Source of the DNA: Rhodospirillales bacterium
GTDB lineage: Bacteria; Pseudomonadota; Alphaproteobacteria; Kiloniellales; JACOMY01
Length of the DNA stretch: 64,000 bases
Assembly (NCBI GenBank): GCA_963669375.1
Contig: OY770024.1
Coordinates: 361,760 to 425,759, forward strand
Reading direction: 5' to 3'
Under the pieces are notes generated by a model. That model did no database searches. It had not been told where the DNA came from and saw nothing but the letters and a program-made list of their open reading frames with translations. A program made the translations under genes and the position numbers. Shown piece after piece: positions 1-64,000 of this stretch; position 1 is the stretch's first letter, and each line of letters opens with the position of its first letter.

Positions 1-2591
1 TCGGCGCCGCTGCCACCGGAGAAGCTGAAGTCAGCGCCATCGCCGCCGGAGAGGCTGTCGGCGCCGCTGTCACCGAGGAAGCTGGTGTCATTCCCATCGC
101 CGCCGGAGAGGCTGTCGTCGCCACCGCCACCGAAGAAGCTGGTGTCATTCCCATCGCCGCCGGAGAGGCTGTCGGCGCCGCTGCCTCCGAAGAAGCGGGA
201 GTCATCTCCATCGCCGCCGGAGAGGCTGTCGGCGCCGCCGTCACCGAGGAAGCTGGTGTCATTCCCATCGCCGCCGGAGAGGCTGTCGGCGCCGCTGCCT
301 CCGTAGAAGTAGGCGTCATTCCCATCGCCGCCGGAGAGGCTGTCGGCGCCGCTGCCTCCGTAGAAGAGGATGTCAATCCCACTATCGCCGAAGAGGCTGT
401 CGGCGCCGCTGCCTCCGTAGAAGTAGTCGTCATACCCATCGCCGCCGGAGAGGCTGTCGCCGCCGCCGTCACCGTAGAAGCGGGAGTCATCCCCATCGCC
501 GCCGGAGAGGCTGTCGGCGCCGTCGCCACCGAAGAATCTGAGGTCAACTCCACTGCCGCCGGAGAGGCTGTCGGCGCCGCTGTCACCGTAGAAGCGGACG
601 TCAATCCCACTATCGCCGGAGAGGCTGTCGGCGCCGCTGCCTCCGTACAAGTAGCGGTCATTACCATCGCCGCCGGAGAGGCTGTCGTCGCCGCTGCCAC
701 CGGAGAAGAAATAGTCAACTCCATCGCCGCCGAAGAGGCTGTCGGCGCCGCCGTCACCGTAGAAGCGGGAGTCATTCCCATCGCCGCCGGAGAGGCTATC
801 TGCGCCCTCGCCGCCGAAGAAGGAGCGGTCACCTCCACTGCTGCCGGAGAGGCGGTCGTCTCCGCTGCCACCGAAGAAGCTGGCGTCATCCCCATCGCCG
901 CCGGAGAGGCTGTCGGCGCCATCATCGCCTCTGAAGCTGGTGTCATCGCCATCGCCGCCGTAGAGGCTGTCATCTCCGCTGCCACCGTTGAGCAAGAAGT
1001 CATCTCCATCACCGCCGGAGAGGCTGTCGGTGCCGCTGCCACCGGAGAAGCTGGCGTCATTCCCATCGCCACCGGAGAGGCTGTCGTCGCCGTCGCCACC
1101 GTAGAAGCTGCGGTCAATCCCGCCGTCGCCGGAGAGGCTGTCGGCGCCGCTGTCACCGTAGAAGCCAGCGTCATTCCCATTGCCGCTGGAGAGGCTGTCG
1201 GCGCCGCTGCCACCGAACAAGAGGAAGTCACCTCCACTGCCGCCGAAGAGGCTGTCATCGCCGTCGCCACCGTAGAAGCTGAAGTCATTCCCACTGTCGC
1301 CGGAGAGACTGTCGGCCCCCTCGCCGCCAAAGAAGGAGCGATCGATCCCACTATCGCCGGAGATGCCGTCGGCGCCGCTGCCTCCGAAGAAGAAGCCGTC
1401 ATTCCCACCGCCGCCGGAGAGGCTGTCGGCGCCGCTGCCTCCGTGGAAGAAATCGTCATTCCCATCGCCACCGTAGATCCGGTCGTTGCCGTCGTCACCC
1501 GAGAGGGTGCGGTCGAACCCCGCGCCGCCGAAGATCCGATCCAGCCCGCTGTCGCCATAGAGGCTCGCATCAATCCCCAGGCCGCCGTAGAAACGGTCGG
1601 TCCCGCTGCCGCCGAAGAACAGGCTGTCCTCACCATTGCCGCCGAAGAGCCGGTCGCTGCCCCTGCCCCCGTAGAACAGGCCGTCGCTCCCGCTGCCACC
1701 CGATACCGTGTCGTTGTCGTTGCCGCCGAAGAAGTAAGAATCGTCCCCATCGCCGCCGTAGAGCTTGTCGGCCGCCGCGCGACCGGCGAAACGCATATCG
1801 TTACCAGCGTCGCCGTAGATGCGGTCGATGCCGCCGCCACCATAGAAGCTGAGATCGGCCCCAGAGCCGCCGTACATGGTGTCCCGCTTGCCCTGCCCGA
1901 AGACGTAGGAATCGGCCCCGCTGCCGCCGAACATGGAATCGTTGCCCGCACCCCCGTAGAGCGCGTAGTCGTCGCCCTCGCCACCGTCCACCCGGTCCGG
2001 GCTGACGCCGCCGTAGAAGAAGGCATCGATCCCGCTGCCGCCGTAGAGCCGGTCGCTGCCGCGCTCGCCGTCGAGCGTGCGGTCGTCACCATCGCCGCCG
2101 AAGACCAGGTCGTTCGCACGCTCCCCCAGCAAGGAGGTGTCCGCACCGTCTCCGCCGTAGATCCGGTCGGCATTGGCGCCGCCGTCCAGGTGCGTATCGG
2201 CGCCACTGCCGCCCGAGAGCCTATCCAGGCCGGCGCTGCCGTAAAGCAAGCTGTCGGCGCCGCTGCCACCAGAGATGGTGTCGTCCCCCACCCCGCCGAA
2301 GAGCAGGGCGTCGGCGCCATCGCCGCCGCCGATCGAATCCGCCCGCGAGCCGCCGTCGAGGTTGCTGTCGTCGCCCGCGCCCCCGAAGAGGGAATCCCGC
2401 CCGGTGCCCCCTTCCAGCGTGACATCGCCGCCGCTGCCGCCTACCAGCGTGTCGTCGCCTCGCCCCCCGTAGAGGCTGTCGGCCGCGCTCAATCCATAGA
2501 GCGTGTCGTTGTCGCCGTAGCCCAGGATGGTATCGACGGCGGAGCTGCCATAGAGCGTGTCCGGTCCGGGGGTCCCTGGAATGAATGCCAT
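1..2591 (-). CDS. RTX-like Ca2+-binding all-repeat protein, paralogue 1 (3' end runs off the window; about 863 codons visible)
   Basis: An ATG (cat at 2589-2591) lies 8 nt downstream of a GGAGG site, matching the starts of the two listed paralogues. The reverse translation begins MAFIPG. Codons hand-translated at positions 1-59 (..DSLSGGDGADFSFSGGSGAD) are in the same frame as 2591. No complete ORF is listed because no stop occurs before the window edge. Confidence 0.8.
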   Translation of the reverse strand, partial: MAFIPGTPGPDTLYGSSAVDTILGYGDNDTLYGLSAADSLYGGRGDDTLVGGSGGDVTLEGGTGRDSLFGGAGDDSNLDGGSRADSIGGGDGADALLFGGVGDDTISGGSGADSLLYGSAGLDRLSGGSGADTHLDGGANADRIYGGDGADTSLLGERANDLVFGGDGDDRTLDGERGSDRLYGGSGIDAFFYGGVSPDRVDGGEGDDYALYGGAGNDSMFGGSGADSYVFGQGKRDTMYGGSGADLSFYGGGGIDRIYGDAGNDMRFAGRAAADKLYGGDGDDSYFFGGNDNDTVSGGSGSDGLFYGGRGSDRLFGGNGEDSLFFGGSGTDRFYGGLGIDASLYGDSGLDRIFGGAGFDRTLSGDDGNDRIYGGDGNDDFFHGGSGADSLSGGGGNDGFFFGGSGADGISGDSGIDRSFFGGEGADSLSGDSGNDFSFYGGDGDDSLFGGSGGDFLLFGGSGADSLSSGNGNDAGFYGDSGADSLSGDGGIDRSFYGGDGDDSLSGGDGNDASFSGGSGTDSLSGGDGDDFLLNGGSGDDSLYGGDGDDTSFRGDDGADSLSGGDGDDASFFGGSGDDRLSGSSGGDRSFFGGEGADSLSGGDGNDSRFYGDGGADSLFGGDGVDYFFSGGSGDDSLSGGDGNDRYLYGGSGADSLSGDSGIDVRFYGDSGADSLSGGSGVDLRFFGGDGADSLSGGDGDDSRFYGDGGGDSLSGGDGYDDYFYGGSGADSLFGDSGIDILFYGGSGADSLSGGDGNDAYFYGGSGADSLSGGDGNDTSFLGDGGADSLSGGDGDDSRFFGGSGADSLSGGDGNDTSFFGGGGDDSLSGGDGNDTSFLGDSGADSLSGGDGADFSFSGGSGA

Positions 2592-2787
2592 CGCCCGCGC
2601 CTCCCCTGGCGTCGTTTCCCGTTCTTTGGAGGCGATCGAAGGAGTTCAAAGGCCGACAATCGCCCCTCGCGGCGCGGTCCGGTCGCGACCGGCGCTCCAC
2701 AGCCCCCCTTATCGGCAATGACTGTGCGACAGATTGTCTGATCTGTAAACAGACTCCTGCGCCGAGAGCCGCCAGCTTTGCGCGAGC
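2592..2787 (-). promoter_or_regulatory. Conserved 196-nt leader/promoter region upstream of RTX paralogue 1
   Basis: It is near-identical to 8056-8251 and 13528-13723. It contains a GGAGG Shine-Dalgarno site and the 14-nt perfect palindrome ccggtcgcgaccgg (2679-2692). Confidence 0.5.
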
Positions 2788-2910
2788 GGTAGGATCCAAG
2801 GCGTCTGCCATCGAGGACGGACACCGGATAGGCGATCTCGTTCGCCTTGGGTGGGGCACAGCGGACGCACCCGGATCGCCCTCTCAGCCGGGCGCCTCGG
2901 GCTGCTGGCC

Positions 2911-5900
2911 CTACACCATGGTGACCTCGATGGAAACCAAACCGGTGCCGCTGCCCGGGATGGTGACGCCGGCGCCCAGCACCAGGGTGTCGCTCCCGGA
3001 GCCGCCGTCATAGAGGTAGCTGGCGAAGTCCGCCTGGTTGGCGACGACGAAGATGTCGTCGCCGCTGCCACCGAACGCGCTGTCGAAGCCGGCACCGCCG
3101 GTCAGCGTATCGGCACCTTCGTCGCCATAGAGCAGGTCGTCTCCAGCATCACCGGACACGACATCGTCCCCTGAACCACCATAGAGGGCAGCGTCATTCC
3201 CGTCTCCGCCAAAGAGGCTGTCGGCGCCGCTGCCACCGTAGAAGCGGGAGTCGGCGCCACTGCCGCCGAAGAGGCTGTCGGCGCCGCTGCCACCGCGGAA
3301 GCGGGCGTCACCCCCACTGTCGCCGAAGAGGCCGTCGCCGCCGCTGCCACCGGAGAAGAAGGAGTCACTCCCATCGTCGCCGGAGAGGCTGTCGTCACCG
3401 TCGCCACCAAAGAGGTCAAAGTCAGCACCACTGCCGCCGGATAGGTTGTCGGCGCCGCTGCCACCGTAGAGGAGGATGTCCCCTCCACTGCCGCCGGAGA
3501 GGCTGTCGGCGCCACTAGCACCATTGAGAAAGACGTCATTATCACCGCCGCCGAAGAGGCTGTCGTCGCCGATGCCACCAAAGAGCGCGTTATCGCCACC
3601 GTCACCGCCGAAAAGGCTGTCGTCGCCGATGCCACCAGAGAGCCTGTCGTCGCCACCGTCGCCGAAGAGGCCGTCGTCGCCGCCGCCACCGAAGAAGGAG
3701 CGATCGCTTCCATCACCGCCGTAGAGGCGGTCGGCCCCGCTGCCGCCAGAGAAGAAGGAGTCATCTCCGCTGCCGCCGAAGAGGCTGTCGGCGCCACTGC
3801 CACCGTAGAAGCTGGAGTCGTTCCCATCGCCGCCGGAAAGGCTGTCGGCGCCGCCGTTACCAAAGAAGCTGGTGTCACTCCCACTGCCGCCGAAGAGGCT
3901 GTCGCCGCCGCTGCCGCCTAAGAAGCTGGCGTCATTCCCATCGCCACCGGAGAGGCTATCGGCGCCATCGCCACCGAAAAAGTAGGAGTCATCTCCACTG
4001 CCGCCGGAGAGGCTGTCGTTGCCGCTGCCACCGTAGAAGATGTAGTCATTCCCACTGCCGCCGTAGAGGCGGTCGGCACCGCTGCCGCCGGAGAAGAAGG
4101 CGTCAATCCCATCGCCGCCAAAGAGGCTGTCAGCGCCGCTGCCACCGTAGAAGCGGGAGTCATCTCCACCGCCGCCGGAGAGGCTGTCGGCGCCGCTGCC
4201 ACCGAAGAAGACGAAATCACCTCCACTGCCGCCGGAGAGGCTGTCGTCGCCGCTGCCACCGTAGAAGAAGCCGTCATCACCACTGCCGCCGGAGAGGCTA
4301 TCGACGCCGCTGCCACCATTGAAAAAGACGTCATCCCCATCGCCGCCGAAGAGGCTGTCGCCGCCGCTGTCACCGTAAAAGCCCGCATCACCCCCGCTGC
4401 CACCGAAGAGGCTGTCGGCGCCGTCGCCACCGTAGAAGCTCACATCACTCCCACTGCCGCCGGAGACGCTGTCGGCGCCGCTGCCGCCGTAGAAGCGGGA
4501 GTCATCTCCATCGCCACCGGAGAGACTGTCGACGCCGTCGCCACCGAAGAAGGAGCGATCATTCCCGCTGCCGCCGGAGAGGCTGTCGACGCCGCTGTCA
4601 CCGTAGAAGAAATCGTCATCCCCATTGCCGCCAGAGAGGCTGTCGGCGCCGCTGCCTCCGCGGAAGAAGATGTCATTCCCACTGCCGCCGGAAAGCCTGT
4701 CGGCGCCGCTGTCACCCAGGAAGACGGCGTCATCCCCATCGCCGCCGAAGAGGCTGTCGGCGCCGCTGCGACCGTAGAAGCCAAAGTCATTCCCATCGCC
4801 GCCGAAGAGGCTGTCGGCGCCGGTGTCACCGGCAAAAAAGCTGTCATTCCCATCGTCGCCGAAGAGGCCGTCGTTGCCACTGCCACCGATGATGAAGCTG
4901 TCTTTTCCATCGCCGCCGGAGAGGCTGTCGGCGCCGTCGCGACCGAAGAAGCCAGCGTCATCTCCATCGCCGCCGAAGAGGCTGTCGGCGCCGTCGCCAC
5001 CGTAGAAACTCACATCACTCTCACTGCCGCCGGAGACGCTGTCGGCGCCGCTGCCGCCGAAGAAGTAGCCGTCACCTCCACTGCCACCGAAGAGGCTGTC
5101 GGCGCCGCTGCCGCCGTAGAAGCGGGAGTCATCTCCACTGCCGCCGAAGAGGTTGTCGGTGCCGCTGCCACCAATGAACGCGGCGTCTTCTCCATCACCG
5201 CCGAAGAGGCTGTCGGCGCCGGAGCCACCGTAGAAGCTGCGTTCATCTCCACTGCCGCCGAAGAGGCTGTCGTCACCGTCGTCACCGTGGAAGAGAACGT
5301 CACTTCCACTGCCGCCGGAAAGGCTGTCGGCGCCACCGCCACCGTAGAAGCGGACATCATCTCCATTCTCGCCGGAGAGGCTGTCGGCGTCGTTGCCACC
5401 GTAGAAGACCGCATCACTCCCGCTGCCGCCGGAGAGGCTGTCGGCGCCGTCCTCACCGCGGAAGCTGCCGTCATTCCCACCGCCACCGGAGAGACTGTCG
5501 GCGCCATCGCCACCGAAGAAGCCGCCGTCATTCCCCTCGTCGCCGTTGATGCTGTCGGCGCCGCTGCCACCGAAGAGGAAGAAGTCAAGCCCATCGCCGC
5601 CGTAGAGGCGGTCGGCGCCGCTGCCACCGTAGAAGCGGGAGTCGGTCCCATCGCCTCCGAAGAGGCTGTCGGCGCCATCGCCACCGAAGAAGCTGCGGTC
5701 ATCTCCACTGCCGCCGGAGAGGCTGTCGTCGCCGAAATCGCCTGACAAGCTGCGGTCTACCCCATCGGCACCGTAGAGGCTGTCATCGCCGCTGCCACCG
5801 TTGAGAAAGACGTCATCTCCATCACCGCCGGAGAGGCTGTCGCTGCCGCTGCCGCCGAAGAGTCTTGCGTCATTCCCATCGCCACCGGAGAGGCTGTCGT

Positions 5901-8055
5901 CGCCGTCGCCACCGAACAAGCTGCGGTCGTTTCCGCTACCGCCGGAGAGGCTGTCGTCACCGTCGCCACCGTAGAAGCTGGTGTCATTCCCATCGCCGCC
6001 GAAGAGGAGGTCGCCGTCAGCGTCGCCGAAGACCAAGAGGTCATCTCCGTCGCCGCCGGCGAGCGTATCGGCTCCCTCTCCGCCGTAGAAAAAGCTGTCC
6101 GCCCCGCTGCCGCCGTCAAGCGTGTCGTCTCCCAATCCGCCCCGGAACTCGCGATCCCCGCCGCTGCCGGCGGATAGCCTGTCGTCGCCACCCTCGCCTC
6201 TGAAGATGATGTCGTCGCCATCGCCGGCGTCGATGCTGTCGGCCCCCGATCCACCGAAGAAGAAGGAGTCGAGGCCGCTGCCGGCAAAGACCAGATCGTC
6301 CGCCAGTCCGCCATAGAAGTAGCGGTCGTTGCCGCTGCCGGCGGAGACCCGGTCGGCCCCCTCTGCGCCGTAGAAAAAGCTGTCCGACCCGTTGCCGCCA
6401 TAGAGGGTGTCTGCTCCTAAACCGCCGGCCTGCCGGTCGGCGCCATCACCGCCATAGAGAGCGTCGTCGCCGCCGTCACCGGTCAGCGTGTCGCCGCCAC
6501 TATCACCTCTGAGGCGGTAGTCGTCCCCGCCGCCGCCGGCGATGGTGTCGGCCCCCGATCCGCCGTAGAAAAAGCTGTCATTGTCGTTGCCGGCGTCGAT
6601 GCTGTCGGCCCCCGCGCCGCCGAAGAAATCGCGATCCTCGCCGTCGCCGGCGGAGAGGCTGTCGTCGCCATCCTCGCCTCTGAAAAGAGAATCATCCCCG
6701 TCACCGCCGGCGATCCTGTCGGCCCCCGCGCCGCCGAAGAAACGCTCGTCGCCGCCGCTGCCGGCAGAGAGGCTGTCGTCTCCTTCCTCGCCCCTGAAAA
6801 GAGAATCGTCCCCGTCACCGCCGTCGAGGCTGTCGGCGCCGCTGCCACCGTAGAAGAAGGCGTCACCTCCACTGCCGCCGGAGAGGCTGTCGGCCCCTTC
6901 GCCGCCGCGGAGAAAGCTGTCCGCGCCGCTGTCGCCGTAGATCCGGTCGTTGCCCTCGTCACCCGAGAGGGAGCGGTCGGCCCCATCGCCGCCGAAGATC
7001 CGATCCAGCCCGCTGCCGCCCGAGAGGCTCGCATCGATCCCCTGGCCGCCGTAGAAGCGGTCGCTACCGCTGCCACCGAAGAACAGGCTGTCCTCACCAC
7101 TGCCGCCGAAGAGCCGGTCGCTGCCGCTACCCCCATAGAACAGGCCGTCGCTTCCGCTGCCACCCGATACCGTGTCGTTGTCGTTGCCGCCGAAGAAGTA
7201 GAAATCGTCCCCATCGCCGCCGTAGAGCTTGTCGGCCGCCGCGCGACCGGCGAAGCGCATATCGTCACCCGCGTCACCGTAGATGCGGTCGATGCCGCCG
7301 CCACCATAGAAGCTGAGATCGGCACCGCTGCCGCCGTACATGGTGTCCCGCTTGCCTTGGCCGTAGACGTAGGAGTCGTCGCCACTGCCGCCGAACATGG
7401 AATCGTTGCCCGCACCTCCGTAGAGCGCGTAGTCGTCGCCCTCGCCACCGTCCACCCGGTCCGGGCTGACGCCGCCGAAGAAGAAGGCATCGATCCCGCT
7501 GCCACCGTAGAGCCGGTCGCTGCCGCGCTCGCCGTCGAGCGTGCGGTCGTCACCATCGCCGCCGAAGACCAGGTCGTTCGAACGCTCCCCCAGCAAGGAG
7601 GTGTCCGCCCCGTCACCGCCGTAGATCCGGTCCGCATTGGCGCCACCGTCCAGGTGCGTATCGGCGCCACTGCCGCCCGAAAGCCTATCCAGGCCGGCGC
7701 TGCCGTAGAGCTGGCTGTCGTCGCCGCTGCCACCGGAGATGGTGTCGTCCCCCACCCCACCGAAGAGGAGAGCGTCGGCGCCATCGCCGCCGTCGATCGA
7801 ATCAGCCCGCGAGCCGCCGTCGAGGTTGCTGTCGTCGCCCGCGCCCCCGAAGAGGGAATCCCGCCCGGTGCCACCTTCCAGCGCGACATCGCCGCCGCTG
7901 CCGCCTACCAGCGTGTCGTCGCCTCGCCCCCCATAGAGGCTGTCGGCCGCGCTCAATCCATAGAGCGTGTCGTTGTCGCCGTAGCCCAGGATGGTATCGA
8001 CGGCGGAGCTGCCATAGAGCGTGTCCGGTCCCGGGGTCCCTGGAATGAATGCCAT
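2911..8055 (-). CDS. RTX-like Ca2+-binding all-repeat protein, paralogue 2 (1714 aa)
   Basis: The ORF is intact. Almost the whole protein is GGxGxDxLx-type hemolysin-type calcium-binding repeats (GGSGADSLFGGDGDDxxFY...). No other domain is recognisable. A GGAGG Shine-Dalgarno site lies upstream. The C-terminal tail is ..DIFVVANQADFASYLYDGGSGSDTLVLGAGVTIPGSGTGLVSIEVTMV. Confidence 0.9.
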   Translation of the reverse strand: MAFIPGTPGPDTLYGSSAVDTILGYGDNDTLYGLSAADSLYGGRGDDTLVGGSGGDVALEGGTGRDSLFGGAGDDSNLDGGSRADSIDGGDGADALLFGGVGDDTISGGSGDDSQLYGSAGLDRLSGGSGADTHLDGGANADRIYGGDGADTSLLGERSNDLVFGGDGDDRTLDGERGSDRLYGGSGIDAFFFGGVSPDRVDGGEGDDYALYGGAGNDSMFGGSGDDSYVYGQGKRDTMYGGSGADLSFYGGGGIDRIYGDAGDDMRFAGRAAADKLYGGDGDDFYFFGGNDNDTVSGGSGSDGLFYGGSGSDRLFGGSGEDSLFFGGSGSDRFYGGQGIDASLSGGSGLDRIFGGDGADRSLSGDEGNDRIYGDSGADSFLRGGEGADSLSGGSGGDAFFYGGSGADSLDGGDGDDSLFRGEEGDDSLSAGSGGDERFFGGAGADRIAGGDGDDSLFRGEDGDDSLSAGDGEDRDFFGGAGADSIDAGNDNDSFFYGGSGADTIAGGGGDDYRLRGDSGGDTLTGDGGDDALYGGDGADRQAGGLGADTLYGGNGSDSFFYGAEGADRVSAGSGNDRYFYGGLADDLVFAGSGLDSFFFGGSGADSIDAGDGDDIIFRGEGGDDRLSAGSGGDREFRGGLGDDTLDGGSGADSFFYGGEGADTLAGGDGDDLLVFGDADGDLLFGGDGNDTSFYGGDGDDSLSGGSGNDRSLFGGDGDDSLSGGDGNDARLFGGSGSDSLSGGDGDDVFLNGGSGDDSLYGADGVDRSLSGDFGDDSLSGGSGDDRSFFGGDGADSLFGGDGTDSRFYGGSGADRLYGGDGLDFFLFGGSGADSINGDEGNDGGFFGGDGADSLSGGGGNDGSFRGEDGADSLSGGSGSDAVFYGGNDADSLSGENGDDVRFYGGGGADSLSGGSGSDVLFHGDDGDDSLFGGSGDERSFYGGSGADSLFGGDGEDAAFIGGSGTDNLFGGSGDDSRFYGGSGADSLFGGSGGDGYFFGGSGADSVSGGSESDVSFYGGDGADSLFGGDGDDAGFFGRDGADSLSGGDGKDSFIIGGSGNDGLFGDDGNDSFFAGDTGADSLFGGDGNDFGFYGRSGADSLFGGDGDDAVFLGDSGADRLSGGSGNDIFFRGGSGADSLSGGNGDDDFFYGDSGVDSLSGGSGNDRSFFGGDGVDSLSGGDGDDSRFYGGSGADSVSGGSGSDVSFYGGDGADSLFGGSGGDAGFYGDSGGDSLFGGDGDDVFFNGGSGVDSLSGGSGDDGFFYGGSGDDSLSGGSGGDFVFFGGSGADSLSGGGGDDSRFYGGSGADSLFGGDGIDAFFSGGSGADRLYGGSGNDYIFYGGSGNDSLSGGSGDDSYFFGGDGADSLSGGDGNDASFLGGSGGDSLFGGSGSDTSFFGNGGADSLSGGDGNDSSFYGGSGADSLFGGSGDDSFFSGGSGADRLYGGDGSDRSFFGGGGDDGLFGDGGDDRLSGGIGDDSLFGGDGGDNALFGGIGDDSLFGGGDNDVFLNGASGADSLSGGSGGDILLYGGSGADNLSGGSGADFDLFGGDGDDSLSGDDGSDSFFSGGSGGDGLFGDSGGDARFRGGSGADSLFGGSGADSRFYGGSGADSLFGGDGNDAALYGGSGDDVVSGDAGDDLLYGDEGADTLTGGAGFDSAFGGSGDDIFVVANQADFASYLYDGGSGSDTLVLGAGVTIPGSGTGLVSIEVTMV

Positions 8056-8251
8056 CGCCCGCGCCTCCCCTGGCGTCGTTTCCTATTCTTTGGAGGCGAT
8101 CGAAGGAGTTCAAAGGCCGACAATCGCCCCTCGTGGCGCGGTCCGGTCGCGACCGGCGCTCCACAGACTCTCTTATCGGCAATGACTGTGCGACAGATTG
8201 TCAGATCTGTAAACAGACTCCTGCACCGAGAGCCGCCAGCTTTGCGCGAGC
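8056..8251 (-). promoter_or_regulatory. Conserved 196-nt leader/promoter region upstream of RTX paralogue 2
   Basis: This is the same block as 2592-2787 and 13528-13723. The palindrome ccggtcgcgaccgg is at 8143-8156 and cagatctg is at 8202-8209. Confidence 0.5.
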
Positions 8252-8437
8252 GCTAGGATCCAAGGCATTCGATGACGGGTCAACCGACATGCCCCCTTGG
8301 CGCCTTGCCGCAGGTCGGGCATGACCCGAAACCGACGGCAAGGGCGGACACCGGATAGGCGATCTCGCTCGCCTTGGGTGGGGCACAGCGGACGCACTCG
8401 TAGCGTTCTCTCAGCCGCGCGTCTCGGGCTACCGGCT

Positions 8438-11400
8438 CTATACCATGGTGACCTCGATGGAGACGAGGCCGGTGCCGCTGCCAGGGATGGTGACGCCGGC
8501 GCCCAGCACCAGGGTGTCGCTCCCGGAACCTCCGTCATAGAGGTAGCTGGCGAAGTCCGCCTGGTTCGCCACCAGGAAGATGTCGTCGCCGCTGCCACCG
8601 AACGCGCTGTCGAAGCCGGCACCGCCGGTCAGCGTATCGGCACCTTCGTCGCCATAGAGCAGGTCGTCTCCACCATCACCGGACAGGATATCGTCCCCTG
8701 AACCGCCATAGAGGGCACTGTCTTTCCCGTCCCCGCCGGAGAGACTGTCGTCGCCGGAGCCACCGTAGAAGAAGGCGTCATCCCCACTGCCGCCGAAAAG
8801 GCTGTCAGCGCCGCTGCCACCGAAGAAGTAGCCGTCAACTCCACTGCCGCCAGAGAGACTGTCGGCGCCGCTGTCACCGGAGAAGACAGAGTCATCCCCA
8901 TCGCCGCCGGAGAGGCTGTCGGCGCCGCCGTCACCGTAGAAGCCGAAGTCACCTCCACTGCCGCCGGAGAGGCTGTCGGCGCCGCTGCCACCGGAGAAGT
9001 TAGTGTCATCCCCATCGCCGCCGAAGAGACTGTCGCCGCCGCTGCCACCGAAGAAACGGTAGTCCTCTCCAACGCCGCCGAAGAGGCTGTCGTCGCCGCT
9101 GCCACCGGAGAAGCTGATGTCATTCCCATCGCCGCCGAAGAGGCTGTCGGCGCCGCCGTCACCGTAGAAGCGGGAGTCATACCCACTGCCGCCGGAGAGG
9201 CCGTCGGCGCCACTGTCACCGTAGAAGAAGTCGTCATCCCCATCGCCGCCGGAGAGGCTGTCGGCGCCGCTGCCTCCGCGGAAGAAGATGTCATTCCCAC
9301 TGCCGCCGGAAAGGCTGTCGGCGCCACCGTCACCTAAGAAGCCGTCGTCATTCCCATCGCCGCCGAAGAGGCTGTCGGCGCCGCTGCCTCCGTAGAATAA
9401 GGAGTCATTCCCATTGCCGCCGAAGAGGCTGTCGGCGCCGCTGCTACCAATGAAGCGATAGTCAACTCCACTGCCGCCGGAGAGGCTGTCGGCGCCGTCG
9501 TGGCCGTAGAAGTAAGAGTCCTCACCACTGCCGCCGGAGAGGCTGTCGGCGCCGCTGCCACCGAAGAAGCCAGCGTCACGTCCACCGCCGCCGAAGAGGC
9601 TGTCGGCGCCGCTGCCACCGACGAACTGGACGTCATCTCCACTGCCGCCGAAGAGGCTGTCAGCGCCGCCGCCACCGTAGAAGCGGGAGTCGGCGCCACT
9701 GTCGCCGAAGAGGCTGTCCGTGCCGCTGCCACCGTAGAACAAGTCGTCGTTTCCACTGCCGCCGAAGAGGCTATCGGTGCCGCGCCACCGTAGAAGCTCA
9801 CATCACTCCCACTGCCGCCGGAGAGGCTGTCGGCACCGCTGCCGCCGAAGAAGTAGGCGTCACCTCCACTGCCGCCGGAGAGGCTGTCGGCGCCGCTGCC
9901 GCCGGAGAAGCGGGAGTCATTTCCACCGTCGCCGAAGAGGCTGTCGGCGCCGCCGTCACCATTGAACAGGTCGTCGTCTCCATCACCGCCGAAGAGGCTG
10001 TCGGCGCCACTGCCACCCTTGAACAAGCCGTCATCTTCATCACCGCCGGAGAGGATGTCGTCGCCGTCGCCACCGTAGAAGCCGATTTCGAATCCATCGC
10101 CACCGGCGAGATTGTCGGCGCCGTCGCCTCCGAAGAAGCCTATGTCATTTCCATCGCCAGCGGTGAGGCTGTCGTCACCGTCGCCACCGAAGAAGCTGAG
10201 GTCATTTCCGCCGCCGCCGGTGAGGCTGTCGTCACCGTCTTCACCGTAGAAGCGAACGTCACCACCACCGCCGCCGGAGAGGCTGTCGGCGCCGTTGCCA
10301 CCGCGGAAGCGGGAGTCAATACCGTCGCCGCCGTAGAGGCTGTCGGTGCCGCTGCCACCATATAAGAAGACGTCATCCCCATCACCGCCGGAGAGGCTGT
10401 CGGCGCCGCTGCCTCCGGACAAGCTGAAGTCACTCCCCTTGCCGCCAGAGAGACTGTCGGCGCCATCGCCACCGAACAAGAAGCCGTCATTCCCATCGTC
10501 GCCATAGAGGCTGTCGGCGCCGCTGCCACCGTAGAAGAAGACGTCATTCCCTTCGTCGCCGTAGAGGCTGTCGGTGCCGCTGCCACCGTAGAATCTGCTG
10601 TCATTCCCATCGCCGCCAAAGAGGCTGTCGGCGCCGCTGTCACCGTAGAAGCGGGTGTCATTCCCATCGCCACCGGAGAGGCTGTCGTCACCGTCGTTAC
10701 CGAAGAAGCTGGTGTCTTTCCCGTCCCCGCCGGACAAACTGTCGGCGCCGCTGCCACCGGAGAAGAAGAAGTCAAGCCCATCGCCGCCGAAGAGGCTGTC
10801 GGCGCCGGAGCCACCGTAGAAGCTGCGTTCATTTCCACTGCCGCCGAAGAGGCTGTCGTCACCGTCGTCACCGTGGAAGAGAACGTCACCTCCACTGCCG
10901 CCGTAAAGGCTGTCGGCGCTACCGCCACCGTAGAAGCGGACATCATTTCCATCGCCGCCGAAGAGGCTGTCGGCGCCGGAGCCACCGAAGAAGACGCCGT
11001 CATTCTCCTCGTCGCCGGAGAGGCTGTCGGCGCCGCTGCCACCGAAGAAGAGGATGTCACCTCCACTGCCGCCGGAGAGGCTGTCGGCGCCGTCGCCACC
11101 GTAGAAGGCCGAGTCAACTCCACTGCCGCCGAAGAGCCTGTCTTCGCCGAAATCGCCTGACAAGATGCTGTCTACCCCATCGCCGCCGAAGAGGTTGTCA
11201 TCTCCGCTGCCACCGTTGAACGAAAAGTCATCTCCATCACCGCCGGAGAGGCTGTCACTGCCGCCGCCACCGAAGAACCTGACTTCATTCCCATCGCCAC
11301 CGGAGAGGCTGTCGTCGCCGTCGCCACCGAAGAAGCTGCGGTCATTTCCACTGCCGCCGGAGAGACTGTCGTCACCGTCGCCACCGTAGAAGCTGGTGTC

Positions 11401-13527
11401 ATTCCCACTGCCGCCGGAGAGGCTGTCGGCGCCGCTGTCACCGTAGAAGCCAACGTCAACACCACTGCCGCCGGAGAGGCTGTCGGTACCGCTGCCACCG
11501 AAGAAACTGGAGTCCTTCCCGTCACCGCCGAAGAGGTGGTCGGACCCCGTCCCGCCATAGAACAAGATGTCTGCCTCGCTGCCACCGAAGAGGCTGTCGC
11601 TCCCCTCTCCGCCAAAGAAGTTCCAATCGTTGCCGCTGCCGGCAGACAGCCTGTCGTCGCCGTCGTTGCCTCTGAAGATGTTGTCGTCGCCATCACCGCC
11701 GGCGAGGCTGTCGGACCCCGTCCCGCCGAAGAAGAAGGCGTCGGCGCCGCTCTCGCCGGCGAGGCTGTCGGACCCCGAGCCACCGAAGAAATCGCGATCC
11801 TGGCCGCTGCCGGCAGCAAGGCTGTCGTTACCGTCATCGCCTCTGAAGAGGTAGTCGTCTCCCTCGCCGCCGTAGAGGCTGTCGCGCCCAGAACGACCGA
11901 AGAAGGAGCTGTCCTCCCCCCTGCCGCCATGGAGCTCATCGTCGCCGGATCCGCCGGACAACCTGTCGCTGCCGACATCGCCATAGAGCCGGTCGTCGCC
12001 GTCTTCACCAAAGAGAGCGTCGTCGCCGCTGTCGCCGAAGAGCCGGAAGTCGTCCCCGCTGCCGCCATAGAGTGTGTCGGCCCCCTCTCCGCCGAAGAAA
12101 TCATGATCCTCGCCGCTGCCGGCGGCTATGCTGTCGTCGCCGCCATCGCCTCTGAAAAAAACGTCGTCGCCTTCGCCGGCGTCGATCGAGTCGGCTCCGG
12201 ATCTGCCGAAGAAGAAGCTGTCGTCCCCACTCCCGGCCGCGAGACTGTCGGCCCCCGTTCCGCCGTCGAAATAGCCGTCGCTGCCGCTGCCACCGAAGAG
12301 GCGGTCGTCACCGTCATCGCCCCTGACGCTGGTGTCATCGCCATCGCCGCCGGAGAGGCTGTCGGCCCCTTCGCCGCCGCGGAGAAAGCTGTCCGCGCCG
12401 CTGTCGCCGTAGATCCGGTCGTTGCCCTCGTCACCCGAGAGGGAGCGGTCGGCCCCATCGCCGCCGAAGATCCGATCCAGCCCGCTGCCGCCCGAGAGGC
12501 TCGCATCGATCCCCTGGCCGCCGTAGAAGCGGTCGCTACCGCTGCCACCGAAGAACAGGCTGTCCTCACCACTGCCGCCGAAGAGCCGGTCGCTGCCGCT
12601 ACCCCCATAGAACAGGCCGTCGCTTCCGCTGCCACCCGATACCGTGTCGTTGTCGTTGCCGCCGAAGAAGTAGAAATCGTCCCCATCGCCGCCGTAGAGC
12701 TTGTCGGCCGCCGCGCGACCGGCGAAGCGCATATCGTCACCCGCGTCACCGTAGATGCGGTCGATGCCGCCGCCACCATAGAAGCTGAGATCGGCACCGC
12801 TGCCGCCGTACATGGTGTCCCGCTTGCCTTGGCCGTAGACGTAGGAGTCGTCGCCACTGCCGCCGAACATGGAATCGTTGCCCGCACCTCCGTAGAGCGC
12901 GTAGTCGTCGCCCTCGCCACCGTCCACCCGGTCCGAGCTGACGTCGCCGAAGAAGAAGGCATCGATCCCGCTGCCACCGTAGAGCCGGTCGCTGCCGCGC
13001 TCGCCGTCGAGCGTGCGGTCGTCACCATCGCCGCCGAAGACCAGGTCGTTCGAACGCTCCCCCAGCAAGGAGGTGTCCGCCCCGTCGCCGCCGTAGATCC
13101 GGTCCGCATTGGCGCCGCCGTCCAGGTGCGTATCGGCGCCACTGCCGCCCGAGAGCCTATCCAGGCCGGCGCTGCCGTAGAGCTGGCTGTCGTTGCCGCT
13201 GCCACCGGAGATGGTGTCGTCCCCCACCCCGCCGAAGAGCAGGGCGTCGGCGCCATCGCCGCCGCCGATCGAATCAGCCCGCGAGCCGCCGTCGAGGTTG
13301 CTGTCGTCGCCCGCGCCCCCGAAGAGGGAATCCCGCCCGGTGCCCCCTTCCAGCGCGACATCGCCGCCGCTGCCGCCTACCAGCGTGTCGTCGCCTCGCC
13401 CCCCATAGAGGCTGTCGGCCGCGCTCAATCCATAGAGCGTGTCGTTGTCGCCGTAGCCCAGGATGGTATCGACGGCGGAGCTGCCATAGAGCGTGTCCGG
13501 TCCGGGGGTCCCTGGAATGAATGCCAT
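8438..13527 (-). pseudogene. RTX-like Ca2+-binding all-repeat protein, paralogue 3, interrupted by a 1-nt deletion near 9781-9784 (about 1696 aa if repaired)
   Basis: ORF 9334..13527 has the same N-terminus as paralogue 2. After ..SDVSFYGG it switches to Ala/Thr/Ser-rich out-of-frame sequence. ORF 8438..9742 continues the GGxGxD repeats in another frame and ends in the same conserved C-terminus as paralogue 2. The local sequence ggtgccgc-gccaccg differs from the usual ggcgccgctgccaccg. Confidence 0.75.
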
Positions 13528-13723
13528 CGCCCGCGCCTCCCCTGGCGTCGTTTCCCGTTCTTTGGAGGCGATCGAAGGAGTTCAAAGGCCGACAATCGCC
13601 CCTCGTGGCGCGGTCCGGTCGCGACCGGCGCTCCACAGCCTCCCTTATCGGCAAACACTGTGCGACAGATTGTCAGATCTGTAAACAGACTCCTGCGCCG
13701 AGAGCTGCCAGCTTTGCGCGAGC
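13528..13723 (-). promoter_or_regulatory. Conserved 196-nt leader/promoter region upstream of RTX paralogue 3
   Basis: This is the same block as the other two copies. The palindrome ccggtcgcgaccgg is at 13615-13628. Similarity to the other copies stops after gcgcgagc (13723). Confidence 0.5.
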
Positions 13724-13882
13724 AGCGACGCCCGCTACAGTCCCAAGAGGGCGACGTCTAGAGAGGTTCCATCCAGGATAGCGTTTGCGCTGTTGCGGAA
13801 GACCGTGGACGGCGTCACCCCCCTCGCCGATACCCGCAGCAGAGCGCGGCTTGCCCGGATGGCCGCACCACCTGGTGCAGAC

Positions 13883-14638
13883 TCACGTCCAGATCGCCAC
13901 CAGCGCCATGAGCCCGAAGCCGAGTGCGACGAAGGAGAAGTCCAGTTGATTGCCGCAGCGGGCGACCAGGGTGCTCGCGGCCAACCCGTGCAAGGTACCT
14001 AGGTAGAGGAAGGTCGCCGCTGCAAAGGCCGAGAAGGTGGCCTCCAGGAGAAGGTCCGCGCCACCGGCAAGCGACAGAAGGCTGCCGACGGCAAGCCCTA
14101 TGGGGAAGAGGGCGATGAAGACAGCCAGACAGGCCAATCGCTGTCGTCGGGCAAGTGTGCTCTTGGCGAGCGTGACACTGAGCGCGAAGGCAGCCGCACC
14201 CTTGTGCGCCAGAACCGCGACAAAGATGACAATGGTCATCGCAATCTGGCTGCTGGCGCCCAGCGCACCGCCGACCAGGAAGCTGTGGATGGAGAGCATC
14301 ACGGTAGCCAGCAAGGGCATCGCCTTCGAGGTCGGCCCCCGCGCCGCCTTTAGCCGCTCGCCAAGGTGATCCAGATAGAGCAGGAAGAGTAGCACCGCTC
14401 CGCAGATCACCATCGGCCAGGGGTAGTCGACCCCGGCCGCGCCAAATTCGGCGCTAGCATTGCCCAGCATGTGGATCAAGCCGGCGCCCAGGAAGACCCC
14501 TGCGGCAAAGGCTTCGCCCAGCAACAGAAGCCTGGTCTCCTCAAGCTCTTGCTCGCGCCGCAGCAGCGGCAGGCCGCCCGCGACTGCCACCAACACGATC
14601 ACCAGACCGAAAATGACTTTCAGTTCCAGGTCGCTCAT
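13883..14638 (-). CDS. ZIP-family metal cation transporter (ZupT-like)
   Basis: A 251-aa polytopic membrane protein with ZIP-like TM4/TM5 signatures SIHSFLVGGALG and LAHKGAAAFAL. Confidence 0.65.
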   Translation of the reverse strand: MSDLELKVIFGLVIVLVAVAGGLPLLRREQELEETRLLLLGEAFAAGVFLGAGLIHMLGNASAEFGAAGVDYPWPMVICGAVLLFLLYLDHLGERLKAARGPTSKAMPLLATVMLSIHSFLVGGALGASSQIAMTIVIFVAVLAHKGAAAFALSVTLAKSTLARRQRLACLAVFIALFPIGLAVGSLLSLAGGADLLLEATFSAFAAATFLYLGTLHGLAASTLVARCGNQLDFSFVALGFGLMALVAIWT

Positions 14639-14870
14639 ATCTGAACTCTAGCTCATGACCTGCGTCTTGTCCCACCGCCGATCGGACAGCGAGGAGCAAG
14701 CTGACCGATATGCCGCTCCGCGCCGCCAAGAGGCTGAGGGCGGGAGGCCCGGCCCGTCTTGGAACCCCAGCGAAAGTGCGTCGGAACTCGATCCGCAAAG
14801 CGAGGGCGCGCCCGTCTTGCCGAGATTACGGGCCGCACGATAGTGTCGGCGCGAGAGGGGGAGTTAGCGG

Positions 14871-15587
14871 ATGACACAGTCCGAGGAAGGAAGAGAATCA
14901 AGGCGTTGGCAGAGCGAAGGGCCGGCCGGTCGCGCGTCGGCCATGAGCACGGCTGACGACCGCGGCGTCCGTTCGTCGGACTGGGCGCGTCTGCGGCTGT
15001 CTGCTGTTGGCGTGGTGGCTTGCCTGCTCTCTCTAGGCCTGCTCATGGCGCTGGCACCCGCGGCGATGACGCCCCGCACCCTGCAAACGCCGGGTGCGGA
15101 GGCCGTCATCGCGGAAGGCCCGCTCTGGGCGCTTGCCTTCTATCTCGGCGACTCCCTCTTCGTCCTGATCGCGCTCGCCTTCTTTCTCGTCCTGGCGCGG
15201 CTGGCGCAGGGCCCACGCTGGCTCGTGCTCTTCGGCGTGGCCGCCGCCTTCGGCAAGGCAGGCTTCGACCTCGCGGAGAACCTGAGCTTCGGCGCCGCCG
15301 CTTGGACGGCCTGGCAGAGCGCGGCCGTCGGAGAGATTTCCGAAAAGACGGTCGTGGTGCTGACGACGCTGAAACGGGTCGCGGGCGGGCTCGCGGTCCT
15401 GGCCTTCGCGCCGCTCTATCGCGGCTCGGACCTCGGCGCCCGTCTGGTCAGGGCCCTGCTGTGGCTGGGCGCCGCGGCGACCGCGGCGGGCTTCGTGATC
15501 CCGGCCCTGCAAGAGGCGAATGCGATGCTGCTGTTCTTCACGACCGCGGTGGTGTCGTGGCATGCCGGTGTCCATGCACGCAGATGA
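14871..15587 (+). CDS. Hypothetical integral membrane protein
   Basis: The ORF is 238 aa with several hydrophobic helices and GC-rich third codon positions. The start is uncertain; an internal ATG gives MSTADD. No family was recognised. Confidence 0.5.
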   Translation: MTQSEEGRESRRWQSEGPAGRASAMSTADDRGVRSSDWARLRLSAVGVVACLLSLGLLMALAPAAMTPRTLQTPGAEAVIAEGPLWALAFYLGDSLFVLIALAFFLVLARLAQGPRWLVLFGVAAAFGKAGFDLAENLSFGAAAWTAWQSAAVGEISEKTVVVLTTLKRVAGGLAVLAFAPLYRGSDLGARLVRALLWLGAAATAAGFVIPALQEANAMLLFFTTAVVSWHAGVHARR

Positions 15588-16263
15588 CCACCCCTCGCCG
15601 AATCATAACGACAGGCGCGGCCGGTCCGTCGATCTGATCGTCCTGCACTACACCGGCATGCAAAGCGCCGCCGCCGCCCTGTCGCGCCTCTGCGATCCCC
15701 GGGCGGAGGTCAGCGCGCACTATCTGGTCGAGGAAGAGGGTCGCCTCTGGCGCTTGGTGCGCGAAGAGCGACGCGCCTGGCACGCGGGCCGCGCCTTCTG
15801 GGCCGGCGAGCGCGACGTCAACGCCAGATCGATCGGCATCGAGATCGTCAACCCGGGTCACGCCTTCGGTTACCGGCCCTTTCCGACGCGCCAGATCGAG
15901 CGGGTGGCCGGCCTGCTGCGGCACCTCCTGTCGCGCTATCAGATCACACGATCGCGCGTCGTCGGCCACTCCGACGTCGCGCCCCTGCGCAAGGAGGACC
16001 CGGGCGAGCTCTTCCCCTGGTCCGCGCTGGCGGCCCGAGGCTTGGCGGTCCATCCACCACCGCTTCCAACCCAAGCAAGCGATGGTATCGGCAGGCAGCA
16101 GGTGGCGGACTGGCTCTCGGCCTATGGCTACGGCTATCTGGATGAAGACCCGCAAGCCGTGCTGAGGGCAGTCCAGCGACGCTTCCGCCCGCGGCTCATC
16201 GACGGGCAGTTGGACGGCGAGACGGCGGCGATCGCGCGCTGGCTGGCGTGCGAGACCGCTTGA
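15562..16263 (+). CDS. N-acetylmuramoyl-L-alanine amidase (AmpD/amidase_2 type) with C-terminal peptidoglycan-binding-like domain
   Basis: Motifs seen are IVLHYTG, AWHAG, GIEIVNPGH and GHSDVAPLRKEDPG. The start was chosen at the internal ATG (MPVSMHADDHPSPNH); 15520 and 15574 are alternatives. Confidence 0.8.
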   Translation: MPVSMHADDHPSPNHNDRRGRSVDLIVLHYTGMQSAAAALSRLCDPRAEVSAHYLVEEEGRLWRLVREERRAWHAGRAFWAGERDVNARSIGIEIVNPGHAFGYRPFPTRQIERVAGLLRHLLSRYQITRSRVVGHSDVAPLRKEDPGELFPWSALAARGLAVHPPPLPTQASDGIGRQQVADWLSAYGYGYLDEDPQAVLRAVQRRFRPRLIDGQLDGETAAIARWLACETA

Positions 16264-16300
16264 CAAGGCCCGCCGCCACGCGCACCTGCTAGGCCTGCGG

Positions 16301-16716
<416 letters not shown>

Positions 16717-16875
16717 CCGCAGACCCGGCACGTCTGGCACAAAACAAGAACAGGCACCGGCTCTCCAGATCGTTACTCCTTCCGATATGCGCCTTAACGC
16801 CGATTTTGTGAGAACAAAAGATGAATTTCTAGGAAATGCGCCTCGATTCAAGAGTCCTGTCCCGCCTATACTCCA

Positions 16876-16904
16876 TTGACCCCCACCAAGTACCACGTTA
16901 TACC
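16876..16904 (+). promoter_or_regulatory. Candidate sigma70-type promoter upstream of mraZ (TTGACC-17 nt-TATACC)
   Basis: ttgacc is at 16876-16881 and tatacc is at 16899-16904, with 17-nt spacing. The site is about 95 nt upstream of the mraZ start. This is a sequence match only. Confidence 0.3.
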
Positions 16905-16999
16905 ATGATATCCCGTCAGTGTGGCTGAGGAGCCGCCTGACGCGCAGGTGGGAGCAAGAGGACGCGACCGGCTGATGTAGGCGAGGGAGGGCGAGCGAC

Positions 17000-17473
17000 G
17001 TGGCTCTGTTCACGTCAGAGTATCCGTTCAAGGTTGACCGCAAGGGACGGGTATCCGTTCCGGCGGAGTACCGGGCGACACTCTCGCAGCAGCGCTTCGC
17101 CGGCATCGTTCTGGTCCCGGTCTGGGAGGAGCCCGCCTTCGACGGCTTCGGCCACGACCGTTTGGAAGAACTGGCGGCCTCGCTGGACGATCCCGAGGTC
17201 TACGACGAAGAGGAGCTGGAAGAGGTGCAGCAACTCTTCTCCGAAGCGCGCCGCCTCCCCTTCGACGGCGACGGGCGTATCGTCCTGCCGGAAGACGTGC
17301 GCGCGCATGCCGATATCACCGACCAGGTCTACTACGTCGGCCGCGGCACCACCTTCCGCCTTTGGAATCCGGCCGCCTACAACGAGCACAAGGCCAAGAT
17401 CCGCTCCAGCGCCAAGAGCAAAGGCAAGACCGTCCGCTTGCGCCTGGCCCCCCGCAAGAAGAAGGAAGGATGA
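17000..17473 (+). CDS. mraZ: Transcriptional regulator MraZ
   Basis: The N-terminus is [25 protein letters not shown] (GTG start). It is the first gene of the dcw cluster. Confidence 0.9.
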
Positions 17474-18441
17474 GGCAGATGGCGGCAGCGCACGTCCCCG
17501 TCCTCCTGAACGAGGTCCTGGCCGCCCTGGCGCCGCGTGACGGCGCCGCCTACCTGGACGGCACCTTCGGCCGCGGCGGCTACAGCCGGGCCCTCCTTCA
17601 ATCGGCCGATTGCCAGGTGCTGGCGATCGATCGCGATCCCGCGGCGGTCGCGGCCGGACGACGTCTGGAACAAAGCGAGTCCGGCCGTTTCACCATGCTG
17701 GCCGGGTGCTTCGGCGAGATGAGCGCACTGGTGCCGGCCGACCGCCAAGGGCGACTGGCCGGCGTGGCGCTGGACCTGGGCGTGTCCTCGCCGCAGCTGG
17801 ACGAGGCGGATCGCGGCTTCTCCTTCCGCTTCGACGGTCCGCTGGACATGCGCATGGGGACCGCCAGCGAGGGCGGCGCCAGCGCGGCCGACCTGGTCAA
17901 CCAGCTTGATGAGACCGACCTGGCCGACATCATCTACCGCTACGGCGAAGAGCGGCACTCGCGCCGCGTCGCCCGTGCGATCGTCGCCGCCAGGCGCGAG
18001 GCGCCGATCACGCGCACGCAGCAGCTGGCGGCCCTGGTGCGCAAGTCGGTGCGGCGCAGCGCCGACGGCATCGATCCGGCCACGCGCACCTTTCAGGCCT
18101 TGCGGATCGCGGTAAACGACGAGTTGGGGGAGATCGAGCGTGGCCTCGCGGCCGCGGAGCGTCTTTTGGCGCCGGGCGGACGGCTTGCCGTCGTCGCCTT
18201 CCATTCCTTGGAGGATCGGGCAGTGAAGCAGTTTCTGACAGCACGTTCCGGCCGGGGGCAGGCCGGATCGCGCCACTTGCCGGCGGCGGCGCCGGGCCAT
18301 GCGCCCAGCTTTCGCCTGCTGTTCCGCAAGGCGGTCACGCCGAGCGCAGAGGAGATCCGGCTCAACCCGCGCGCGGCCTCCGCCCGCCTGCGCGCGGCCG
18401 AACGCACTGAGGCCGAAGCATGGCAGGAGGGTCAGCAATGA
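17470..18441 (+). CDS. rsmH: 16S rRNA (cytosine1402-N4)-methyltransferase RsmH
   Basis: The sequence reads [37 protein letters not shown]. The start overlaps the mraZ stop as ATGA. The listed ORF 17362.. carries a spurious N-terminal extension. Confidence 0.9.
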
Positions 18442-18803
18442 GCCGCATTGCCGCCGCTGTCTTCCTGTTACTGGCGGGCCTCTGCGCCGTCGGTACCTAC
18501 GTCCTGAAGCACCAGGTCCAGCAGCGCGAGGAAGCCCTGCGCACCGCACACCGCAGCATCGTGCGCGCGCAAGAGGAGTTGCACGTGCTGAAGGCGGAAT
18601 GGAGCTACCTCAATCAACCTGAACGACTGGCGTCTCTCTCCGAGACGCACCTGGGTCTCGCACCGCTGTCCCCGGAGCAGCTGGTGCGTCTCGAAGACCT
18701 GCCTTTCCGGGCCATCGATGCCACGACCGGGTTCTCTCGTCCCGATCCCGACCGGTCGCTTGGAGATGGCCTTACTCCGGCCAGCGCGGAGGCCATGGAA
18801 TGA
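18438..18803 (+). CDS. ftsL: Cell division protein FtsL
   Basis: A small bitopic protein ([25 protein letters not shown] followed by a coiled coil). It sits between rsmH and ftsI, with an ATGA overlap with rsmH. Confidence 0.8.
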
Positions 18804-20545
18804 TCCACGCCCCCGCCAAGCATCCCCGATCCTCCCGACCCGGGGAACTGGACCTCCGGTCCGGCGGTCGGGCGGTGCATCACGTGGAGGGCCGCGCCAA
18901 GCGCGCGCTCGACACGGGACGCAGCCGCCTCATCGTCGCCGGCTTGGGCTTCGCGCTGGCCTTTTTCCTTATCGGTTCGCGACTCGTCGAGCTGGGCATG
19001 GCCCCGCCGGCACGCGAGCCCTCGCTGGCGGCGACACGCGTGGGCGGCCTGCTCGGCACCGGGCGGGCGGAGATCACCGACCGCAACGGCATCGTGCTGG
19101 CCACTACCCTGCCGGTGGCCTCGCTCTATGCCGACACGCGCCAGGTGCTAGCGCCCACGCGCGCCGCCAAGCGCTTGCGTCAGGTCTTGCCGGACTTGGA
19201 CGAGGCGAAGCTGGTGCGTGACTTCTCCAGCGGCAAGAGCTTCGTCTGGGTCAAGCGCCAGATCTCGCCGCAGAAGCAGTTCGAGGTGAACCGCCTGGGC
19301 ATTCCCGGCCTGCACTTCCAGCGCGAGATGATGCGGGTCTACCCGATGGGCAGCCTCACCGCGCACCTGGTCGGGCACACCAACGTCGACAACCGCGGCC
19401 TGGCCGGTATCGAGCAGGCCTTCGACAAGCGCCTGCGCGAGAGCCACGAGCCGCTGAAGCTCTCGATCGACCTTAGCCTGCAGCATTTGATGGCCGAGGA
19501 ACTGGCGGCCGCGCAGGAGACCTTCCAGGCGGTCGCCGCCGCCGGCCTGGTCATGGACGTCGGCAACGGCGAGGTCCTGGCCAGCGTCTCCCTGCCGGGC
19601 TTCGACCCCTACAAGCCCGAAGACAAGACCGAGGACCAGATCGACCGCAACACGCTGGGCGTCTACGAGCTGGGCTCGATCTTCAAGCTCTTGACCCTGG
19701 CCATGGGTCTTGAAGAAGGCGTGATCCGCCTGACCGACGCCTTCGACGCGCGCCGTCCGCTCAGGGTCGGCGGCTTCACCATCAACGACTTCCACGCCAA
19801 GCGCAGGGTGCTGAGCGTGCCGGAGGTCTTCATCTATTCCAGCAACATCGGCACCGCCAAGATCGGCCAGCGCATCGGCGCCGACCGTCAGCGCGCCTTC
19901 CTCGAGGCCATGGGCATGACCCGCCCGGTTCAGGGCACCCCGGTCGCGACGGCTTGGCCGATGCTTCCCCTGCACCTGAAGCCGGTCAACGTGGCCACCA
20001 TCTCCTTCGGTCACGGGATCGCCGTCACGCCGCTGCACATGGCCGCCGCCGCCGCCGCGACGGTCAACGGCGGCACCTACTTCACGCCCAGCTTCACCTT
20101 GACCGAGCTCCAGCCGGAAGGGCGCAAGCTTTTTTCGCCCGAGACGTCGGCGGCGATGCGCTGGCTGATGCGCCTGAACGTGCAAAAGGGCTCCGGTCGC
20201 CGCGCCGCGGTCAAGGGCTACCTGGTGGGCGGCAAGACCGGCACGCCGGAGAAGCTGGTGAACGGCCGCTATGCCAAGAACAAGCGCATGGCGAACTTCG
20301 TCGCCGCCTTTCCGATGGACCGCCCCCGCTTTCTGGTGCTGGTCATGCTCGACGAGCCCAAGCCGACGAAGGACACGCACGGCTACGCCACGGCCGGCTG
20401 GGTCGCAGCGCCCGTCGTCGGCCGCCTGGTGACGCGCCTGGCGCCGCTGCTGGGAGTCGAACCCGCCGCCGAGGCGGCCGGCCAGGTCGCCGACCAGCAT
20501 CTCATTCCAGCCTCAGCCGGAGGGGAGTTTCTTGCGTCTCGCTGA
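18800..20545 (+). CDS. ftsI: Peptidoglycan D,D-transpeptidase FtsI (PBP3)
   Basis: The SxxK motif (GSIFK), SSN motif (YSSNIG) and KTGT motif (GGKTGT) are present. The position in the dcw cluster fits. Confidence 0.9.
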   Translation: MIHAPAKHPRSSRPGELDLRSGGRAVHHVEGRAKRALDTGRSRLIVAGLGFALAFFLIGSRLVELGMAPPAREPSLAATRVGGLLGTGRAEITDRNGIVLATTLPVASLYADTRQVLAPTRAAKRLRQVLPDLDEAKLVRDFSSGKSFVWVKRQISPQKQFEVNRLGIPGLHFQREMMRVYPMGSLTAHLVGHTNVDNRGLAGIEQAFDKRLRESHEPLKLSIDLSLQHLMAEELAAAQETFQAVAAAGLVMDVGNGEVLASVSLPGFDPYKPEDKTEDQIDRNTLGVYELGSIFKLLTLAMGLEEGVIRLTDAFDARRPLRVGGFTINDFHAKRRVLSVPEVFIYSSNIGTAKIGQRIGADRQRAFLEAMGMTRPVQGTPVATAWPMLPLHLKPVNVATISFGHGIAVTPLHMAAAAAATVNGGTYFTPSFTLTELQPEGRKLFSPETSAAMRWLMRLNVQKGSGRRAAVKGYLVGGKTGTPEKLVNGRYAKNKRMANFVAAFPMDRPRFLVLVMLDEPKPTKDTHGYATAGWVAAPVVGRLVTRLAPLLGVEPAAEAAGQVADQHLIPASAGGEFLASR

Positions 20546-22019
20546 CCTCCTGGCTGCCGTTTCCCTGCCCTTGGCCGGACCGCTAGCGAAGGACCAAGCG
20601 GACCTCGAGATCGAGTCCCTCACCCTGGATAGCCGCAACGCCCGCGCGGGCAGCCTCTTTGCCGCGCTGCCCGGCAGCCGTAGCGACGGCCGTGACTTCA
20701 TACCCGATGCCCTGGCCAGAGGCGCCGTCGCCGTGCTGGCCGCCCGGGGAACGCGGCTGCCGAACGGCACCACGGCGGCGCTGGTCACCTGCGAGAACCC
20801 GAGGAGGTGGCTGGCGATCCTGGCCAGTGCCTTTCACCGACCGCAGCCCCGGCTGATCGCCTGCGTCACCGGGACCAGCGGCAAGACCTCCGTCGCCCAC
20901 TTCACCCGCGGCCTCTGGCAAGCCTTGGGGCACAAGGCCGCCTCGCTCGGCACCCTGGGCGTGGTGCCCTCGGCGGTCCCCGCCCCGCCGGCGCTGACCA
21001 CGCCGGACCCGGTGGCGCTGCAGCGCTGTCTCAAGGACTTGCAGGCAGCCGGCTTCGAGCATGCCGTTCTGGAAGCCTCCAGCCACGGCCTCGACCAGTA
21101 CCGCCTGGACGGCCTGGAGGTGGCGGCCGCCGCCTTCACCAACCTCAGCCACGAGCATCTCGACTACCACCCGGACATGGAGGCCTACTTCGCCGCCAAG
21201 GCGCGGCTGTTCCGGGACCTGCTGCGGCCCGACGGGGTCGCCGTGCTGAACGCAGATACCCCCTACTACGAGGCCTTGACCGGCATCGCCAAGGAGCGCG
21301 GCCAGCGGATCCTCTCCTACGGCGCCAGCGGGGCCGCCAACCTCAGGATCATCGACCAGAAGCCGACGGCGAGCGGTCAGGAACTCTTGCTGTCCCTGGA
21401 CGGAAGGCAAAGCAAGATCGCGCTGCCGCTGATCGGCGACTTCCAGGCCTGCAACGCCGTGGCCGCCCTGGGCCTGGTGATCGGCAGCGGCAGCGACCCC
21501 AAGGCCGCGGTCGCCGCGCTGGAAGAGCTGACGCCGGTGCCGGGTCGCCTGGAGGCCGTCGGCCGGACGCCGAGCGGCGGCAAGGTCTTCGTCGACTACG
21601 CGCACAAGCCGGCGGCGTTGGAGGCGGTCCTGACCACCATCAGACCCTATGTGCGCGGCAAGCTCTGGGTCGTGGTCGGCTGCGGCGGCGACCGGGACCG
21701 CGAGAAGCGTCCGATCATGGGGCGCATGGCGGCCGAGCTGGCTGATCGCGGCATCATTACCGACGACAATCCCAGGAGCGAGGATCCGGCCGCGATCCGT
21801 GCCGCGATGATGGCGGGGCATCCGGGCCTGAGCGAGATCGGCGATCGGCGCGAAGCCATCGAGACGGCCGTGGCGGCGCTGGAAGAGGGCGATATTCTCG
21901 TCGTCGCCGGCAAGGGGCACGAGAGCGGACAGACGGTCGGCGACAGGGTCCTGCCCTTCGACGACCGCGAGGTCTCTCGCGAGGCGATCGCAGCCGCGAC
22001 GCGGGGAACGGCGGCATGA
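20532..22019 (+). CDS. murE: UDP-N-acetylmuramoyl-L-alanyl-D-glutamate--2,6-diaminopimelate ligase
   Basis: A Mur ligase P-loop (TGTSGKTS) and the DAP-specific DNPR motif (TDDNPRSEDP) are present. The start is TTG after a GGAGGGGAG site. Confidence 0.9.
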   Translation: MRLADLLAAVSLPLAGPLAKDQADLEIESLTLDSRNARAGSLFAALPGSRSDGRDFIPDALARGAVAVLAARGTRLPNGTTAALVTCENPRRWLAILASAFHRPQPRLIACVTGTSGKTSVAHFTRGLWQALGHKAASLGTLGVVPSAVPAPPALTTPDPVALQRCLKDLQAAGFEHAVLEASSHGLDQYRLDGLEVAAAAFTNLSHEHLDYHPDMEAYFAAKARLFRDLLRPDGVAVLNADTPYYEALTGIAKERGQRILSYGASGAANLRIIDQKPTASGQELLLSLDGRQSKIALPLIGDFQACNAVAALGLVIGSGSDPKAAVAALEELTPVPGRLEAVGRTPSGGKVFVDYAHKPAALEAVLTTIRPYVRGKLWVVVGCGGDRDREKRPIMGRMAAELADRGIITDDNPRSEDPAAIRAAMMAGHPGLSEIGDRREAIETAVAALEEGDILVVAGKGHESGQTVGDRVLPFDDREVSREAIAAATRGTAA

Positions 22020-23446
22020 GCCCCTCCCCCACGCTCTGGGACAGCGTCGCGACCGCCACGGCGACCGACGGTCGGTCCAACCGGCACTGGTCGGCCGAGA
22101 CGGTATCGATCGACAGCCGCAGCCTGGAGCCTGGCGCGCTCTTCATCGCCTTGCAGGGACCGAGCTTCGACGGCCACGATTTCGTCGCCGCCGCCTTCGA
22201 GCGCGGCGCCAGCGCTGCCATGGTGCACCGGGTCCCCGGGGGTCTGCCGGACGATGCAGCGCTGCTGGAGGTCGCCGACACGCTGCGGGGACTGCGCGCC
22301 CTGGGCGTCGCCGCGCGCGAACGCACGAAGGCCCTCTGCCTCGGCATCACCGGCAGCGTCGGCAAGACCAGCAGCAAGGAGATGCTGCGCGCGGCGCTCG
22401 CCACCGGCGGCAGGACCTACGCTTCGGCGGCCAGCCACAACAACCACTGGGGCGTTCCCTTGAGCCTGGCGCGCATGCCGCTCGACAGCGACTTCGGCGT
22501 CTTCGAGATGGGCATGAACCACGCCGGCGAAATCCGCGACCTGGTATCGATCGTCCGTCCCAGGGTAGCCCTGATCACGCAGATCGCACCGGCGCACATC
22601 GCCTACTTCGCGGACGGCCTGGACGGCATCGCCGCCGCGAAGGCGGAGATCTTCGAGGGTCTCGAACCCGGGGGTGTGGCGGTCATCAACAACGACGCGC
22701 CGCGCGCGCAGCTTCTGAAGGAGAGCGCGCGGCGCACCGCCGGCCGCATTCTCACCTTCGGCGCGAGCGAGGCAAGCGACTTCCGCTTGATCGAGGCCGA
22801 GCCCCTGTCGACCGGAAGCCTGGTCAAGGCGAGCGCGCCCGACGGTCCCTTCACGTTCAAGCTGGGCCTGCCCGGCAAGCACATGGCCTTGAACGCGCTC
22901 GGCGTACTGGCGGCGGCCAGCGCGGTCGGCCTGCCGGTGGAGGCCGCGGCCGGCGGGCTTGCCGAGCTGTCGGCCCTCAAGGGACGCGGCGCGCGGCAAG
23001 AGATCGCCCTGCAGGACGGCGGCAGCATCGTCCTGATCGACGAGGGCTACAACGCCAATCCGGTCTCGGTCAAAGCGGCGATCGCGCTCTTGCAGGACTG
23101 CAATCCCAAGGCGGGCGGTCGGCGCCTCGCCGTGCTGGGCGACATGCTGGAGCTGGGCGATCACTCCGCGGAGATGCACGCCGGCCTGGCCGAGGACCTG
23201 GTCTCCAGCGGCACCGATCTGGTCTTCACCTGCGGGCGAGAGATGGAAGCCCTGCAGGCCGCCCTGCCGCACCGCCTGCGCGGTCCGCATCGCGCGACCT
23301 CTGAGGAACTGGCACCCGCTCTGCTCGAAGCCTTGCGACCCGACGACATCGTGCTGGTCAAGGGATCGCTTGGCAGCCGTATGGCCAGAATCGTCGACGC
23401 CCTCTTAGCTCTGACTCGGCACGAGCCGAGCCAGACGACCGAGTGA
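22016..23446 (+). CDS. murF: UDP-N-acetylmuramoyl-tripeptide--D-alanyl-D-alanine ligase
   Basis: An ITGSVGKTS P-loop is present. The position after murE fits, and there is an ATGA overlap. Confidence 0.9.
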   Translation: MSPSPTLWDSVATATATDGRSNRHWSAETVSIDSRSLEPGALFIALQGPSFDGHDFVAAAFERGASAAMVHRVPGGLPDDAALLEVADTLRGLRALGVAARERTKALCLGITGSVGKTSSKEMLRAALATGGRTYASAASHNNHWGVPLSLARMPLDSDFGVFEMGMNHAGEIRDLVSIVRPRVALITQIAPAHIAYFADGLDGIAAAKAEIFEGLEPGGVAVINNDAPRAQLLKESARRTAGRILTFGASEASDFRLIEAEPLSTGSLVKASAPDGPFTFKLGLPGKHMALNALGVLAAASAVGLPVEAAAGGLAELSALKGRGARQEIALQDGGSIVLIDEGYNANPVSVKAAIALLQDCNPKAGGRRLAVLGDMLELGDHSAEMHAGLAEDLVSSGTDLVFTCGREMEALQAALPHRLRGPHRATSEELAPALLEALRPDDIVLVKGSLGSRMARIVDALLALTRHEPSQTTE

Positions 23447-23458
23447 GGAGGGCGAGAG

Positions 23459-24547
23459 GTGCTTTACTATTTTCTTGTCCCGCTGGCGGACGACTTCACG
23501 CTCTTCAACGTCTTCCGCTATCTGACCTTCCGCACGGGCGGCGCGGTGATGACGGCGCTGATCATCGCCTTCATCCTGGGCCCGCGCATCATCAACTGGC
23601 TGAAGAGCAAGCAGGCGGAAGGCCAGCCGATCCGCGAGGACGGGCCGGAGAGCCACCTGCTGACCAAGAAGGGCACGCCCACCATGGGCGGTCTCTTGAT
23701 CCTGATCGCGCTGACGCTCTCCACCCTGCTGTGGGCCGACCTCTCGAACGGCTTCGTCTGGATGGTGCTGATGGTGACCCTGGGCTTCGGCCTGGTCGGC
23801 TTCGGCGACGACTACCTGAAGCTCACCCGCCGCAATCACAAGGGCCTGCCCGGGCGCCTGAAGCTGATCACGCAGTTCTCCATCGCGCTCGTCGCCGTCT
23901 TCTGGGTGCAGTACCTCTCGCCAGAGCACCTCGACGACGGACTGGCGATCCCCTTCTTCAAGGACGCGCTTATCAACCTCAGCTGGGCCTTCATCCCCTT
24001 CGCCATGGTGGTGATGGTGGGCGCCTCCAACGCGGTCAACCTGACCGACGGACTAGACGGCCTGGCCATCGTTCCCGTCGCTATCGTCGCCGCCTGCTTC
24101 GCGCTGATCGCCTATCTGGTCGGCAACGCCTTCTTCGCCGAGTACCTGAAGATCCTGCACGTGCCGGGCACCGGCGAGCTGGCCGTCTTCTGCGGCGCAC
24201 TGATCGGCGCCTCTCTGGGCTTTCTCTGGTTCAACGCCCCGCCGGCCATGGTTTTCATGGGCGACACCGGCTCGCTTGCCTGCGGCGGCGCGCTGGGTGC
24301 GATCGCGGTCGCGGCCAAGCACGAGCTGGTGCTGGTGATCATCGGCGGCCTCTTCGTGGTCGAGACCATCTCGGTCATCGTGCAGGTGGCGTCCTTCAAG
24401 CTGACCGGAAAACGGGTCTTCCGCATGGCGCCGATCCACCATCACTTCGAGAAGAAGGGCTGGGCCGAGAGCACCGTCGTCATTCGCTTCTGGATCGTCG
24501 CCGTGGTGCTGGCGCTGATCGGCCTTTCCACCCTGAAGCTGAGGTGA
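23459..24547 (+). CDS. mraY: Phospho-N-acetylmuramoyl-pentapeptide transferase
   Basis: The N-terminus is [29 protein letters not shown]. The protein is polytopic and contains [13 protein letters not shown]. Confidence 0.92.
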
Positions 24548-24557
24548 GGCCGCGACG

Positions 24558-25946
24558 ATGATCCCCCTCACCTTCGCCAAGGACCGTAGCTACGCCGTGC
24601 TCGGCCTCGCCCGCTCCGGCCTCACGGCGGCCGAGGCGCTGTCGAGCGCCGGGGCCAAGGTCACCGCTTGGGACGATTCGCCTGTCGCAAGGGAGCGGGC
24701 CGAAGCGCGCGGAATCCCGACCCGGCCCCTGGACGGCTTGGCGTGGGCGGGCATCGACGGCCTGGTGCTGTCGCCGGGAATTCCACATAGCTTTCCCGCC
24801 CCGCACCCGGCGACCGCCGCCGCCAAGGCCGCCCGGACGCCCCTGATCGGCGACGTCGAATTGCTGGCCTTGGCCTGCCCGGAGGCCCGCTACCTCGGCA
24901 TCACCGGCACCAACGGCAAGTCGACCACGACGGCACTTGCCGGCCACCTGCTGCGGCATGCCGGGGTCGCCACGGCGGTGGGCGGCAACCTCGGCACGCC
25001 GGTTCTGAGCCTCCCGGCGCTGGGCGCGGAGGGCATCTATGTGTTGGAGCTTTCCAGCTATCAGCTGGAACTGGTCCGGCATCTGGTGTGCGACGCCGCC
25101 ATCCTCTTGAACATCACCCCGGACCATCTGGATCGCCACGGCGGCTTCGAGGGCTACGTGGCCGCCAAGAAGCGCATCTTCCACGGCCAGACGGCGCCGC
25201 AGACCGCGATCGTGGGCGTCGACGAGGCGGCCGGCGCGGCAATCGCCGACGCGCTGGAGCGGGACGGCAAGAGCCGCCTGGTTCGCATTTCGGTGACCCG
25301 TCCGCTGCCCGGCGGCCTCTACCTGGAGGGCGGCTGGCTGATCGACGACAGCGACGGCAAGGCGGAGCGCCTGGTCGAGCTGCGGGACTTCCCGCGGCTG
25401 CCCGGCCTGCACAACGCCCAGAACATCGCCGCCGCCTACGCCGCCTGCCGGGCCCTTGGCCTGGAGCGCGAGGCCATTCTGGCCGGACTGCCTGGTTTTC
25501 CGGGCCTCGCCCACCGGCAGGAACTGGTGGCGGAGGTGGATGGGGTCCGCTTCGTCAACGATTCCAAGGCGACCAATGCCGATGCCGCGGCCAAGGCGCT
25601 CTCCAGTTACGAGGTGATCTATTGGATAGCGGGCGGGCGCGCCAAGGACGGCGGTCTTGTCGGACTCGATCCCTACTATCCGAAGGTCCGCCGCGCCTTC
25701 TTGATCGGCGAAGCGCAGCAGGACTTCGCGGGCGTCCTGGCCGGCAAGGTCACGGCCGAGTGCTGCGGCGAGCTCGCCTGCGCGGTCCGCGCAGCGGCCA
25801 AGCTGGCCCGCCAGGAGGCCGAACCCGGTGCCGTCGTGCTGCTGTCGCCCGCTTGCGCCTCCTTCGACCAGTTTCCCGACTTCGAGGCGCGCGGCGAGGC
25901 CTTTCGGGCCGCGGTCGCGGCGCTCGACAAGGAGCAGAGCTCATGA
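24558..25946 (+). CDS. murD: UDP-N-acetylmuramoylalanine--D-glutamate ligase
   Basis: An ITGTNGKSTTT P-loop is present. The position between mraY and ftsW fits. Confidence 0.9.
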   Translation: MIPLTFAKDRSYAVLGLARSGLTAAEALSSAGAKVTAWDDSPVARERAEARGIPTRPLDGLAWAGIDGLVLSPGIPHSFPAPHPATAAAKAARTPLIGDVELLALACPEARYLGITGTNGKSTTTALAGHLLRHAGVATAVGGNLGTPVLSLPALGAEGIYVLELSSYQLELVRHLVCDAAILLNITPDHLDRHGGFEGYVAAKKRIFHGQTAPQTAIVGVDEAAGAAIADALERDGKSRLVRISVTRPLPGGLYLEGGWLIDDSDGKAERLVELRDFPRLPGLHNAQNIAAAYAACRALGLEREAILAGLPGFPGLAHRQELVAEVDGVRFVNDSKATNADAAAKALSSYEVIYWIAGGRAKDGGLVGLDPYYPKVRRAFLIGEAQQDFAGVLAGKVTAECCGELACAVRAAAKLARQEAEPGAVVLLSPACASFDQFPDFEARGEAFRAAVAALDKEQSS

Positions 25947-27073
25947 GCGTCGCGCGTAGCGATCAGAGCCTGCTGGCACGCTGGTGGTGGACCATCGACC
26001 GCTGGCAGCTGACCGCGCTCGTCGCCCTGATGGGCTTCGGCCTGATCTTGATGCTCGCGGCCTCGCCGTCGGCGGCAGGGCGTATCGGCATAGAGGACCC
26101 CTTCCTCTTGGCACGCCGCCAATTGATGTACGTGCCGCTGGCCATCCTCATCATGCTGGCGATCTCGCTCGCCACGCCCCGCCAGGTGCGCCGCATCGCG
26201 GCGCTTGGCCTGCTTGCGAGCCTGCTGCTGATCCTGGCGACGGTGATGGGCTTCGGCACCGAGATCAAGGGCGCCAATCGCTGGCTGCAGCTTCCGGGCA
26301 TGTCGCTGCAGCCCTCGGAGTTCGCCAAGCCCTGCTTCGCGGTCATGGCCGGCTGGCTCTTGGCCTCCTGGCGCACGCAGGTGGGCCTGCCGGCCATGTT
26401 CATCGCGCTGATCCTCTGGGCCACGCTGGCCGGTCTGCTGCTGCTGCAGCCCGACGTCGGCCAGGCCTTGCTGGTGACCGGCATCTTCGGCGCCCAGCTC
26501 TTTCTCGCCGGATTGCCGATGATCCTGGTGATGGCCGGCATCATCGCCGCGGTCGGCTTCATGGTCGCCGCCTACTTCCTCTTCCCGCACGTCACCGAGC
26601 GCATCGATTCCTTCCTCGGTCACGCCGGCACCGGCGACAGCTACCAGATCGACCGCTCGCTGGAGGCCTTCCGCAATGGCGGTCTTTGGGGCCGGGGACC
26701 CGGCGAGGGCCAGATCAAGGACAAGCTGCCGGACGTCCACTCCGACTTCATCTTCGCGGTCGCGGGCGAGGAGTTCGGCATCGTCGTCTGCCTGGCCGTC
26801 GTCGCCGTCTTCGCCTTCGTGGTCCTGCGCGGCCTCATCAAGGCGATGGGCGACCAGAGCCTCTTCGTGCTGCTGGGCGCCGCCGGCCTGGCGACCCAGG
26901 TGGGCCTGCAGTCGCTGATCAACATGGCCTCCTCGCTCAGCCTCATTCCGACCAAGGGCATGACCCTGCCCTTCATCAGCTACGGCGGCTCCAGCTACCT
27001 GGCGCTGGCCTTGGCGATGGGGATGTTGCTGGCGCTCACCCGCCGCCGGCCCAGCGCGGAGGTGGCGCGATGA
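25943..27073 (+). CDS. ftsW: Peptidoglycan glycosyltransferase / cell division protein FtsW (SEDS family)
   Basis: The true start MSVARSDQSLLARWWWTIDRW overlaps the murD stop as ATGA. The protein is polytopic and SEDS-like. The listed 661-aa ORF is an upstream extension. Confidence 0.88.
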   Translation: MSVARSDQSLLARWWWTIDRWQLTALVALMGFGLILMLAASPSAAGRIGIEDPFLLARRQLMYVPLAILIMLAISLATPRQVRRIAALGLLASLLLILATVMGFGTEIKGANRWLQLPGMSLQPSEFAKPCFAVMAGWLLASWRTQVGLPAMFIALILWATLAGLLLLQPDVGQALLVTGIFGAQLFLAGLPMILVMAGIIAAVGFMVAAYFLFPHVTERIDSFLGHAGTGDSYQIDRSLEAFRNGGLWGRGPGEGQIKDKLPDVHSDFIFAVAGEEFGIVVCLAVVAVFAFVVLRGLIKAMGDQSLFVLLGAAGLATQVGLQSLINMASSLSLIPTKGMTLPFISYGGSSYLALALAMGMLLALTRRRPSAEVAR

Positions 27074-28188
27074 CCGCACCCACGATCGCCCTGGCCGCCG
27101 GCGGAACGGGGGGCCATATCTTCCCCGCCGAGGCCCTGGCGCGCGCCCTCATCGGGCAGGGCTGCAGGGTCACCCTCATGACCGATCAGCGCGGCCAGGG
27201 ATTTTCGGCCTTGCCGGAGGTCGAGCTGGTGCGGCTGTCCGGCAGCGCCGTCCTCGGCCGCTCCGCCCTGCAGAAGGCCATCGCGCTCGGCGGCCTGATG
27301 CGCGGCGCGGTGCAAGCGCGCGGGCCCTTGCGGCGCAGCGGTGCCAAGGCCGTGGTCGGCTTCGGCGGCTTCGCCTCGGTGCCGCCGGTCTGGGCCGCGC
27401 GCAGCCTGGGCTTGCCGATCGTCCTGCACGAGCAGAACGCCGTGCTGGGCCGGGCCAACCGCCTGCTGGCCGGCAATGCCGCGGCGCTGGCGACCGCCTT
27501 TCCCGAGATCCGCGCCGTCAAGGCGCGCGACCGCTCGCGCCTGCGCCATGTCGGAAATCCGGTGCGCGACGCCGTCGCCGCGCTGCGCGAGAAGGACTAT
27601 CCGCAGATCGGCGTGGACAGCCGTCTCTCCCTCCTGGTGACCGGCGGTTCGCAAGGCGCCAAGGCCTTCGACACCCTGGTGCCGGATGCCCTGGCCCTCC
27701 TGCCGGAGGCGCTGCGCCATCGGCTCGACCTGGTCCAACAGGTCCGCGAGGCCGACCGCGATGCCCTGGCCGAGCGCTACCGGGGTCTCGGCATCACCGC
27801 CAACCTCGCCCCCTTCTTCAAGGACCTGCCGGATCATCTGGCCGCCGCCCATCTCTTGATCGGCCGGGCCGGTGCCTCGACCATTTTCGAACTGGCCATG
27901 GCCGGTCGGCCGGGCCTCCTGATCCCCTACCCCCACGCGGCCGACGACCACCAAAGGGTTAATGCGGAGGCCTTCGCCGTCGCGGGTGGCGGCTGGGTGC
28001 TGACGGAGGCTGAACTCTCTCCCGCGCTGCTGGCCGAGCGCCTGACGTCGCTCTTCGAAAAGCCTGAACAGCTCGCGACCGCCGCCGCGAAGGCCAAGGC
28101 CTTTGCCACGCCCGACGCCGCCGAGCGCCTCGCCTCCCTGGCGATGGAGGTCGCCGGAAGCCGGCAAGCCGAGAGGGCGTTGGCATGA
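27070..28188 (+). CDS. murG: UDP-N-acetylglucosamine--N-acetylmuramyl-(pentapeptide) pyrophosphoryl-undecaprenol GlcNAc transferase
   Basis: The N-terminus is [24 protein letters not shown]. There is an ATGA overlap with ftsW. Confidence 0.9.
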
Positions 28189-29621
28189 GAGCGATGCCCC
28201 TCGACCTCGGCGTCATCCACTTCGTCGGCATCGGCGGCATCGGCATGAGCGGCATCGCCGAGGTGCTGCACAACCTGGGCTACAAGGTCCAGGGCTCCGA
28301 TCTCTCCGCCAACGCCAACGTCAAGCGCCTGCAGGGGCTCGGCATTTCGGTCGCCATCGGCCAGAAAGCGGAGAACCTGGGCGAGGCCGAAGTCGTGGTC
28401 ATCTCCTCGGCGATCAAGAGCGGCAACCCGGAGCTGGAGGAGGCCCGCAACCGCTTTCTGCCGGTGGTGCGCCGGGCCGAGATGCTGGCCGAACTCATGC
28501 GCCTCAAGTGGTCGATCGCCATCGGCGGCACGCACGGCAAAACCACCACCACCTCGATGGTCGGGACCCTGCTGGAGACCGCCAAGCTGGACCCGACCGT
28601 GATCAACGGCGGCATCATCAACGCCTACGGCACCAACACTCGCCTCGGCACCGGCGAGTGGATGGTGGTGGAGGCCGACGAGAGCGACGGCACCTTCGTG
28701 AAGCTGCCCTCGATCGTGTCCGTCGTCACCAACATGGACCCCGAGCATCTGGACTTCTACGGCACCGCCGAGGCGATGCAGGAGGCCTACAAGAGCTTCG
28801 TCCAGAACATCCCCTTCTACGGCTTCGCGGTGCTCTGCATCGACCATCCGGTGGTGCAGAGCCTGATCGGCAGCATCGAAGACCGCCGCATGGTAACCTA
28901 CGGACTGTCGGCCGCCGCCGAGGTGCGCGGCTTCGACCTGCGGCCGCTGGCCGAAGGCTTCCGCTTCTCCGTCGAGTTCACCCAACGCCACAGCGACGAG
29001 ACCGAAGTCTGGCGGGACCTGACCTTGCCGATGCTGGGCCAGCACAACGTCCAGAACGCTCTTTCGGTCGTCGCCATCGCCCGCGAGCTGGGCATGGGCG
29101 AAGAGGTCGTGCGCGAGAGCCTGCAGCGCTTTGAAGGCGTCAAACGGCGTTTCACCCGCACCGGAACGGTCGCCGGCATAACCGTGATCGACGACTACGG
29201 CCACCATCCGGTGGAGATCGCGGCCGTGCTCTCGGCGGCCCGCCAGCACATGATCGGCAAGGCGGAAAGCGGCCGGGTCATCGCGGTGATGCAGCCGCAC
29301 CGCTTCACCCGCCTGGCGCAGCTCTTCGAGGAGTTCTGCGCCTGCTTCAACGAAGCCGACCGCGTCCTGATCACCGATGTCTACGCCGCCGGAGAGGAGC
29401 CGATCGAGAATGTCAGCGGCGAATCGCTGGTGGCCGGCCTGCGCAGCCATGGCCATCCGGCTGCCGACTACCTGCCCGACCCCGCCGTGCTGGCGGCCGT
29501 CATCCACTATGTCGCGCGCCCCGGCGATCTGGTGGTCTGCCTCGGCGCCGGGACCATCACCCAATGGGCCAACGCGCTGCCGGGCGAGTTGGAGAAGCTC
29601 TACGGCGAGGCGGCCTCATGA
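28185..29621 (+). CDS. murC: UDP-N-acetylmuramate--L-alanine ligase
   Basis: The motifs [18 protein letters not shown] and [11 protein letters not shown] are present. Confidence 0.9.
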
Positions 29622-30538
29622 TGGCGCCCCTGATCGACCAGCTTCCAGCCGTGCGCGGCCGCCTGACGCCGGGCGCGTCGCTTGCCAAGGTCACCTGGTT
29701 CCAGGTGGGCGGAGCGGCGGAGGTGCTGTTCCGGCCTGCCGACCAGGCCGATCTTCTCGACTTCCTCACCGCCCTCCCCGAGGCCGTGCCGGTGACCGTG
29801 ATCGGCGTCGGCTCCAACCTCCTGGTCCGCGACGGCGGCGTCGAGGGCGTGGTGCTGCGGCTGACCCGCGGCTTCGCCGACATCGAGGTGAGTGGTGAGG
29901 AAGTGATCGCCGGTGCCGGCGCGCTGGACGTGAACGTCGCCAAGGTCACGGCCGATGCAGGCCTGTCCGGGTTGGAGTTTCTGGTCGGCGTTCCGGGCAC
30001 GATCGGCGGCGCTGTGCGCATGAATGCCGGCGCCTACGGCCGCGAGACCAAGGACGTCCTGATCTGGGCCGAGGCCGTGGACCGGAAAGGCCGATTGCAT
30101 CGCCTCTCCAACGAGGCCTTGGGCTTCGTCTATCGCAACAGCGCCTTGCCTAAGGACTGGATCGTCCTGCGCGCCGCTTTGCGCGGGACGCCGGGCGAGG
30201 CAGCGCCGATCGGCCGACGCATGCGCGAGATCCAGGGACAGCGCAGCGAGACCCAGCCGATCCGCAGCCGCACCGGCGGATCGACCTTCAAGAACCCCGA
30301 AGGCCTGAAGGCGTGGCAGCTGATCGATGAGGCCGGCTGCCGCGGGCTGACGGTCGGCGGCGCCCAGGTCTCCGAGAAGCACTGCAACTTCCTCATCAAC
30401 AAGGGTGATGCCACCGCCGGCGACCTGGAGGCCCTGGGCGAGGCCGTCCGTCGGCGCGTGAAGGACGTCAGCGGCGTTGAGCTTGACTGGGAGATCAAGC
30501 GCATCGGCCGCCCGGCCCGGGAAGGAGCGGACGGATGA
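29618..30538 (+). CDS. murB: UDP-N-acetylenolpyruvoylglucosamine reductase
   Basis: The sequence reads [38 protein letters not shown]. There is an ATGA overlap with murC. Confidence 0.88.
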
Positions 30539-31461
30539 GCGTGACACCGCTCGACATCGTGCTTCTGAAGGGCGGACCCTCGGCCGAGCGCGAGGTCTCC
30601 CTGGTCACCGGCGCGGCCTGCGCCCAGGCGCTGCGCACGGCCGGCCACAGGGTCCGCGAGTTTGATTTGACCCGCGATCTGGGCGCGCTCTGCGAGGTGC
30701 TGACGCCCAAGCCGGACGTGGTCTTCAACGCCTTGCACGGCCGCTACGGCGAGGACGGCTGCATTCAGGGCGTCCTGGAGCTCTTGGAGGTTCGCTACAC
30801 CCACTCCGACCTGCAGTCCTCCGCCATGGCGATGGACAAGCCCCTGGCCAAGCGGCTCTTCTCCGCCGCTGGCATCGCCTCTCCTGAAGGCCGCATCGTC
30901 ACCAAGGAGGACTTCCGGGGCGGCGATCCCATGCCGAGGCCCTACGTGGTGAAGCCGCTGCACGAAGGCTCCAGCGTCGGCGTGACCATCGTGCGCGAGC
31001 GCGACAACCAACCGCCGATCACGGCGGAGACCTGGAGCTTCGGCTCCAGTGCGCTGCTGGAGCGCTACATCGAAGGGCGCGAACTGACGGTGAGCGTGCT
31101 GGGCGAGCGGGCGCTGACGGTGACCGAGCTGAGGCCCAAGATCGGCTTCTACAACTACGAAGCCAAGTACACCGACGGCAAGACGGAGCATCTGATCCCG
31201 GCCGAGATCCATCCCGAGATCTTCCGGAAGGCCATGGACGCGGCGGTGACGGCCCATCGGGTACTGGGCTGTCGCAGCGTGACCCGCGCCGACTTCCGCT
31301 ACGACGACACCAAGGGAGAGCCGGGAGAGCTCTACCTCCTGGAGATCAACACCCAGCCGGGCATGACCCCCCTGTCGCTGGTGCCCGAGCAGGCGCGCCA
31401 CCTCGGCATGGACTTCCAAGCGCTCTGCCAATGGATCGTCGAGGAGGCGATGTCCCGATGA
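30535..31461 (+). CDS. ddl: D-alanine--D-alanine ligase
   Basis: An ATP-grasp protein with [22 protein letters not shown] and [10 protein letters not shown]. Confidence 0.9.
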
Positions 31462-32429
31462 GCCGCAAACCGCAAAGCAAGGCACCCAAGACGCGCAGCA
31501 GCCGCACCGCGAAGACGACGAGCGCCCCGCGAAAGCCGGCGACGAGCGATCGTAAGGCCAAGCCGCGCAAGAAGCCGACGACGGCGCGCACCAAGCGCGC
31601 CACCAAGCCGATCCGCCAGCCCAGCTATCGCCTGCGTCGCCTGCGCCGCCGCCTGCCGTGGCGCAGTCTCGCCGTCGTCCTCTTCGCCTCCGCCCTCCTC
31701 GGCGGCGGCCACTGGCTGTGGACAAGTGGTCATGTCGAGGCGACCTACGACGAGGCTGTGGAAAAGGCTTACGCCTTCAGCATCGATGCCGGCTTCGCGG
31801 TCACCAGGATCCAGATCGAGGGCCGCGTCCAAAGCGACGAGATCGGCATCATCGAAGCCTTGGAGACCGGTCACGGGGCGCCGATTCTGCGCTTCGATCC
31901 GGTGGCGGCCCAGGCAAGGATCGAGGCGCTGCCCTGGATCGAACAGGCGATCGTGGAGCGGCGGCTGCCAGGACTTATCGTCGTACGGATTTTCGAGCAG
32001 CGCCCGGCCGCGCTCTGGCAGTCGGAAGGTAAGTGGGCGGTGATCGACGAGGCGGGCAGTGTCATCGAAGGGGCCAGCCCCGCCGCCTTCGCCGAGTTGC
32101 CGAAGGTGGTCGGCGACGGCGCCGAACGCCATGTCGGCGAGATTCTCGACTTGGCGGAACGCCAGCCGGACTTGGCCAAGCAAATATATGCCGCGATTCG
32201 GGTGGGTAACAGAAGGTGGAACCTGCGTTTGCACTCGGGAATCGACGTCCGTCTGCCAGAAAATGATCCGATCACTGCGTGGGAACGCTTGGCACGGCTC
32301 GAATCCGTAGCGGATCTTCTATCGAGAGACGTCTCGGTCATCGACCTGCGTCGCGACGATCGTCTGCTGTTGCGCTTGTCGCCCGACGCGGAGATTCGCC
32401 CGCCCGAAGAACCCGGGCAGGAGACTTGA
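31458..32429 (+). CDS. ftsQ: Cell division protein FtsQ
   Basis: A basic N-terminal tail is followed by one TM helix and a POTRA-like region. The position between ddl and ftsA fits. There is an ATGA overlap with ddl. Confidence 0.8.
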   Translation: MSRKPQSKAPKTRSSRTAKTTSAPRKPATSDRKAKPRKKPTTARTKRATKPIRQPSYRLRRLRRRLPWRSLAVVLFASALLGGGHWLWTSGHVEATYDEAVEKAYAFSIDAGFAVTRIQIEGRVQSDEIGIIEALETGHGAPILRFDPVAAQARIEALPWIEQAIVERRLPGLIVVRIFEQRPAALWQSEGKWAVIDEAGSVIEGASPAAFAELPKVVGDGAERHVGEILDLAERQPDLAKQIYAAIRVGNRRWNLRLHSGIDVRLPENDPITAWERLARLESVADLLSRDVSVIDLRRDDRLLLRLSPDAEIRPPEEPGQET

Positions 32430-32432
32430 GAC

Positions 32433-33707
32433 TTGGTGGAGCGGATGAAGAGAGCCTTGGGACGTACGCGAAGCAGTTTGGTCGCCGCCTTGGATGTCGG
32501 CTCGACCAAGACCTGCTGCTTCCTGTCCGAGGTCGGCGAGGATCTGCGCCCCCGCGTCATCGGCATCGGCCAGCAGGCCAGCCGCGGCCTGCGCCACGGC
32601 ACCGTGGTCGACATGGACGCCACGACCCAGGCGATCGGCAAGGCGGTCCATTCGGCCGAGCAGATGGCCGGCCAGCAGATCGACGAGGTCTTCGTCAACA
32701 TCTCCGGCGGCAATCCGGCCTCGCGCACCCTCGGCCTCGACGTCGCCGTCAGCGGCCAGGCGATCTCGCAGTCCGAACTGGATCGCGCCATCGACGAGTG
32801 CCACTTTCGCGACGCCGCCGAGAGCGATCACAACGGCCGCCAGCTCGTCCACTCCATCCCGGTTGGCTATACCATCGACGGCAGCCGCGGCATCCGCGAC
32901 CCGCGCGGCATGTACGGCGAGCGCCTGCGCGTCGAACTGCACAGCATCTCGGCCGCCGCCTCGGCGCTGCGCAACCTCACCACCTGCATCGAGCGCGCCC
33001 ACCTCTCGGTCGCCGGCATGGTGGTCAGCCCCTATGCCTCCGGCCTCGCCTCCTTGGTCGAGGACGAGATGGAACTGGGCACCACCGTCATCGACCTGGG
33101 CGGCGGCGCCACCTCGCTGGCCGTCTTCTTCGAAGGCAACATCGTCTATTCCGACGTCCTGCCCGTCGGCGGCGACCACGTCACCAACGACATCGCGCGC
33201 GGGCTCTCCACGCCGCGGGTGCACGCGGAGCGGCTGAAGACGCTCTACGGCCACGCCATGGCAACCCTGGCCGACGAGCAGGAGATGGTCGACGTCCCGC
33301 AAGTGGGCGAAGAGGACAGCAGCGGTCAGCAGCAGGTCGCCCGCGCCGTCCTGGTGAACATCATCCAGCCGCGCCTGGAGGAGACCCTGGAGCTGGTGCG
33401 CAACCGTCTCGACGCATCGGGTCTCGGCAAGGTCGCCGGCCGACGCGTCGTGCTGACCGGCGGGGCCGCGCAGCTGCCGGGCCTGGGCGAGCTGGCCGCC
33501 CTGGTTCTGGACAAGAGAGTGCGGATCGGCCGGCCGATCCGGGTGCGCGGACTGGCGGAGGCGACGTCCGGCCCCTGCTACGCGACCTGCGCCGGCCTTC
33601 TGACCTACGCGCTGGCGGCGGACCTCAGCCGGCAACGGAACAGCCGCGAGGAGCGCGGCGACGGCCTCATCGGCCGTCTCGGACACTGGATCAAGGAGCA
33701 CTTCTGA
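32433..33707 (+). CDS. ftsA: Cell division protein FtsA
   Basis: An actin-like ATPase with [11 protein letters not shown] and [14 protein letters not shown]. The start is ambiguous: TTG at 32433, GTG at 32436 or ATG at 32445. Confidence 0.88.
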
Positions 33708-33837
33708 GCGATGCGCTAGGAGCTGCTCACAACGGAGACCCCGGCCGTTATCGGGGACACTCGGCCGACACCCCTCCCCCCCGACGGAGGTCGGCCAAAA
33801 CGCGAAAGGGGCGCCCTCGAGCCCCAGTGGAGGCAGC

Positions 33838-35724
33838 ATGAGTTTGAATTTGACCGTTCCTCTTGACGAGGATCACCTAAAGCCACGAATCACCGTGATC
33901 GGCACCGGCGGTGCCGGCGGCAATGCCGTCAACAACATGATCGCGAGCAACCTCTCGGGCGTCGAGTTCCTGGTCTGCAACACCGACGCGCAGGCCTTGG
34001 CTCAGTCGTCCTGCCCGAACAAGCTGCAGCTGGGTCGCAACCTGACCCGCGGGCTGGGCGCCGGCGCCAGGCCGGACATCGGCCGGGCGGCCGCCGAGGA
34101 GGCCATGGACGAGATCATGGCCGCGCTCGACGGCTGCAACATGGTCTTCATCACCGCCGGCATGGGCGGCGGCACCGGCACCGGCGCGGCCCCCGTGATC
34201 GCGCGCGCTGCGCGCGAGCAGGGCATCCTGACCGTCGGCGTGGTGACCAAGCCCTTCCACTTCGAGGGCGTGCACCGCATGCGGCTGGCCGAGACCGGCA
34301 TGAACGAGCTGACCCAGACGGTCGACACGCTCATCATCATCCCCAACCAGAACCTCTTCCGCATCGCCAACGAGAAGACCACCTTCGCGGATGCCTTCAA
34401 GATGGCGGACGACGTGCTGGAGGCCGGTGTCAGAGGCGTCACCGACCTCATGGTGCTGCCGGGCCTGATTAACCTCGACTTCAACGACATCCGCACGGTC
34501 ATGACCGAGATGGGCAAGGCCATGATGGGTACGGGTGAAGCCGACGGCGAAGGTCGGGCCACGGAAGCGGCCGAGGCGGCGATCGCCAACCCCTTGCTGG
34601 ACGACGTGTCCATGCGCGGCGCGCGCGGCGTCTTGATCAACATCACCGGCGGTCTGGACCTCACCCTCTTCGAGGTCGACGAGGCGGCCAACAAGATCCG
34701 CGAGCAAGTCGATCCGGAGGCCAACATCATCTTCGGCTCCACCTTCGACGAGAAGCTGGAAGGCAAGATGCGGGTCTCCATCGTCGCCACGGGCATCGAT
34801 TCCGAGGTCGATAGGGAGGGCCGCACCGGCCCCTCGCTCAGCCTCATCTCTAACCCGACGCCGCGCAGCGTGACCGCCAGCCCGGCGGCCGGCACCGCCG
34901 CCGCCTCGCCCCTGACCGCCGGCACCCAGCCCGGCGGCAGCGAAGGCGTGGCGGTCAGCGCCCGCTCGGACGCGGGCGCCAATCTGGGCGTACAGCAGCG
35001 GGTCGCACCCAACCCGATCAGCGCCCGGCACGCGGTCGGATCCGCGGCCTTGGCGGCCCAGGTGGAGCCCGAGTTGGACGAAGACCCCATGGCCGCCTAT
35101 GTCGAGCCGGCCCCGCAGCCGGAGCGGACGATCGAGGTCGATGCCGTCGAGCACGAGGAGAGCGAGGACGCGAGGGCCGACGAGGCCGAGGCCTTCGTGG
35201 CCGAGGTCGAAGCGCGTCAAGAGGGCTTCATCGCGCCGAAGCCGCTGGTGGCCGAGCAGCCGGCGCGTGCCGGCGCGCGCAACCGCCCCGACCCCTTCCG
35301 CGAGGCGGAGATGACCAATGCCGGTGGCGCTAAGGAGCCGCAGGATCCGGACACGCCGCGCGCGCAGGCGCCCGTCGCGCCGGAGCCGCGTCGCGCGCCC
35401 GGCCTGATCGCCCGCATGACCGGTGTCGCCCGCCTGTTCAACAGCGGTAGCGGCAGCGAGACTGTTGCAGAGCCGCCACAGCGCCAAGCTACTCCTGCTC
35501 CGCGGCCGACACGCCCGCAGCCGCAGCGTCGTCCCGTGCAGCAGGCCCCCAGGCCGCAAGCGCCGGTCGAGCGCGAGGCAAAGCGGGTGGACGCACAGCG
35601 CCAACGCCCAGCCGCACCTAAGGCGCAGCCCAGGCTGGACCTGGAGAAGGGACGCAAGGAAGCCGCGGTCGAGGATGACCAAATGCTTGATATCCCGGCT
35701 TTTCTGCGTCGGCAATCCAACTAG
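33838..35724 (+). CDS. ftsZ: Cell division GTPase FtsZ with long Pro/Ala/Glu/Gln-rich C-terminal linker
   Basis: The GGGTGTG tubulin signature is present, along with [15 protein letters not shown]. The C-terminal peptide is [11 protein letters not shown]. Confidence 0.95.
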
Positions 35725-35783
35725 CGGAGGACTTTGCCGGGGGGTAAAGCCCCTTCGCTAGTGCTGCCACGAGGGCAAGCATA

Positions 35784-35822
35784 GGGCCGCTTTCGCAGTC
35801 TGCGGGGGCGGCCCTTTTCTTT
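35784..35822 (+). terminator. Rho-independent terminator downstream of ftsZ
   Basis: The stem is gggccgc (35784-35790) paired with gcggccc (35808-35814). It is followed by ttttcttt. Confidence 0.6.
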
Positions 35823-36029
35823 ACCAAGAAGTGCTCCGTAACATGCTGTAACAAAGAGTGATTGGCGGCTCGACCGGCAACTTAATACCTTCGCTTGAGA
35901 GAAACGGGGGGATGTGTTGTCGGCCACGCCGGCCTGATCAAGAAAGCGGCACCTAGCTTTATGCTTCTTTGAGGTAAGCCGACTGCCGGTGGGTGTGGTG
36001 AGGTAGTGTTGACGGAAGGCGATTCTTAA

Positions 36030-36968
36030 ATGAGCAAACTGCTCTCCCTACGCGAGGTGCCACAGAGGACTTTAGCTGCGCGCACCAGCGTTTCAGGCAT
36101 CGGACTGCACAGTGGCCTGCCGGTCACAGTGAGCCTCTGCCCGGCTCCCGCCAATCATGGCCTCGTGTTCCTGCGCAAGGATTTGGACGTGCGCATGGCG
36201 GCGCATTGGCGCCAGGCCGTGGAGAGCCCGCTTTGCACGACCTTGGTCGATGGCTCCGGCGAGAAGATCGCGACGATCGAGCATCTGCTCTCGGCGCTCT
36301 CCGCCCTGTCCGTCGACAACCTCCTGATCGAGTTGGACGGCCCCGAAGTGCCGGCCTTGGACGGCAGCTCGGAGCGCTACGTGGCCCTGATCGACGCGGT
36401 CGGCCTGAAGGAACAATCGGCGCCAAGGCGCGCCATCGAGATCCTTGAAGAGGTCTCGGTCAGCGAACCCGGGCGCAGCGCCACGCTGGAGCCGGCCGCG
36501 AGCTTCGAACTGGCCTTCGACATCGACTTCCCGGACCCGGCGATCGGCCGCCAGCGCTGGCAGGGCCACATCAGCGAGGACCTCTATCGCGAGGAGATCG
36601 CGCGGGCCAGGACCTTCGGGATGCTGGCCGAGGTCGAGGCCATGCGACGTCACGGCCTGGGCCGCGGCGGCTCGCTGGAGAACGCGGTGGTCGTGGATTC
36701 CGGCAAGGTCCTGAACCCCGGCGGCCTGCGCTACACCGACGAGTTCGTGCGCCACAAGGTCTTGGACGCGATCGGCGACCTGGCCTTGGCCGGCGGCCCG
36801 ATCATCGGGCGCTTCGTCGGCGAGAAGGCGGGACACGCGCTGACCCTGCGGCTTCTGAAGACCCTCTTCGCCAAGCCTGACGCCTGGCGCTGGGTCACCA
36901 TGGAAGAGCCCTTGGTGACCAGCGGCGCCACCCAGATCAGCACGCGGGCCGCGGCACAGCGCGCCTGA
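36030..36968 (+). CDS. lpxC: UDP-3-O-acyl-N-acetylglucosamine deacetylase
   Basis: The sequence reads RTLAARTSVSGIGLHSGLPVTVSLCPAPANHGLVF, ..TIEHLLSAL.., FVRHKVLDAIGDL. Confidence 0.9.
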   Translation: MSKLLSLREVPQRTLAARTSVSGIGLHSGLPVTVSLCPAPANHGLVFLRKDLDVRMAAHWRQAVESPLCTTLVDGSGEKIATIEHLLSALSALSVDNLLIELDGPEVPALDGSSERYVALIDAVGLKEQSAPRRAIEILEEVSVSEPGRSATLEPAASFELAFDIDFPDPAIGRQRWQGHISEDLYREEIARARTFGMLAEVEAMRRHGLGRGGSLENAVVVDSGKVLNPGGLRYTDEFVRHKVLDAIGDLALAGGPIIGRFVGEKAGHALTLRLLKTLFAKPDAWRWVTMEEPLVTSGATQISTRAAAQRA

Positions 36969-37049
36969 TCGGAATTGCCCTTGACACCTGGAGTACACCC
37001 TGTCGAATCCGCGAGTGCTCCAAGACGGACCCTCTGACGGTAGTGTCCT

Positions 37050-38771
37050 TTAGTCGTTTATGTCACTAAAGTGTATTCTGTATATTTCTTCAGCCATTCT
37101 CCTATATTGGCTGGAGTGATACGCTTTGAAATCAAACTCATCGATTCCTTTGAGCCTCTGAGAAAAGAACTCGAATGTCATTGGCTTACCGTTGCTGATC
37201 AATATTCGCAACGTTATCAAGAACGCATTAATATATGTAACAGTGAGCAGTCTATTAATGGGTAACTTACTCGTTGTCCACCTATCCTCACTCACATTAG
37301 TTTTCACCGCGCTCAAAAACTGGTTGATGGCACGCAAACAGAACTGAAGGTAAGTTTCCAGTACCCGATCCGACTCCCCTTTCAACAAGACCTCCTTTTC
37401 AGGGTGAGAAAACACTGAAAAAAGAGAGTCCTCACCGCTCAGCTTTATCAATGGCCCAAGCCCATAACTAACAATTGAACTTGTCTTTAGTTTGTTTTTA
37501 TCATAAAAATACCTTTGGATCTCGCCATTTAGGGGGCCGGTATTAGCCATCCGTTCAATCAGTTGACGCCCAATGGAGAGTGTACTTGTAGGCTTTAGAA
37601 GAACTTCTATTTCCTGTCTCAATGCTGAAGGTGCGTTAGTCTGATTAGCATTGATAGTCAAAAATAGACCCGCCTCAAAGCGCTCTATTTCACTATTCTC
37701 CAAATCTTGAGGATAAATTATACCAGTCACTAACAAATTCCGATGGTTTCGAAGATTGCGTATTTGCTCATCATCATTTCGCGACTCATAATAAGAGAAA
37801 AGTCTATGTTGACCATCTATAACGCCAATTGAGTTCGCTCTGAGTGGAAGTCGCACTTTCACCGGTTCAGTTTTGGTCAACGTGGTGACATCAATTGTTT
37901 GCCCACTTGACTGCTCTGGTTGAGCATCAGGTGGTAGGGTAACAACCATATTGTTTAGAAACACACGTTCGTCAGCGCGTAGCTTTTTCCGGATTGCCTC
38001 GACCTTTGCTCCACTCAACATCCTCTGATAGGCCTGCGGACCACTACGCCAACCGTCTCGCCTCAGTACATAAGCTCTCTTCAACAAAGCTGCAGCATCC
38101 GCATAAAAGCTAACTACTTTGTATCCATCCGGAAAACCTGATGATGACTCTGGCAGAACTGAGCCTTCATAGGTCTCAGCTGAGCCCTTTTTAGGAAAAA
38201 CTCCAGCTGTAGCAATCTCATCAGTTGGAACGTTCATAAATTCAAGCACCTCATCTCTACATGAAATCTTAATCAGACTGGATATTCTCTCGAAATACTT
38301 TATTACTGGATAATCAAAAAACACTATATCTGACGCCAAATTCTTAGTGGTTTCATCTGGCATATTGAGAGAGCAATAAACTATCTTCAATACGTACTTA
38401 TCTTTATGAAAAACAGACCCGAGCCTCTTACCAAATGTTGGAAATGTACTTCTTAAGCTCTCTACAAATTCTACTTTTGACGAAAGTATTTTCGAAAAAA
38501 GTATGCATTTCTTTATAAGATGACTCTTTATATCTTTTGTTTGAGATGTTGTATACTCGATTAACACCAATAGATTTTCGTACAGGAATGCATCATCCAG
38601 TTCACCTACTACGCCATCGAACACTAGTTCTTTTTCGGATATCTCGCTCACGCGATCAAAGCCGACGTTACGAAAAACTGAACGTACTACATTTTTGTGA
38701 TCTCTTTCTTTCTGTCTTTGCTTCCGCTCCTCTGAAGTGAGCTTTACTTTCCTCTTCTTCCTTTGTTTCAT
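37050..38771 (-). CDS. DGQHR-domain (DndB-like, ParB/Srx-fold) protein with extra ~200-aa N-terminal domain and polybasic N-terminal tail
   Basis: VIDGQHRLF (residues 317-325, nt 37803-37817 for DGQHR) and FLTINANQTN are present. They are preceded by a QAYQRML..VFLNNMVVTL segment typical of DGQHR/DndB domains. The N-terminus is MKQRKKRKVKLTSEERKQRQKERDHKN. Confidence 0.8.
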   Translation of the reverse strand: MKQRKKRKVKLTSEERKQRQKERDHKNVVRSVFRNVGFDRVSEISEKELVFDGVVGELDDAFLYENLLVLIEYTTSQTKDIKSHLIKKCILFSKILSSKVEFVESLRSTFPTFGKRLGSVFHKDKYVLKIVYCSLNMPDETTKNLASDIVFFDYPVIKYFERISSLIKISCRDEVLEFMNVPTDEIATAGVFPKKGSAETYEGSVLPESSSGFPDGYKVVSFYADAAALLKRAYVLRRDGWRSGPQAYQRMLSGAKVEAIRKKLRADERVFLNNMVVTLPPDAQPEQSSGQTIDVTTLTKTEPVKVRLPLRANSIGVIDGQHRLFSYYESRNDDEQIRNLRNHRNLLVTGIIYPQDLENSEIERFEAGLFLTINANQTNAPSALRQEIEVLLKPTSTLSIGRQLIERMANTGPLNGEIQRYFYDKNKLKTSSIVSYGLGPLIKLSGEDSLFSVFSHPEKEVLLKGESDRVLETYLQFCLRAINQFLSAVKTNVSEDRWTTSKLPINRLLTVTYINAFLITLRILISNGKPMTFEFFSQRLKGIDEFDFKAYHSSQYRRMAEEIYRIHFSDIND

Positions 38772-38789
38772 TTCACCACCTCAGGAAAA

Positions 38790-39746
38790 TCAGCCTGCAG
38801 CCTCTTTCCATTCTTTCGGCACTCTAGCAACGCTCTCTTTAGACCCAGGCCTACGTACTGGCTTGCCAATTGGTCGGGTGATCAAACGTCCAGCGATCTG
38901 TTCATCGAGTCTGTTCTTAGCTATCTCTATGTACTGTCGACAGCTATCGATCCCAATGCCCCACCTATCGTGCTTTGCTGCAGCAATCACACTAGTTCCG
39001 GCCCCAACAAACGGATCCATCACTACATCTCCAGGTTGAGTCAAGGCCAAAACACAACGTTCCACAAGCTCACTAGGAAACTGGCAGGGATGTATTGTTT
39101 TCTCGGGGTGGCTAGCTTTCACATTTGGGAGATTCCAAACAGGGTCAGTCTTAAACACTGTCTCTGGCTCGAACACCCAAAAGTCGGCAGGGTTCTTTCC
39201 TCTAGGATTGCCACTCGGCTTTCCAGCTCTTTCCCCTCGTGCCTGAGGGTGGCGTTTGCCAGGATAGATCTGAGGAACACGCACCGCTTCAAGATTAAAG
39301 ACATAGTTATCTGATTTGGTGAACCACAATACTGTTTCATAGCGCCCAGAGAAGCGCCGTGTCATGTGGTGCCCAAAATTAAAGTGCCAGATGATTCTGT
39401 TTCGTAACTTGTATCCTTTGCTCGCAATCATGTGATAAAAAAATGCATCCAATGGAAACACTTCCCCATCGACAACGTGATTTCCTACTTGCCAGCACAG
39501 ATGGCCATCAGCTGTGACCTTTTTGCATGTTTTCTCTAAGATTGGCTCAACCCACTCCAAGTATTCCTGTAGTGAGCGGGAGCAATCACGCTCGTACTCC
39601 TTTCCCAAGTTATAAGGCGGCGACGTGATAACAAGTCGACAAGACTCATCTTCAATCTTATCTAGTACATCCAGAGAATCACCATACACGAGATGGTGTT
39701 GCCGATTCCTTGTATTGCACCCAAGGAGCTTTGAACGCACTATCAC
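38790..39746 (-). CDS. DNA methyltransferase, beta-class (N4/N6 family); SPPY catalytic motif suggests N4-cytosine specificity
   Basis: Motif IV LVITSPPYNLGKEY is near the N-terminus and motif I VVMDPFVGAGTSVIAA is near the C-terminus. The start is GTG at 39746, or possibly 39740, after a GGGGGGAA site. The gene ends 18 nt upstream of the DGQHR gene. Confidence 0.85.
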   Translation of the reverse strand: MIVRSKLLGCNTRNRQHHLVYGDSLDVLDKIEDESCRLVITSPPYNLGKEYERDCSRSLQEYLEWVEPILEKTCKKVTADGHLCWQVGNHVVDGEVFPLDAFFYHMIASKGYKLRNRIIWHFNFGHHMTRRFSGRYETVLWFTKSDNYVFNLEAVRVPQIYPGKRHPQARGERAGKPSGNPRGKNPADFWVFEPETVFKTDPVWNLPNVKASHPEKTIHPCQFPSELVERCVLALTQPGDVVMDPFVGAGTSVIAAAKHDRWGIGIDSCRQYIEIAKNRLDEQIAGRLITRPIGKPVRRPGSKESVARVPKEWKEAAG

Positions 39747-40053
39747 TTCCCCCCAACCAGCAACGGCTGATTATTAAGTTCTTTTGTTTCTGATGATACA
39801 TACTGGTGTTCTACTACTTGAGCTAGCATCATTAACACCGACTTTTCTGGTTGCTATGTTTAGTAGACAGTGGGAAGCTTCCACACACAGCGCGCCTGCG
39901 CTCATAGGTGACGCACGCTAGTCCAATTCACGTACTAACAACTCGTGTCGCTCCTCGTAGCTACCATCAAAGCAAGTGCACCAGATGAGAACTTTCTTAT
40001 GAATTGTTCTTGATCTGATTCGCCAGCTAAAATTGCAGCCAACCCTATGCCCC

Positions 40054-41268
40054 TCAGGCCGCTGTCGCCGTGGCGCCGCGGAGCGGCTTGTCGGCGATTG
40101 GGAAGTGCACCACGGCCGCCAGGAGACCCAAGGCAATCGCGATCCACCAGACCATGTCGTAGGACTGGTTCAGGTCATAGCTGATGCCGCCCAGCCAGGC
40201 GCCGAAGAAGGCGCCGATCTGGTGGCTGAACATCACGATCGCAGCCAGTGTCGCCATGTAGCGCGTGCCGAAGATCTGACCGACCAGTCCGGTGGTAAGC
40301 GGCACGGTGGAGAGCCACAAGAGGCCGAAGCTGGCCGAGAAGAGCCAAACCGCCCACTCGGTCTTGGGTCCCAAAAGGAAGGCGCCGATCACCACCGCGC
40401 GGGCCAGGTAGATGGCCGAAAGGATGTACTTCCTGGGGAAACGGCCGCCGAGCCAGCCCGCGCCCAGGCCGCCCAGGATGTTGAAGAAGCCGATGATCCC
40501 AAGGGCCGCCGCGCCGACGTCGGCGCCCAGGTTGCAGGCCACGATGTAGCCCGGCAGGTGGGTCCCGATGAAGGCGACGTGAAAGCCACAGACGAAGAAG
40601 CCGAGGTTCAAGAGGCGGTAGCCGCTGTGCCGGCCGGCCTCCGACAGGGCGCCGCTCAGGCTCTGGCCGGCCATGGCGACACTTGCGGGCTTGCCCCGCA
40701 CGGCGAGCGCCAGCGGAATCATCAGCATGGAGAGCAAAGCCAGCACCCAGAGCGCCTCGACCCAGCCGAACTCGTCGATCAGCACCTGGCTTCCCGGTAG
40801 TAGCAGGAACATGCCGACCGACCCGCCGGTCGCGGCCAAACCAAGCCACAAGGCCTGCTTTTCGGGCGGTGCTGCCCGCGCGACGGCGGCCAGGACCAGC
40901 GGAAAGCCGGCCGCGCCGACACCGAGGCCGACCAGCAGGCCCCCGCCAAGATGCAGGGTGAAGAGCGAGTCGCCGGTGGCCATCAAGATGATGCCCAGCC
41001 CGTAGCAGATCCCGCCGAAGGCGACCACGCGGCCGGCCCCGTAGCGGTCGGCGATGATGCCGAAGAAGGGCGCGGCCGCGCCCCAGAGTACGTTCTGCAC
41101 GGCGATCGCCAAGGAGAAGTCGCCGCGGCCGATCCCCATGCCGTCACTCATCGGCGCCACGAAAAGGCCGAAGGCCTGGCGCACGCCCATGGAGAGCGCC
41201 AGGATCAGGCCGCAGGCCAGCAGCAGGAAAAAGGCCTGCTGCGCGCCCGACTGCCGCGCGCTAGACAA
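40054..41268 (-). CDS. MFS transporter
   Basis: A 404-aa protein with about 12 predicted hydrophobic helices. An MFS-like loop, IADRYGAGRV, follows TM2. Confidence 0.8.
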   Translation of the reverse strand: MSSARQSGAQQAFFLLLACGLILALSMGVRQAFGLFVAPMSDGMGIGRGDFSLAIAVQNVLWGAAAPFFGIIADRYGAGRVVAFGGICYGLGIILMATGDSLFTLHLGGGLLVGLGVGAAGFPLVLAAVARAAPPEKQALWLGLAATGGSVGMFLLLPGSQVLIDEFGWVEALWVLALLSMLMIPLALAVRGKPASVAMAGQSLSGALSEAGRHSGYRLLNLGFFVCGFHVAFIGTHLPGYIVACNLGADVGAAALGIIGFFNILGGLGAGWLGGRFPRKYILSAIYLARAVVIGAFLLGPKTEWAVWLFSASFGLLWLSTVPLTTGLVGQIFGTRYMATLAAIVMFSHQIGAFFGAWLGGISYDLNQSYDMVWWIAIALGLLAAVVHFPIADKPLRGATATAA

Positions 41269-41413
41269 GGTGGTGGCCGTGCTTCGTCATCTTGAGGACA
41301 AGGATTATCACGGGCAAGGCAGCGGCGGTTCCCCCTCTCGATGCAAGACTGTGTTGCTTGCCGGGGCAGAGGCGGTCGCCTAGCGGTACGGGAGCCGGTC
41401 TCGCCGACGCCCG

Positions 41414-41956
41414 CTAGATGGGATTGCCCAGTTGATCCTCAATGTACTCCAGGTTCCGCCTGGCGCCCGGCATCTGGGGGTGGATCGCCAGCGCCGAAAC
41501 GAATGCCGCTTCCGCCTCCTCCAGACGGCCCAGGGCCATGAGGCAGAGACCGCGTCCCGAGAGCGCCCCGAAATGCCTGGGCTCCAGGGCCAGCACGCGA
41601 TCGATATCGGCCAGCGACTCGTCGTAGCGGTCCAGCATGTAGTAGATCGTAGCGCGCCTGTTCCATCCCTCGGCGTAGTCAGGCGCACGATCGACCACTT
41701 GGTCCGCCTGCAGCAGCGCCTCCTCCATCAGACCCTCGCCGATGGCATTGGCGGAGATGCGCATCATCTGCATCACCAGTTCGTCTTCGTGCGCCAGCCA
41801 AAGCGACCAAATGATGCTCTCCACCTTCTGCGCTTGATGCAGGTTCGGCGCCTCGGCCAGCACGTCGAACAGCGGCGGCAGGCGCGGGTCGTCCTGATCG
41901 GCCTTGGCCGCACCGAGGCTCGTCAACAGCAGCAGTAGGACGGCGATCGCTCTCAT
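41414..41956 (-). CDS. Secreted/periplasmic TPR-repeat protein
   Basis: A signal peptide (MRAIAVLLLLLTSLGAAKA) is present. TPR-like repeats include APDYAEGWNRRATIYYMLDRYDESLADIDRVLALEP. Confidence 0.7.
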   Translation of the reverse strand: MRAIAVLLLLLTSLGAAKADQDDPRLPPLFDVLAEAPNLHQAQKVESIIWSLWLAHEDELVMQMMRISANAIGEGLMEEALLQADQVVDRAPDYAEGWNRRATIYYMLDRYDESLADIDRVLALEPRHFGALSGRGLCLMALGRLEEAEAAFVSALAIHPQMPGARRNLEYIEDQLGNPI

Positions 41957-42036
41957 AGCACCGTCAAATCTAGCGCAAAGCGCGCGCGATGACAGCCCGG
42001 GGCCGATCCCGACCCTTCACGAGGCTTTGAGCGGGA

Positions 42037-42489
42037 TTACACGGCCTTCAGCAAGATCTTGAGCTTGAAAGGCAAATCGAGGCCGGTGACGTCGCGGATT
42101 TCGGCCTTGCGGTCGCCGGTTCGGTAGATGGACCAGGCAATGGACTTGCCGCCGATGGCGATCGAGGGCTCGATGTGCCGCCGCTTCTCCGCCATATCGG
42201 AGGTGATAGTGACCGATTGGTCTTCCTTGCGCTTGCCGTTGTAGGTCACCACCGCCGGATTGCCAGGCCCCTCCTGGCGGTAGGTGAAGGCGAGCTCGAG
42301 ATCGATGGTCGGCACCTCCTGGCCCATGATCGACTGCTCAGGAATCTGCAGCGTGAGGGACAGCTCCTCGTCGCTGCGGGCCTCCACGCGGCCGGTGCCC
42401 CGGAGCGTGAAGAGCAGGATCTTCGCCTCGACCAGCAACTCCTCGCCCGTGGGAAAGGGAAAGAAGTCATCCCAAACGCCTGCCGTCAT
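42037..42489 (-). CDS. Hypothetical protein
   Basis: A 150-aa ORF with coding-like GC3. No family was recognised. Confidence 0.45.
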   Translation of the reverse strand: MTAGVWDDFFPFPTGEELLVEAKILLFTLRGTGRVEARSDEELSLTLQIPEQSIMGQEVPTIDLELAFTYRQEGPGNPAVVTYNGKRKEDQSVTITSDMAEKRRHIEPSIAIGGKSIAWSIYRTGDRKAEIRDVTGLDLPFKLKILLKAV

Positions 42490-42548
42490 GCTCGCCCCTT
42501 CCTTTGCCTCATTGGATCACCGGGCATATCAGCAAGCAGCACCCCGGT

Positions 42549-42854
42549 TCAAACCTTTGCTTCCCCGCGCGACAGCAAAGACCACTGCGCCACCTCCTTG
42601 TTGCGCACCCAGGGTAGCACCTTGGCGTCGAAGTCCTTGAAATGCGTGCTCTCCAGGTGCGCCTGGAAGGCCGCGCGATCGCGGTAGATCTCATAGAGGA
42701 AGATCCTGGCCGGATCCGCCGGATCCACGGCCACGTCGAAGACGAGACAGTCGGGCTCCAGGGCAAGCGAGTTCGCGGCCTGTGCCGAGACGGCGACCTG
42801 GAAGGCCTCCACCTCGTCCGCCAAGACGTCAAACACCACGGTCACGACATGCAT
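42549..42854 (-). CDS. Antibiotic-biosynthesis-monooxygenase (ABM) domain protein, YgiN-like
   Basis: A 101-aa protein with a ferredoxin-like pattern (MHVVTVVFDV..FLYEIYRDRAAFQAHLESTHFKDF). Confidence 0.7.
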   Translation of the reverse strand: MHVVTVVFDVLADEVEAFQVAVSAQAANSLALEPDCLVFDVAVDPADPARIFLYEIYRDRAAFQAHLESTHFKDFDAKVLPWVRNKEVAQWSLLSRGEAKV

Positions 42855-42874
42855 GGGACCTCCTTCCTGACATC

Positions 42875-42937
42875 TTTGAAAGCGAGAGCAGGTTCACGCA
42901 ATCAGGTGATTAGACCCGATTGCAATCTGCTCTACGT
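42875..42937 (+). repeat. REP/MITE-like hairpin element, partial copy (unit B only)
   Basis: tttgaaagcgagagcaggttcacgcaatcaggtgatt..gcaatctgctctacg matches 58611-58668 and 51771-51830. The terminal inverted arms are agagcag..ctgctct. Confidence 0.7.
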
Positions 42938-43564
42938 TGGAAAGCGCTCTTCGAGCTCGGCCACTTGGGTAGCCGTGAGGATCCGGGGATTGCAGCCCCG
43001 CAAGAGCAGGTGGAGCTTTGCCGTCTCCTCCAGCTCCTCGGTCGCGTAGACCGCGTCGGCCAGGGACTTGCCGGCCACCACCGGGCCGTGGTTTGCCAAC
43101 AGGAGGGCATGATGCTTGCCGGCAAGCCCGGCCACTGCCTCGGCCAGGGTCTCGTCGCCCGGCGGATAGTAGGGCACCAAGGCCAGGCGACCGACGCGCA
43201 TCACCGCGTAGGCGGTGATCGGCGGCAGCACGTTCCGGGGATCGAGATCCGGCAGGCAGCTGACGGCCACCGAGTAGGTGGAGTGCAGGTGGACCACCGC
43301 GCCGCTCGCCGGTCGCTTGCCGTAGACGCTGCGGTGCAGGAAGGCCTCCTTGGTCGGCGGATCGCCGCCGATGTGCCGGCCCTCTCGGTCCAGCCGCGAG
43401 AGCCGGGCCGGGTCCAGCATGCCCATGGCGCTGCCGGTGGGCGTCATCAGCCAGCCGTCCTCCAGCCGGACCGAGATGTTGCCACTGCTGCCGAAGGTAA
43501 GCCCGCGGTCGTAGAGCGACTTGGCGAAGACGACGATGGCCTCGCGGTGGCGGGCTTCGCTCAT
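42932..43564 (-). CDS. otnC: Class II aldolase/adducin-family protein, probable 3-oxo-tetronate 4-phosphate decarboxylase
   Basis: The N-terminus is AIVVFAKSLYDRGLTFGSSGNISVRL..MTPTGS, and HLHS is present. It is adjacent to, and overlaps, a DUF1537 kinase gene. Confidence 0.6.
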   Translation of the reverse strand: MSEARHREAIVVFAKSLYDRGLTFGSSGNISVRLEDGWLMTPTGSAMGMLDPARLSRLDREGRHIGGDPPTKEAFLHRSVYGKRPASGAVVHLHSTYSVAVSCLPDLDPRNVLPPITAYAVMRVGRLALVPYYPPGDETLAEAVAGLAGKHHALLLANHGPVVAGKSLADAVYATEELEETAKLHLLLRGCNPRILTATQVAELEERFPT

Positions 43565-44817
43565 GTCAACCTCGCCAAGGCCTTCTCGAAGAAGTCCGGC
43601 GTGCCGAAGTTCCCGGACTTGAGCGCCAAGGCCAAGGGCGGATCGCCTCGGCTGACGGTCCAGGGCACGCCCGGGTCTATGGCTGGGCCGATGTCCAGGG
43701 CCTCGATGCCGAGGGCTGCGACCACGGCGCCGGAAGTCTCGCCGCCGGCGACGATTAGGCGGGAGAGGCCGCGCTCGGCCAAGCCCTTGGCGATCGCCGC
43801 CATGGCGTCCTCCACCCGATCGCCGGCGGCATCGCGGCCAAGGCGGGCCTGCACCTCGGCGATCCGCTCCGGCGGTGCCGAGGAGGCGATCACCAGCGGT
43901 CGGCCGGGGTCTTGATCCTCCGCCCAGGCCAGCGCCCCGGCGGCAAGCCCTTGCGTTTCCTCGGCGCCGAGCGGATCGAGACGATAGACGGGCCAGATCT
44001 GCGAGGCCCGCTCCACCTGCCCGCGCGTGGCCTCCGAGCAGCTGCCGGCGAGGATCGCCGCCCCGCCCTCGCCCCTGGGCGGACGGACCACCGCGGAGGC
44101 GAGGTCGCTCTTGCCGGTGAGCGCCGCCGGCAGGCCCAGAGCGATCCCCGACCCGCCGGTGATGAGGCGCAGGTCCTTCGCGGCCAAGGCAATTGCCCTC
44201 AAGTCGCCTTCGTCCAAGGCATCGACCACGGCGTGACGCACGCCTTGGCGCGCCAGGCGGACCAAGGCGCTGCCGATCGCGCCCGCGCCCTGCCGGACGA
44301 TGACCCAGGGCACCAGGCCCACCGGGTGCGGCGTCTGACGGCCGAGAACCCGCACCAGGTTGCTGTCGCGCATCGGCGTCAAGGGGTGATCGCGCATCGG
44401 CGAGTCCGACAGCAAGGTCTGGCCGACGAAGAGATGGCCCTGATAGACGCTGCGCTGATTGGCCGGAAAGGCCGGGCAGGCAACGGTCATGGAAGCCTGC
44501 AGCCGCTCCAGTAAGGCGTCGGCCACGGGGCCGATGTTGCCCTCGTCGCGGCTGTCGAAGGTCGAGCAGTATTTGAAGAAGAAGCGCTCCGCGCCGGCCG
44601 CCTGCAGGAGCTCGGCCGCCCGCAGGGACTGCGCCACGGCCTCTTCCGGCGGGATGGTTCGGCTCTTCAGGGCGACCACCACCGCCTCCGCGTCGGCCGG
44701 CAGGTGCCCGCTCTTCGGCAGGCCGATGACCTGCACCGTCTTGAGGCCGCCGTCGGCCAGCATCAAGGCCAGATCGCTGGCTCCCGTCACATCGTCGGCT
44801 ATGGCGCCCAGCAGCAT
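43561..44817 (-). CDS. otnK: Four-carbon acid-sugar kinase family (DUF1537), probable 3-oxo-tetronate kinase
   Basis: The N-terminus is MLLGAIADDVTGASDLALML. Length is 418 aa. It is paired with a class II aldolase. Confidence 0.6.
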   Translation of the reverse strand: MLLGAIADDVTGASDLALMLADGGLKTVQVIGLPKSGHLPADAEAVVVALKSRTIPPEEAVAQSLRAAELLQAAGAERFFFKYCSTFDSRDEGNIGPVADALLERLQASMTVACPAFPANQRSVYQGHLFVGQTLLSDSPMRDHPLTPMRDSNLVRVLGRQTPHPVGLVPWVIVRQGAGAIGSALVRLARQGVRHAVVDALDEGDLRAIALAAKDLRLITGGSGIALGLPAALTGKSDLASAVVRPPRGEGGAAILAGSCSEATRGQVERASQIWPVYRLDPLGAEETQGLAAGALAWAEDQDPGRPLVIASSAPPERIAEVQARLGRDAAGDRVEDAMAAIAKGLAERGLSRLIVAGGETSGAVVAALGIEALDIGPAIDPGVPWTVSRGDPPLALALKSGNFGTPDFFEKALARLT

Positions 44818-45037
44818 CGCTCTTCTCCCGTCACCTCGTCGACGCGGCAGCGCCGGCAGTCTGGCATCACCCCGTCTGGCATCGCCCCTCCGCTACAGGG
44901 GAATCCGCGAAAGGATGGTCACGAGGATCGCGTCAAGAAGCAAGGCCGCTACTGCTCGGACCGCTCTGGCGCCGGACCTGTGCCGATCGCCATTGGGCAG
45001 GTGGACAACGTGGTTGAGAGTATGAATTTATTAACGT

Positions 45038-46150
45038 ATGCATTGTCAACAGCTCAAACGCATGCGAAAAATGAGTCCGCCCACAGGACGAAGCACGGTA
45101 GGCTTGATGGAGGGGGAGAGCTTGGCAGAGAGCCGCAACGAGGAAGCCAATCTGGACAGCCATGGGCGTGGCCTGAACCGACCCGAATGCGTCTTGGCGC
45201 ACGAGAGCGGACGGCTCTTCGTGTCCGACTGGAGCGGCGGCGGCGGCATTGCCGTCGTCAACGCGGACGGCTCCGTGCAACGCCTCTTGGCGCGGGACCG
45301 GGCGCACGCGCTACGGCCCAACGGCATCGCGCTGGAGGAAGGCGGCAGCTTCCTGCTGGCCCACCTGGGGGAAGACGAGGGCGGCATCTTCCGACTTCAG
45401 CCCGACGGCAGCACGGAAAGCGTCTTGACGGAGTTGGACGGGCGCGCCCTGCCGCCCAGCAACTTCGTCACGCGCGATGGTCGCGGGCGCATTTGGGTCA
45501 CGGTCAGCACGACACGTCAGCCGCGCGCGCTCGGTTATCGCAGCGACGTGGCCGACGGCTTCATTCTTCTGATCGACGACGAGGGCGCGCGGCTGGCGGC
45601 CGACGGGCTGGGCTACACGAACGAGTGCGCCCTGTCGCCGGACGGCACCTCGCTCTTCGTCAACGAGACCTTCGCCCGCCGCACCACGGTGTTCGACGTC
45701 GGCCCGCGTGGCGATCTCCACCGGCCCCGTACCCTGACCACCTACGGTCCCGGCACCTTTCCCGACGGCCTCGCATTCGACAGGGAGGGAGCTCTTTGGA
45801 TCACCTCCGTCGTCAGCAATCGCGTGATCAGGGTCTCCAGCGACGGCAAGCAGGAGTTGGTCCTGGAGGAGAACGACCCGCGCTTCGTGGAGGAGGCCGA
45901 AGCGGCCTTCCTGGAAGGCCGGATGGGTCGCCCGCATCTGGATCGCAATCCGGCGCCGCGGCTCAGGAACATCTCCAGCCTAGCCTTCGGCGGCCGACAG
46001 CTCGAGCGCGCCTATCTCGGCTGCCTGCTGGGCAACTCGATCCGCAGCTTCATTCCCGGCGTCCAGGGCCTGCCGCCCGTGCATTGGCATGCCGATCTCA
46101 CCCCCCTCCTGGCAGCGTTGGCCAGTCACCCGAACGAGGAGCTGCCATGA
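45038..46150 (+). CDS. SMP-30/gluconolactonase/LRE-like beta-propeller protein (possible lactonase)
   Basis: The sequence reads ..PECVLAHESGRLFVSDW..PNGIALEEGG..PDGLAFDREGALWITS. The start is uncertain: 45038, 45062, 45071 or 45107. Confidence 0.6.
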   Translation: MHCQQLKRMRKMSPPTGRSTVGLMEGESLAESRNEEANLDSHGRGLNRPECVLAHESGRLFVSDWSGGGGIAVVNADGSVQRLLARDRAHALRPNGIALEEGGSFLLAHLGEDEGGIFRLQPDGSTESVLTELDGRALPPSNFVTRDGRGRIWVTVSTTRQPRALGYRSDVADGFILLIDDEGARLAADGLGYTNECALSPDGTSLFVNETFARRTTVFDVGPRGDLHRPRTLTTYGPGTFPDGLAFDREGALWITSVVSNRVIRVSSDGKQELVLEENDPRFVEEAEAAFLEGRMGRPHLDRNPAPRLRNISSLAFGGRQLERAYLGCLLGNSIRSFIPGVQGLPPVHWHADLTPLLAALASHPNEELP

Positions 46151-47250
46151 GCAACCTTCCCACCCTCAAGGTCGCGGTCTTTCCCGGCGACGGCATTGGC
46201 CCCGAAGTGATGGCGCCCTGCCTCACCCTGCTGCGCCAGGTCGAGCAAGAGGTAGGCGGCTTCTCGCTCTCCTTCGACAGTCACCCGGCCGGCGCCGGTC
46301 TCTATCGTGACGAAGGGGTGGCCCTGCCCGATGCCTCCATCGAGGCCGCGCGCGAGGCCGATGCGACCCTCTTGGCCGCCATGGGCTTGCCGGCGGTGCG
46401 CTATCCCAACGGCACCGAGATCGCGCCGCAGATAGACCTGCGCTTCGAACTGGGTCTCTATGCCGGCGTGCGACCGGTCCGCCCGATCCCGGGCGTGGCC
46501 CCCGCGCTGGCAGACCCGCGGGCGGCCGAGATCGACTTCGTGCTCATCAGGGAGTCCACGGAGGGACTCTTCGCCTCAAAGGACAAGGGCGAGATGGAGG
46601 GCAGCCGCGCGGCAAGGGAGACGCTTGTGATCACGCGAGAGGTCTGCGAGCCGCTCTTCGACTTCACCTTCCGCCTTGCGCGTCAGCGCAAGAAGACGGG
46701 TGGGAAAGGCCGCGCCACCTGCGTCGACAAGGCCAACGTCTTTCAGGCCTTCGCCTTCTTCCGGCAGATCTTCGACGAGCGCGCCGCCGACTACGACGAC
46801 CTGACGATCGATCACGACTACGTCGACGCGGTCGCGATGAAGATGGTCCGGCGCCCTTGGGACTTCGACGTGCTGGTGACAGAGAACATGTTTGGCGACA
46901 TCCTCTCCGACTTGGGTGCCGGCTTGATCGGCGGCATGGGCATGGCGCCGTCGGCCGACATCGGCGATCGGCACGCGGTCTTCCAGCCCTGCCACGGCAC
47001 CGCCCCCGACATCACCGGCCAGGGAAAGGCCAATCCCACGGCCATGTTCCTCTCCGCCGCCATGATGCTGGAGTGGCTGGCCGACCGCCACGAGACACCG
47101 GCCTGCGCCGAGGCCGGGCAGCGCATCCGCGACGCCGTCGACAGCGCATTCGCGGCCGGCGCGCTGCGGCCCTTCGAGCTGGGCGGCGAGGCCGGGACGG
47201 GGCGCATCACCGATGCCGTGCTGGCGGCCTTGGAGGACGGGCGCGCATGA
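46147..47250 (+). CDS. Isocitrate/isopropylmalate dehydrogenase-family oxidative decarboxylase (tartrate dehydrogenase-like)
   Basis: The sequence reads MSNLPTLKVAVFPGDGIGPEV, ..LIRESTEGLF.., ENMFGDILSDLGAGLIGGMGMAPSA. The start follows a GAGGAG site and makes an ATGA overlap. The listed 848-aa ORF is an upstream extension. Confidence 0.8.
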   Translation: MSNLPTLKVAVFPGDGIGPEVMAPCLTLLRQVEQEVGGFSLSFDSHPAGAGLYRDEGVALPDASIEAAREADATLLAAMGLPAVRYPNGTEIAPQIDLRFELGLYAGVRPVRPIPGVAPALADPRAAEIDFVLIRESTEGLFASKDKGEMEGSRAARETLVITREVCEPLFDFTFRLARQRKKTGGKGRATCVDKANVFQAFAFFRQIFDERAADYDDLTIDHDYVDAVAMKMVRRPWDFDVLVTENMFGDILSDLGAGLIGGMGMAPSADIGDRHAVFQPCHGTAPDITGQGKANPTAMFLSAAMMLEWLADRHETPACAEAGQRIRDAVDSAFAAGALRPFELGGEAGTGRITDAVLAALEDGRA

Positions 47251-48290
47251 GCCGCCGCCTCCGGGTCGCGCAGATCGGCGCCGGCTTCTTCGCCGCCTTC
47301 CATGCCGAGGCCTGGGCCCGCCTGCCCGACGCGGAACTGGTCGGCCTCTGCGACCTGGACCCCGCCAAGGCCGGCGCCTTGGCCGCCAAGAGCGGCGAAC
47401 CACGCGTGTTCTCCGATGCCGCGAGCATGCTGGACCAGCTGCAGCCGGACCTGGTCGATATCGCCACGCCGCCGACCACGCACCTCGTTCTGGTGACGTT
47501 GGCCTGCGAGCGCGGCCTGCCGGTCATTTGCCAGAAGGCCTTCTGCAGCGCGCTCGAGGAGGCGGAGACGGCGGTGCGGGTCGCGGAGGCCGCCGGCACG
47601 ACGGTGGTCGTGCATGAGAACTTCCGCTTTCAGCCCTGGTACCGCGAGGCCAAGCGCCTGCTCGACGCGGGCCGCCTGGGGCAGCTCTATCAGCTCGCCT
47701 TTCGCCTGCGGCCGGGGGACGGCCAAGGACCCGGCGCCTACCTCGACCGCCAGCCCTACTTCCAGAAGATGCCGCGCTTTCTCCTGCACGAGACCGGCAT
47801 CCATCTGATCGATACCTTCCGCTACCTCGCCGGCGAGGTCACCGCGGTCTTCGCCGACCTGCGCAGGCTGAACCCGGCGATCGCCGGAGAGGACTGCGGC
47901 CTCCTCGTCCTACGGTTCGGCGAGGGGCCGAGGGCGCTGTTCGACGGCAATCGCCTGGCCGATCACGCGGCCGACAATCGCCGCCTGACCATGGGCGAGC
48001 TCTTGATCGAAGGCAGTGCCGCCAGCCTGCGGCTGGACGGCTTCGGGCGACTCTTCCTGCGCGAGCATGGCGCATCGCGGGAGGTGGAGGTCTCCTATGC
48101 CTGGGACAACCGCGGCTACGGCGGCGACTGCGTTGCCTCCCTGCAGGCGCACGTGGTCCGCCATCTGCTGGAAGAGACGCCCTTGGAGAACAGCGCTCGG
48201 GACTATCTCGCCAACCTCCGGGTCGAAGCCGCCGCCTACCGCTCCGCCGAGGAAGGCAGATGGGTGGTGCCCGAGACGGCCCTCCACTAG
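47247..48290 (+). CDS. Gfo/Idh/MocA-family NAD(P)-dependent oxidoreductase
   Basis: A Rossmann N-terminus, MSRRLRVAQIGAGFFAAFHAEAW, is present. There is an ATGA overlap with the upstream gene. Confidence 0.75.
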   Translation: MSRRLRVAQIGAGFFAAFHAEAWARLPDAELVGLCDLDPAKAGALAAKSGEPRVFSDAASMLDQLQPDLVDIATPPTTHLVLVTLACERGLPVICQKAFCSALEEAETAVRVAEAAGTTVVVHENFRFQPWYREAKRLLDAGRLGQLYQLAFRLRPGDGQGPGAYLDRQPYFQKMPRFLLHETGIHLIDTFRYLAGEVTAVFADLRRLNPAIAGEDCGLLVLRFGEGPRALFDGNRLADHAADNRRLTMGELLIEGSAASLRLDGFGRLFLREHGASREVEVSYAWDNRGYGGDCVASLQAHVVRHLLEETPLENSARDYLANLRVEAAAYRSAEEGRWVVPETALH

Positions 48291-48291
48291 G

Positions 48292-48996
48292 GTGACCGCC
48301 GTGAGCGAAACGATCAGAGGACTGAAGGACAAGGAACCGGCGCGCAGCAGCAGCGAGCGGGCCTATCGCGCCTTGAAGCAGGCAATCCTAGAGAACAGGA
48401 TGCCGGCCGGCGCGCACTTCCTGGAAAACGAACTGGCCGAGCAGCAGCAGATGAGCCGCACGCCCCTGCGCGAGGCCTTGGTCAGGCTGGAGAACGAGGG
48501 CTTCATCGAGATCAGGCCGCGTCACGGCATCCGCGTGCTTCCGATCTCGCCCGAGGACATGCGCGAGATCTATCAGATCCTGACCGACCTGGAGGCCACC
48601 GCCGCCGAGCAGGTCGCCCGCAAGGGCTTGACCCCCGACGCCATGGCCGAGCTGGAGGCCTCGGTAGAGGAGATGGACCGCGCCTTGGCCGGCGGCGATC
48701 TCATGGCCTGGGCGCGAGCCGACGAAGCCTTTCACAAGGGCCTGGTCGAACACTGCGGAAACCAGCGCCTCAGGACCGTGGTCAACACCTTCTGGGACCA
48801 GGCCCACCGCGCGCGTATGCAGACCCTCAGACTGCGGCCCCTGCCGACCCAGTCGAACCAGGACCATCGCGCCGTCGTCGACGCGATCAAGCAAGGCGAC
48901 GCACAGCTGGCGCATGCGCTCCATCGCCGTCATCGCCAGCTTTCCGGCGAGATGCTGGTGTCGTTGCTGTCAGACTTGGGACTCCGTCAACTCTAA
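48292..48996 (+). CDS. GntR-family (FadR-type) transcriptional regulator
   Basis: A winged helix-turn-helix (SERAYRALKQAILENRMPAGAHFLENELAEQQQMSRTPLREALVRLENEGFIEI) is followed by an all-helical C-terminal domain. The start is GTG at 48292 or 48301. Confidence 0.8.
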   Translation: MTAVSETIRGLKDKEPARSSSERAYRALKQAILENRMPAGAHFLENELAEQQQMSRTPLREALVRLENEGFIEIRPRHGIRVLPISPEDMREIYQILTDLEATAAEQVARKGLTPDAMAELEASVEEMDRALAGGDLMAWARADEAFHKGLVEHCGNQRLRTVVNTFWDQAHRARMQTLRLRPLPTQSNQDHRAVVDAIKQGDAQLAHALHRRHRQLSGEMLVSLLSDLGLRQL

Positions 48997-49111
48997 CTTA
49001 TACCGACAAATCACCCTTAAGAGGCTACCGTCCCGCCGCAGGTTCGCCCCATTTCGTGAGACATCCCCAAGAGGACAAGAAATTGGCCTGTGTCAAAGGG
49101 GAGTTGACACG

Positions 49112-50341
49112 ATGTTCGACACTAATTGCATGACAGCCCAGCGCCCGAAGCTTTTCGGGCAAGAGATGCTTGAGAACCCCTACCCAGTATACAGCGAGCT
49201 GCGCATCAACAGTCCTGTCTATTGGGACAGGAACCTGGAGGCCTGGGTGGTCACCGGACACGGCGACGTCACGCGGATACTGAAGGACGACCGCTTCTCC
49301 AGCAATCGCGTGGACAGGGCGCGCGGCCGCTTCGCCGATCCACAGCTGAAGCCGCTGTTCGACACCCTCTCCCAACTGATGCTGCAGCGCGACGATCCCG
49401 ACCACGCGCGCTTGCGCAAGCTGGTGAACCACGCCTTTCAGCGGACCGCGATCGAGAGCTACGCCCCGCACATCGAGGCACTCGTCGACCGCCTGCTCGA
49501 TGAGGCCGAGGCGAGAGGCTCCTTCGACTTCGTATGGGACTTCGCCGTGCCGCTGCCGATCCTGGTGATCTCCGAGATCGTCGGCATCGCCGAGAAGGAC
49601 CGCGAGCGGGTGAAGGCCTGGTGCGACGACTTCTCCTACGTCGCGCTCAACTTCTACGCCAACATCGGCGAGGAGCACTTGCAGCGCGGGCTGGAGAGCG
49701 TGGAGGCCTTCAAGGATTATCTCGGCGCGCGGATCGACGCCCTGCGGGAACGGCCGGAGGACTGCCTCCTCGGCCACCTGGTCCAGGTGGAGGAAGAAGG
49801 CGATCGTTTGAACCTGGACGAACTGCTGGCCAACGTCCTGCTATTGCTGAACGCCGGCAACGAGACCACCACCGGCCTCTTGGCCAACGGCTTGCTGGCG
49901 CTGGTGAACAATCCCGACCAGCTGGCACTGCTGCGCGACGATCCGAGCTTGGTCTCCAGCGCCGTCGAGGAGTTCCTGCGCTACGACCCATCGGTGCAGT
50001 TCCTGGGCCGCGTCGCCAAGGAAGCAGCCACCCTGCACGGCCAGACGATCGCGCCAGGCGATCTGGTCTTCCTGGTCCTGGCGGCGGCCAATCGCGACCC
50101 GGTCGTCTTCACCCAGCCGGCGCGGCTCGATATCACGCGCGCGCACAACCGCCACCTGGGATTCGGCAATGGCCGACACCTCTGCGTCGGCCTGCAGCTG
50201 GCGAAGCTGGAAGGCAAGATCGCCTTCACCCGCGTTCTGGAGCGCTTTCCGAACCTGACGCTCGAAGCGGACAGCCTTCGTCACCGAGAGAACTTCAACA
50301 TGCGCTGTCCGCGGCACCTGCCGATCAGGATGGCGGCCTGA
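49112..50341 (+). CDS. Cytochrome P450 (paralogue A)
   Basis: A heme-thiolate loop (FGNGRHLCVGLQLA), an I-helix (LLNAGNETTT) and an ExxR motif (EEFLRYD) are present. The start follows an AGGGGAG site. Confidence 0.9.
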   Translation: MFDTNCMTAQRPKLFGQEMLENPYPVYSELRINSPVYWDRNLEAWVVTGHGDVTRILKDDRFSSNRVDRARGRFADPQLKPLFDTLSQLMLQRDDPDHARLRKLVNHAFQRTAIESYAPHIEALVDRLLDEAEARGSFDFVWDFAVPLPILVISEIVGIAEKDRERVKAWCDDFSYVALNFYANIGEEHLQRGLESVEAFKDYLGARIDALRERPEDCLLGHLVQVEEEGDRLNLDELLANVLLLLNAGNETTTGLLANGLLALVNNPDQLALLRDDPSLVSSAVEEFLRYDPSVQFLGRVAKEAATLHGQTIAPGDLVFLVLAAANRDPVVFTQPARLDITRAHNRHLGFGNGRHLCVGLQLAKLEGKIAFTRVLERFPNLTLEADSLRHRENFNMRCPRHLPIRMAA

Positions 50342-50466
50342 AACGAGTCACATGCTTGCCTGGGGGGCCAGGCAGGCGGCCCAGCTGGTCAGCGAGCCTC
50401 CCCAACCCGCTCGCCGCTGGGCCGCCACCGCGATAGACTGCCCCCCGCTAGAGAAGACCGGATAGG

Positions 50467-51717
50467 ATGGGGACGATGAAGAGCGGGATAGGCCGGGAGG
50501 TTCGTGACAGCCAGCTCTTCGGGGCGCGGATGCTGGAGGATCCCTATCCCCACTATGAGGCGCTGCGCCGCGCGGGTCCGATCCACTGGGACGAGAGCCT
50601 CAAGGCCTGGATCGTACTGGGCCATGACGAGGTGACCAAGGTCCTGAAGGACCCGCGCTTTTCCGCCGACAAGCCGAGCGTGGCGCGCACCCACTTCCCG
50701 GACCCCGAGCTGCAGCCGCTCTTCGACCTCATCTCGCTCAACATCGCCAACCGCGACGAGCCGGGCCACGGCCGCATCCGTAAGCTGGTCTCGCACGCCT
50801 TTCAGCGCACCGCCGTGGAGCGCTACGAAGCCGATATCACCAAGCGCGTGGACGACCTGATCGACGCCGGCCTGGCCAAGGGCCGCATGGACTTCGTCGC
50901 CGACTTCGCCATCCCGCTGCCGGTCATGGTGATCGCCGACATCGTCGGCATTCCGGCCGAGGACCGCGACCGGATCAAGGGCTGGTGCGACGACTACAGC
51001 TTCGTGGTGAACAACCTCTTCGCCAGCATCACCAAGGAACGCCTGCTGCGGGGCCTGGAGAGCACACTGGCCTTTCGCGAGTATCTGCGCGTCCAGGTGG
51101 ACCGCCTGCGCCAAGAGCCGGAAGACAGTCTGCTATCGCATCTGGTGACCACGGAAGAGGAAGGCGACCGCCTGACCCTGGACGAGCTCTTGATGAACGC
51201 TCTGCTCTTGCTCAACGCCGGCAACGAGACCACGACCTCTCTCTTGAGCAGCGGTCTGCTGGCCTTGCTGCGCCATCCGGAGCAGATGGCGCGGCTGCGC
51301 GCCGATCTCTCCTTGATCCCCTCCGCCGTCGAGGAGTTCCTGCGCTATGACCCGCCGGTGCAGTTCCTGGGACGCCTCGCCGCGGAGGATCTGGAGCTAT
51401 GCGGCAAGAGCGTCGCCAAGGGTGACGTGATGATCGCCGTCATCGCCGCCGCCGATCGCGACCCGGAGCGCTACCGGGATCCGGACCGCCTGGACGTGAC
51501 CCGCCAGCACAACCATCACTTGGCTTTCGGCCACGGCATCCACATCTGTGTTGGACTCCAGCTGGCGCGTCTGGAGGGCCGTATCGCCTTCAGCCGCTTG
51601 CTCGAACGACTGGAGACGATCGAGCTGGAGGCGGGCGCGGTGCTGCACCGAGAGAACTTCAACATGCGCTGCCCCGTGCACCTGCCGATCCGCATAGCCG
51701 CCAGGAACGGCACCTAG
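50467..51717 (+). CDS. Cytochrome P450 (paralogue B)
   Basis: FGHGIHICVGLQLA, LLNAGNETTT and EEFLRYD are present. The protein is collinear with paralogue A. Confidence 0.9.
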   Translation: MGTMKSGIGREVRDSQLFGARMLEDPYPHYEALRRAGPIHWDESLKAWIVLGHDEVTKVLKDPRFSADKPSVARTHFPDPELQPLFDLISLNIANRDEPGHGRIRKLVSHAFQRTAVERYEADITKRVDDLIDAGLAKGRMDFVADFAIPLPVMVIADIVGIPAEDRDRIKGWCDDYSFVVNNLFASITKERLLRGLESTLAFREYLRVQVDRLRQEPEDSLLSHLVTTEEEGDRLTLDELLMNALLLLNAGNETTTSLLSSGLLALLRHPEQMARLRADLSLIPSAVEEFLRYDPPVQFLGRLAAEDLELCGKSVAKGDVMIAVIAAADRDPERYRDPDRLDVTRQHNHHLAFGHGIHICVGLQLARLEGRIAFSRLLERLETIELEAGAVLHRENFNMRCPVHLPIRIAARNGT

Positions 51718-51830
51718 AGCGGGATGACGTCAAATCGAAACGATCTGACGTCTGAATCCCGCTCTACGTTCTTGAAAGAGAGAGCAGATTCACGCACAGA
51801 GGTTGTTCCACTTGAGTGCGATCTGCTCTA
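51716..51830 (+). repeat. REP/MITE-like double-hairpin element, full copy
   Basis: Unit A is agagcgggat..gacgtcaaatcgaaacgatctgacgtc..atcccgctct. Unit B is agagcagattcacgca..tgcgatctgctct. It is near-identical in layout to 58555-58668. Confidence 0.75.
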
Positions 51831-51850
51831 GGGAGGAGAGGAGCCACGCC

Positions 51851-52021
51851 ATGCGTCCCAAGCAACAGCGAGACATGATGCGCAGCGCCAGGCTGGGCCG
51901 TATGGGGGGTATGCGCGGCATGCGCATGGGCGGCGGCGGCGGTCAGATGGGCCTGCTGTTCTTGGCCCTCCGGCTCTTTCGTCGGATGGCGCGGTCCTTC
52001 GGGAAGTCCAAGCGGCTTTAG
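51851..52021 (+). CDS. Small Met/Gly/Arg-rich hypothetical protein (56 aa)
   Basis: The ATG lies 8 nt after GGGAGGAGAGGAG. GC3 is high. The sequence is MRPKQQRDMMRSARLGRMGGMRGMRMGGGGGQMGLLFLALRLFRRMARSFGKSKRL. It ends 9 nt before the GNAT start. Confidence 0.4.
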   Translation: MRPKQQRDMMRSARLGRMGGMRGMRMGGGGGQMGLLFLALRLFRRMARSFGKSKRL

Positions 52022-52030
52022 GTTCTTGGG

Positions 52031-52504
52031 ATGCGCACGGGACAGCACCCCTGCCAGCTCCGCGCGCTCAACGCCCTCCCCCCGGGTTTTGACCACCTGG
52101 CCGAAGAAACCAGCGCGGAGGGCCATTCCTTTCTTGCGCGGATGAGGCGGGAGTGGCGCGACGGGCGGAACCGCTTCGATCGCGCGGGCGAGCTTCTTCT
52201 CGCTGCCGTCGACGCAGAACGGCTGCTCGCCGTCGGCGGTCTCAATCAGGATCCCTATGCAAAGCGGCCGCGTATCGGACGCTTGAGGCATCTCTACGTC
52301 CGCGCCTGCGCGCGCCGCCTGGGCATCGCATCCCTGCTCGTCGACGATCTGCTGAACCACGCAGCGGCCCACTTCGAGGTGGTGCGTCTGCGCACGGACA
52401 ACCCGGCCGCCGCGGCGTTCTACCTCAAGAAGGGCTTCCGGGCGGTCCGGGAAGAGCATGCGACCCACCTCCTCCGCCTCTCCGGCTCCCCGAAAGTGGC
52501 TTGA
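52031..52504 (+). CDS. GNAT-family N-acetyltransferase
   Basis: A GNAT core is present: RLRHLYVRACARRLGIASLLVDDLLNHA..AAAAFYLKKGFRAV. Confidence 0.75.
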   Translation: MRTGQHPCQLRALNALPPGFDHLAEETSAEGHSFLARMRREWRDGRNRFDRAGELLLAAVDAERLLAVGGLNQDPYAKRPRIGRLRHLYVRACARRLGIASLLVDDLLNHAAAHFEVVRLRTDNPAAAAFYLKKGFRAVREEHATHLLRLSGSPKVA

Positions 52505-52505
52505 G

Positions 52506-54119
52506 TTAGGCCGCGTCCTCCAAGACCAAATCCGCGCCCTTCTCTCCTAGCATGATCGATGGGGCGTTGAGGTTGCCCGAGGGGATGGTCGGAAAGACGG
52601 AGGCGTCGATCACCCGAAGCGCCGCCAGGCCATGCACCCGCAATCGCGGATCGACCACCGAACTCCCCGGCGCCGGCCCCATGGCGCAGGTGCCGGAGGG
52701 ATGAAAGATGGTACTCGTCCGCTGGCGGATGTCCTCGATCAGGGCCTCGTCGCCGACGACGCTCTCGCCCGGCGTCATCTCCTCTTCGATGAGCGCCGCG
52801 AGCGCCGGCGTCGCCGCCATGCGGCGGACGAGCTGCACGCCTTCCAGCAGCTCCTGAAGGTCATGGTTGGTCGAGAGCCCCTTGGGGTGAATGGCCGGCG
52901 GCTCACGAGGGTCGGCCGAGCGCAGCTGTAGATGTCCGCGGCTGGTCGGGCGGCAGTTGGAGATGCCCAGCCGGAAGGCGGAGAAACCGTCGGGGTTCAT
53001 CAGCGGGCGCGTGCCGCTCGGCGCCGTGGTGTAGCTCACCGGCGAGAAGTAGAGCTGCAGGTTCGGGCGCGCCACGTCGGGCCGGCTGCGGCAGAAGCCG
53101 CCGCCTTGATTGAGGCTGAGGCGCAAGGGGCCCCGCCGCAGGAGGAGGTAGTTGGCGCCGGCCCATAGCTTGCCGGACCAGCTGTGCAGCGCGTCGTTCA
53201 AGGTCGGCTCAGTGCAGCGAAAGACGTAGTCGAGGCCGAGGTGGTCCTGCAGGTTCCGGCCGACCTCCGATGCCTCGCTCAGGACCTCGATGCCGAGATC
53301 CCTCAGCTGCCGCGCGGGACCGATGCCCGAGAGCTGCAGCAGCTGCGGCGAGTTGACGGCGCCCGCGGCCAGGATCACCTCGCGGCCGGCGCGTGCCTCC
53401 AGCCGCCTGCCGTTGCGCTCAAAGGCGATCCCGACGGCCCGCTTGCCCTCGAAGAGGATCTTCGTCGCCAAGGCCTTGGTGATGACCGTGAGATTGGGCC
53501 GGCGCATCGCCGGACGCAGGAAGGCCCGGGCCGCCGACACGCGGCGCCCGCCCCGCGCGGTGATCTGATAGAGGCCGACGCCGTCCTGGCTTTCCCCGTT
53601 GAGGTCGCGCAAGACCGGCAGCCCGACCTGGCGGCCGGCCTCCAGATAGGCCTGACAGATCGGATGCAGATCGGCCGAGACATCGGCCACGGTCAAGGGG
53701 CCATCTGCGCCGTGCAGCGCGTCGCCGCCCCAAGCATGGCATTCGGAGCGCTTGAAGTAGGGCAAGACGTCCCGCCAGCTCCATCCCCGATTGCCCGCCT
53801 CTTCCCAGGCGTCGTAGTCGGCCGCCTGGCCCCGGATGTAGACCATGGCGTTGATCGAGCTGGAGCCGCCCAGGACCTTGCCGCGTGGCCAGTAGTCCAC
53901 CCGGCCGGCGAGCCCCTGGTCGGGTTCGGCCTGGTACATCCAGTTGACGCGCCGGTCGAAGAAGGTCTTGCCGTAGCCGATCGGGACCTGGATCCAGAAG
54001 CGCCGGTCGCTGCCGCCGGCCTCCAACAGCAAGACCCTGTGCTTGCCGCTGGCGGTCAGGCGATTGGCCAGCACACAGCCGGCAGAGCCGGCACCGACGA
54101 TGACGTAGTCGTAGTCCAT
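52506..54119 (-). CDS. GMC-family FAD-dependent oxidoreductase (choline dehydrogenase-like)
   Basis: The true start is MDYDYVIVGAGSAGCVLANRLT (cat at 54117-54119). GGSSSINAM and a C-terminal HPSGTCAMG are present. The listed 607-aa ORF is an upstream extension. Confidence 0.88.
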   Translation of the reverse strand: MDYDYVIVGAGSAGCVLANRLTASGKHRVLLLEAGGSDRRFWIQVPIGYGKTFFDRRVNWMYQAEPDQGLAGRVDYWPRGKVLGGSSSINAMVYIRGQAADYDAWEEAGNRGWSWRDVLPYFKRSECHAWGGDALHGADGPLTVADVSADLHPICQAYLEAGRQVGLPVLRDLNGESQDGVGLYQITARGGRRVSAARAFLRPAMRRPNLTVITKALATKILFEGKRAVGIAFERNGRRLEARAGREVILAAGAVNSPQLLQLSGIGPARQLRDLGIEVLSEASEVGRNLQDHLGLDYVFRCTEPTLNDALHSWSGKLWAGANYLLLRRGPLRLSLNQGGGFCRSRPDVARPNLQLYFSPVSYTTAPSGTRPLMNPDGFSAFRLGISNCRPTSRGHLQLRSADPREPPAIHPKGLSTNHDLQELLEGVQLVRRMAATPALAALIEEEMTPGESVVGDEALIEDIRQRTSTIFHPSGTCAMGPAPGSSVVDPRLRVHGLAALRVIDASVFPTIPSGNLNAPSIMLGEKGADLVLEDAA

Positions 54120-54297
54120 GGCATGCTCTTCGAAGCGGCCCAAGCGAAGCTGCGATCGGCCCTCCTTAGCGGCGCTCTCGGCAAGGTGCCAGCGCAATCT
54201 GCGGCCTTTGTCGCTTTCTCTCCATCCAGGGGCTTCCACTCGCGCCGGGCTTTGTGGAAACTGCCGCCGGCGCGGCCAGCCGGCAGGGAGAGGCAGC

Positions 54298-55398
54298 ATG
54301 AAGATCCAATCGATAGAGAGCTTTACCACCCAGTACGTCGGCTTCGTGCGGGTGACCGCGGACGACGGCAGCCAAGGCTGGGGACAGGTCTCGACCTACA
54401 ACGCCGACATCTCGGCCCTGGTGCTGCACCGCCAGGTGGCGCCCTGGGCGCTGGGGGCCGACGCGCTCGACATCGAGGCGCTGATGCACGTCATCCCGAG
54501 ACGCGAGCACAAGTTTCCCGGCTCCTACCTCAGACGGGCGATGGGCGGGCTCGACACGGCGCTCTGGGATCTGCGCGGCAAGCTGGAAGGCAAGAGCGTC
54601 TGCGAGCTGATCGGCGGGACGCCCGGCCCCTTGCGCGCCTACGCTTCCTCCATGAAGCGGGACATCACGCCGGAGGACGAGGGCGCGCGCTTCAAGGCCT
54701 TGCGCGACCGCTTCGGCTTCGATGCCTTCAAGTTCCGCGTCGGCGCGGAGGTCGGCGAGGACCAGGACGAGTGGCCCGGCCGCACAGAGGCCGTCATCCC
54801 CGCGGTGCGCCGTGCCCTGGGCGACGAGGTGGCTTTGCTCGCCGATGCCAACAGCTGCTACAGCCCGGCGCGGGCCATCGAGGTCGGCCGCATGCTGCAG
54901 GACCACGGCGTCGGCCATTTCGAGGAGCCTTGCCCCTATTGGGAGCTTGAGCAGACCAAGGCGGTGACCGATGCCCTGGAGATCGACGTCACCGGCGGAG
55001 AGCAGGACTGCGACCTCTCCACCTGGCGGCATATGATCGAGATGCGGGCCGTCGACGTGGTGCAGCCCGACGTCTCCTATCTCGGCGGGCTCTGCCGCAC
55101 GCTGAAGGTGGCCAACATGGCGGCCGAGGCGGGCCTGCCCTGCACGCCGCATTGCGCCAACCTCTCGCTGGTCACCCTCTTCACCATGCATCTGCTGCGC
55201 GCCATTCCCAATGCGGGCAAGTATCTGGAGTTCTCGATCGAGGGGCCGGACTACTACCCCTGGCAAGAGGGCCTCTATCGGGAGTGGCCCTACAGCATCA
55301 CCGACGGGAAGGCGTGGGTGAGCGATGCGCCGGGCTGGGGCGTGGAGATCGCACCGCAGTGGCTCGCCGCGGCCGACCACAAGGAAAGCCGGCTCTAG
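54298..55398 (+). CDS. Enolase-superfamily enzyme (mandelate racemase/muconate lactonizing family)
   Basis: The protein begins MKIQSIESFTT after a GGGAGAGG site. AFKFRVG, LADANSCY, FEEP and GGEQD resemble the metal-ligand and catalytic strands. Confidence 0.8.
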   Translation: MKIQSIESFTTQYVGFVRVTADDGSQGWGQVSTYNADISALVLHRQVAPWALGADALDIEALMHVIPRREHKFPGSYLRRAMGGLDTALWDLRGKLEGKSVCELIGGTPGPLRAYASSMKRDITPEDEGARFKALRDRFGFDAFKFRVGAEVGEDQDEWPGRTEAVIPAVRRALGDEVALLADANSCYSPARAIEVGRMLQDHGVGHFEEPCPYWELEQTKAVTDALEIDVTGGEQDCDLSTWRHMIEMRAVDVVQPDVSYLGGLCRTLKVANMAAEAGLPCTPHCANLSLVTLFTMHLLRAIPNAGKYLEFSIEGPDYYPWQEGLYREWPYSITDGKAWVSDAPGWGVEIAPQWLAAADHKESRL

Positions 55399-55469
55399 CC
55401 GGCGAGAGCCCGGCGAAGATCTCTGCTAAGCTGAGGACGCAGGGTAACAGGGGCCAAGGAGCAGGCGAC

Positions 55470-55874
55470 ATGCGCTTCACTCTATCCGCGGCGATCATGC
55501 TGTTGGCGGTCGCGTTCGGCACGGCGAGCGCGGAAGAGCGCGATCCGGACCTTCGCGGCATCTGGGTGGGCGAAGCCAAGGCCGTCTACGTGGTGGCCCC
55601 CGGCCCGCCGACGGACGCGCGCTTCTCCACCTCCCAGATAACCCTGGAGATCAATCAGCAGGAGGATCGACGCTTCTCCGGTCTCATGACCGTCGACCAA
55701 ACGACCCGGCCGATCGCCGGCGTCATCGCCTTCGACGGCAAGATCTGGTGGTCGGAACCGGGCGGCTTCGTCGAAGGCCACTTGACCGATCCCGACACCT
55801 TCGAGGGTTGCTACGTCCGCATCAGCGCCTTCAGCCAATTGGCGGCCTGCGAGGTTCTGAAGCGCCAGAAGTGA
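55470..55874 (+). CDS. Secreted hypothetical protein (134 aa)
   Basis: A signal peptide (MRFTLSAAIMLLAVAFGTASA) is present. No family was recognised. Confidence 0.55.
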   Translation: MRFTLSAAIMLLAVAFGTASAEERDPDLRGIWVGEAKAVYVVAPGPPTDARFSTSQITLEINQQEDRRFSGLMTVDQTTRPIAGVIAFDGKIWWSEPGGFVEGHLTDPDTFEGCYVRISAFSQLAACEVLKRQK

Positions 55875-55883
55875 GGGGCGGCG

Positions 55884-56333
55884 TCACGCGGCTGTCCCTT
55901 TCGCCTCTCCGCCCGCCGCCTCCAGCGCGTCGGCCGCCCGGATCATGGTCCGTGACACCAGCCCGTAGACTTCGACCCAGGCCTGGCGCAGCGCGGGCGT
56001 CCAGCGTGCTCCCAAGCCCCTCTCCAAGGTCCAGAGCAGGGCCGCGCCGACATCCTGATAGTCTTGCCGACACACGCCGTAGCCGTGATGCCGCCGGCCC
56101 AGGTCCTCGAGCAGGGGTACGAGGCGATGCGGCTCCTCGAGGCTGGAAACCGCGAAGGTCAGGGCCTCCATCAGCGCCACATGCTGGCGGCGCATGTCGC
56201 TGCCGGCGAAGTGATGCTGAAGCCGCGGCGCGATCTCGAAGAGCCGTTCGTAGAAGAGCTCCGCCGCGCCCGCGCCCATGGGCTGCACCCTGGTCCAGCT
56301 TTGCTGCACCGCTTGCATTGCCTGGGGTGTCAT
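55884..56333 (-). CDS. Single-domain globin
   Basis: The sequence reads MTPQAMQAVQQSWTRVQP..AELFYERLFEIAPRLQHHF..LGRRHHGYGV (proximal His region). The start was chosen at the internal ATG, 8 nt after a GGAGTG site. Confidence 0.75.
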   Translation of the reverse strand: MTPQAMQAVQQSWTRVQPMGAGAAELFYERLFEIAPRLQHHFAGSDMRRQHVALMEALTFAVSSLEEPHRLVPLLEDLGRRHHGYGVCRQDYQDVGAALLWTLERGLGARWTPALRQAWVEVYGLVSRTMIRAADALEAAGGEAKGTAA

Positions 56334-56362
56334 CTCTTTTTCACTCCGATTGCGTCGGGGGC

Positions 56363-56539
56363 TTAGCGCCCCCGGCGGCCAAAAACCGACAAGAGGACGC
56401 TGCGCACCGCCAGTCCTCGTTCTTCTCGTGCCCGGGCGATCGCCCGCTGCATTTGGATTGTCCTGTGCGACATCCATTCCTGATCGGACATGACACCGTA
56501 ATCCTGAACTCTTTTATTCAACTGATTGACTTCTTTCAT
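56363..56539 (-). CDS. Small hypothetical protein (58 aa), not in the supplied ORF track
   Basis: The ATG (cat at 56537-56539) lies 4 nt after AAGGAGGGA. The hand translation is MKEVNQLNKRVQDYGVMSDQEWMSHRTIQMQRAIARAREERGLAVRSVLLSVFGRRGR. It is co-oriented with the globin gene and 29 nt upstream of it. Confidence 0.4.
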   Translation of the reverse strand: MKEVNQLNKRVQDYGVMSDQEWMSHRTIQMQRAIARAREERGLAVRSVLLSVFGRRGR

Positions 56540-56661
56540 CGGATCCCTCCTTGCATCTTCAGTCTTTTTTCTCGACCTCTTGTTGTCGAGTACACCTCAT
56601 GTAAATCTTGACTACGCTGAAGAAAAATGAATAATTGAGATGTTTTCGTTCTCGGGAGGAG

Positions 56662-57543
56662 ATGATGGACCTCACTGCTCTCAGGATCTTTCGCGCGGTG
56701 GTGCGCGAGGGCGGGGTAACGCGCGCGGCCGAGCATCTGAACCGGGTCCAGTCCAACGTCACCACCCGCGTGCGCCAGCTGGAGGAGGAACTGGGCGTCC
56801 AGCTCTTCATCCGCGAGGGCAAGCGCATGCACCTCTCGCCAGCCGGTCAGGTCTTGATCGACTACGCCGACCGTCTGCTGGACCTGGCCGAAGAGGCGCG
56901 CGAAGCGGTGCAGGACCTGGCGCTGCGCGGCACCTTGCGGGTCGGCGCCATGGAGAGCACGGCGGCGGTGCGCCTACCGGCCCCCTTGAGCGAATACCAC
57001 CGCCTCTACCCCGACGTCGTCTTGGAGCTGAGGACCGGCCACAAGGAGCTTCTGCTGCGCGCCCTCATGGCCGGCGAGGTGGATGTCGCCTTCATCCCCG
57101 AGCCCCTCTCCGAGGACAGCTTCGACAGGGTGACGGCCTTCGTCGAGGACCTAGTGATCGTGGCGGCCGGCGACCATCCGCCGATCGAGAGCAGCAACGC
57201 GCCGCCCGACACCATCGTGACCTTCGAGATCGGCTGTCCGCACCGCGCCGTGCTGGAGGCCTGGTATGAGACCCGAGGCTCGAAGCCACAGCATGTCATC
57301 GAGATGACCTCCTATCACGCCATGCTGGGCTGCGTGCTGGTGGGGATGGGTGTCGCGCTGCTGCCGCGCAGCGTGCTCAGCACTTTCCCCGAGGCCAAGC
57401 GGCTGAGCCTCCACCGGCTGCCGCCGGGACAAGACAGCCTGACCACGGCCTTCGCCTGGCGCCGCGGCGCGCACTCCGCCAAGGTCGACGCCATGATCGA
57501 AATCCTGAGGCCTCCTGCCGACGGGGAGTCTGCCGTGGCCTGA
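56662..57543 (+). CDS. LysR-family transcriptional regulator
   Basis: An N-terminal helix-turn-helix is present: MMDLTALRIFRAVVREGGVTRAAEHLNRVQSNVTTRVRQLEEELGVQLF. It is divergent from the small-ORF/globin pair. Confidence 0.88.
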   Translation: MMDLTALRIFRAVVREGGVTRAAEHLNRVQSNVTTRVRQLEEELGVQLFIREGKRMHLSPAGQVLIDYADRLLDLAEEAREAVQDLALRGTLRVGAMESTAAVRLPAPLSEYHRLYPDVVLELRTGHKELLLRALMAGEVDVAFIPEPLSEDSFDRVTAFVEDLVIVAAGDHPPIESSNAPPDTIVTFEIGCPHRAVLEAWYETRGSKPQHVIEMTSYHAMLGCVLVGMGVALLPRSVLSTFPEAKRLSLHRLPPGQDSLTTAFAWRRGAHSAKVDAMIEILRPPADGESAVA

Positions 57544-57773
57544 TCTGGCATCCGAGCGCGCTTGCCATGGCGGGTTTCGACGGCGCGAAGGGCGCGCCGC
57601 CCGAGATAGACTGCTCGACTAGGCTGCCGATGCCGTAGTAGACTGTTCCTTTGTTCGCTCGTCGGCTCGCACGCTTTCGCAGCGGTCTCCGCCAGCCCTC
57701 ACCCACCCCTTTACCTGTCATTGCCGCCGGCCGATGCCCTGCCCGCGGCCAGCAGATTCGCGAGGTCGATCCC

Positions 57774-64000: not shown

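Follow-up and report, generated by a model that had tools for sequence, protein, structure and literature searches.

In restriction-modification (R-M) systems of the BglII/BstYI type, the methyltransferase gene (M) precedes the endonuclease gene (R) in the same direction, the two genes being overlapping or nearly so, and the resulting small two-gene cassettes are mobile and found on both plasmids and chromosomes. Their R component has the BglII fold and measures about 200 aa, and classical Type IIP enzymes function without NTP involvement. Among the proteins carrying a DGQHR domain, DpdB assists DpdA as an ATPase, in support of modification. DndB, for its part, was described as the repressor of the dnd operon (PMC4507180), and binding of both ATP and GTP has been demonstrated for a DndB-like protein with a ParB fold (preprint 10.1101/2025.10.10.680097). 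Finally, fusions of COG1479/DGQHR ParB-like domains to PD-(D/E)xK nucleases, linked to R-M, were mentioned in a general remark by Makarova et al. 2013 (PMC3632139).

The locus described here shares the layout and the small, mobile, two-gene nature of the BglII/BstYI cassettes. It is an AT-rich islet located next to lpxC in the window, i.e. the whole stretch of 64,000 nucleotides that was analysed, and it contains two genes only. With a probability of about 0.68, we consider this islet to be a mobile Type II-like R-M system, in which the restriction enzyme would associate a PD-(D/E)xK domain with a ParB-like, probably NTP-binding, domain. The locus is composed as follows:

36030-36968, plus strand: lpxC (ORF list)
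36955-36967, plus strand: left copy of a 13-nt perfect direct repeat, CACAGCGCGCCTG, overlapping the end of lpxC
36969-40012, no strand assigned: AT-rich islet, an insertion of about 3.04 kb (GC content and empty-site comparison)
37050-38771, minus strand: 573-aa candidate restriction endonuclease, in three parts (homologues and AlphaFold2 model)
38790-39746, minus strand: beta-class DNA methyltransferase, 318 aa (PF01555 N6_N4_Mtase, E 2.8e-46)
39747-40053, minus strand: non-coding leader 5' of the methyltransferase gene, 307 nt (ORF list)
39886-39898, plus strand: right copy of the direct repeat CACAGCGCGCCTG, within the right part of the islet
40054-41268, minus strand: MFS gene (ORF list)

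The islet is a horizontally acquired insertion, since lpxC and the MFS gene are only 57 nt apart in a relative with an empty site (L081), reached through a protein in the same 90% cluster as the MFS protein. In this relative, the flanks align by BLASTN with 86.8% identity up to position 36968 exactly, where the lpxC stop codon ends, and with 82.5% identity from 40085 onward. The left edge of the islet is exact, while the right one is approximate and lies between 39899 and 40085; a weak intergenic similarity to L081, seen by eye in the alignment, extends back near 40013 and is absent from the local alignment. The GC content drops to 0.440 between 36969 and 40012, compared to 0.679 on the left and 0.669 on the right in the window. 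The earlier note had proposed horizontal acquisition and called for a comparison of the lpxC-MFS locus in a relative, and the empty site bears out this proposal; its hand counts of G+C (20/60, 36/60, and 40/60) were exact, its two minus-strand ORFs (39746 to 38790 and 38771 to 37050, 18 nt apart) hold, and the AT-rich non-coding stretch of about 300 nt that it placed upstream is the 307-nt leader. The 13-nt direct repeat, whose score was matched in just 1 of 300 shuffles, may be an insertion footprint or a microhomology. As regards the leader, it presumably contains the promoter of the methyltransferase gene. A search for promoters or terminators gave nothing exceeding background, no minus-strand promoter-like site was detected in the leader (counts over 36900-40150 being at shuffle level), and neither an ORF for a controller (C) protein nor any ORF with a family match was found there. 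The leader shows no similarity to those of the other loci.

The assignment of the first gene to the beta-class methyltransferases, already made in the earlier note, is supported by the PF01555 match, and the PADLOC model MTase_II (PDLC03299) also recognizes the protein (E 1.4e-70). Its motif IV reads TSPPY and its motif I DPFVGAGTS; these two motifs, as well as VIDGQHRLF and FLTINANQTN in the second protein, were all retrieved in the translations. Because of the TSPPY motif, the enzyme is predicted to be of the N4-cytosine type. The closest solved structures are those of M.MboIIA and M.RsrI, M.PvuII being more distant. While the location of this ORF stands as first given, its start at 39746 probably does not, as a GTG at 39740, located 7 nt after the Shine-Dalgarno-like run GGGGGGAA, is favoured and would yield a protein of 316 aa.

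The second gene encodes the 573-aa protein, for which more than 530 full-length homologues were retrieved. It is made of an N-terminal domain, a DGQHR domain, and a helical C-terminal part, and its full-length AlphaFold2 model has a mean pLDDT of 89.2 and a pTM of 0.83. Within it, the following features were delineated:

38127-38771, minus strand: N-terminal domain, residues 1-215, predicted PD-(D/E)xK-fold nuclease (model and Foldseek)
38508-38597, minus strand: candidate catalytic residues D59, E72, T74, H84, and K88 (invariance in the alignment)
37200-38111, minus strand: DGQHR domain, residues 221-524 (TIGR03187, 64.2 bits vs a cutoff of 58.85)
37803-37817, minus strand: DGQHR motif, residues 319-323 (within the TIGR03187 match)

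The identification of this product as a DGQHR protein was correct, its TIGR03187 score being above the cutoff, but the separate predicted nuclease domain formed by residues 1-215 had been overlooked. The DGQHR pentapeptide is invariant in 117 aligned homologues, and the F..L..IN..Q motif of the domain occupies residues 370-377. No ParB/Srx fold appears among the 50 Foldseek matches listed for the full-length model, so that TIGR03187 is the sole source of the DGQHR assignment. Searches of Pfam, PHROGs, and PDB sequences with the whole protein and its two halves returned no family match, those to DUF4519 and OTEMO being dismissed as chance-level. None of the restriction-enzyme models of PADLOC-DB v2 recognizes the protein, whose only match there is DpdB (E 1e-4), and source databases label its homologues only as "DGQHR domain-containing protein" or "hypothetical". 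In line with the view that the pair is not a recognized named system, it is missing from PADLOC-DB v2, the 573-aa family is missing from Pfam, and our literature searches retrieved no paper describing or naming the pair.

The putative nuclease nature of the N-terminal domain, modelled with a pLDDT of 87.8, arises from structural comparison. Among its best 50 Foldseek matches in the PDB, all the identifiable ones are PD-(D/E)xK nucleases: Cdn1 comes first (E 1.3e-3, probability 1.00), and Can2, Card1, the R2 restriction-like endonuclease, the cap-snatching endonucleases of arenaviruses and bunyaviruses, R.BspD6I, Bax1, EcoT38I, and XisH are also present, although these matches are weak, with E values of at least 1.3e-3 and TM-scores of 0.21-0.37. 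Besides, D59, E72, T74, H84, and K88 are invariant in the 117 aligned homologues and kept in 16 more distant members, from bacteria and archaea (36-45% identity), that were inspected. In the model, D59 directly precedes strand 60-64, E72-x-T74 ends strand 67-74, and H84 and K88 lie on helix 78-97; the invariant set is predicted to match the positions that are canonical for beta2 and beta3. Nevertheless, a threonine (T74) replaces the lysine of the ExK motif, which counts against the nuclease reading. A profile search with this domain in 1.84 billion representatives gave 336 matches, corresponding to 336 clusters at 50% identity. The 150 of them that were listed measure either about 550-610 aa or less (mostly below 460 aa), the shorter ones being probably fragments, and the domain was never seen outside the architecture of about 570-610 aa among these 150 matches.

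Cross-genome linkage to methyltransferases had been set beforehand as the point on which the pairing could be refuted, and an N6_N4 methyltransferase gene was found directly adjacent in 87 of 90 homologous loci. In 77 of the 80 genome loci, it immediately precedes the DGQHR gene on the same strand, with an overlap or a gap of less than 100 nt, and it is likewise present in each of the 10 viral or prophage loci, in a convergent orientation in 3 of them; in two of the three loci lacking it, a contig end interrupts the sequence. The SPPY motif is present in 73 of 78 adjacent methyltransferases, DPPY enzymes being found in 3 loci. The pair occurs in Alpha-, Beta-, and Gammaproteobacteria, Bacteroidota, Planctomycetota, CPR, and Fusobacterium, as well as in three archaeal lineages and in prophages, and the family is present in at least 319 species-level genomes. 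Conservation stops at these two genes: when the flanks of 76 genome loci were clustered, the largest neighbour family was present in 5 loci. The cassette occupies many unrelated chromosomal sites without a conserved integrase or transposase nearby, and no conserved ends were found between loci. The flanking ORFs have the GC content of the host, and that of the cassette is lower in nearly all loci (0.41 vs 0.71 in L024, 0.40 vs 0.70 in L044). The interval between integrase and repressor genes is a typical place for prophage defence cargo, and this is where the pair sits in a temperate Akkermansia phage. Some other loci lie among defence genes (Schlafen/AlbA_2, HATPase_c_3, HNH, SNF2).

The two partners do not evolve in strict association, as DGQHR proteins that are 51-62% identical have methyltransferase partners with an identity of only about 30%. 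The tree of the DGQHR proteins does not cleanly follow the methyltransferase type, which we read as partner swapping rather than co-speciation; such swapping would fit a coupling through DNA methylation and not through a protein complex. Two loci deserve mention. In L015, the DGQHR gene is intact, but the methyltransferase gene beside it is shifted out of frame by 1 nt within a run of G; this may be a sequencing error, and a genuine frameshift would mean that the cell can tolerate the nuclease when the methyltransferase is missing. In L064, the gene after the DGQHR gene encodes a classical NgoBV endonuclease, which could be the enzyme that the methyltransferase serves there. An apparent fusion of the methyltransferase and the DGQHR protein in this same locus was rejected, the two genes being separate.

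The link with BglII/BstYI systems comes from the methyltransferase, which is 49-53% identical to those of BglII/BstYI-family M-R operons. In L082 and L083, such methyltransferase genes precede RefSeq-annotated BglII/BstYI-family endonuclease genes in an overlapping M-R layout. In L037, a clade-mate methyltransferase is accompanied by a BglII-like ORF, and an intact solitary DGQHR homologue lies 6 kb from this BglII-type R-M system. In a neighbour-joining tree built without bootstrap values, the BglII/BstYI-linked methyltransferases nest among the DGQHR-linked ones. Since these clade-mates sit in M-R operons with a BglII/BstYI endonuclease, the DGQHR protein occupies, judging from gene order and methyltransferase relationships, the R position of operons of the BglII/BstYI type. 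This position and the PD-(D/E)xK-like domain with its invariant acidic and basic residues together strengthen the predicted effector role of the 573-aa protein. As the methyltransferase clade is common to BglII/BstYI systems, AGATCT or an RGATCY-like sequence is a plausible target. The tally of AGATCT, GGATCC, and RGATCY in the window is uninformative, and the two hexamers are each found within the methyltransferase gene.

To our knowledge, the characterized DGQHR proteins belong to the modification or regulatory side and none of them is a nuclease, which counts against the restriction reading. The 573-aa protein could thus control the expression or loading of the methyltransferase in an epigenetic or orphan-methylation module devoid of restriction, as might be expected from regulators or modification helpers such as DndB (PMC4507180), from the weak matches to DpdB and dnd-associated DGQHR models, from the tightly coupled, methyltransferase-first order, which would suit a cofactor as well, and from the possible tolerance of methyltransferase loss in L015. 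We nevertheless judge this unlikely: it leaves unexplained the invariant D...ExT...H..K set on a PD-(D/E)xK-like fold in both bacteria and archaea, the swaps between partners about 30% identical or of SPPY and DPPY types argue against a specific protein-protein cofactor, sister methyltransferases whose partner is a regular BglII/BstYI endonuclease do without a helper of this kind, and the convergent phage loci rule out autoregulation from a shared operon promoter there.

Alternatively, the protein might be a nuclease effector with a trigger other than the methylation state, i.e. a toxin (abortive-infection or NTP-sensing) or an enzyme of the Type IV kind directed at foreign modified DNA, as GmrSD, BrxU, and SspE are, next to an antitoxin-like or independent methyltransferase. 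The known defence nucleases with a ParB/Srx fold are indeed modification-dependent or NTP-regulated (PMC4619093), a role in programmed cell death was suggested for COG1479 fusions by Makarova et al. (PMC3632139), and the neighbouring defence genes of some loci point in the same direction. This appears quite improbable, however, as the adjacency of a methyltransferase in 87 of 90 loci, combined with free exchange between clades, is the signature of methylation-based self-protection, and as the protein has no HNH/DUF1524 domain and no DUF262 match. In addition, Type IV enzymes are normally solitary. As for a homing-like or insertion endonuclease serving cassette mobility instead of defence, the scattered chromosomal sites without integrase or transposase, the 13-nt repeat, and the R2 and XisH fold matches can hardly sustain it, given that terminal sequences are not conserved between loci, that R-M cassettes move without dedicated recombinases anyway, and that it leaves unexplained the near-obligate methyltransferase and the replacement of BglII/BstYI endonucleases.

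Coming back to the Type II-like R-M cassette, the mechanism that we infer, in terms of DNA cleavage, protection by methylation, NTP dependence, and recognition sequence, would be the following. The upstream SPPY methyltransferase of the beta class would mark host DNA, and the 573-aa protein would be the restriction component, whose N-terminal PD-(D/E)xK-like domain would cut DNA with D59 and E72 as metal ligands and with K88, on the following helix, standing in for the usual strand lysine. The DGQHR domain (DndB/ParB-CTPase fold) and the helical C-terminus would bind DNA and probably a nucleotide triphosphate, and would thereby gate or position the nuclease on unmethylated target sites. A bolder and rather doubtful proposal is that the family represents a new class of methylation-sensitive restriction enzymes, in which the ParB-CTPase-like DGQHR domain would serve as a switch or sliding clamp driven by NTP, searching DNA and licensing the fused PD-(D/E)xK nuclease. 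Such a class would mirror the DUF262-HNH enzymes (GmrSD, BrxU, SspE), which depend on modification, and would have repeatedly taken the place of BglII/BstYI endonucleases in bacteria, archaea, and phages, while the methyltransferase backbone stayed the same.

Should the 573-aa protein be a restriction enzyme, it would define a new Type II-like architecture combining a PD-(D/E)xK nuclease and a ParB-fold nucleotide-binding domain, and would be the first ParB/Srx-fold nuclease that spares methylated DNA rather than attacking modified DNA. As the family escapes both Pfam and PADLOC-DB v2, it is missed by present counts of defence systems. Besides, the relationship with BglII/BstYI-type methyltransferases makes the recognition-site hypothesis directly testable, and the protein may be a new reagent enzyme.

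Compared to BglII/BstYI systems, the R slot is occupied here by an unrelated protein of 573 aa, on which Endonuc-BglII (PF09195) gives no match even at E <= 10, and whose ParB-fold domain suggests NTP use. With DndB and DpdB, the protein has in common the DGQHR domain (TIGR03187) and the tie to a DNA-modifying enzyme, whereas its N-terminal nuclease-like domain is specific to the family. The absence of dnd, dpd, or brx membership, as first claimed, agrees with scores far below the cutoffs of the specific families (27.9 bits vs 450 for the DndB model TIGR04172, 19.5 bits vs 300 for the DpdB model NF041060, and 19.1 bits for the PADLOC DpdB model), and neither dndACDE nor dpdA is conserved near the pair in the 76 genome loci clustered. 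The ParB-CTPase-fold proteins of the preprint cited above (10.1101/2025.10.10.680097) resemble it, in the accessible part of that text, by the conserved arginine of the P-motif (DGQHR) and by their ties to N6_N4 methyltransferases and nucleases; the fusions reported in that part are direct ParB-methyltransferase and ParB-HNH ones, and it makes no mention of a PD-(D/E)xK-DGQHR protein beside a separate methyltransferase. Finally, GmrSD, BrxU, and SspE also combine, within a single polypeptide, a nuclease and a ParB/Srx-fold domain bearing a DGQxR motif, and they have a defence role (PMC4619093). Their motif is, however, DGQQR (DUF262) instead of DGQHR, and their nuclease is a C-terminal HNH domain and not an N-terminal PD-(D/E)xK-like one. 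Moreover, they are solitary genes whereas the DGQHR gene adjoins a methyltransferase gene, a pairing because of which the 573-aa protein would have to spare methylated DNA rather than attack it.

In the interval bounded by the end of lpxC (36968) and that of the MFS gene (40054), the composition departs from that of its surroundings, the GC being 0.440 across 36969-40012 against 0.679 and 0.669 in the remainder of the window. ORF calling returned the two boundaries proposed in the earlier note, whose three hand counts of G+C proved exact on recount, and the AT-rich non-coding DNA of about 300 nt that it had placed upstream of the ORF pair measures 307 nt. As described there, the islet holds two co-oriented ORFs, 18 nt apart:

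39746 to 38790, minus strand, methyltransferase ORF, 318 aa
38771 to 37050, minus strand, DGQHR-protein ORF, 573 aa

The proposal that these genes form a horizontally acquired two-gene module is borne out by a relative, a metagenomic contig (L081) reached via a protein that clusters with the MFS protein at 90% identity. This contig has the gene order of the window (murC-murB-ddl-ftsQ-ftsA-ftsZ-lpxC / MFS) and lacks the islet at the corresponding site, its lpxC and MFS genes being only 57 nt apart. In BLASTN, the two sequences share 86.8% identity across 7.9 kb, ending exactly at 36968, and identity picks up again from 40085, at 82.5%; a weak intergenic similarity from about 40013, in an alignment judged by eye, was not recovered by local alignment. 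These breakpoints and the similarity near 40013 put the length of the insertion at about 3.04 kb; it carries these two genes and no others. There is no tRNA in the 64-kb window, the ORF search left no room in the islet for an integrase-sized ORF, and conserved ends common to the islet and the other cassette loci were not found. A perfect 13-nt direct repeat, CACAGCGCGCCTG, equalled in only 1 of 300 shuffles, occurs at 36955-36967, where it overlaps the lpxC stop codon, and at 39886-39898, some 115 nt short of the islet's right end. This repeat may be an insertion footprint, left by duplication of the target or by microhomology exploited in the process; the islet would in that case really end at 39898, with 39899-40053 as native spacer DNA unusually rich in AT. 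Besides, L081 is about 2.3 kb longer than the window at window 42825-42939 (L081 locus coordinates 4129-6411), the extra DNA including a GT4 glycosyltransferase gene and a 256-aa ORF, which makes a second indel between these genomes within 3 kb of the islet.

Scanning GTDB with one genome for each species yielded at least 319 loci, the best 80 of which were retrieved for neighbourhood analysis. Conserved linkage to a methyltransferase, on which the idea of a module depends, was found in 77 of these 80, where an N6_N4 methyltransferase gene on the same strand immediately precedes the DGQHR gene, overlapping it or separated from it by less than 100 nt. Two of the three loci without an adjacent methyltransferase end at a contig edge, and the third (L037) has a methyltransferase of the same clade 6 kb off. 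The adjacent methyltransferase is also present in 9 of 9 IMG/VR loci and in a temperate Akkermansia phage, the genes being convergent in three of these ten viral loci (the phage record and two near-identical IMG/VR contigs). In the annotated phage genome, the pair is located between the integrase and repressor genes; the annotation of both genes makes no link to restriction.

L094, Akkermansia phage Chantilly, ON453895, record 32270-35376, convergent: 616-aa DGQHR homologue (32% identical) and 422-aa methyltransferase
L037, Sabulibacter ruber, 9944-17059: intact DGQHR homologue without adjacent methyltransferase

No third conserved gene was found beside the cassette, the largest neighbour family occurring in five loci. 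A protein family of about 240-254 aa adjoins the cassette in five loci, all from Bacteroidota and with a long (about 425 aa) form of the methyltransferase (L018, 3870-4595; L028, 272-850; L034, 7881-8609; L050, 11737-12501; L054, 12294-13016), and a Pfam scan of two of its members (L018 and L050) gave no match. Where the host is GC-rich, the ORFs on either side share its composition and the GC of the cassette falls 10-30 points below theirs; where the host is low in GC, the neighbouring genes vary and often look defence-related (HATPase_c_3, Schlafen/AlbA_2, HNH, C5 methyltransferase, SNF2 and NOV_C, AAA_15). Many homologues of the DGQHR protein lie on metagenomic contigs of only about 2.9-3.3 kb, the size of the cassette, suggesting that the AT-rich cassette often assembles apart from its GC-rich surroundings or differs in coverage.

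The 318-aa protein is, as first read, a beta-class DNA methyltransferase (PF01555 N6_N4_Mtase, E 2.8e-46), with the motif order of that class, TSPPY towards the N-terminal end and DPFVGAGTS towards the C-terminal end. SPPY, a motif typical of N4-cytosine methyltransferases, is found in 73 of 78 partner methyltransferases and DPPY in three. The partners come in two forms, of about 315 aa and about 425 aa, which are only about 30% identical.

With regard to the 573-aa protein, the DGQHR signature was recovered with TIGR03187 (64.2 bits against a curated cutoff of 58.85, residues 221-524), and the protein falls far short of the cutoffs of the Dnd- and Dpd-specific models (TIGR04172, 27.9 bits against a cutoff of 450; NF041060, 19.5 against 300). 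Pfam and PHROGs searches gave no match and PADLOC a weak DpdB match only, and more than 530 full-length homologues were collected at 45-60% identity. An AlphaFold2 model built from 117 homologues (pLDDT 89.2, pTM 0.83) sets residues 1-215 apart as a separate alpha-beta-beta-beta-beta-alpha-beta domain (pLDDT 87.8 when modelled by itself). Both models were searched with Foldseek against the PDB. For the N-terminal domain, all identifiable matches among the top 50 are PD-(D/E)xK nucleases, including the nuclease domains of Cdn1, Can2 and Card1, the R2 restriction-like endonuclease, Bax1, XisH, arenavirus and bunyavirus cap-snatching endonucleases, and the restriction enzymes R.BspD6I, Nt.BspD6I and EcoT38I, with modest scores (best E 1.3e-3, probability 1.00, TM 0.21-0.37). 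D59, N66, E72, T74, H84 and K88 are invariant across the 117 aligned homologues and kept in all 16 of the distant homologues inspected, from bacteria and archaea (36-45% identity). In the model, D59 lies just ahead of strand 60-64 and E72-x-T74 at the end of strand 67-74, which would place them at the canonical beta2 and beta3 positions of the PD-(D/E)xK fold. A threonine stands in place of the strand lysine, and the invariant K88 is on the following helix, an arrangement similar to that of arenavirus endonucleases. A profile of the domain run against 1.84 billion representative proteins matched only 336 clusters; among the 150 matches listed, the proteins are about 550-610 aa long or shorter, mostly below 460 aa and then probably fragments, so that the domain appears specific to the nuclease-like plus DGQHR architecture.

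What this protein does is best approached from its partner. Methyltransferases 49-53% identical to that of the window precede RefSeq-annotated BglII/BstYI-family Type II endonuclease genes, as in Acinetobacter pANC7970.3 and Sphingobium p2, in an overlapping methyltransferase-endonuclease layout like that of the DGQHR cassettes. In Sabulibacter ruber, a BglII-like ORF likewise follows a methyltransferase of the same clade, and the BglII/BstYI-linked methyltransferases nest among the DGQHR-linked ones in a neighbour-joining tree without bootstrap. The DGQHR protein thus takes the place that a classical endonuclease has beside the same methyltransferase backbone. Moreover, DGQHR proteins that share 51-62% identity have partner methyltransferases that share only about 30%, an exchange of partners that is expected if the two proteins are coupled via DNA methylation and not by forming a specific complex. 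A third pointer is the solitary intact homologue of Sabulibacter ruber, which sits near a BglII-type restriction-modification system of the corresponding methyltransferase clade; the island comprises an Endonuclease_NS, a NOV_C protein, an SNF2 helicase, a 426-aa protein and the BglII-like pair, whose methyltransferase is 50% identical to the window's. Combined with the conserved nuclease-like domain, these observations make a restriction endonuclease of a Type II-like cassette the best explanation, with a probability of roughly 0.68. A secondary, weaker prediction is a recognition site AGATCT or RGATCY-like.

The weak scores of the fold matches are one caveat to the restriction role. Another is that the known DGQHR proteins, DndB and DpdB, are regulators or modification helpers; set against the nuclease-like domain and the endonuclease slot, a cofactor or regulator on the modification side is rather unlikely. 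Three further loci bear on the question:

L015, Sphingomonas sp. 7/4-4, CP115960, 9440-9520: methyltransferase with a 1-nt frameshift in a G run, DGQHR gene intact
L064, metagenome chromosome OW818634.1, 11867-12544: NgoBV-family endonuclease gene (PF09564, E 7e-53)
L084, Neorhizobium galegae pNg7g2, 3366-4375: same-clade methyltransferase, 51% identical

The first two are caveats to the restriction reading. In the Sphingomonas locus, the G run reads tatccgggaagcgtcat where GGGG is expected, which may be a sequencing error in the homopolymer; alternatively, the gene is really inactivated or subject to phase variation. An effector acting independently of methylation is improbable beside the near-constant adjacency of a methyltransferase. 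In L064, the NgoBV gene lies directly downstream of the DGQHR gene, forming a trio of DPPY-type methyltransferase, DGQHR protein and NgoBV endonuclease, either two nucleases with one common methyltransferase or two stacked systems. Behind the Neorhizobium methyltransferase gene lie two small ORFs, both hypothetical (185 and 151 aa), and neither a DGQHR gene nor an annotated BglII gene; this may represent another replacement of the endonuclease gene. Lastly, a nuclease serving mobility is very improbable, as this would leave the accompanying methyltransferase unexplained.

Beyond residue 215, the 573-aa protein consists of the DGQHR domain (DGQHR at 319-323, F..L..IN..Q at 370-377) and a helical C-terminal part. 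Binding of ATP and GTP has been shown for a ParB-fold protein resembling DndB (preprint 10.1101/2025.10.10.680097); by analogy, NTP binding by the 573-aa protein may reasonably be inferred. An NTP-gated ParB-fold restriction enzyme sparing methylated DNA is a tentative extension of this, less likely than not.

The earlier note did not recognise the pairing as a named system, and no description was found in the searchable literature. The 573-aa family is absent from Pfam and PADLOC-DB v2, and is annotated only as "DGQHR domain-containing protein" or "hypothetical protein" in the database sources examined. A 2013 paper noted in general terms that ParB-like COG1479/DUF262/DGQHR domains occur as fusions with nucleases and in association with restriction-modification systems (PMC3632139), and there is ample work on Type IV enzymes of the DUF262-HNH kind (PMC4619093). 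Unlike the latter, the present family combines its own PD-(D/E)xK-like domain with DGQHR and is paired with a methyltransferase.
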